This document shows, piece by piece, positions 1 to 32,666 of a stretch of DNA of 32,666 nucleotides (positions are counted from its first letter, which is position 1; each line of letters opens with the position of its first letter). Origin of the DNA: Candidatus Binatus sp. (GTDB lineage Bacteria; Desulfobacterota; Binatia; Binatales; Binataceae); contig NZ_DATDGQ010000050.1 in the NCBI RefSeq assembly GCF_036522015.1, positions 1-32,666 of the forward strand, read 5' to 3'. The translations under genes were made by a program, and so were the position numbers. The notes below the pieces were generated by a model. The model did no database searches. It saw nothing but the letters and a program-made list of their open reading frames with translations, and had not been told where the DNA came from.

Positions 1-339
1 GGCGCCGAAGCGCCTGGATTCGCGCGCGCGCAAGCGCTCCAGGCGAATAGCAATCGGGACGTACGAAAATATCACCGAATCGAAAAACGGAACGATGGGA
101 CTACCCCAGCTGTCGAGCGATCCGCTCAGTACCCAGTCCGATCGATCGAGGAACACTTCGCGCATCAGCCGCAGTCGATCGGCGACCTCGCGCATTTCGC
201 GATAAGGCGGATTCGTTGGCCGCCAGAAATAATCGTCCGTGTCATGATGCGAGATCGCGAGCGCATCGGCCAACGCGCGGCCGAGACTTGTGACACCGGC
301 GCCAGAAGCTCCCGTGATGTGGATGCGGCAAGTCTTCAC
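1..339 (-). CDS. P-loop NTPase, adenylate-kinase / topology-modulation-like protein (5' part only; 3' end runs off the window)
   Basis: Absent from the ORF track because it has no stop in the window. The reverse complement of 339..1 is open throughout and reads VKTCRIHITGASGAGVTSLGRALADALAISHHDTDDYFWRPTNPPYREMREVADRLRLMREVFLDRSDWVLSGSLDSWG... It has a GTG start at 339 and a P-loop-like GASGAGVTS followed by a D-D-x-FW segment typical of small nucleotide kinases. The Walker-A lysine position is valine. Confidence 0.55.
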   Translation of the reverse strand, partial: MKTCRIHITGASGAGVTSLGRALADALAISHHDTDDYFWRPTNPPYREMREVADRLRLMREVFLDRSDWVLSGSLDSWGSPIVPFFDSVIFSYVPIAIRLERLRARESRRFGA

Positions 340-375
340 GGTCTAACTACCCGTGCATCGCGATGACTCAGTCGA

Positions 376-807
376 TCACATCGGTTCCAGAACGATCACG
401 GGAATCTGACGCGTGGTGGCCTTCTGATATTCGTTGAACGCCGGCATAAGCTTGGCCTGCGCGTCGAACAGGCGCTGACGTTCGGGATCCTTGGTAATAG
501 TAGCCTTGGCCTGGAATTTTTGGGTGCCGATCTCAATTGTGGTCGTCGGATGAGCCTTGAGATTGTGGTACCAGGCCGGATGTGTTGGGAAGCCGCCCTT
601 CGACGCGATTATCACGATTCGCGCGCCATCCCTCGTGTACACGAGCGGAGTGGTAAAGGGCTTGCCACTCTTCGCGCCGGTCGTCGTTAGCAGCAGCAGG
701 GGCGCGTTGACGAACGGGCCACTGATCGCCTTGCCGCCGTTGGCGCGAAACTCCTTGATCAAGCCCTGGTTGAATTCGTGCATTGCTTTTTCATTGAACT
801 CGGGCAT
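376..807 (-). CDS. deazaflavin (F420H2)-dependent oxidoreductase, DDN / nitroreductase-family split beta-barrel protein
   Basis: ORF track 376..843. Family hallmarks are FNQGLIKEFRANGGK, PLLLLTTTGAKSGKPFTTPLVY, VIIASKGG and HPAWYHNL. I moved the start to ATG 807, which has AAGGAG (complement of 814..819) 6 nt upstream and avoids the hairpin at 831..851. Confidence 0.8.
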   Translation of the reverse strand: MPEFNEKAMHEFNQGLIKEFRANGGKAISGPFVNAPLLLLTTTGAKSGKPFTTPLVYTRDGARIVIIASKGGFPTHPAWYHNLKAHPTTTIEIGTQKFQAKATITKDPERQRLFDAQAKLMPAFNEYQKATTRQIPVIVLEPM

Positions 808-830
808 GGTGGTCTCCTTTTTCTGCTTTC

Positions 831-875
831 CCTCTCCCTGCAAGGGAGAGGATGAAGGTCAGGGTCCGGGTTAGG
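831..875. repeat. REP/MITE-like element, left copy: 9-bp perfect hairpin CCTCTCCCT-gca-AGGGAGAGG (831..851) followed by GGTTAGG (869..875)
   Basis: Direct reading of the sequence. The architecture matches the inverted copy at 1024..1058. Confidence 0.45.
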
Positions 876-1023
876 ATGTCGCGTTCCGCGCAACCGATTA
901 TCCGCCTCGCCCGCCTCGGGAGAGGCCGCGCCGAAGGAGCGGGTGAGGGCTTTTACAGTGCGTTCTTTCCGCGCGGGATTCAAGATTCTTTTTCCGCAGA
1001 TAACTGAGTATGCCGACTGGCAA

Positions 1024-1058
1024 CCTAACCCCTAACCCCTTCCCATAGTGGGAAGGGG
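1024..1058. repeat. REP/MITE-like element, right copy (inverted): tandem CCTAACC CCTAACC (1024..1037) then 10-bp perfect hairpin CCCCTTCCCA-tag-TGGGAAGGGG (1036..1058)
   Basis: Direct reading of the sequence. CCTAACC is the reverse complement of the GGTTAGG in the left copy, and the hairpin has the same C/T-rich : G/A-rich composition. Confidence 0.45.
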
Positions 1059-1074
1059 AACCGGATGAAAAAAA

Positions 1075-2484
1075 TCAGATCTCGGGCCACTTGTTGTTCC
1101 ACGGGCGCGCTTGTTCGTACGCGTACGACGCTTGCAGCACGAGATCTTCACGATGGCGCTCGGCCACGATTTGCAGTCCGCATGGCAGGCCAGCGTCGGT
1201 AAGGCCCGCGCGCACCGACGCGCCGGGGTGGCCGCTCATGTTGAACGGATACGTGAAAACGACGGCATCGAGCGGATTTTTCAGCGGTTTGCCGTTGATC
1301 TCGGTCGGCATCGGACCCTTGGCGGGAAACGCCTCGGTCGGGAGCACTGGACACAGCAGCAGGTCGAAGCGCTCAAATACGCGTCGGCACCAATCGTTGA
1401 ACTCGCGGCGCCGCCGATACGCCGCACCCATGTGTTTCCACGTGACGCGAACCGCGCCCTCCGTGCCGGTAGCGAATGCGCGGCCGAAGTCATCGTGATG
1501 CTTGTCGAGCCATTCATGCAGCATCGCGTAACCCTGTCCCGCGCCGACTTGCATCCAGGCGCGGCCGGTGTCGGGCACCGGATCGTCGATAGTCGTCACG
1601 TCGTGGCCGAGGTCCTTGAAGACGGCGGCGGCTTTCGCAATTTCGCGCGCCACGTCGCTCTGCACGAGCTGGCCGAAGTCAGGATGAAACGCGATGCGAA
1701 GTTTTTTCGGCAGACCCTCGAGAATTGCCGCATAGGATATTCCCGGATGCGGCAGCGAGTCGGGATCGGCCGGGTGATACCCGACGACCGCGTCCATAAA
1801 GATCGCCGCGTCGCGCACGGTCCGCGTGATTGGACCGTGCACCGAGGTGTCGTTCCATCCTTGCATCCCGAACGTCGGATCGTTGGGAATTCTGCCGTAG
1901 TTCGGCTTCAGCCCGTAGCATCCGGTGTAACAGGCGGGGATTCGCACCGAGCCGCCTCCGTCGGAGCCGGTCGAAATCGGCACGACGCCGGCCGCGATAG
2001 CCGCCGACGTGCCGCCCGACGATCCGCCCGGCGTGCGCTCGAGATTCCACGGATTGCGCGTGGGCCCGAAGAGCAGGTTCTTGGTGAATGCGGTGTAGCC
2101 GAACTCGGGCGCGTTGGTCTTGCCGATCACGATCGCGCCGGCCGCCTTCAGCCGCGCGACCTGGATTGAATCGGACGTGGACAGGTTGTCCTTGAACGGC
2201 TTCGATCCATGGCTGTTCACCAGCCCGACCGTATCCTCCAGATCCTTGACGCCAAGCGGCAACCCGGCCAGCGTGCCGACCTTATCCCCGCGCGCGATCC
2301 TCTCATCAAGCGCGCGCGCCTCTTTCATCGCAGCGTCGGCGCGCAGCGCAACAAACGCATTGATCTTGGGATTAGTCTGTTCGATTCGCCTGATCGTCAC
2401 GTCCATCAACTCGCTCGGCTTGAGTTCGCGCTTGCGAATCATCGCAGCGAGTTCATGCGCCGGCTTCCAGTACAGTTCGGTCAT
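1075..2484 (-). CDS. amidase (amidase-signature family, GatA-like)
   Basis: 469-aa ORF containing the amidase signature block GGSSGGTSAAIAAG...GSDGGGSVRIPA and an upstream K (GVKD). GGAGG lies 9 nt upstream of ATG 2484. Confidence 0.9.
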   Translation of the reverse strand: MTELYWKPAHELAAMIRKRELKPSELMDVTIRRIEQTNPKINAFVALRADAAMKEARALDERIARGDKVGTLAGLPLGVKDLEDTVGLVNSHGSKPFKDNLSTSDSIQVARLKAAGAIVIGKTNAPEFGYTAFTKNLLFGPTRNPWNLERTPGGSSGGTSAAIAAGVVPISTGSDGGGSVRIPACYTGCYGLKPNYGRIPNDPTFGMQGWNDTSVHGPITRTVRDAAIFMDAVVGYHPADPDSLPHPGISYAAILEGLPKKLRIAFHPDFGQLVQSDVAREIAKAAAVFKDLGHDVTTIDDPVPDTGRAWMQVGAGQGYAMLHEWLDKHHDDFGRAFATGTEGAVRVTWKHMGAAYRRRREFNDWCRRVFERFDLLLCPVLPTEAFPAKGPMPTEINGKPLKNPLDAVVFTYPFNMSGHPGASVRAGLTDAGLPCGLQIVAERHREDLVLQASYAYEQARPWNNKWPEI

Positions 2485-2559
2485 GGGCGGATACCTCCCC
2501 GGGCAGGACGGAGCTGTCAGGGAAACTTACTACGATGAGGGCGGAGTTATAAAGCGAAA

Positions 2560-2727
2560 ATGGATTGTAGTACTCTGACGACCAGCCGATTCCTTAAGGA
2601 GCAGCGCGTCGTGGAAAAGATGCATTTTACCCGGATGGACCAGGGCAGCGACGAGGATTTTCAAATCCTGAAGCACGTCCATGAAAAGACGCTGGCCGAG
2701 CAAAAGCACTCTAGTTTGACTCCCTAA
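2560..2727 (+). pseudogene. short ORF resembling the N-terminus of an HD-domain (PhnZ-like) protein; probable gene remnant
   Basis: 55 codons, below the track cutoff: MDCSTLTTSRFLKEQRVVEKMHFTRMDQGSDEDFQILKHVHEKTLAEQKHSSLTP*. From memory, the FTRMDQxxxEDF(W)xI start resembles the N-termini of HD-domain oxygenases/phosphohydrolases of about 190 aa. The HD motif itself is absent, and the sequence after 2727 is AT-rich and non-coding. Confidence 0.3.
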
Positions 2728-2745
2728 CACACGTTAGATAGATTT

Positions 2746-3450
2746 TTGGCAGGCATAGTGAGAAGCGTTTCTAAATATTCGGGGGCGCGCGGCAGCGCGA
2801 AAGTCGTTGATCTGCGGCGGCCTACTGACACGCGCGATCGCGTGCTGCAGGTGGCGCAGGTCCTGTTTGCCGAGCGCGGTTATCGCGGCACCAGCCTGCG
2901 CGACATCGCCAAGAGAATCGGAATCAAGGCGCCTTCGCTCTTGCACCATTTTCCGTCGAAGCAGCAGCTCTACCTCGCGGTGCTCGACAAGATGTTCGAG
3001 AGTCTCGAGGACGCGGCCAACCGGATCGCGTGGGGGCGCGAAAGCCGGCAGGAGCGGATGCGCCAGGCGGTCGGCGACGCGCTCGATTTTATCGCGAGCC
3101 ATCCGGATTTCGTGCGCATCATGTGGAAGGAGATGGCCGACGAAAGCGGAGTCGGGCGGCAAGTCCTCAAACGTCGGTTGCCGCCGCTGTTTTCCACCGC
3201 GGTGAATTTTATTTTTCGCGGACAACGCGACGGCGAATTCCGCGCCGAAGTCGATCCGTTGCATTTCATGTGGAGCCTGAACTCGATCACGATTGGCTAC
3301 TTCACGACCGCGGCGATGATCCGGCGGCTGTGGAGCATGAACCTGCTCGAGCCCGCGATGATCGAGCGGCGCAAGCGCGAAGTGATCGACATGGTCGAGC
3401 GCACGCTGTTTACGACAGATGCACGGACACCCGAAAACACACGCGAATAG
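2746..3450 (+). CDS. TetR/AcrR family transcriptional regulator
   Basis: The N-terminal HTH RDRVLQVAQVLFAERGYRGTSLRDIAKRIGIKAPSLLHHFPSKQQLY is a classic TetR_N domain. The start is uncertain between TTG 2746 and GTG 2758. Confidence 0.85.
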   Translation: MAGIVRSVSKYSGARGSAKVVDLRRPTDTRDRVLQVAQVLFAERGYRGTSLRDIAKRIGIKAPSLLHHFPSKQQLYLAVLDKMFESLEDAANRIAWGRESRQERMRQAVGDALDFIASHPDFVRIMWKEMADESGVGRQVLKRRLPPLFSTAVNFIFRGQRDGEFRAEVDPLHFMWSLNSITIGYFTTAAMIRRLWSMNLLEPAMIERRKREVIDMVERTLFTTDARTPENTRE

Positions 3451-3476
3451 ATACTGAAAAAACAGGTACTGAAAAA

Positions 3477-4670
3477 ATGAAGTTGGGAACTTTTTATGAG
3501 CATCAGCTGCCGCGGCCGTGGAAAGAGGGCTCGGAGCTGAAGCTGTTCAAGGACGCGCTCGACCAGGTCGAGCTCGCGGATAAGCTTGGCATCGATCATT
3601 TGTGGGAAGTGGAGCATCACTTTCTCGAGGAATACGCGCATTCGTCGGCGCCGGAAATTTTTCTGGCGGCGGCCAGTCAGCGCACGAAGCAGATTCGGCT
3701 CGGTCACGGAATCACGCTGCTGCCGCCGGGATACAATCATCCGGCGCGCGTGGCAGAACGCATCGCGACGCTCGATTTGGTGAGCGGTGGACGCGTCGAG
3801 TTCGGCACCGGCGAATCATCGGCGGAGCTGGAACTGGGCGGATTCAACATTCCGCGCGCGGACAAACGCGAGATGTGGCAGGAGTCGCTCGGCGCGATTG
3901 CGCGGATGTTCGTCGAGGATCCTTTCCTGGGTCACGAGGGCAAGTACTTCTCGATGCCGGTGCGCAACGTGGTGCCGAAGCCGGTGCAGAAACCGCATCC
4001 GCCGCTGTGGGTCGCGTGCTCGCGGCGCGAGACGATTCACCTGGCGGCCAAGCTCGGAATCGGCGCGCTGACGTTCGCGTTCGTGTCGCCGGAAGAGGCG
4101 CGGCAGTGGGTAAACGACTACTACACGACGCTCGAGAACGAGTGCGAGCCGATCGGATACGCGATCAACGCGAACATCGCGATCGTCACCGGCTTCATGT
4201 GCGACGAGAACGCGGAGCTTGCGCACAAGATGGGCGAAGAGGGGCTGAAGTTTTTTTCCTACGCGCTCGGACATCATTATGCGTTCGGCAAGCACCAGCC
4301 GGGCAAGACCAACATCTGGAACAACTTCAAAGCAAGCCCGTTCACTTTGCCGGGCATGGACGGCACGAACTCATGCGTCGGATCGCCCGACCAGATTCGC
4401 ACCCGCTTGCGCGAATTCGAGGAAGCGGGCGTCGACCAGGTCGTGTTCATCTCCCAGGCGGGCAACAACAAGCATGAGGACATCTGCTCGTCTCTCAACC
4501 TGTTCGCGGAAAAGGTGATGCCGGAGTTCAAGGAGCGCGAACAAAACCGCGCGCATCAGAAGGCCGAGCGCATGGCGCCGATTCTCGAGAAGGCGATGAA
4601 GCGCAAGCCCGAGCCGAAAATTCCGAAGCACGACGGACCCACCGTCGTGCAGGCCGGGATGCTGGTATAA
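3477..4670 (+). CDS. LLM-class (luciferase-like) flavin/F420-dependent oxidoreductase
   Basis: This is the C-terminal 397 aa of ORF 3030..4670, starting MKLGTFYEHQLPRPW... Family-typical segments include DHLWEVEHHF, GRVEFGTGES, KPHPPLWVA and AGVDQVVF. The upstream 149 codons of the track ORF overlap tetR and are Arg-rich shadow sequence. Confidence 0.85.
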   Translation: MKLGTFYEHQLPRPWKEGSELKLFKDALDQVELADKLGIDHLWEVEHHFLEEYAHSSAPEIFLAAASQRTKQIRLGHGITLLPPGYNHPARVAERIATLDLVSGGRVEFGTGESSAELELGGFNIPRADKREMWQESLGAIARMFVEDPFLGHEGKYFSMPVRNVVPKPVQKPHPPLWVACSRRETIHLAAKLGIGALTFAFVSPEEARQWVNDYYTTLENECEPIGYAINANIAIVTGFMCDENAELAHKMGEEGLKFFSYALGHHYAFGKHQPGKTNIWNNFKASPFTLPGMDGTNSCVGSPDQIRTRLREFEEAGVDQVVFISQAGNNKHEDICSSLNLFAEKVMPEFKEREQNRAHQKAERMAPILEKAMKRKPEPKIPKHDGPTVVQAGMLV

Positions 4671-4687
4671 ATTCGCGACAACGGATG

Positions 4688-4720
4688 AAAGGCCGTCCCC
4701 GTGGGCGGCCTTTTTATTTT
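4688..4720. terminator. bidirectional rho-independent terminator between convergent genes
   Basis: AAAGGCCG-tccccgtggg-CGGCCTTT followed by TTATTTT. An A-run precedes the stem, so it could also serve the minus strand. Confidence 0.7.
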
Positions 4721-4727
4721 CGCGCCG

Positions 4728-5273
4728 TCAATCTTTGACCGGCTCCGTCGGCGCGGGGCCGACGCGGGTGAACGTCACCGGGAATCCATGGCAATCTTTT
4801 GGATTGACGAGTTCTTCGCGAAAATTACTCGCGTCGCTGACGATTATTCTTGCCTGAATCCATCGCGCCTGCAGGAATCCGTGCTCGGCGCAAATCTGAT
4901 CGGCAATCACGATGCCCGGCACGTTTGGATCAAGTCTTCCCTTCCACACGACCTGACCCGGCGGAATACTTTTGTTGCCGTCAACGAGAGTCGCAATGTA
5001 ATTGCGGCCGCGTAGCATCTGGTCGACGCCGATCACCACTCGCAGCGGACCGCCGGGATACGTGGCCATCCAGTTTCCATTGAGTAGCCGCGCTACGTTC
5101 ATCGGCGGCGGAGGCGGCTGCTCGGGTGCGGGCGGAGGCACTGGCATCGACGGTCCCGATGATTGTTGGAACGACTGCGAATTGCAGGAGGAAGTCAGGC
5201 ACGCGAACAGAAGCGCGAGCACCGCAACGAGGGCAGGCGAAGTTAGTGAGTAACGGCGGATCGGACGCGGCAT
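4728..5273 (-). CDS. hypothetical lipoprotein / secreted protein with a proline-rich linker
   Basis: The N-terminus MPRPIRRYSLTSPALVAVLALLFAC has a basic n-region, a hydrophobic core and a lipobox-like LFAC. It is followed by PVPPPAPEQPPPPP and then a globular part of about 120 aa. I recognise no family. Confidence 0.55.
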   Translation of the reverse strand: MPRPIRRYSLTSPALVAVLALLFACLTSSCNSQSFQQSSGPSMPVPPPAPEQPPPPPMNVARLLNGNWMATYPGGPLRVVIGVDQMLRGRNYIATLVDGNKSIPPGQVVWKGRLDPNVPGIVIADQICAEHGFLQARWIQARIIVSDASNFREELVNPKDCHGFPVTFTRVGPAPTEPVKD

Positions 5274-5379
5274 AGATTCCTCCAGCGGACGGATGGTCGC
5301 AGAGTATAGACTGCGCTGCGGCGCAGCACACTATGCCGCGAGGGACGAGGGCAGCAGATCGAGCGGGCGTCGCCGCTAG

Positions 5380-6579
5380 CTACATGAGTTGGTAAGCCCG
5401 TGCGACGTTTTCGCCGAGGATGCCGCGGCGTCCCGACTCCTTCATCGGCGCGATCATGCCCTTCAACTCCTCGAGATAGTTTCCCGGATGATCGGGATGC
5501 GGATAGTCAGTCGCCCAGAAAAATTTATCCTCGCCGACAATTTGCATCATAGCCGCAATAGTACGTTCGTCGGGATCGGCTGAGATGTAGCACTGGCGCT
5601 TGAAGTAGTATGACGGCTTCTCTTTGAGCCGGACTGTCGCACCGAGCGTGGTGCCGTTGAAGATAGCGTCGCCGCGATCGAGGAAGTAACCGATCCATCC
5701 GGCCTGCGACTCGAGCACTACGACGCGCAATTTCGGAAAGCGATCGAAAACCCCCAACTGAAAGAACGTGCCGAACGCATGTTGCACGCCCTGGCCCGCG
5801 AACAGATCGAAGTACCACGCGGCCCAGCTGAAATTGTCGTAGCGATGGTGGATGCCGAAGCTGGCCGGCTCGAAGGTCGGATGTATCGCGAGCGGGACGC
5901 CCAGATCCTGCGCTGCGGCGAAGACCGCGTCGTGACGCGGGTCACCGTGCGGGACGCGGGTGATGGTGAACGGGCAGACGAACGCGCCTTTGCATCCGTC
6001 CTTGACCGCACGCTCGAGCTCGCGCGCCGCTTCGGCGGGATCGCCGAGCGACAGATGCGCAATCGGGATCAAGCGTCCGCCGGAGTCGCGGCAAAAATCG
6101 GCGATCCAGCGGTTGTAGGCGCGGCAGTATGCGGCTGAAAGCTCCGCGTCGAAAAGTTCGGCTTCCCACAGCAGGCCGATTGTAGGATAGAGAATCGATT
6201 TCGCCATCCCCTCCTTGTTCAGCAGCTCGAGGCGTTCCTTCATCACCATGGTTCCGAAAGCTGCCCCCTTGAGGTAAGTGTTCTCGGGTTTCGGCGCGAG
6301 CATCCGCACTTGTTCGGGCTTGGCGTCGCCGCGCATCGCGCTCTCGCGCAGCTTGCGCGCGTCCTCGACCTTCTTGCCCATGCCGCCGAGCGAGCCGAGC
6401 AGTCCCGGCGCCGTCATCTTGGCGCGCTTGCGATCTATTTCGAGATACTCGAAGCCGTCATCGCCGACGCGAATGCGCATCGCGCGCTCGCGATACTTTG
6501 GGTCGAGATACTTTTCCCAGAGATCGGGCGGTTCGAGGATATGTCCGTCGCAATCGATAATCAGTTCTTCGGTTTTCAT
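5380..6579 (-). CDS. amidohydrolase-2 family metal-dependent hydrolase/decarboxylase (ACMSD-like TIM barrel)
   Basis: ORF 5380..6603. Typical segments are IIDCDGHILEP, PDLWEKYLD and the C-terminal FWATDYPHPD. I moved the start to ATG 6579, which has GGAG 8 nt upstream. Confidence 0.8.
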   Translation of the reverse strand: MKTEELIIDCDGHILEPPDLWEKYLDPKYRERAMRIRVGDDGFEYLEIDRKRAKMTAPGLLGSLGGMGKKVEDARKLRESAMRGDAKPEQVRMLAPKPENTYLKGAAFGTMVMKERLELLNKEGMAKSILYPTIGLLWEAELFDAELSAAYCRAYNRWIADFCRDSGGRLIPIAHLSLGDPAEAARELERAVKDGCKGAFVCPFTITRVPHGDPRHDAVFAAAQDLGVPLAIHPTFEPASFGIHHRYDNFSWAAWYFDLFAGQGVQHAFGTFFQLGVFDRFPKLRVVVLESQAGWIGYFLDRGDAIFNGTTLGATVRLKEKPSYYFKRQCYISADPDERTIAAMMQIVGEDKFFWATDYPHPDHPGNYLEELKGMIAPMKESGRRGILGENVARAYQLM

Positions 6580-6617
6580 AGTACTCACTCCCACACTGGT
6601 CATTAGTCACTGAGTAA

Positions 6618-7544
6618 TCAGAAGATCGCGAGCGGATTTACCGGAGAAGCGGTGCCACGCTCTAGAATCAATGGAGCCATCGAGAACATGAACTCATTGC
6701 GGCCCAACTTTGCGCAAGTCGATGACACCGCGTCGAGGTCGGCGTTATCGATCAGATGTATGCCCATCGCGACCAGCGTGCCGACGTGAATCGGAAGCAT
6801 GATACCGTCGTAGCCGCTCGGCGCGACGTCGCTGACTGCATCGCAGCCAAGCACCGCGATACGCCGCTCGTGGAGCCATGGCAGGCATGCGGCGTCGAGA
6901 CCGGGGAGTCCGACGCGCATCGGGTCCCATCCACCTTTGACCTTGCGCATCGCGGCGCGGCCGGTGCGAATCATCAGCACATCGCCTTCCTCGACATGAA
7001 CCTTTCGCGCTTTCTCGGCGGCGTCGAGATCCGCGGGCAGGATCTTTTCACGGGGTTCCATCCATTGGATCTTTTTAAGGAGAGGCAGGTCGAGCAGGAC
7101 GCCGCGGCTGACGACACCGTCGCGAGTGACGTCGATCGCGCACTTCTTCGCGCCATGCGATCCTACTTCACTGGCGTCGAAGCCGTTGTACATTTTGTTG
7201 TTCCAGAAAACGTGACAGAGCGCGTCGAGATGAGTATTCGCCATTCCATGCGGCGCGATCGCGAAGTAGTCACCGGCGTAGGGCAGCGCCTGCTCGTGCG
7301 AGTCGTGGCCCGCCTGCACCATCAAGTGAGTCACGGGAGACGGATTGTCGGGCGCGGGAATTGTCGCGAGCGGCAGCGCCATCGAGACGCACTCGCCGGT
7401 TTGCACGAGGCGGGCGGCGGCCGCGCGTTTCTGATTGGTGATGAAGTTGAGCGCGCCGCGCTGGTCTTCCTTGCCCCAGCGTCCCCAGTTGCTGAGCTTC
7501 TCGAACATCCCTTTCACGTCCGAAGGCGTAAGTTTGTCCGCCAT
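6618..7544 (-). CDS. cyclase family protein (kynurenine-formamidase-like fold)
   Basis: The N-terminus NWGRWGKEDQRGALNFIT and the metal motif HGMANTHLDALCHVF (HxGTHxDxxxH-like) support the call. GGGAGAG lies upstream of ATG 7544. Confidence 0.8.
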   Translation of the reverse strand: MADKLTPSDVKGMFEKLSNWGRWGKEDQRGALNFITNQKRAAAARLVQTGECVSMALPLATIPAPDNPSPVTHLMVQAGHDSHEQALPYAGDYFAIAPHGMANTHLDALCHVFWNNKMYNGFDASEVGSHGAKKCAIDVTRDGVVSRGVLLDLPLLKKIQWMEPREKILPADLDAAEKARKVHVEEGDVLMIRTGRAAMRKVKGGWDPMRVGLPGLDAACLPWLHERRIAVLGCDAVSDVAPSGYDGIMLPIHVGTLVAMGIHLIDNADLDAVSSTCAKLGRNEFMFSMAPLILERGTASPVNPLAIF

Positions 7545-7646
7545 GATATTCTCTCCCGAAAAGCAGGGTGACTGGAAACCCGTATAGCACGTCCGGCGGC
7601 GACCCTGTCAATTTGAACGATCGGTATGTGTTCGCAGGAGTGAGAG

Positions 7647-9167
7647 TTGGGCAACGAGTACATCGAAGCGGCGCGCGTTTTTCACGAGATCACCAAGCAT
7701 TCGTACACCAGCGTGCGTTCGTCGCCGCATTTTCTGGACTGGGACAACAAGCCGCTCCCGTACAAGATTTATCCAGGCGCCGCGTCGATCCCTTTGCCGC
7801 GCGATCTGAATCTTTCCCCGACGCCGGCGCTGGCCGCGCTGTCGTCGTACGTGCCGGCTGATTTTTCAGCGCCGATCGATACGGCCTCGCTCACGCGCAT
7901 CCTGTTTTGTGCCGACGGCCTGACTCGACAGAAGCGGGTGGGCGACGACGACTATCATTTCCGCGCGGCGGCGTCGGCGGGTGCGTTATATCCAATCGAA
8001 ATTTATCTGGCTGCGGGCAGTGTGGAGGGCCTCGAGACCGGCCTCTACCATTTTTCGCCGGCCGATTTGCGGATGGCGGGGCTGCGGCGGGGCGATTGGC
8101 GCAGCTATATCGCAGACGCGGCTGCTCGCCGGCCTTCGATCTTGCGCGCGCGTGCCGTGATCGCGATGTCGGCGATCTACTGGCGCAGCGAATGGAAATA
8201 TCGCGCGCGCGCCTACCGCTACTGCTATTGGGACGCGGGCACGATTCTCGCCAATCTGCTCGCAGCGGCGGCCGCCGAGGAAATCTCCGCCGAGGTAATT
8301 ACTGCGTTCGAGGATCCGGCGCTCGAACGATTGCTCGGAATCGATGGCGATCGCGAGGGCATGGTAGCGCTGGTCGCGCTCGGGCACACCGACGAACCGG
8401 CGGCGTCATCGCCCGCGGTCGAGCCATTGACGCTGGAGACGATTCCACTTTCGTCGAACGAGGTCGCGTACCCTGACCTGGTCAAGATGCATCGCGAGTC
8501 GCGGCTGGTTTCCGCCGATGAGGTCGCGGCGGTGCTCGGCGCGAAACTGGATTCAGCTCCAACTCGATCCTTGTCGAGCACGAACGCGCTTCATCTCGAA
8601 ACCATAACGTCGGAAGAGTCCGCGGGACTTGGCGAGACGATTTTACGCCGCGGCTCGTCGCGCGCATTTGCCCAGGAAGCGATTGCCGCTGAAGAACTCG
8701 CGACGATCATGGCCGCTTCGAGCGAGCATCCGCAGGCCGACTTTCCGCCGTTGACCGACACTTATCTGATCGTCAACGCAGCCACTGGGATGGAACCCGG
8801 CGCGTACTACTACGACCGGCGGGCGCGCGCGTTCGAGCTGCTTAAACCGGGCAACTTCCGCGGTGAGGCCGGGTACCTGTGCCTTGAACAGCCGCTCGGG
8901 ATGGATTGCTCAGCGCTCGTCGTTTACATGGCCGATCTCGAGCGCGCACTTCGAGCGTTCGGAAATCGCGGCTATGGCGCCGCGCATCTCGAGGCGGGAA
9001 TTCTCGGCGGACGCGCATATCTCGCAGCGTACTCGCTCGGGCGCGGTGCGACCGGACTCACTTTTTACGACGACGACACGACCAAATTTTTCGAGCCGCA
9101 CTCTGCTGGAAAAAGTCCTCTACTGATGGTCGCGCTAGGAGTTCCGAGCTCGCGGATGAAGTCTTAA
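7647..9167 (+). CDS. SagB/ThcOx-type dehydrogenase (two nitroreductase-fold halves)
   Basis: TTG start with AGGAG 8 nt upstream. The N-terminus FHEITKHSY...NKPLPYKIYP is the typical SagB-type opening. RAAASAGALYPIE occurs in the first half, and a second nitroreductase-like half (RRGSSRAF...GYLCLEQ...HLEAGILG) follows. Confidence 0.75.
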   Translation: MGNEYIEAARVFHEITKHSYTSVRSSPHFLDWDNKPLPYKIYPGAASIPLPRDLNLSPTPALAALSSYVPADFSAPIDTASLTRILFCADGLTRQKRVGDDDYHFRAAASAGALYPIEIYLAAGSVEGLETGLYHFSPADLRMAGLRRGDWRSYIADAAARRPSILRARAVIAMSAIYWRSEWKYRARAYRYCYWDAGTILANLLAAAAAEEISAEVITAFEDPALERLLGIDGDREGMVALVALGHTDEPAASSPAVEPLTLETIPLSSNEVAYPDLVKMHRESRLVSADEVAAVLGAKLDSAPTRSLSSTNALHLETITSEESAGLGETILRRGSSRAFAQEAIAAEELATIMAASSEHPQADFPPLTDTYLIVNAATGMEPGAYYYDRRARAFELLKPGNFRGEAGYLCLEQPLGMDCSALVVYMADLERALRAFGNRGYGAAHLEAGILGGRAYLAAYSLGRGATGLTFYDDDTTKFFEPHSAGKSPLLMVALGVPSSRMKS

Positions 9168-9237
9168 GCAGCCGACTCCGTCCGGCTATGTTCACCTGAT
9201 TCGATCTGGCTATTCTTTCGCAGAGGTTGATACCCGC

Positions 9238-10314
9238 ATGAATCTGCCTGAGTTCCAGAATTTGGACTTGAGCATCGCTCGAGCCCGAATTGCTCTGTCG
9301 CTCATCGCGATGCTGTCCCTGTACGTCGATCCGAGCACCGCGGGTGGCCTGTTCCACCTGAACGCTTATGCGTTGACAACCCTGCTGTGCCATTTAGCGT
9401 ACAGCGTGGGAATGTATGCCGCGCTCAGCCGCCGATATGCGGACTGGAATCTTCAGCTGCTTTCAACCTGCTTCGACCTGTTCTTCGCGACCGCGGTCGC
9501 ATTTATAACTGAAGGGCAAACCAGCGCTTCGTACGTATTCTTTGTCTTCGCGATTATCGCCGCCGGAAACCGCGCCAAGTCGCGCCCGATAGCAACCGTG
9601 ACGGTTTGCAGCGTCGCGCTCTACTTGCTGGTGATAATTCTGACCCAGGGAATTACCAGCGTTTACGATATGCGAGCGGTCTACCTTGCGATCGCAGGAT
9701 ATTTGATCGGCTTCTTCTCGCAGCAACGCGCGTTGTTTGAGGCCGAGGTACGCGAGCTCGAAACCCGCACCGAGCGACAATCGATCGCCCGCTCATTGCA
9801 CGACGGCTACGTGCAGGCACTCGCCGGAGTAAATTTGCGCCTCGAGACCTGCCGCGCGCTGCTGAACCGGAATCGTCCGCAAGACGCGCTCACGGAAATC
9901 ACCGATCTGCAAGCCGGCGTCGCGCGCGAGTACGACGCCGTCCGAATCTATCTGCGCTCTCTCGCCGGCATCGAACAAAGACCCGCCGCGGAATTCGCCG
10001 CGCGAACTTCTGATCCAAGCTTTGAAGTTCGAGCCGCGTTCAGTGGTGGCAGTCTCCTCGGCGAGCATATACTGCAGATCATGCTTGAAGGCCTCCGCAA
10101 CTCCCGCAGCCATGGATTGGCGAACCTGGTAAGGATTGACGTGCGCGAGGTCGAGGACAAGGTTTCGATCACTATCGAGGACGATGGCGTCGGCTTGTCA
10201 GACTCGTCGTCGCGGCCATGGGCTATCGCCTCGAGAGTCGCGGAGCTGGAAGGGCACATGAGCATGCACAGCGACGGCAGCACGCGCTTGCAAATCGAGC
10301 TTCCTAACGGCTAG
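9238..10314 (+). CDS. membrane sensor histidine kinase, HisKA_3 (NarX/DesK-like) class
   Basis: The first ~170 aa contain about 5 hydrophobic helices with only short loops. The H-box is ERQSIARSLHDGYVQAL, the N-box LEGLRNSRSH and the G1 box EDDGVG. The G2 box is degenerate (see findings). Confidence 0.85.
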   Translation: MNLPEFQNLDLSIARARIALSLIAMLSLYVDPSTAGGLFHLNAYALTTLLCHLAYSVGMYAALSRRYADWNLQLLSTCFDLFFATAVAFITEGQTSASYVFFVFAIIAAGNRAKSRPIATVTVCSVALYLLVIILTQGITSVYDMRAVYLAIAGYLIGFFSQQRALFEAEVRELETRTERQSIARSLHDGYVQALAGVNLRLETCRALLNRNRPQDALTEITDLQAGVAREYDAVRIYLRSLAGIEQRPAAEFAARTSDPSFEVRAAFSGGSLLGEHILQIMLEGLRNSRSHGLANLVRIDVREVEDKVSITIEDDGVGLSDSSSRPWAIASRVAELEGHMSMHSDGSTRLQIELPNG

Positions 10315-10327
10315 GCGCGCGACCCCG

Positions 10328-10948
10328 ATGCGTCTCATCATCGCCGACGATCACGCTCTATTCCGCCAGGGCCTCAAGTCGCTGCTGCTGCTTCAACCCG
10401 ACACCCAGGTCGTCGCTGAAATAGAATCGTCAGACGATGTAGCTCCGGTCGTTTCTGACAGCGACAGCGACATTCTTCTGCTCGATCTGCAGATGGACCG
10501 CTGGATGATGGAAGACATCCCGCAACTCAGCCACCTGACAAATGTGATCGTGCTGACTGCGAGCGAGAGCGCCGAAAACGGAGTTAGAGCTTTGCGGCTC
10601 GGCGCCAAGGGTGTTGTGCAGAAGCGATTCGCGATCGAGACCTTGATGATGGCGGTGCGCTCTGTCGCCGACGGCCTGGTCTGGATGCCGCCAACTGTCC
10701 AAACGGAATTTGCACGACAGGAAAGTTCGAGCGGCAAGGAATTGACACGGCGCGAGTGCGAAATTATCCGCTACGTCGCCTCTGGCATGAGGAATATAGA
10801 AGTCGGCGAACGGCTCTCGATAACCGAGAGCACAGTCAAAACTCACCTCGATAATATTTTTCAAAAACTCGGCTTGCGTGATCGTCTCGAACTCACGCAT
10901 TACGCGATCAAGACAGGAATGGTCGCGGTGCTCGATCACAATCGTTGA
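10328..10948 (+). CDS. NarL/LuxR-family response regulator (REC + LuxR HTH)
   Basis: It has the acidic pocket IIADDH, the phospho-acceptor context ILLLDLQMD, VIVLTAS and GAKGVVQK. The C-terminal LTRRECEIIRYVASGMRNIEVGERLSITESTVKTHLDNIFQKLG is a LuxR-type HTH. There is no AAA+/sigma-54 interaction domain. Confidence 0.9.
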   Translation: MRLIIADDHALFRQGLKSLLLLQPDTQVVAEIESSDDVAPVVSDSDSDILLLDLQMDRWMMEDIPQLSHLTNVIVLTASESAENGVRALRLGAKGVVQKRFAIETLMMAVRSVADGLVWMPPTVQTEFARQESSSGKELTRRECEIIRYVASGMRNIEVGERLSITESTVKTHLDNIFQKLGLRDRLELTHYAIKTGMVAVLDHNR

Positions 10949-11148
10949 CCAGCGGTTCCGCTCGGCAGTGATGCACGTATGACAGGCATCGCCGGTCGAT
11001 GAGGCATGGTCATTTTCAATCGAATTTCTCGCGTCAGCAAAAATAACTGCTAGTTGACGAAAATTTGAAACCTATGGTGGATCGCTCACTCCATCGATAG
11101 GTCTACAAATTGATTCATCGTCGGATGGACTCCCGATCATCCGCGTCG

Positions 11149-11164
11149 AGGCATACGTCTTGCT
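11149..11164 (+). promoter_or_regulatory. sigma-54 (-24/-12) promoter candidate upstream of amt1
   Basis: aGGCATacgtcTTGCt compared with the consensus TGGCAC-N5-TTGCW. The GG and GC dinucleotides have the exact consensus spacing. The site lies 91 nt upstream of ATG 11255. Confidence 0.55.
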
Positions 11165-11254
11165 CCAAGAACAAGCGGCGCGATCATGCGTCCGTCGCGC
11201 CGCGCGGAGGCGCGCAGGCCAACGCCAAAAATCTACTTTGGAGGGAGACGATCG

Positions 11255-12811
11255 ATGTACTCAGGAGCAACGGGATTGTGGGACAGAATCCGCGAGAGCT
11301 GGCGAGACCCGATGGTCCGCCGCAATGCGGGTTACCTGATGGCCGGCAAGATGATCGGGCTTGGGCTCGTACTTCTGCTGATTTCGAAATGGTACCTGCC
11401 TGCGACGGCCTACGCAGACGCTGCGCCGGCGCTGCCGCCACCGCAAGTCAACGCGATCAACACCGTCTGGACGCTGGTCGCCGCTTACCTGGTTTTCTGC
11501 ATGCAGGTCGGCTTCGTCATGCTCGAGTCGGGATTCGCCCGTTCGCGTGAGACGGTAAACATCCTGGTCGAAGGAATCGCCGACACCTGCATCTGTGGCG
11601 TGACCTTCTGGTTGTGGGGCTTTGCCTTCATGTTCTGCCCGGGGACGCCGTGGATCGGCACCACCGGCTTCATGCTGCACGGCCTCGCGCCGACCTACGG
11701 CACCACCGGCGTGCCGCTGCTCGCGTACTGGGTCTTCCAGTATGCGTTCGCCGACACCTGCTCGACGGTCACCTCGGGCGCAATGATCGGTCGCTGCGAC
11801 TTCATCGGCGACCTGCTCTACAGCGTCGGCGTGACAGGCTTCATCTACCCAATCATCGGACACTGGGCATGGGGTCCGGACGGATGGCTGGCGAATCTGA
11901 ACCCGGTCAACTTCCACGACTTCGCGGGCTCGACGGTTGTGCACACGATCGGCGGGACGATCTCGCTGGCGGGCGCAATCGCCCTCGGACCTCGGCTCGG
12001 CCGCGTGTTCACACGTGATGGCGGTGAGCCGATGAAACCGCATGACCTTATCATCGGCGCAACCGGTGGACTCATCCTGTGGTTCGGATGGTACGGATTC
12101 AACCCGGGCAGCACGCTGTCCGCGATGGACGCCCAAGGCATCGGCCGCGTCTCGTTCAACACGACGATCGCCGCATGCTCGGCCGGCCTGACCTCGCTTT
12201 TTTACTCATACTACAAGGCCGGCAAATGGGATCTCGCGCTGACGGTTAACGGATTCCTGGCCGGCCTGGTCGCAATTACCTGCCCCTGCTACTGGGTCGA
12301 TCCAGAAGGCGCGTTCCTGCTCGGAATCGGCGCTGGAATCGTAGTGGTCTGGGGCATCGACCTGCTCGAATACCTGCGCATCGATGATCCGATCGGTGCC
12401 GTCCCGGTGCATATGATCGCAGGAATCTGGGGCACGCTCTCGCTGGGGCTCTTCGCCGCCGGCAAGTACGGTGCTCCTACAGCGACCGGAGCGGACACCA
12501 GCAGCGTCGTGACCGGCCTCTTCTACGGCGGCGGCATGGGCGTGTTGAAAGCGCAAATGATCGGCAGCTTTTCGATCACGATCGCGACGTTCGTGGCCTC
12601 GATGGCCTTGATGTATGCGGTCAAGTACGGCTTCAGACTGCGCATTCCGACCGAGGGCGAAATCGAAGGGCTCGACCTGAGCGAGCACGGCTTCCCCGCA
12701 TATCCGGAATACGTTGTCACCGGTGACGACGGTTGCCCGAAGTCGATCGACGATGTACCTGTCGGCAGACGCACCCTGGCACGGCCGTCCAAAGCCAGGA
12801 AGGTCGCTTAG
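11255..12811 (+). CDS. amt: ammonium transporter (Amt/MEP/Rh family), paralogue 1, with a C-terminal extension
   Basis: This is the in-frame portion of ORF 11186..12811 starting MYSGATGLW, with GGAGGGA 7 nt upstream. Amt hallmarks are AAYLVFCMQVGFVMLESGFARSRETVNIL, DFAGSTVVHTIGG, FGWYGFNPGS and PVHMIAGIWGTLSLGLFA. The conserved C-terminal region is EGEIEGLDLSEHG. Confidence 0.9.
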   Translation: MYSGATGLWDRIRESWRDPMVRRNAGYLMAGKMIGLGLVLLLISKWYLPATAYADAAPALPPPQVNAINTVWTLVAAYLVFCMQVGFVMLESGFARSRETVNILVEGIADTCICGVTFWLWGFAFMFCPGTPWIGTTGFMLHGLAPTYGTTGVPLLAYWVFQYAFADTCSTVTSGAMIGRCDFIGDLLYSVGVTGFIYPIIGHWAWGPDGWLANLNPVNFHDFAGSTVVHTIGGTISLAGAIALGPRLGRVFTRDGGEPMKPHDLIIGATGGLILWFGWYGFNPGSTLSAMDAQGIGRVSFNTTIAACSAGLTSLFYSYYKAGKWDLALTVNGFLAGLVAITCPCYWVDPEGAFLLGIGAGIVVVWGIDLLEYLRIDDPIGAVPVHMIAGIWGTLSLGLFAAGKYGAPTATGADTSSVVTGLFYGGGMGVLKAQMIGSFSITIATFVASMALMYAVKYGFRLRIPTEGEIEGLDLSEHGFPAYPEYVVTGDDGCPKSIDDVPVGRRTLARPSKARKVA

Positions 12812-13072
12812 GAATCTGCACGATGTGGACCGCAGCACGGAGACTTTACGGGAGTCATCCATGCGCACGGAACAAACGGGTCGGCCTCAGTCGGAATCAG
12901 CCACCGACTCGGGGCCGGCCCAGAGCTTAAAAAGTTGGGACCGGACGGTGATAAGCGCAGCGAAAAGATTTGCCACCTGCCTCGAGGCTTGCTGATGACT
13001 GCCTGATAAGCGGTTGCCTGTCGTTTAAGCAGACGCATTGCATTTTTCATCAAGATCTATTCGATTTTGAAA

Positions 13073-13088
13073 TGGCACTTTTCCTGCT
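13073..13088 (+). promoter_or_regulatory. sigma-54 (-24/-12) promoter candidate upstream of the APC permease
   Basis: TGGCACttttcCTGCt compared with TGGCAC-N5-TTGCW. The -24 hexamer is perfect and the GC of the -12 element is at the exact spacing. The site lies 86 nt upstream of ATG 13174. Confidence 0.6.
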
Positions 13089-13173
13089 TTAGGCCTCCAC
13101 ATGCTCCCGCCCGTAACGGGAGCCATACGCGTGCGGCGGGCAACCACCTCCGCCGTAAATCGAAGGAGGCAAG

Positions 13174-14844
13174 ATGGCTGAAGAACAGAAAAAGATGGTG
13201 CCGACCCTCGGCTTGACCGGAGTCACGGTCAACGCGATGGCGCTCATCGCCCCGGGAGCTTTCCTGTGGATTACATTTGTCCAACAGGCGGGTTACGCGT
13301 TTCCGTCGGGGATGGCAATGTGGGCCGGAATTTTCGTGGCGTTGATGCTCGCCTACGCCACGGCGCTTTCGTACTCAGAGCTGGCCAAACTTTATCCGGG
13401 CGCAGGCAGTTCGTATCTGTTCGCGGAACAGGCCTTCCTCAGCCGGACCAAGGCGTTCAAGTTTGCGCGTGTGGCGAAGTTCGTAATCGGATGGTCGTCG
13501 CATCTTTATTACTGGATGTATCCCGGCGTCATGGTCGCCACCATGGGCATCATGATCGGCTACATCTTCGGCACCATCGCGCCAGGAACGATGAACGCCG
13601 GAATCCCCGGTCCGGTTTTCATGGCGCTTATCGCGATCATCTTCGCGTACGCCGTTGCCTGGATCGCGTTCCAGGGCGTCAACGGTTCCACGATGGTCAA
13701 TATCGCCATCAACGGAATCCAGATCGTTGCCCTGCTGTTTTTCTCCGCGCTGGCGATTGCTTACCGCGCCGCGCATCCTGCCGGCTCGATGGGTCTTGGC
13801 CTCGATGCGAATGGCAACACTGTCGCGGCAAAGTTGGGAGAATACGTCATAGCGGGCGACCATCCGTCGCACGCCAGCGCACTCTCGGTCATTCTGCCGC
13901 ACAGGTTTGACTGGGTGATGCTGCAGGCGACGGTCGCGATTCTGCTGCTGGTCGGCTTCGAGTCGGTGACCTCACTCGGCGAGGAAGCGATCAACCCCAA
14001 GAAAGACATCCCGCGCGGCGTTCTGCTGTCGCTGACGATCCAGGGGCTGTTCTGCTACCTGATCGAATATTTCGCCGCCAACTATTTCCTGAACAGCGCA
14101 TACAGTCTAGCGGAGGCCAAAGGCTCGGCGGCCCCCCTCGGCGACATGATGACAATTATCGGCAACGCGCTGCTCGGCGGACACGGCACGGCGTTCATGT
14201 TGATGGAAGCGCTGACTGTTTTCCTGGCGCTGATCGGCACGACGCTTTCCTGCATCAACACCGGCGCGCGCGTGACCTACGCGATGGGCCGCGACGAGGA
14301 AGTGCCCGAGCACTTCGGCTTGCTGCACGGCGAAAACCTGACCCCGCATCGCGCTATCTGGGTGCTCGCGACCATCTCTGCCGTACTGGGCGCATACGCT
14401 GCGCTGTTCTACTTCGCCGGCGGCTCGGCGCCTGATGACAAGACGATTGCGACTCTGCCGCACAATATGTGGTACGCGATGGGGATGAGTTCAAACGCGT
14501 CGCTGTCGGCGTTGCCCAACGGCTTGCTGCTGGTGACGCTGACGTCGAACTTCGGAACGTTCCTGCTCTACGGGTTGACGAACATTGTGTGTATCGTCGC
14601 CTACTCCGAGCGGCACGAGTTCCACGGCTTCAAGCACATGGTGGTGCCGATATTCGGCGCGATTGCGAACTTCGCCTGCCTCGCGTTCTACATCATCGGA
14701 CCACTGGAGGGACTCGGCAGTGTGAAGGAACCGCTGATGGCGGTCGCTATCTCGGTGATTTGGGGCGTTTACGGCGCCTGGTACTTCATCCGCAATTCGA
14801 AGAAGAAGGGTAAGGAAACGATTCTCGTAACCAAGCCGGCCTGA
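13174..14844 (+). CDS. APC-superfamily permease (amino acid / polyamine / organocation transporter); substrate unknown
   Basis: 556 aa with at least 12 predicted hydrophobic helices and an APC-type N-terminal block LSYSELAKLYPGAGSSYLFAEQAF. GAAGGAGG lies 5 nt upstream of the ATG. Confidence 0.8.
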   Translation: MAEEQKKMVPTLGLTGVTVNAMALIAPGAFLWITFVQQAGYAFPSGMAMWAGIFVALMLAYATALSYSELAKLYPGAGSSYLFAEQAFLSRTKAFKFARVAKFVIGWSSHLYYWMYPGVMVATMGIMIGYIFGTIAPGTMNAGIPGPVFMALIAIIFAYAVAWIAFQGVNGSTMVNIAINGIQIVALLFFSALAIAYRAAHPAGSMGLGLDANGNTVAAKLGEYVIAGDHPSHASALSVILPHRFDWVMLQATVAILLLVGFESVTSLGEEAINPKKDIPRGVLLSLTIQGLFCYLIEYFAANYFLNSAYSLAEAKGSAAPLGDMMTIIGNALLGGHGTAFMLMEALTVFLALIGTTLSCINTGARVTYAMGRDEEVPEHFGLLHGENLTPHRAIWVLATISAVLGAYAALFYFAGGSAPDDKTIATLPHNMWYAMGMSSNASLSALPNGLLLVTLTSNFGTFLLYGLTNIVCIVAYSERHEFHGFKHMVVPIFGAIANFACLAFYIIGPLEGLGSVKEPLMAVAISVIWGVYGAWYFIRNSKKKGKETILVTKPA

Positions 14845-14877
14845 TCCCGAACGAGCTGGTCTGGCGAATAAATCCCT

Positions 14878-14912
14878 GGGGCGAGCCGCGAGCAATCGCG
14901 GCCCGCCCTTTG
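14878..14912 (+). terminator. rho-independent terminator after the APC permease
   Basis: GGGCG-a-GCCGCGA-gcaa-TCGCGGC-c-CGCCC followed by TTT. Confidence 0.6.
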
Positions 14913-14964
14913 GCCGTTGAACGGACTTGACTCGCGAGCGTGTTAGCTGGGTAGTTCACTGCAA

Positions 14965-15792
14965 ATGGATTCGCCGCCCTCCGCTCCTCCTTCGGTGGAG
15001 CAGGCTTTCGAGCTGGCGCTGTTGTCCGACGTCGGTACGACGCGCCCTGACAATGAAGACTCGTGTGGGCATTTCATCGAGAGTCCCGAGAGCGCGGTGT
15101 TCGCGGTTGCCGACGGCGTCGGCGGCTACGAAGGCGGCGAGGTCGCCAGCCGGATGGCGATCGACATCTTGCTCGAGGCGTACCGCGAGAGCCCGCCGGA
15201 TTGGGGCGCCGCCAAGCGGCTCTATCGCGCGATCACGCGGGCCAACATCGGGATCCACGACAAGGCGCTGACCGTGCCGGAACTGTCGCGCATGGCCACT
15301 ACCATGACCGCGGTCGCCGTCGAGAAAGGAATCCTGTCGGCGGTGCACATCGGAGATTGCCGGTTGCATTTGATTCGTCATAGCCAAATCTCGGTGGTCA
15401 CCAAAGATCACACAATGGTCGCCGACAAGGTTCGGATGGGCGTAATGACGGCCGCGCGCGCCAAAACTCATCCCGAGCGCGGAATGCTCCTGCGCAGTCT
15501 CGGACGCGAGTTGATAGCTTCGATCGATCGAATCACGATGCCGCTGTTCGAGCGCGACCGGCTGATATTGTGCAGCGACGGACTATACAACACGCTCGAG
15601 GACAAGGAACTCGAATCGCTCTCGCGCGACGTTGACGCGGAGACTGCATGCCGCAAGCTGATCGATACCGCCAACCAGCGCGGCACGCACGATAACCTGA
15701 CCTGCGCAGTCTTCAGAATGACCACGCACACGGGGCATACGCTGGCCACCGGCGGATGGCGCGAGCGCCTGCGCGGACTGTTCCGGAGATGA
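14965..15792 (+). CDS. PP2C-family Ser/Thr protein phosphatase (cytoplasmic)
   Basis: PPM motifs appear in order: RPDNEDS, FAVADGVGG, HIGDCR, LCSDGL and GTHDNLT. Confidence 0.9.
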   Translation: MDSPPSAPPSVEQAFELALLSDVGTTRPDNEDSCGHFIESPESAVFAVADGVGGYEGGEVASRMAIDILLEAYRESPPDWGAAKRLYRAITRANIGIHDKALTVPELSRMATTMTAVAVEKGILSAVHIGDCRLHLIRHSQISVVTKDHTMVADKVRMGVMTAARAKTHPERGMLLRSLGRELIASIDRITMPLFERDRLILCSDGLYNTLEDKELESLSRDVDAETACRKLIDTANQRGTHDNLTCAVFRMTTHTGHTLATGGWRERLRGLFRR

Positions 15793-15879
15793 TGCATTCG
15801 AGCGGCGACGTCCTCTTCCATTGCCGCGGCGCCGGATGTTAACGTCCGCTGACTCTTTCGTCCCGAGACGGTCCAGAAA

Positions 15880-16893
15880 ATGCGCGAGGTCAGTGTCGGT
15901 GAAAACCTCGATCAGTACAAGTTGATCGAGGTGATCGCGCGCAGCGGGATGGCGTCGATCTTCAAGGCCATCGATCAAATCGACGGCAAGACCGTCGCCA
16001 TCAAAGTCCCCTACATGCAGTTCGAGAGCGACGTGATCTTCTACGGCCGCTTTCAGCGCGAAGAGGAAGTTGGACGCCGCCTCGACCATCCCGGCATCGT
16101 CAAGGTCCTCACGCCCAGGAAAAAAAGTCGCATGTACATTGCGATGGAGTACATCGAGGGCGACTCGCTGCGATCAATGATGCGGGAACCCGGATTGCCG
16201 CAGGAAAGGGCGCTGGAACTCGCGCGGCAGTTGGCAGAGACGCTGGTGTACATGCACGGCGAAGGTGTCGTGCATCGCGATTTGAAGCCGGAAAACATCC
16301 TGGTGACGGCTGAAGGCCAGACCAAGATCATGGACTTCGGAATCGCACTCGACGAATCGGCGCGGCGCCTGACCTGGTCCGGGCTGTCGTCGACCATCGG
16401 CACTCCCGACTACATGGCGCCCGAACAGGTCAGCGGCCGGCGCGGCGATGTCCGCACGGACATCTATTCGCTGGGAGTGATTCTCTACGAAATGTTAACC
16501 GGCCACCTGCCGTACTCAGGCCCCAACGTTTACAACGTCATGCGCGCGAAGACCGCGGAAGATCCGCAGCCGCCATCCGCGTTCAAGCCCGATCTCGATC
16601 CGCATCTCGAGGAGATCGTGCTGCACGCGATCGAGCGCAACCCGCGCGACCGCTATGCGAGCGCAGGCCAGATGCTCGTGGACCTGCGCGACCCCGCTCA
16701 GGTCATTCCGCAGAATCGCGCGGAGCGCCTTCATCCGCGCAGCCTCGCGATGCAGAACATGCGCCGCCGGCTTGGTTACGTGCTGTTTTTTACGTCGCTC
16801 ATCGGGGCTTTTTTGTTTTTGATCTGGCTCGCAAACCGTTACCCGGCGGCGAAGGGTCCTCCGCGCCGGTCATATCGAGGGCAGATGAGATGA
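15880..16893 (+). CDS. Hanks-type Ser/Thr protein kinase with a single C-terminal transmembrane anchor
   Basis: Motifs present are VAIKV, HRDLKPENIL, DFGIA, GTPDYMAPE and DIYSLG. The C-terminal helix is LGYVLFFTSLIGAFLFLIWLANRY, followed by a 16-aa tail. Its stop overlaps the next gene's start (ATGA at 16890..16893). Confidence 0.9.
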   Translation: MREVSVGENLDQYKLIEVIARSGMASIFKAIDQIDGKTVAIKVPYMQFESDVIFYGRFQREEEVGRRLDHPGIVKVLTPRKKSRMYIAMEYIEGDSLRSMMREPGLPQERALELARQLAETLVYMHGEGVVHRDLKPENILVTAEGQTKIMDFGIALDESARRLTWSGLSSTIGTPDYMAPEQVSGRRGDVRTDIYSLGVILYEMLTGHLPYSGPNVYNVMRAKTAEDPQPPSAFKPDLDPHLEEIVLHAIERNPRDRYASAGQMLVDLRDPAQVIPQNRAERLHPRSLAMQNMRRRLGYVLFFTSLIGAFLFLIWLANRYPAAKGPPRRSYRGQMR

Positions 16894-18329
16894 TGCCGAG
16901 ACGATCGCAACTCGGATTGGCCGCGGCGATTTTTGCGGCACTGGCGCTGTTCTCGTTTCCGATGCTCGCAAGCGCGCAAACCGCCGCGTCATCGCCGCCG
17001 CTGGACAATTCGCTGAACCTCGCGTGGCTGCTGATCGCCGGTTTCCTCGTGATGTTCATGCAGCTCGGATTCGCGATGGTGGAGACGGGCTTCACGCGTT
17101 CGAAAAACGCGGTCAACACCATGGCGATGAATCTGATCATCTACCCGATCGGCATCATCGGTTTCTGGCTCACCGGTTACGGCTTCATGATGGGCGGCGT
17201 CGCGCACTGGCCGTCGCTCGGGATGGGCGCGATCGGTCATCACGAGTTATCGATCACGATCGGCGCACATTCGTACGGCATTCTCGGATTCAGCAAATTT
17301 GCGCTGCTCAACGTCAGCCGCGATCCCGCCAGCCTCGGCATGTTTCTGTTCTCGCTGGTGTTCATGGACACCGCCGCGACCATTCCGACCGGCGCGATGG
17401 CTGAACGGTGGAGGTTCAAAGCGTTCTTCATCTACGGACTGTTCATGTCGATGTTCCTGTACCCGCTGTACGGCAACTGGGTGTGGGGCGGAGGTTGGCT
17501 CTCGCAACTCGGCGTCAACCTGGGACTCGGCCACGGCCATCTGGATTTCGCCGGATCGTCGGTCGTGCACATGACCGGCGGAGTGACCGCGCTCGCCGGC
17601 GCGTACATGGTGGGTCCGCGCATTGGAAAATTCCGGCGCGACGGCGCGATCGGCGCGCTGCCGGGACACAACCTGCCGATGGCAGTCAGCGGAACTTTGA
17701 TCCTCGCGTTCGGATGGTTCGGCTTCAACTGCGGCTCAACGCTCGCTGCGTCCGATCCGCGAATCGCGATCATCGCGGTGAACACGATGCTCTCATCGGC
17801 GGCCGGCGCGCTCGCGTCACTGCTCTACCTGTGGCATCGCTACAACAAGCCCGACATCGCGATGGCCAGTAACGGGCTGCTGGGCGGACTCGTCGCGATC
17901 ACAGCGCCGTGTGCGTTTGTAACGCCTGCGGCGGCGGTCTTGATCGGCACAGTAGCGGGTCTGCTGGTCGTGTGGGCGGTGCTGGAACTCGAGCGCCGCT
18001 ATCGAATCGACGATCCGGTCGGCGCGATCGCCGTCCACGGGGTGTGCGGAATATGGGGCGCGCTCGCGCTCGGCCTGCTCGCCGACGGCACCTACGGCGA
18101 TGGATGGAACGGCGTCGCAGGACCGGTGACCGGCTTGCTCTACGGCGACGTGGGCCAATTTTTCGCGCAACTGATCGGTGTTTCTGTGAACATCGTGGTG
18201 GTCTTCGGTCTGTCGATGCTGTTCTTCAAAATCGTCGAGCGCACGATCGGCAATCGCGTGCTGGTGGAAGTGGAATGGTCGGGGCTCGATGCGTTAGAGA
18301 TGGGAAGCGACGCTTACCCGCATTCGTAG
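16890..18329 (+). CDS. amt: ammonium transporter (Amt/MEP/Rh family), paralogue 2, with a cleavable signal peptide
   Basis: The signal peptide is MMPRRSQLGLAAAIFAALALFSFPMLASA-Q. Hallmarks are AGFLVMFMQLGFAMVETGFTRSKNAVNT, DFAGSSVVHMTGG, FGWFGFNCGS and AVHGVCGIWGALALGLLA. The C-terminal region is VEVEWSGLDALEMGSDAYP. Confidence 0.92.
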   Translation: MMPRRSQLGLAAAIFAALALFSFPMLASAQTAASSPPLDNSLNLAWLLIAGFLVMFMQLGFAMVETGFTRSKNAVNTMAMNLIIYPIGIIGFWLTGYGFMMGGVAHWPSLGMGAIGHHELSITIGAHSYGILGFSKFALLNVSRDPASLGMFLFSLVFMDTAATIPTGAMAERWRFKAFFIYGLFMSMFLYPLYGNWVWGGGWLSQLGVNLGLGHGHLDFAGSSVVHMTGGVTALAGAYMVGPRIGKFRRDGAIGALPGHNLPMAVSGTLILAFGWFGFNCGSTLAASDPRIAIIAVNTMLSSAAGALASLLYLWHRYNKPDIAMASNGLLGGLVAITAPCAFVTPAAAVLIGTVAGLLVVWAVLELERRYRIDDPVGAIAVHGVCGIWGALALGLLADGTYGDGWNGVAGPVTGLLYGDVGQFFAQLIGVSVNIVVVFGLSMLFFKIVERTIGNRVLVEVEWSGLDALEMGSDAYPHS

Positions 18330-18452
18330 AACACGTCTGCGGTTAGGCGCAAACGGCGCATCGCCTGAGCGATCGGGGCTCCAGCCTCATATCGCAATAT
18401 AGGTAAGCGGGTGATCATGCTTCCGACCTGCATTTCGTCGGCGCGCGCCTTG

Positions 18453-18481
18453 TTGACCTGAACAAACCAATGTTTTATTAT
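18453..18481 (+). promoter_or_regulatory. sigma-70-type promoter candidate P1 (TTGACC-N17-TATTAT)
   Basis: The -35 hexamer is at 18453..18458 and the -10 hexamer at 18476..18481. It lies in the only AT-rich island of this region. Confidence 0.5.
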
Positions 18482-18500
18482 ATAGCCACCTTATAAACAC

Positions 18501-18529
18501 TTGACACAATTTTGCTTTCCTTCTATCTT
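18501..18529 (+). promoter_or_regulatory. sigma-70-type promoter candidate P2 (TTGACA-N17-TATCTT)
   Basis: The -35 hexamer is at 18501..18506 (a perfect match) and the -10 hexamer at 18524..18529. It lies 27 nt upstream of ATG 18556. Confidence 0.5.
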
Positions 18530-18555
18530 TATCGCCACTCGACGAGGATAACCTT

Positions 18556-19119
18556 ATGAAATTCGGCGGAGATTCTCCCGAACTCGACGCTATTGACCTG
18601 CAGATTATCGCCCTGCTGCAGGAACACGGCAGGATTCCGCTCGTCAAACTTGGAGAGCAAGTCGGGCTTTCGGCGCCTTCGATCAACGAGCGCGTCAAGA
18701 AACTGGAAGACGGCGGCGTCATCATCGGCTATCACGCCACCGTTGACGCGACGCGCCTCGGCAAGGACGTCACTGCATTTATCGGCGTGTCGATCGCGCA
18801 TCCGAAAACCATATCGCTGTTCGAGGAATCCGTCGCGTTGCTCGACGACGTTCTCGAATGTCATCACGTCACCGGCCAGCACACGCTCATGATGAAAGTC
18901 AAAACCGAGAACACTTCGTCGCTCGAGCGGCTCATCAGTGCGATCCGCTCGATCGAGGGAGTGGCGCGGACGGAGACGATGGTAGTGCTGTCGACGCATA
19001 CCGAGCGCGGATTGATTTCGCCGCACACCAATGGCGACTCGAGCGAGCCGACCAACGGCCGGCGCCATCGTCATGCCTCCGCGAAATCTGCGCCCCCGGA
19101 TCCAAGGCGAGTGTCATGA
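18556..19119 (+). CDS. Lrp/AsnC-family transcriptional regulator with a ~35-aa basic/low-complexity C-terminal tail
   Basis: The HTH_AsnC region is [47 protein letters not shown], followed by a RAM/AsnC_trans_reg domain (VTAFIGV...[13 protein letters not shown]...[10 protein letters not shown]). GAGGA lies 9 nt upstream. Its stop overlaps the gltB start (ATGA at 19116..19119). Confidence 0.9.
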
Positions 19120-22100
19120 TGCATAACTACCGAAGCATGCCGAAAAAGCAGGGCCTCTACGATCCCGCGCATGAGCACGACGCGTGCGGCGTCGGCTTCG
19201 TCGTCAATATCAAGGGCGAGCGCTCGCACGACATTGTGGCCAAGGGCCTGCAGGTGCTCGACAACCTGACGCATCGCGGCGCTTGCGGATGCGATCCGCG
19301 CACGGGCGATGGCGCTGGAATCCTGTCGCAGATTCCGCACGAGTTTTTCGCGAACGAAGCGACGCGGCTGGGATTCAAACTGCCCGCGGCCGGCGAATAC
19401 GGTGTCGGCCAGGTTTTTTTTCCAGTGGACGCGGTGAAGCGGAAGGAGTGCGAGGACGCATTCGAGAGAATCGTGAATGAGGAAGGGCAGCGGCTGCTCG
19501 GGTGGCGCGACGTGCCGGTGGTGGAATCCGCGTGCGGCGATATCGCGCGCCGTGGGATGCCGGCGATCCGGCAAGTCTTCATCGCGTTCAGTCCGGAAGT
19601 GAAGGGCGTCGAGGCGATCGAGCGCAAGCTGTACGTGATTCGCAAGCGCGCTATGACCGAAGCGGAGAGACTCGGCCTCTTCGATCCCGAACTATTTTAT
19701 TTCTGCAGCCTCTCGGCACTGACCGTCGTTTATAAGGGTCAATTGATCTCGACGCAGCTACCGCAGTTCTTCCCCGATTTACTCAACGACGCGTTCAAGT
19801 CTGCGCTCGCGATGGTGCATCAGCGCTTCTCCACCAACACTTTCCCGAGCTGGGACCGCGCGCATCCGTACCGCTTCATGTCGCACAACGGCGAGATCAA
19901 CACGCTGCGCGGCAATATCAACTGGATGGTCGCGCGCGAGAAACTCTTCTCGTCGCCGCTGTTCGGCGACGACATCAAGAAGCTGCTGCCCATAGTCGAG
20001 CCCAACGGCAGCGACTCGGCGACCTTCGACAACTGCCTCGAGCTGCTGATTCGCACCGGCCGTTCGATCCCGCACGCCGTGATGATGATGATTCCGGAAG
20101 CGTGGCAGAACGATCGGCAGATGAGCGACAGCAAGCGCGCATTCTACGATTTTCATTCGTGCATGATGGAGCCGTGGGACGGCCCCGCGTCGATCGCGTT
20201 CACCGACGGAATCAGAATCGGCGCGGTGCTCGATCGCAACGGCCTGCGTCCATCGCGCTATACAGTGACCAAGGACGGGCTGGTCGTGATGGCGTCGGAA
20301 ACCGGAGTGCTCGACATCGCGCCGGAAAACGTCGCGCACAAAGGGCGCCTGCAGCCGGGCAGAATGTTTCTCATCGATACCGCGCTCGGCAGAATCGTGC
20401 AGGACGAAGAGATCAAGGAGTCGATGGCGGCGCGGCAGCCGTATCGCGAATGGCTGGACAGCAGCCTCGTCACACTCGAGTCGCTTCCCGAGGCAAGTGG
20501 CGCCCCCGCGGTTGACTACTTCGAGGGCGACGAGTTGCTCAAGCAACAGCAGTCGTTCGGCTATACGATCGAGGATCTCAAAATGATTCTCGCGCCGATG
20601 GCGACGAACGGGCAGGAGCCGGTTGGCTCGATGGGTACCGACACTCCGCTCGCGGTGCTCTCGAACAAACCTCAGCCACTCTACAACTACTTCAAGCAGT
20701 TGTTCGCGCAGGTGACGAATCCGCCGATCGATCCGATTCGCGAGGAGCTGGTGACCTCGACCGAGACGACGATTGGGGCCGAAGATAATCTGTTCGAGGA
20801 ATCGGCGCGTCATTGCCGTCAGCTCCAACTCAAGCAGCCGATTCTCACCAACGAAGAACTCGAAAGGATCAAACGGCTGGACATCGAGGGCCTGCGTACC
20901 GTCACGCTGCCGACGCTGTACCGCGTGGCGGACGGTGAAGCCGGACTTCGCGCTGCGCTCGACACCCTTTGCAGAAGGGCCTCCGACGCGATCGAATCCG
21001 GCTACACGATAATCGTGCTGTCGGATCGTGGCGTGAACGCGGACCAGGCCGCGATCCCCGCTCTGCTCGCGACGGGCGCCGTGCATCATCATCTGATTCG
21101 CGAAGGCACTCGCACGCGCGCCGGGATCGTCGTCGAGTCGGGAGAACCGCGCGAGGCGATGCATTTTTGTCTCCTGGTCGGTTACGGCGCAGGCGCCGTG
21201 AACCCGTACCTCGCGTACGCGACGATGGCCGGGATGATTCGCGACGGCCAGCTCCGCGACATCGACGAAGACACCGCGGTTCACAACTTCGTCAAAGCCG
21301 TTGGCAAGAGCATCACGAAAGTCGCGTCGAAGATGGGGATCTCGACGACGCAGAGCTATCGCGGCGCGCAGATTTTCGAGGCGATCGGATTGGCCGAAGA
21401 CGTGATCGACAAGTACTTCACCTGGACGCCGTCGCGAGTGGCCGGCGTCGGCCTCGACGCGATCGCGCGCGAGACCGCAGAGCGTCACACCTACGCGTTC
21501 AAGGTGGCGGTGAATCTCGACGGCGATCTCGACGTGGGCGGTCAGTACCAGTGGCGCCGCGCCGGCGAGTTCCACATGTACAACCCGAACACGATCGCGC
21601 GTTTGCAGCATTCAGTGCGCTCGGGAAATTTCCGGCTGTTCAAGGAATACACAAAGGCTGTTGACGAGCAGAGTCGGTCGCTCGCCACGCTCCGCTCGTT
21701 GCTCAAATTCAATTCCAGCCGGCCCCCTGTGCCGCTCGAGCAAGTCGAGCCCGCCAGCGAGATCGTCAAGCGCTTCAAAACCGGCGCGATGTCGTTCGGA
21801 TCGATCGGCAAGGAGGCGCACGAAAATCTCGCCATCGCGATGAACCGCATCGGCGGCAAGAGCAACACCGGCGAAGGCGGCGAGGATCCCGCGCGATTCG
21901 TGCGCGATGCCAACGGCGACTTCCGCCGCAGCGCGATCAAGCAGGTCGCGTCGGCGCGCTTCGGCGTCACCAGTCATTACCTGGTCAACGCCGACGAACT
22001 GCAGATCAAGATGGCGCAAGGCGCGAAACCGGGAGAGGGCGGCCAGCTTCCCGGCCACAAGGTTGACGACTTCATTGCGAAGATTCGCTACTCGACACCG

Positions 22101-23675
22101 GGCGTGGGATTGATCTCTCCGCCGCCGCATCACGACATCTATTCGATCGAAGATCTCGCGCAGCTCATTCACGATCTGAAAAATTCCAACAATCGCGCGC
22201 GCATCAGCGTCAAGCTGGTCGCCGAGGTCGGCGTCGGCACGATCGCCGCCGGAGTGGCGAAAGCCAAAGCGGACGTCGTGCTGATCAGCGGTTACGACGG
22301 CGGCACCGGCGCATCGCCGCTACAATCGATCAAGCACGCGGGAATTCCGTGGGAGCTTGGACTGGCCGAGACGCAGCAAACCCTCGTGATGAACGGCCTG
22401 CGCGGACGAATCCACGTCGAGACCGATGGCCAGCTCAAGACCGGCCGTGACGTCGCGGTCGCCGCGCTCCTCGGCGCCGAGGAATTCGGTTTCGCGAGCG
22501 CCGCGCTCGTCGCCTCGGGATGCATCATGATGCGCGTCTGCCATCTCAACACTTGCCCTGTCGGCATCGCCACGCAGGATCCAGTGCTGCGCGAGAAGTT
22601 CTCGGGCAAACCCGAGCACGTCGTGAATTTCATGATGTTCATCGCGGACGAACTGCGCGAATACATGGCGCAGTTGGGCTTCCGCACGCTTGCTGAAATG
22701 GTCGGCCACGTCGAATGCCTCGATGCCAACGAAGCGATAGCTCATTGGAAAGCGCGCAACGTCGATCTGGCCAATATTCTTCGACGTCCCGACGTCGGCC
22801 CGGACGAGCCGCTGCATTGTATAGAGCTACAGGATCACGGCCTCGACAAGGCGCTCGACAACCAGATCATTGAGCTCGCAAAGGATGCGCTCGAGCATCG
22901 CAAACCGGTCGAAATTCATCTGCCCATCCGCAACGTGAACCGAACCGTCAGCACGATGCTGTCGGCGGAGGTGTCGCGGCGCTTTGGCGCGGAGGGATTG
23001 CCGCCATACACGGTTCAAATTCATCTGAACGGCTCGGCGGGTCAGAGTTTCGGCGCGTGGCTCGCGCCGGGAATCGCGCTCCATCTCGAGGGCGATGCGA
23101 ACGACTACTGCGGAAAGGGGCTGTCGGGTGGTTTCATATCAGTGCGCCCGCCAAAGGAAGCGACGTTCAAGGCCGAGGACAACATCATTATCGGCAACGT
23201 CGCGCTGTACGGCGCGACCGGCGGCGAAGCGTTCTTTCGCGGCGTCGCCGGCGAGCGATTCGCGGTGCGCAACAGCGGTGCGCATGCCGTCGTCGAGGGC
23301 GTCGGCGACCATGGATGCGAATACATGACGCGCGGGTTGGTCGTGGTGCTCGGCAAGACCGGCCGCAACTTCGCGGCCGGGATGAGCGGGGGAGTTGCCT
23401 ACGTGCTCGACGAAGACGGCTCGTTCGCCTCGCGTTGCAATCCTGGGATGGTCGAGTTGGGTCCAATCGACAGCCAGGACGAACTCAAGCAGTTGCACGC
23501 GCTGATAGTGCGGCATGGGCAGTACACCCAGAGCGAGGTCGCGCGGCGAATCCTCGACAAATGGGACGAGTACACGAGGAAATTTGTGAGAGTATTGCCG
23601 ACTGAATATCGGATGGTGCTCGAACGGCAGCACCTCAACATGGATTCCGACCTCGCGCGGTTGGCCGCGGTTTAG
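19116..23675 (+). CDS. gltB: glutamate synthase (GOGAT) large subunit
   Basis: This is the in-frame 1519-aa part of ORF 18858..23675. The N-terminus is [28 protein letters not shown], with Ntn-amidotransferase Cys1 after a propeptide. The FMN/Fe-S central domain ([37 protein letters not shown]) and the C-terminal GXGXG beta-helix domain are both present. Confidence 0.97.
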
Positions 23676-23734
23676 CCGAGTGAGTAATCGACTGACTAAT
23701 CAAGACTGACCTGAATCGGGAGAGCACGGCTTCG

Positions 23735-25180
23735 ATGGGCAAGATCACGGGCTTCATGGAGATTAAGCGCGAGATTCCTTCGCGGCGTCCGGTCGGCGAA
23801 CGCCTGAAGGACTGGCGCGAGTTCGATCTCAAGATGCCCGAGGACAAGTTGCGCGCCCAGGGTGCCCGGTGCATGGATTGCGGAATCCCCTTCTGCCACA
23901 AGGGATGCCCGCTCGGCAACATCATTCCCGACTGGAACGATCTCATCTACCGCGGCAGGTGGCGCGAGGCGATCGACCGTCTGCACGCGACCAACAATTT
24001 TCCGGAATTCACCGGCAGGATTTGTCCCGCCCCATGTGAAGAAGCCTGCGTCCTCAACATCAACAACGATCCCGTCACGATCAAACTGATCGAGAAAAAC
24101 ATTATCGATCATGCGTGGGCGGAAAAATGGATCAAGCCGCTGCCGCCCGCGCGCAAATCGGGCAAACGCGTCGCGGTCGTCGGCTCGGGACCGGCAGGCC
24201 TGGCCTGCGCGCAGCAACTCACCCGCGCCGGACATTCGGTGACGCTTTACGAGCGGTCGGATCGTGTCGGCGGATTGCTCACTTACGGAATTCCGGACTT
24301 CAAGCTGGAAAAGTGGATCGTGAATCGGCGCGTCGAGCAGATGAAGGCCGAGGGGCTCGAAATTGTCACCAACTGCCGCGTCGGAATCGATATCCATGCC
24401 GACGAAATGCGCTCGAAGTACGACGCAATCGCGCTCACAATGGGCGCGACCAAACCGCGCGACCTGCAGATTCCCGGACGCGAGCTCAAGGGAATCCATT
24501 TCGCGATGGATTTCCTGCCACAGCAGAACAAGCGCAACTTCGGCGACGCACTCGAGCCGGCCTCCGAGATCACCGCGAACGGAAAGCGCGTCGTAATACT
24601 CGGCGGCGGCGATACAGGCTCAGATTGCCTCGGCACGTCGAATCGCCAGGGCGCAATTGTCGTGCATCAGTTCGAATTGCTTCCGATGCCGCCGGAGAAA
24701 CGCACCGATGACATGCCGTGGCCCGACTGGCCGATGATCATGCGCACCTCGAGCTCGCACGAAGAGGGTGTGCAGCGCGACTGGAGCGTGAACACGAGCA
24801 GGTTCTCCGGCGAAAACGGCGCGGTGAAAAAGCTTCACGGCGTGCGCCTCAACTGGAAGCCGGACAACGGCCGCATGGTGATGGAACAAATTCAGGGCAC
24901 CGATTTCGAAATCGAGTGCGACCTCGTGCTGCTCGCGCTTGGATTTCTCGGCCCCGAGCCCGACGGCATAATCTCGGAGCTCGGACTCAAGCTCGATCCG
25001 CGGAGCAACGTGCAGTGTGAGAACTACATGTCGAGCGTGCCAGGAGTTTTCGCGGCCGGGGACACGCGTCGCGGACAATCGCTGGTGGTGTGGGCGATAT
25101 GGGAGGGACGCGAAGCCGCGCGCGCGGTCGACGCCTATCTGATGGGCGAGACGTTCCTGCCTTCGAGTCCCGAACTCTGA
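23735..25180 (+). CDS. gltD: glutamate synthase small subunit (NAD(P)H-dependent)
   Basis: It opens MGKITGFMEIKRE and carries the Fe-S cysteine clusters CMDCGIPFCH...GCPLGN and CPAPCEEAC. The dinucleotide folds are VAVVGSGPAGLACA and VVILGGGDTGSDC. GGGAGAG lies about 10 nt upstream. Confidence 0.95.
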   Translation: MGKITGFMEIKREIPSRRPVGERLKDWREFDLKMPEDKLRAQGARCMDCGIPFCHKGCPLGNIIPDWNDLIYRGRWREAIDRLHATNNFPEFTGRICPAPCEEACVLNINNDPVTIKLIEKNIIDHAWAEKWIKPLPPARKSGKRVAVVGSGPAGLACAQQLTRAGHSVTLYERSDRVGGLLTYGIPDFKLEKWIVNRRVEQMKAEGLEIVTNCRVGIDIHADEMRSKYDAIALTMGATKPRDLQIPGRELKGIHFAMDFLPQQNKRNFGDALEPASEITANGKRVVILGGGDTGSDCLGTSNRQGAIVVHQFELLPMPPEKRTDDMPWPDWPMIMRTSSSHEEGVQRDWSVNTSRFSGENGAVKKLHGVRLNWKPDNGRMVMEQIQGTDFEIECDLVLLALGFLGPEPDGIISELGLKLDPRSNVQCENYMSSVPGVFAAGDTRRGQSLVVWAIWEGREAARAVDAYLMGETFLPSSPEL

Positions 25181-25788
25181 TGATTCGCCTGTACGACTAT
25201 CTGATATCAGGTAACGGCTACAAAGTTCGCCTCCTGCTGACCCAGCTTGCGATTCCGTTCGAGCGGATCGAGCTCAACATCACGAAGGGCGAGACCCGCA
25301 CGCCGGAATTTCTGCGCAAATTTCCGAACGGCAGAATACCCGCCGTCGAACTGGACGATGGCGAACTGCTGTTCGAGTCGAACGCGATCATCGCCTACTT
25401 TGCGGAGGGCACGCCGTTCATGCCGGTCGATCGTTTCCAGCGCGCGCAGGTTCTTCAGTGGCTCTTTTTCGAACAGTACAGTCACGAACCATACATCGCG
25501 AGCGTCCGCTACCTGGTGATGCATCCCGACGTGGCGGATCCTCGTCGCGCGATCGTCGACACCATGATGCGTCCGCGCGGATATGACGCGCTCGGGGTGA
25601 TGGAAGGGCATCTGAAGTCGCGCGACTGGTTCGTCGGCGACAGTTACTCGATCGCCGACATCGCGCTCTATGCTTACACGCATGTCGCCGAAGAAGGCGG
25701 CTTCCAGCTGGGCGACTATCCGGCGACTAGGGCGTGGCTCGAACGCGTGAAATCCCAGCCTCGGAATATTCCGATCACTCAGAGCTGA
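25180..25788 (+). CDS. glutathione S-transferase family protein
   Basis: This is the in-frame 202-aa part of ORF 25090..25788. The thioredoxin-like N-domain has SGNGYKVRLLL...PEFLRKFPNGRIPAVELDDGELLFESNAI (the cis-Pro and ES motif region), followed by a helical C-domain. The ATG overlaps the gltD stop (TGATG at 25178..25182). Confidence 0.85.
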   Translation: MIRLYDYLISGNGYKVRLLLTQLAIPFERIELNITKGETRTPEFLRKFPNGRIPAVELDDGELLFESNAIIAYFAEGTPFMPVDRFQRAQVLQWLFFEQYSHEPYIASVRYLVMHPDVADPRRAIVDTMMRPRGYDALGVMEGHLKSRDWFVGDSYSIADIALYAYTHVAEEGGFQLGDYPATRAWLERVKSQPRNIPITQS

Positions 25789-25791
25789 ATT

Positions 25792-26391
25792 TCAGCGACG
25801 AAGGCCCTGCGCGTCGAGTTTGCGGATCACCCACTCGATTCGATCCTCGCCCCAGAACGGTTCGCCGCCTACGATGAAGGTCGGCACACCGAAGACCTTG
25901 TCGCAATCAGCCTCGGCGAAGCATGCCTCCAGATCGGCATGCGCTTCAATGTCGGCATAGCGGACAAATTCGGCGGAATCGAGACCGACTTCGGCGACGA
26001 TCGCTGAAATCGCGTCGCGACTTTCCACATCGAGCTCCTGTTTCCAGAATCGATCGAACACCCGATCGGAGTAGGGCCGGAACTGTTCTTTCTTTGCCGC
26101 GTAGAGGCCGCCATAGAATGCAAGGCGCGCGCTGAAAATCTTCTTCGGTGGATAGATGACGAGACCGCGCTCCTTCGCGATTCGACGCGCATCGATGTAA
26201 AGATAGCGAACCTTGCGCCGATCAGCGTCTTCACGATCGAGCGGCCCGTAAACTTTTCGGATGTTCACGCCGTAAGGAATGAAACGCACGCGCACGCGAT
26301 GCGACAGTTCAAGGTCGCAGGCGGGTTGCATCGCGAGGTACGAGTACGGACTCGTATATGCGAAGTACAACTTGATTTCGGAGAGCGTCAT
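25792..26391 (-). CDS. DsbA-fold 2-hydroxychromene-2-carboxylate isomerase-like / GST-kappa-like protein
   Basis: This is the 199-aa part of ORF 25792..26481 starting MTLSEIKLYFAYTSPYSYLA, the family-typical FxxSPYSY opening, with a C-terminal VFGVPTFIVGGEPFWGEDRI. The start overlaps the glcF stop (ATGA at 26388..26391). Confidence 0.75.
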   Translation of the reverse strand: MTLSEIKLYFAYTSPYSYLAMQPACDLELSHRVRVRFIPYGVNIRKVYGPLDREDADRRKVRYLYIDARRIAKERGLVIYPPKKIFSARLAFYGGLYAAKKEQFRPYSDRVFDRFWKQELDVESRDAISAIVAEVGLDSAEFVRYADIEAHADLEACFAEADCDKVFGVPTFIVGGEPFWGEDRIEWVIRKLDAQGLRR

Positions 26392-27665
26392 TGGGACGCG
26401 ATGGCGAGAAAGTCCGCCAGATGGACGACTTTGATTTTCGATCCGCGCCGGCGAAGTTCGGCGGCGATCTGAAACTCGCATCCGGGGTTTGCCAGCACAA
26501 CGTATTCGGCATTTGTCGCCACGATGTTGTCGGCTTTCCGCCGCGCCAGTTCGCGCGCCATTGCCGGCTCAGTCAAATTGTAGGAGCCGGCCGAGCCGCA
26601 GCAGAGATCGGACTCCGGCATCTCGACGATCTCGACGCCCGGAATCGAAGCGAGTAATTTGCGCGGTGCTTCGCGCACGCCGAGTCCGTGCGCGAGGTGA
26701 CAAGCGTCGTGATAGGTGACGCGGCATCGAAATTCGCGCTTTGGATTTGCCGGCGCGTCGAGCAGCAAAGCACTCAAGTCCCGGACTCTGGAGGAAACCG
26801 CGCGCGCATCTTCGGAGAATTCCGGTTCGTCCTTGAGCAGTTCACCGTATTCGGCGATTGCCACCGAACATCCCGACGCCGCCGATACTATTGCGTCTGC
26901 GCCGGAATTCTTCAGCGCGCGAACATTGGTGCGGGCGAAATTGCCGGCACGCGCGGCGTTACCCGAATGCAGATCGAGCGCGCCACAGCATGAGGTCGGT
27001 TCGATCTGTACGACGCGATATCCCGCGGCAGCCAGCAGACGCTCAGTGTTCAGGTTTTCCGAATTCGCGACCACTTGCGTGACGCATCCGTGATGCACGA
27101 CGACCGTGGATGCGTCCGCGCGAGGTGCGATCGTTGTTCCGCTGGCGAGCGGGCGCGAGCCGGGTTCAAGCGGTGGAAGAAGATCCAGCCAATCGCGAAT
27201 CGTACGCGGCATGACGGCTCTCAGAGCGGACCTCAAGCCCAGACACTCGACCAGCTTCAACGGTGCGAGCAGCGTTTGGAGACGATTTGGGTACGGGAAA
27301 ATCGCACTGACGGCGCCTCGCTTTACTCGATCGACGAGCCCGCGGCGATGCTCCTGCTCGACGAACGCGCGCGCGCCTTCGATCAGGCGGCCGTAGTGAA
27401 CGCCGGACGGGCAGGCGGTCTCGCATCCGCGGCATCCGAGGCACAGATCGAGATGGCGCGCGGCATCGTCAGCGAGCTCGATACGACCTTCGGCAAGCGA
27501 CTTCATCAGATAGATTCGCCCGCGCGGCGAGTCCATCTCGCATCGCGTCACAATGTAGGTGGGACACGCCTCGGCGCAGAGCCCGCAATGAACGCAGTCG
27601 AACAGCAATTCGTAGTCGCAGACATCGCGAACCGGATTCGATGAGGTGACGCTCGGCTCGGCCAT
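26388..27665 (-). CDS. glcF: glycolate oxidase iron-sulfur subunit ((Fe-S)-binding protein with CCG domains)
   Basis: Two ferredoxin-type clusters (CVHCGLCAEACP and CLGCRGCETACP) are followed by two CCG-type Cys-rich domains (SCCG..., DLCCGSAGSY). The start ATG 27665 overlaps the glcE stop (TGATG). Confidence 0.85.
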   Translation of the reverse strand: MAEPSVTSSNPVRDVCDYELLFDCVHCGLCAEACPTYIVTRCEMDSPRGRIYLMKSLAEGRIELADDAARHLDLCLGCRGCETACPSGVHYGRLIEGARAFVEQEHRRGLVDRVKRGAVSAIFPYPNRLQTLLAPLKLVECLGLRSALRAVMPRTIRDWLDLLPPLEPGSRPLASGTTIAPRADASTVVVHHGCVTQVVANSENLNTERLLAAAGYRVVQIEPTSCCGALDLHSGNAARAGNFARTNVRALKNSGADAIVSAASGCSVAIAEYGELLKDEPEFSEDARAVSSRVRDLSALLLDAPANPKREFRCRVTYHDACHLAHGLGVREAPRKLLASIPGVEIVEMPESDLCCGSAGSYNLTEPAMARELARRKADNIVATNAEYVVLANPGCEFQIAAELRRRGSKIKVVHLADFLAIASQ

Positions 27666-28996
27666 CAGATGCCTCCGACGAAGCATCCGGGGTTGAAGAT
27701 GCCGGCCGGGTCGAAGGCGGCCTTTAGCCGGCGCATGAGCGATAGCGCGCCGGCGTTGGGAGTGTCGAAAACTTCCAGCGAATCACGAATCGCAGGCGTG
27801 GCGGCGAGCAGGCGAAGAGTACCGCGCGCCGAGTGCGCGGCTTCACGCCATCGCGCGACTGTCTTGACCGCGCGTTCGGCAGAAGGTTCATCGGCCAGCA
27901 GAATCTGGGCGACGCCGGAGCCGGCGTGGGCGCGAAATTCAATATCGTCGCCACATGCTTCAAGCGCGCGTCCGAGATGCGCAAGTGGAACCGCGATTTG
28001 CGCGGCCAGCGGAGCCGAGCGAAAATCGAGATCGCGCAACAACCCGTAACTCCTGAGAGCGGCTTCGTCGTCGAGAATCTCGCCGCGAGGACCTACCAAA
28101 TCGCGAATGCGTTCCGCCTGGTAGCCGATCTCGAGTGGACTTCCGGAGAAACCGGCCAGCAGAAGAAACTGCAAGGTAGAATTGAAGCGCCTTGCGAAAG
28201 ATGGACTTAGTATATCGAGATTACTCAGTGGCAGTGCGTCGTTGACTATGCGCGCGGCGGCGAACGCATCTGCGGCGCGTGCACAAGGAATCACGGCGAC
28301 CCAGTATTCAGCGGGAACCGGCCGCACTTTGAACGTCACCTCAGTTACTATTCCAAGCGTACCGAACGAACCGCCCATCAGCTTCATCAAATCATAACCG
28401 GCGACGTTTTTGACCACGCGGCCGCCGCCGTGAACGAGGTTGCCGCCGTGACCGACGAAGCGAACGCCGATCAGCAGGTCGCGCGAGGTGCCCTCCGAGA
28501 GACGCAGAGGCCCGGAATGTGCGGCGCAGACCAGCGATCCGAGAGTTGTCACCGAGGGGTTGCAAGGATCGACGGGAAGCCGCTGGCGCGCAGACCCCAT
28601 CGCGGTATTGAGCGCGCCGACTGTGATCCCCGACTCCGCAACAATCGTCATGTCGTCGGGTTCGTAGGCGACAATTCGCGCGAGGCGTGCCATCGAGATG
28701 CCGAGTGCGACGGGCGAAGGGCGAATCACGGCGAGCGAGCGCGCCGCGCCCATAGGAGCCAGCGCGATTCGATCCGCTTCGCACATCCGGACCAGCTCGC
28801 AAATTTCCTCGACCGACCCGGGCTCGACGATCGTATCCGCGGCGCGCGCCTCGCTATTGGTTGGCGCGCGTACATGGCCGGTCCCAACGATCGAGTCGAG
28901 CCGGTTCGCGAGATTTGAGGATGTAGTGACGGCCACGATTTCCGTTGCGGCGACTAGATCGGTACCTGGCGGCGCGGCGCGGCAACCTCGACGCAT
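27665..28996 (-). CDS. glcE: glycolate oxidase FAD-binding subunit
   Basis: The call rests on an FAD_binding_4-type domain (PMGAARSL..., GGNLVHGGGRVVKNVAGYDLMKLMGGSFGTLG) and its position between glcD and glcF. The start is uncertain. ATG 28996 would overlap glcD by 43 nt, and the in-frame GTG 28936 lies 18 nt after the glcD stop. Confidence 0.75.
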   Translation of the reverse strand: MRRGCRAAPPGTDLVAATEIVAVTTSSNLANRLDSIVGTGHVRAPTNSEARAADTIVEPGSVEEICELVRMCEADRIALAPMGAARSLAVIRPSPVALGISMARLARIVAYEPDDMTIVAESGITVGALNTAMGSARQRLPVDPCNPSVTTLGSLVCAAHSGPLRLSEGTSRDLLIGVRFVGHGGNLVHGGGRVVKNVAGYDLMKLMGGSFGTLGIVTEVTFKVRPVPAEYWVAVIPCARAADAFAAARIVNDALPLSNLDILSPSFARRFNSTLQFLLLAGFSGSPLEIGYQAERIRDLVGPRGEILDDEAALRSYGLLRDLDFRSAPLAAQIAVPLAHLGRALEACGDDIEFRAHAGSGVAQILLADEPSAERAVKTVARWREAAHSARGTLRLLAATPAIRDSLEVFDTPNAGALSLMRRLKAAFDPAGIFNPGCFVGGI

Positions 28997-30387
28997 GTGC
29001 CCGGCTGCGGAATCACTTTGCCGGGATTCGATCGCTCGAGTGGATCGAACACGTGACGCAACTCGGTCATGACGCGAAGATCGTCGGGCGAGAACATCAG
29101 CGCCATCTCCCCAATCTTCTCGACGCCGATTCCGTGCTCGCCCGTAAGGCTGCCGCCCATCTCGATGCAGGCTTTGAGGATTTCGCGGCCGGCCTCGATT
29201 GCCCGGCGGACCTGATCGGGCTCGCGCTCATCGTAAAGAATGATCGGATGCAAATTTCCGTCGCCGGCATGGAACACGTTGCCTATGCGCAAGTCGTAGC
29301 GGCGGCTGACGTCGGCGATCACGCGGAGAATCCGCGGCAGGCAGGTTCGCGGCACGACGCCATCCTGCGTCGCGTAGTTCGGCGCGAGGCGGCCGACCGC
29401 TCCGAAAGCCCGTTTGCGTGCCTTCCACAACAGCGCGCGCTCCGCTTCGTCACGCGCGAGCCTTATGCTCGACGCGCCCGCCGCCAGCGCCGTCTTCGTT
29501 ACCTCGTCTGCATGCGAGGTCAAGCCGGCCTCAAGCCCTTCGAGTTCGATGATGAGCACCGCGCCCGCGTCGAGTGGGAGGCCGACGTTGAACGCCTGTT
29601 CGACGGCTTGAATGATCAGCTGGTCCATCATTTCGAGCGCGGCCGGCACAATCCCCGAGGCGATTATCTTCGACACTGCGTGCGTCGCGGTGTCGGCGTC
29701 GGGAAACGTGGCGAGGAGCGTGCGATGGTTCTCGGGCTCGCGCATCAGCTTGAGCGTTGCGCGCGTGACGATTCCGGTGGTGCCCTCCGCGCCGACGACC
29801 GCGCCGACCAGGTCGTAGCCGCATCGCTCTTCGGTAGGATCACCAAGCTCGACGACGTCGCCCTCCGGCAGGACCAGCTCGAGGGCCAGCACGTGATTGG
29901 TGGTCACCCCGTATTTCAAGGTGTGCGGCCCGCCGGAATTTTCCGCGATGTTGCCGCCGATCGTGCATGCGACTTGCGACGAAGGATCGGGCGCGTAGAA
30001 AAATCCTTTTGCCTTGACCGCATTGGTGATGTGCAGGTTGACGACGCCACTTTCGGCCACGACGCGCCGATTGTCGAGATCAATTTCGACAATCCGGTTC
30101 ATCTTCGACGTGCAGATCATCGCGGGCGCGTTCAGCGGGAGGCATCCCCCGGAGAGACCGGTGCCCGCGCCGCGCGGAACGAAAGCAACGCCGCGGCGGT
30201 GCAGCGCGGCGAGGATGGCGCTCAACTGCGAAGTCGAGCGCGGGAGCAACAGCACATCTGGGATACTCTTCTCGACGGTCCAACCATCGCACTCGTAAAC
30301 TTTCAGCTCGGTCGCGCGCGAGACAATTCCGCCATCGCCAAGAATTTCGCGAAGCTCGTCGAGAAGTTTGCGGTCGATGCTACTCAT
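28954..30387 (-). CDS. glcD: glycolate oxidase subunit D (FAD-linked oxidase)
   Basis: This is the 477-aa part of ORF 28954..30459 starting MSSIDRKLLDELREILG...YECDGW. It contains FVPRGAGTGLSGG, an FAD-oxidase C-domain and GSLTGEHGIGVEK. I chose the start by its resemblance to typical GlcD N-termini. Confidence 0.85.
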   Translation of the reverse strand: MSSIDRKLLDELREILGDGGIVSRATELKVYECDGWTVEKSIPDVLLLPRSTSQLSAILAALHRRGVAFVPRGAGTGLSGGCLPLNAPAMICTSKMNRIVEIDLDNRRVVAESGVVNLHITNAVKAKGFFYAPDPSSQVACTIGGNIAENSGGPHTLKYGVTTNHVLALELVLPEGDVVELGDPTEERCGYDLVGAVVGAEGTTGIVTRATLKLMREPENHRTLLATFPDADTATHAVSKIIASGIVPAALEMMDQLIIQAVEQAFNVGLPLDAGAVLIIELEGLEAGLTSHADEVTKTALAAGASSIRLARDEAERALLWKARKRAFGAVGRLAPNYATQDGVVPRTCLPRILRVIADVSRRYDLRIGNVFHAGDGNLHPIILYDEREPDQVRRAIEAGREILKACIEMGGSLTGEHGIGVEKIGEMALMFSPDDLRVMTELRHVFDPLERSNPGKVIPQPGTCVEVAAPRRQVPI

Positions 30388-30457
30388 TTCTATTGCCCGC
30401 GCGTTCAATCCTGCACTGTACCACGAGCAACGCTTTTGCGGTTGATCCTTCGCGGTC

Positions 30458-30466
30458 ATAATAGCA
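30458..30466 (-). promoter_or_regulatory. extended -10 promoter candidate (TGcTATTAT on the minus strand) for glcDEF
   Basis: The reverse complement of 30458..30466 reads TGCTATTAT. The -35 element is poor. The site lies about 70 nt upstream of ATG 30387, in the 153-bp divergent control region. Confidence 0.3.
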
Positions 30467-30540
30467 AGGTTCGATTTGTTTTCAGGAAAGCGATACCGAG
30501 TCGGATTACCGTTTCCGGCGCAGTTGAAGGAGAAAAGAAG

Positions 30541-31761
30541 GTGGCGGAATCATTTCCAGAACTCAGGCCTGCGGCGCGGATTCTGCTCGGTCCAGGGCCG
30601 TCAAACGTAAATCCGCGCGTGATGAAAGCGATGGCGTCGCCGGTGGTCGGGCACCTCGATCCGGATTTTCTGAAGGTCATGGAGAATATCAAGAAACTCC
30701 TCCGCATCGTGTTCCGCACCACCAATGAGATCACCTTTCCCGTCTCCGGCACAGGCTCGGCGGGGATGGAAACCGTGATGGCGAATCTGCTCGAGGACGG
30801 CGACGAGGTCGTGGTCGGCGTCAACGGCGCGTTTGGCACCCGGATGGCGGAAGTTGCGTCGCGGCAAGGCGCAAAGGTTCACAAGGTCGAGGCGGAGTGG
30901 GGAACGATCGTCGAGCCAGCGAAAGTCGCGGCAGCGTTGAAGGCGGCGAAGAATCCGAAACTGGTCGCGGTCGTTCACGCCGAGACCTCGACCGGGATAC
31001 ATCAACCGATCGAAGAGATTGCCGAGATGGCGCATCGCCACGGCGCGATGATCGCAATCGACGCAGTGACGTCACTCGCATGCGTGCCGGTCGAGATTGA
31101 TAAGTGGGGAATCGACGCGTGTTACAGCTGCACGCAGAAAGGAATCGGCGCGCCGCCGGGGCTTTCACCGGTGACGTTCAGCGAGCGCGCGATGGACTCG
31201 GTGCGCAAGCGCAAAACGAAGTGCCGCTCGTGGTACTTCGACGTCGCGTTAATCGAGCAGTATTGGGGGCCGGACCGGCTGTATCACCACACGGCGCCGA
31301 TCACGATGAACTACGCGCTCTACGAGGCGCTGCGAATCGTCGTCGAAGACGGGCTGGAAGCGCGATGGCGGCGGCATCGTGTCAACGCGGCTGCGTTCCA
31401 GGCGGGAGTGCGAGCTATGGGTCTGCAGCTTGCCGCGCAGGAAGGATACCGGCTGCCTCAGCTCACGACGATCGCTGTACCGGCGGGAATCGACGATATG
31501 AAGGTGCGCTCGGAACTACTGCGACTGTTCAATATGGAGATCGCGGCCGGGCTTGGACCGCTCAAGGGCAAGATCTGGCGCGTCGGCCTGATGGGAGAAG
31601 GCTCGCGGCGCGAAAATGTGATGCTGGCGCTGAACGCGCTGGAAGAAATCCTCGGTTCGATGGGATTCGAGATCGCGCGGGGCAGGGCGCTGACCGCTGC
31701 CGATGATGCTTACAGTGCCGAGGGGACGGGGGCAGGAGAACCGCCCGCGGAAGCCTCATGA
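30541..31761 (+). CDS. class-V aminotransferase, alanine-glyoxylate / serine-pyruvate aminotransferase family
   Basis: This is the C-terminal 406 aa of ORF 28945..31761, from GTG 30541 with GAAGGAG at 30527..30533. Typical segments are LLGPGPSNVNPRV, FPVSGTGSAGME, HAETSTG and the PLP-lysine block YSCTQKGIGAPPGLSP. The upstream 532 codons are an antisense shadow of glcD. Confidence 0.88.
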   Translation: MAESFPELRPAARILLGPGPSNVNPRVMKAMASPVVGHLDPDFLKVMENIKKLLRIVFRTTNEITFPVSGTGSAGMETVMANLLEDGDEVVVGVNGAFGTRMAEVASRQGAKVHKVEAEWGTIVEPAKVAAALKAAKNPKLVAVVHAETSTGIHQPIEEIAEMAHRHGAMIAIDAVTSLACVPVEIDKWGIDACYSCTQKGIGAPPGLSPVTFSERAMDSVRKRKTKCRSWYFDVALIEQYWGPDRLYHHTAPITMNYALYEALRIVVEDGLEARWRRHRVNAAAFQAGVRAMGLQLAAQEGYRLPQLTTIAVPAGIDDMKVRSELLRLFNMEIAAGLGPLKGKIWRVGLMGEGSRRENVMLALNALEEILGSMGFEIARGRALTAADDAYSAEGTGAGEPPAEAS

Positions 31762-32366
31762 AGATGTACGACTTCACGCTCGCGCCGAGTCCGCGGCGAG
31801 TGAGGATCTTCCTCGCGGAGAAGGGGATCGACCTCGAGTTGGTGCAAGTCGATATCATGCGCAATGCGAATCGCACACCGGAGTTCTACAACAAGAACCC
31901 GTCCGGCTCACTGCCGATTCTCGAACTTGACGACGGCAGTTGTCTCTCGGAGAGCGTCGCGATTTGCCGTTACTTCGAAGAGATCCAGCCGGCGCCGCCG
32001 CTGTTTGGCGTTGGCGCGCGCGAAAAAGCTCTGGTCGAGATGTGGAATCGCAGAATCGAGCTGGAAATCTTCGCGCCCGTCGGACACGTATGGTCGCACC
32101 TGAGCAAGGTCGCAGAAGGCCGCGGGCGGCGGATCCCCGAATTCGGCGAGATTCAGAAGCGTGCGGCGATCGAGCGCATCGCGTGGCTCGATGCGGAGCT
32201 GAACAATCGAGAATTCATCGCGGACAACCGATACTCCATCGCGGATATCACAACACTATGCATGATCGACTTCGCGCGGACCGTAGATATCCGGATTCAG
32301 CCCGAACAGACGAACCTGGCTCGGTGGTATAGTAAAGTGTCTTCGCGGCCCAGCGCGAAGGCATAG
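31758..32366 (+). CDS. glutathione S-transferase family protein (second copy)
   Basis: The N-domain is SPRRVRIFLAEKGIDLELVQVD...PEFYNKNPSGSLPILELDDGSCLSESVAI, and the C-domain has SIADIT. The ATG overlaps the aminotransferase stop (ATGA at 31758..31761). Confidence 0.85.
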   Translation: MKMYDFTLAPSPRRVRIFLAEKGIDLELVQVDIMRNANRTPEFYNKNPSGSLPILELDDGSCLSESVAICRYFEEIQPAPPLFGVGAREKALVEMWNRRIELEIFAPVGHVWSHLSKVAEGRGRRIPEFGEIQKRAAIERIAWLDAELNNREFIADNRYSIADITTLCMIDFARTVDIRIQPEQTNLARWYSKVSSRPSAKA

Positions 32367-32411
32367 TCAGTTACTATTAGTCTGACTATTTGCCAATAGT
32401 TAGTGGACTAG

Positions 32412-32666
32412 CTACTCGTCCGATTCTTCCGCGTCACCGGCGCCATTGGAACCGTTGCCGTTAGTGTCATCCTCGTCGCGTTCGGCCATCCCCGCTACAG
32501 CGCGAACCCGTTCGCCGCCCTCGAGCCGCACCATGTGAACGCCCTGCGCGTTGCGGCCGGTGATGCGCACGCCCTTGACCGCCAACCGGATCACCTTGCC
32601 ACCGTCGGTTATCAGCATCACCTGGTCGTCGATTCCGACCTGGCGGACGCTAATCACCTTGCCAGT
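32412..32666 (-). CDS. gyrA: DNA gyrase subunit A, C-terminal end (5' part lies beyond the window)
   Basis: The frame is open to base 32666. It reads ...TGKVISVRQVGIDDQVMLITDGGKVIRLAVKGVRITGRNAQGVHMVRLEGGERV..., the last beta-pinwheel blade with the GRNxQGV motif, followed by an acidic tail DEDDTNGNGSNGAGDAEESDE. Confidence 0.7.
   Translation of the reverse strand, partial: TGKVISVRQVGIDDQVMLITDGGKVIRLAVKGVRITGRNAQGVHMVRLEGGERVRAVAGMAERDEDDTNGNGSNGAGDAEESDE

Follow-up and report, generated by a model that had tools for sequence, protein, structure and literature searches.

An APC-type permease, PP2C phosphatase, Hanks-type kinase and ammonium transporter gene set in Candidatus Binatus recurs across about ten bacterial phyla: a candidate nitrogen-scavenging cassette

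Results

Phosphatase, kinase and Amt2

The window—by which we mean the whole 32.7-kb contig of a Candidatus Binatus MAG analysed here—carries on its forward strand a gene for a soluble PP2C/PPM Ser/Thr phosphatase (14965–15792; 275 aa), an 87-nt gap, a gene for a tail-anchored Hanks-type Ser/Thr kinase (15880–16893; 337 aa) and amt2, encoding an ammonium transporter with a signal peptide (16890–18329; 479 aa). Positions and identities of these three genes agree with the original prediction made from this DNA, as judged by open reading frames and Pfam matches, and all of its claims about the sequence held when re-checked on the contig.

The phosphatase was recognised by the Pfam PP2C_2 (61.6 bits) and PP2C models and scored 207.5 bits against NCBIfam Stp1/IreP, where the cut-off is 230. 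The kinase (Pfam Pkinase, 164 bits) consists of a catalytic domain (residues 15–260), a hydrophobic helix (about 298–318) and a basic tail of about 19 aa (16 had been predicted), with a conserved juxtamembrane motif, DLxDPxxVxxxxRAxRLHP, at about residues 268–285. A domain search of the kinase found only the catalytic domain, with no sensor domain and no PASTA domain, in keeping with the predicted arrangement of a catalytic domain and one C-terminal transmembrane helix. The best NCBIfam matches of the pair were the generic Stk1 (catalytic domain only) and Stp1 models, both scoring under their cut-offs.

Relatives of the kinase, 45–97% identical over nearly their full length, were surveyed in 80 species-level genomes from about 10 phyla, cultured carriers such as Geomonas sp. 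Red32 and Anaeromyxobacter oryzisoli SG63 included. The VAIK, HRDLKPEN, DFG and APE motifs are invariant in all 80 sequences, and the juxtamembrane motif and transmembrane anchor are conserved in all phyla sampled; no residues within the transmembrane helix are conserved across phyla. A PP2C gene lies directly 5′ of the kinase on the same strand in 57 of 77 loci, and in 33 of 80 the two form a single open reading frame of about 600 aa, a fusion confirmed by independent gene calls carrying both Pfam domains. The fusion argues for a joint action of both activities on one set of targets, and the two genes in the window are best explained as the probable split form of a membrane-anchored bifunctional PP2C/Hanks kinase. 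A bifunctional enzyme that has no sensor domain still needs an input.

As predicted, the kinase stop codon (TGA, 16891–16893) overlaps the amt2 start codon (ATG, 16890–16892). Translational coupling is predicted at this ATGA (16890–16893), and a GAGGG Shine-Dalgarno-like sequence lies 9–13 nt 5′ of the amt2 ATG. The same 4-nt overlap appears in gene calls from L081–L084, and residue 1 of Amt2 likewise begins at the kinase end (4-nt overlap) in L001, L002, L003, L016 and L021.

Amt2 scored 363 bits against Pfam Ammonium_transp and 377.7 against TIGR00836 (cut-off 343.3). It keeps the E. coli AmtB residues F107, W148, D160, H168, W212, F215, S219, T273 and H318, and thus, judged by its sequence, has all the canonical pore and gate residues of a working transporter. 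Its C-terminal region (...EVEWSGLDALEMGSDAYPHS) had been proposed to offer serine targets, and this stands in part: the first of them (WSGLD, Ser464) is not conserved, being N, A or V in some Polyangia, while position 473 is a conserved Ser/Thr throughout the kinase-adjoining Amt2 clade (motif EMG[ST][DE]AYP; Glu in E. coli AmtB). In cassette Amts of other phyla this Ser/Thr is not conserved (for example, EVxVxAYPDF in Nitrospirota), so Amt cannot be a universal target.

A second ammonium transporter, Amt1 (11186–12811, forward strand; 541 aa, assigned with family models), carries a 35-aa C-terminal extension. Among the relatives, only the closest (L002, L003, L016, L021) have it upstream of the cassette, and in other Binataceae a PII gene occupies its position; Amt1 is a lineage-specific addition 5′ of the cassette.

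An APC-type permease and conserved synteny

The original prediction overlooked the gene 5′ of these three, an APC-superfamily permease (13174–14844, forward strand; 556 aa) assigned from Pfam AA_permease (40 bits), its AF2 fold and synteny. Scores against NCBIfam subfamily models fell far under cut-offs and the best PDB sequence matches reached E values of about 1e-5; the AF2 model (pTM 0.74) has an APC/LeuT fold, nearest to AdiC, GkApcT and LAT. Identity across phyla is 47–59%, the TM1 stretch NAMALIAPGAF is invariant in an alignment spanning phyla, and 237 of 1.84 billion cluster representatives matched at E ≤ 1e-30. These comparisons place the permease in a compact, highly conserved, uncharacterised APC subfamily. 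Ser542 in its C-terminal tail (RxSKKKGK) is invariant in two phyla-spanning alignments and is placed by the AF2 model where the last helix, TM12, ends on the cytoplasmic side; conserved serines at helix ends, this candidate site included, can be structural.

Among the 53 loci flanked by 5 kb or more of sequence on both sides, the permease was found within 5 kb of the kinase in 42 and an Amt in 38 (both in 34, permease only in 8, Amt only in 4, neither in 7). The permease is present in 57 of 70 loci, and an Amt lies within 10 kb of the kinase in 55 of 80, across about 10 phyla. The commonest genomic partner of the PP2C/kinase is thus the APC permease, ahead of Amt, and the unit first proposed was too small: the permease on the 5′ side of the hairpin is part of the same conserved module.

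Kinase–Amt synteny had been named beforehand as a point on which the prediction could fail; it held, with an Amt gene directly 3′ of the kinase in all 21 Binataceae and all 10 Polyangia loci having enough downstream sequence. In a close relative, L001, where the kinase is 94% identical, kinase and amt2 are kept together and HK-RR-amt1-permease-PP2C is absent at that spot. Looking from the permease side, we found the PP2C/kinase adjoining 4/4 permease relatives picked regardless of kinase. In three of these an Amt gene follows the kinase, either directly or beyond a small UPF0060 gene only; in the fourth an Amt-PII pair lies on the opposite strand, about 3.3 kb upstream; and GlnA lies within the cassette in two of the four.

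Promoter element and hairpin

A sigma-54-type −24/−12 element (TGGCACTTTTCCTGC; 13073–13087, forward strand), matching the motif with one mismatch, lies about 90 nt 5′ of the permease start codon. An equivalent element occurs 92–184 nt 5′ of the conserved permease start in 21/21 Binataceae loci with upstream sequence. Overall, such sites precede 27 of 56 permease genes and 11 of 25 PII genes, against a background of 0.069 per kb on each strand and an expectation of about 0.02 for each gene. The conservation of these putative promoter elements suggests that the cassette is under sigma-54 and nitrogen control.

Directly 3′ of the permease stop codon, a GC-rich hairpin (about 14878–14909, within 14878–14912) is followed only by TTT; the full 120-nt spacer between permease and PP2C folds at −50.4 kcal/mol (z = −2.0). 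Hairpins with different stem sequences recur at this position in Binataceae and most other phyla, which argues for a real, conserved element, and strong T-runs follow some of those in relatives. The hairpin originally called as a terminator is therefore present and conserved, but with its weak T-tract it is better described as a candidate partial terminator/attenuator; it could split the permease from PP2C-kinase-amt2 into separate transcripts.

Neighbouring nitrogen genes

No PII gene was detected in the window by tblastn with E. coli GlnB and GlnK (best E = 0.55), as had been predicted. The absence does not extend to the system: L081–L084, also Binataceae, have the order PII-permease-PP2C-kinase-amt2, PII lies directly 5′ of the permease in many loci besides these, and in Nitrospirota and Eremiobacterota PII directly follows the cassette Amt. 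The missing PII is a local feature of the window. In other lineages the cassette also takes in genes for PII, glutamine synthetase (GlnA) and Amt, and some related loci contain nif genes.

The lrp-gltB-gltD unit (18556–25180, forward strand; Lrp/AsnC regulator and glutamate synthase, from Pfam matches) is a neighbour outside the conserved cassette, with its lrp stop and gltB start overlapping as ATGA (19116–19119). It had been suggested as an output of the kinase; however, it lies 3′ of amt2 only in Binataceae (most loci, at variable distance) and has its own sigma-70-like promoters (18453–18529). Clustering of all open reading frames in the 80 loci revealed no conserved soluble candidate substrate, no FHA protein and neither GlnH nor GlnX.

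Discussion

A set comprising permease, PP2C/kinase and Amt genes recurs in about ten bacterial phyla, and we found no published description of it. It is best explained as a horizontally widespread nitrogen-scavenging cassette with a core of sigma-54-type promoter, APC-type permease, hairpin and PP2C/kinase; an Amt very often accompanies this core, and PII or glutamine synthetase sometimes does. The sequences themselves establish the gene content and its architecture, the PP2C–kinase fusion, the synteny, the conservation of promoter element and hairpin, and the integrity of the catalytic and pore residues; sigma-54 and nitrogen control, the substrates of the enzyme and the direction in which information flows are inferred.

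The reading that we favour, tentatively and at rather less than even confidence, is that the kinase/phosphatase reversibly phosphorylates the co-encoded transporters. Nitrogen limitation would switch on transcription from the sigma-54 promoter, and the hairpin 3′ of the permease would leave the regulatory genes expressed less than the transporter. With the C-terminal helix keeping the kinase at the membrane, kinase and opposing phosphatase would set the phospho-state of the transporters' short cytoplasmic tails and so tune uptake post-translationally. The residues proposed as targets are Ser542 of the permease and, for Binataceae and Polyangia, Ser473 of Amt2. For the phospho-switch on Amt2 originally proposed, kinase–Amt synteny and the clade-wide conservation of position 473 are favourable, and phosphorylation itself stays a candidate. 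Transporters as targets sit less well with the 7 of 53 flanked loci that have neither transporter and the 8 that have no Amt.

In yeast, one kinase, Npr1, governs Mep2, of the Amt family, as well as Gap1, of the APC family, so that a Ser/Thr kinase linked to nitrogen limitation there meets the same two partner families as in the cassette. Control in yeast acts through short C-terminal regions in the cytoplasm (for Mep2 structures, see PMC4852598). However, Npr1, a eukaryotic kinase controlled by TORC1, is soluble and has no fused phosphatase, whereas the cassette kinase carries a tail anchor, has a PP2C as partner or fusion and shares an operon with the genes of the transporters, whose phosphorylation is only predicted; the resemblance is one of analogy, not homology. 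A bacterial precedent is PknF of M. tuberculosis, which phosphorylates the adjacent transporter Rv1747. In plants, CIPK23 (with CBL1) phosphorylates Thr460 in the AMT1 C-terminus, and the trimer is trans-inhibited. Candidate Ser473 falls in the same C-terminal segment (GLD...G.xAY), although Thr460 aligns with Amt2 Leu469 by motif reading, CIPK23 belongs to another kinase family with other controls, and the Ser473 site is not conserved in the cassette Amts of other phyla. C-terminal phosphosites have been described for AMT1;3 (PMC6760267), and in Synechocystis the phosphoprotein Amt1 becomes more phosphorylated when nitrogen is limiting, its kinase being unknown (PMC4379935).

Information might instead flow the other way, a possible but less probable arrangement in which permease and/or Amt act as co-sensors or transceptors shifting the kinase/phosphatase balance. 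The transport cycle would be read through the kinase transmembrane helix and juxtamembrane motif, and the output would be a soluble protein, encoded nearby or elsewhere: a transcription factor, glutamine synthetase, a regulator of GOGAT or, as in PknG-GarA, an FHA protein. The kinase, with nothing beyond an anchor and a conserved juxtamembrane motif to sense with, would suit this role; so would the minimal recurring unit of permease and PP2C/kinase, which is all that 8 loci contain, GlnA between permease and PP2C/kinase in L087 and L089, and lrp-gltBD after amt2 in most Binataceae. Yet the 80 loci share no soluble substrate or FHA protein, the kinase transmembrane helix lacks the cross-phylum residue conservation that might be expected of a specific intramembrane contact, and the gltBD link is confined to one lineage. 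Amt2 also retains every pore and gate residue, though this is still compatible with a transceptor role, Mep2 showing that a working transporter can also be a transceptor.

Precedents for such an input exist. The APC-family lysine permease LysP co-senses for the single-pass regulator CadC, and in Actinobacteria GlnH-GlnX feed PknG. The PknG-GarA/OdhI pathway resembles the cassette in tying a Hanks kinase with membrane-protein input to nitrogen/glutamate metabolism, and GOGAT genes lie nearby in Binataceae; PknG, however, is soluble, has rubredoxin and TPR domains and is not orthologous to the cassette kinase. In Kuenenia stuttgartiensis, KsAmt5 is an Amt turned ammonium sensor and fused to a histidine kinase (PMC10433425), a bacterial precedent for Amt-linked phospho-signalling in which an Amt is coupled, physically or genetically, to a protein kinase. 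It differs in being a covalent fusion with a histidine kinase and a sensor, whereas the cassette has a separate Hanks kinase gene and an Amt2 with intact transport residues.

It is unlikely that the enzyme modifies PII, T-loop phosphorylation then deciding whether PII plugs the permease or Amt in place of GlnD uridylylation. Cyanobacterial PII is phosphorylated at Ser49 and its phosphatase, PphA, is a PP2C; to our knowledge its kinase is still unidentified. The parallel extends to most cassette PIIs, which have Ser or Thr at position 49, although no cyanobacterial member is among the best 80 loci. A fused modifying and demodifying enzyme resembles GlnD logic, membrane anchoring would place it where transporters sequester PII, PII lies directly 5′ of the permease in Binataceae (L005, L018, L081–L084), Verrucomicrobiota, Acidobacteria and Roseiarcus, and 11 of the 25 PII genes have sigma-54-type sites. 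Weighing against this, no PII gene is in reach in 61 of 80 loci or anywhere in the window; Ala or Leu stands at position 49 in L038, L043 and L055 (Tyr51 is always kept); and PIIs adjoining canonical Amts in those loci are mixed in the same way. With GlnK-AmtB the cassette would share post-translational control of ammonium entry and a link to nitrogen limitation, and it does share a regulator gene adjoining the transporter and, in many relatives, PII genes as members; it differs in that the regulator adjacent to amt in the window is a kinase/phosphatase. Some operons contain both PII and the kinase, so neither is simply a replacement for the other.

A housekeeping Stp/Stk-type pair with many substrates, among nitrogen genes by chance, would fit the generic best matches, the frequent multi-substrate habit of bacterial Hanks kinases and the flanked loci with neither transporter, but is very improbable given the order permease-PP2C-kinase with a nearby Amt in about 10 phyla, the 4/4 permease-side look-ups, the sub-cut-off scores and lack of PASTA domains, and a family-specific juxtamembrane motif that, with 45–61% identity across phyla, marks a distinct orthologous group. 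Stk1/PknB-Stp1/PstP and PknF-Rv1747 do share adjacent PP2C and Hanks kinase genes and membrane anchoring, and M. tuberculosis PknF phosphorylates Rv1747, a transporter encoded next to it. The cassette kinase differs in having no PASTA or other extracellular domains, and its partners are APC and Amt proteins rather than an ABC transporter, with PP2C and kinase fused in many members.

The recurrence of the cassette points to reversible protein phosphorylation as a possible means of regulating nitrogen uptake in bacteria too, as in yeast and plants.

Results

Gene content of the window

Along the forward strand of the window, a complete 32,666-bp contig from a Candidatus Binatus sp. MAG, run, in order, genes for a HisKA_3 histidine kinase (9238-10314), a LuxR-type response regulator (10328-10948), amt1 (11186-12811), a 556-aa APC-type permease (Perm, 13174-14844), a PP2C phosphatase (14965-15792), a Hanks kinase (15880-16893), amt2 (16890-18329), lrp (18556-19119), gltB (19116-23675; the start at 18858 in a mechanical ORF list is too early) and gltD (23735-25180). 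The original prediction, which proposed a PP2C-kinase-amt2 operon without PII as a candidate phospho-switch on Amt, described this arrangement accurately: the PP2C-kinase spacer is 87 nt, the kinase stop and amt2 start overlap in ATGA with GAGGG upstream, a GC-rich hairpin (14878-14912) lies 3′ of the permease stop codon and the kinase comprises a catalytic domain, a single C-terminal transmembrane (TM) helix and a short basic tail.

Upstream of these genes, a block at 1075-9167 is syntenic with positions 1-7811 of L085, a related locus, and stops right at the nitrogen cassette. It encodes an amidase, a TetR regulator, a luciferase-like monooxygenase, a 181-aa ORF without family, an amidohydrolase_2 protein, a cyclase and a nitroreductase, and may represent an amide or N-heterocycle catabolic cluster releasing ammonia. 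The HisKA_3 kinase and NarL/LuxR-type regulator (9238-10948) precede amt1 only in the window and three related loci (L002, L003, L016) and may form a lineage-specific regulator of amt1. Downstream, the lrp stop and gltB start overlap in ATGA at 19116-19119, as at the kinase/amt2 junction, which makes translational coupling of the Lrp/AsnC regulator to glutamate synthase probable. Two good sigma-70-like promoters were found at 18453-18529 in the AT-rich spacer before lrp-gltBD; we rejected these genes as members of the cassette, as they lie downstream of amt2 in Binataceae only and have their own promoters.

Conservation of the cassette

The kinase was searched against one genome per GTDB species and the best 80 loci, in which the matches were near full length and included the TM region, were searched for every window protein and, with two queries, for PII. 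Kinase identity was 66-97% within Binataceae, 52-61% in Polyangia and Anaeromyxobacter, and 45-57% in Gemmatimonadales, Acidobacteria, Planctomycetota, Verrucomicrobiota, Nitrospirota, Geomonas, Desulfobacteraceae, Baltobacteraceae and Roseiarcus. An Amt gene directly followed the kinase in 34 of 67 loci (including 21/21 Binataceae and 10/10 Polyangia) and lay within 10 kb of it in 55 of 80, and the predicted synteny of kinase and amt thus holds; however, the unit had been drawn too narrowly, for the permease, left outside it, proved the most constant partner (within the flanks in 57/70 loci). PP2C stood directly upstream of the kinase on the same strand in 57/77 loci, and PII within 10 kb of the kinase in 19/80. 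Flanks of 5 kb or more on each side were available for 53 loci; of these, 34 carried both permease and Amt within 5 kb of the kinase, eight the permease only, four Amt only and seven neither.

In a reverse look-up, four permease relatives were taken from a profile search regardless of kinase, and in all four (4/4) PP2C/kinase adjoined the permease. Their gene orders were Perm-GlnA-PP2C/kinase-UPF0060-Amt with nif and PII genes adjoining (L087), Perm-PP2C/kinase-UPF0060-Amt (L088), Perm-GlnA-Perm-PP2C/kinase with porin-Amt-PII upstream on the opposite strand (L089), and PII plus a divergent PP2C followed by Perm-kinase-Amt (L090).

Additional genes recur within the cassette. A glutamine synthetase gene (Gln-synt_N/C) lies between permease and PP2C-kinase in two unrelated MAGs (L087, 7990-9402, which adjoins nif-associated genes and two PII genes; L089, 8058-9467). 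In Nitrospirota, Geomonas and Desulfobacteraceae, a gene for a YnfA/UPF0060 membrane protein of ~107 aa separates the PP2C-kinase fusion from Amt (L063, 11147-11470; also L068, L071, L074, L077, L087 and L088). Also frequent beside the cassette is a gene for a BBP2/OmpL-like beta-barrel porin (L040, 5896-7188; also L011, L013, L063, L071, L073, L074 and L089); in some Binataceae loci it sits between permease and PP2C, which accounts for the 2.2-2.5-kb gaps there (L006, L009-L011, L013, L015); the porin may provide an outer-membrane entry route for the substrate of the cassette permease.

Among relatives, the cassette decays or gets reshuffled. On the complete chromosome OY970324.1 (L001, kinase 94% identical), a nitroreductase gene is immediately followed by kinase-amt2-lrp-gltBD, with neither permease nor PP2C within 10 kb upstream of the kinase. 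When L001 8352-10000 was compared with window 7647-15879, the ~60 nt before the kinase were almost identical, and the difference looks as if HK-RR-amt1-permease-PP2C had been cleanly lost from L001 or else inserted in the lineage of the window. This placement of kinase-amt2 directly after the nitroreductase gene, with those ~60 nt nearly unchanged, suggests a promoter within the 87-nt PP2C-kinase spacer. L085 (kinase 83% identical) has PII-amt, a PP2C remnant (the first 75 residues, in a 92-aa ORF at 10211-10489) and the kinase gene, and has lost amt2; here the cassette is decaying while the kinase stays.

Phosphatase and kinase

The kinase scored 163.9 bits against Pfam PF00069 (cut-off 31.7) and is a Hanks-type Ser/Thr kinase, with VAIK, HRDLKPEN, DFG and APE motifs that are invariant across an 80-sequence alignment and a degenerate Gly-rich loop (ARSGMAS). 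It falls outside the Stk1/PknB PASTA family: NF033483 gave 287.3 bits against a cut-off of 450, the match was confined to profile positions 7-275 (the kinase domain), and the protein ends ~19 residues past the TM helix, where PASTA repeats would be expected in that family. The phosphatase belongs to the PP2C/PPM family (PF13672, 61.6 bits, cut-off 24; PF00481, 35.9 bits, cut-off 20.3) and shows the metal-binding Asp motifs DNEDS, DGVGG, SDGL and DN; it is not a member of the curated Stp1/IreP subfamily, as it scored 207.5 on that equivalog model, under the cut-off of 230. Judged by these motifs, both proteins look active.

PP2C and kinase correspond to the halves of a single enzyme. A single ORF of ~600 aa covers both in 33/80 loci, and independent gene calls at the permease-side loci gave 597-598-aa products matching both PP2C and Pkinase; the split form occurs in 24 loci, from Binataceae, some Polyangia and a few others. 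In every member of the kinase family, a shared juxtamembrane motif of consensus DLxDPxxVxxTGRxxRLxxP (DLRDPAQVIPQNRAERLHP in the window) leads into a basic stretch, and a single TM helix and a short tail complete the protein. A search of the TM helix for residues conserved across phyla found none, the juxtamembrane motif alone being conserved, and we therefore rejected TM-helix conservation as a pointer to a specific intramembrane partner. Apparent kinase-Amt fusions in the kinase's 90% cluster were a listing artefact, as the four sequences named 'Amt family ammonium transporter' are plain Amt2.

Ammonium transporters

Amt2 is a member of the Amt/Mep/Rh family (PF00909, 363 bits; TIGR00836, 377.7 against a cut-off of 343.3). 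Both Amt2 and Amt1 retain all the E. coli AmtB residues of the pore, gate and twin-His site (F107, W148, D160, H168, W212, F215, S219, T273, H318).

The original prediction held that the Amt2 C-terminal region offers Ser targets, which may apply to Ser473 but not to Ser464, the latter being unconserved. In the Amt2 clade found directly behind the kinase (Binataceae and Polyangia), the C-terminus reads GNRVxAEVEW[STN]GLDxxEMG[ST][DE]AYP, and position 473 is Ser or Thr in every member; the equivalent in E. coli AmtB is the Glu of HGE, and PII-coupled Amts from the same loci carry [EQ]HGE. On sequence grounds, Ser473 is a candidate phosphosite, and the conserved Ser/Thr473 makes the kinase-adjacent clade a candidate for a phospho-regulated Amt of the Npr1-Mep2 or CIPK23-AMT1 type. 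Amt cannot be a universal substrate of the kinase, because cassette Amts of other phyla lack an equivalent of Ser473.

Amt1 ends in a 35-aa extension past the conserved C-terminal region (...AYPEYVVTGDDGCPKSIDDVPVGRRTLARPSKARKVA; window 12700-12811). The extension is also found in four related loci (L002, L003, L016, L021), with a conserved basic, Ser/Thr-containing motif, GRRTLARPSK, and could be a further regulatory or phospho-site tail.

The permease

The permease belongs to the APC superfamily (PF00324, 40.3 bits, cut-off 24.6) and to none of the three curated subfamilies compared, scoring 89.7 on TIGR00909 (cut-off 556.8), 75.6 on BcaP (690) and 41.1 on CAT (681.7). Its AF2 model, of moderate quality (pLDDT 66, pTM 0.74), shows 12 TM helices in an APC fold, with AdiC, GkApcT and LAT as the nearest structures. 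Foldseek returned AdiC, GkApcT, LAT1 and KimA at probability 1.0, with target-normalised TM-scores of 0.66-0.75 for amino-acid transporters and 0.54-0.57 for KimA; with this model (pLDDT 66), these were superfamily-level matches only, too broad for a substrate assignment. Identity to solved APC structures was 13-19%. Amino-acid carriers of APC type have a G-[ST]-G motif in TM1, whereas TM1 of the permease reads IAPGAF. Database names for the family are 'APC family permease' and, from JGI, the automated label 'APA basic amino acid/polyamine antiporter'.

A search of 1.84 billion cluster representatives with the permease gave 2,281 matches at E≤1e-3, with 237 remaining at the stricter E≤1e-30, and a profile search reached >8,000 clusters at 90% identity. 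The family is compact and slowly evolving, with identities between phyla of 47-59%; the invariant features are NAMALIAPGAF in TM1, VGFE in TM6 and Ser542 in the C-tail (motif YFxRxSKKKGK), and a variable insert of 30-106 aa occupies the extracytoplasmic TM5-TM6 loop. Ser542, placed by the AF2 model at the cytoplasmic end of TM12, is a candidate phosphosite conserved everywhere.

Regulatory signals and PII

A predicted sigma-54 element, TGGCACTTTTCCTGC, lies at 13073-13087, ~90 nt before the permease start; it has the -24 GG and -12 GC at fixed spacing (TGGCAC-N5-TTGC) that we required together with conservation in orthologous loci, and an equivalent is predicted in 21/21 Binataceae loci having upstream sequence. 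Over the whole locus set, 27/56 permease genes and 11/25 PII genes have such a site upstream, a strong enrichment over the background rate of 0.069 per kb per strand. Such sites are few before PP2C (2/65), kinase (5/88), Amt2 (5/57) and gltB (0/15), and a sigma-54 promoter for the PP2C-kinase-amt2 part was rejected on the first three of these counts. As predicted sites concentrate before permease and PII genes, the first gene of the cassette is most likely that of the permease, or of PII in loci that have it, and the cassette would be sigma-54-dependent, as are the classical nitrogen-limitation genes. The hairpin after the permease has a poor T-tract in the window; hairpins with unrelated stems recur at the same position within and outside Binataceae, which fits a partial terminator or attenuator that would hold the regulators below the level of the transporter.

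That PII is missing, as originally proposed, stands for the window contig, in which tblastn with E. coli GlnB and GlnK gave a best E of 0.55 and we found neither a PII-like sequence nor an amtB-glnK pair, but not for the system, as related cassettes contain PII. Six Binataceae loci with kinases ~75% identical (L005, L018, L081-L084) have the order PII-Perm-PP2C-kinase-amt2, and the 4-nt kinase/amt2 overlap of the window is also present in PII-headed Binataceae loci. L021 reads amt1-PII-amt-PP2C-kinase-amt2, and in L065, L071 and L074 PII comes directly behind the cassette Amt. With the upstream nitroreductase gene as reference, the PII slot of relatives is taken by HK-RR-amt1 in the window. 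Residues of the PII T-loop were rejected as a discriminator, since S, T, A, L and R all occur at position 49 whether PII lies beside the permease or a canonical Amt, and every PII compared has Tyr51.

Discussion

The gene neighbourhoods support a specific functional association of PP2C/kinase with nitrogen transporters of two kinds, within what would be a nitrogen-limitation cassette. Our preferred, still tentative, reading is that PP2C/kinase reversibly phosphorylates the cytoplasmic tails of these transporters, because opposing activities are fused, the kinase has a membrane anchor, the tails carry a conserved Ser and there are precedents, namely Npr1-Mep2/Gap1, CIPK23-AMT1 and PknF-Rv1747. 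In Synechocystis, moreover, Amt1 is itself phosphorylated, and the more so when nitrogen is limiting (PMC4379935). The fuller proposition, that a mobile, sigma-54-controlled cassette in at least ten phyla uses a membrane-anchored, bifunctional PP2C/Hanks-kinase to gate an APC permease and Amt directly, through reversible phosphorylation of their cytoplasmic tails and in parallel with PII, is a possibility that we regard as somewhat doubtful.

Transporters acting as co-sensors that feed the kinase would account for a kinase that has no sensor domain and would have precedents in LysP-CadC, GlnX-PknG and KsAmt5, but no conserved soluble substrate is encoded nearby, and we consider this arrangement unlikely. 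A role for PP2C/kinase as the kinase and phosphatase of PII itself is improbable: although PII is adjacent in many loci and cyanobacteria offer a PP2C precedent, most loci have no PII and the T-loop residue varies. Coincidental adjacency of PP2C/kinase to nitrogen genes is very improbable.

Ser/Thr phosphorylation controls nitrogen permeases in eukaryotes, and Hanks/PP2C pairs operate in bacteria. To our knowledge, post-translational control of bacterial ammonium uptake is explained almost wholly by PII/GlnK plugging. Tail phosphorylation, if true, would give prokaryotes an equivalent of the Npr1-Mep2/Gap1 and CIPK23-AMT1 switches and, in addition to GlnK plugging, a second means to control ammonium entry after translation. 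Our literature searches on bacterial kinase or PP2C links to Amt, PII or APC permeases turned up neither the cassette nor the permease family nor, in a nitrogen context, the PP2C-kinase fusion family. In a 2023 review of prokaryotic Amt proteins, GlnK and the KsAmt5 histidine-kinase fusion are the only regulators named (PMC10433425).

The cassette system is widespread and conserved, and we infer its mechanism from genomics. The PP2C-kinase fusion, permease Ser542 and Amt2 Ser473 are testable features, and two cultured carriers exist, Geomonas sp. Red32 (NZ_JAKLOY010000011.1) and Anaeromyxobacter oryzisoli SG63 (NZ_JALCZA010000071.1). Thousands of genomes from soil, peat and sediment carry the cassette, in phyla that have been little studied (Binatota, Verrucomicrobiota, Planctomycetota, Acidobacteriota, Nitrospirota and Myxococcota), and the cassette permease represents an uncharacterised transporter family likely to be important for nitrogen scavenging in soils. 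If the phosphorylation reading is true, a dedicated Ser/Thr kinase/phosphatase encoded together with Amt and a new, highly conserved APC permease would constitute a second regulatory layer.
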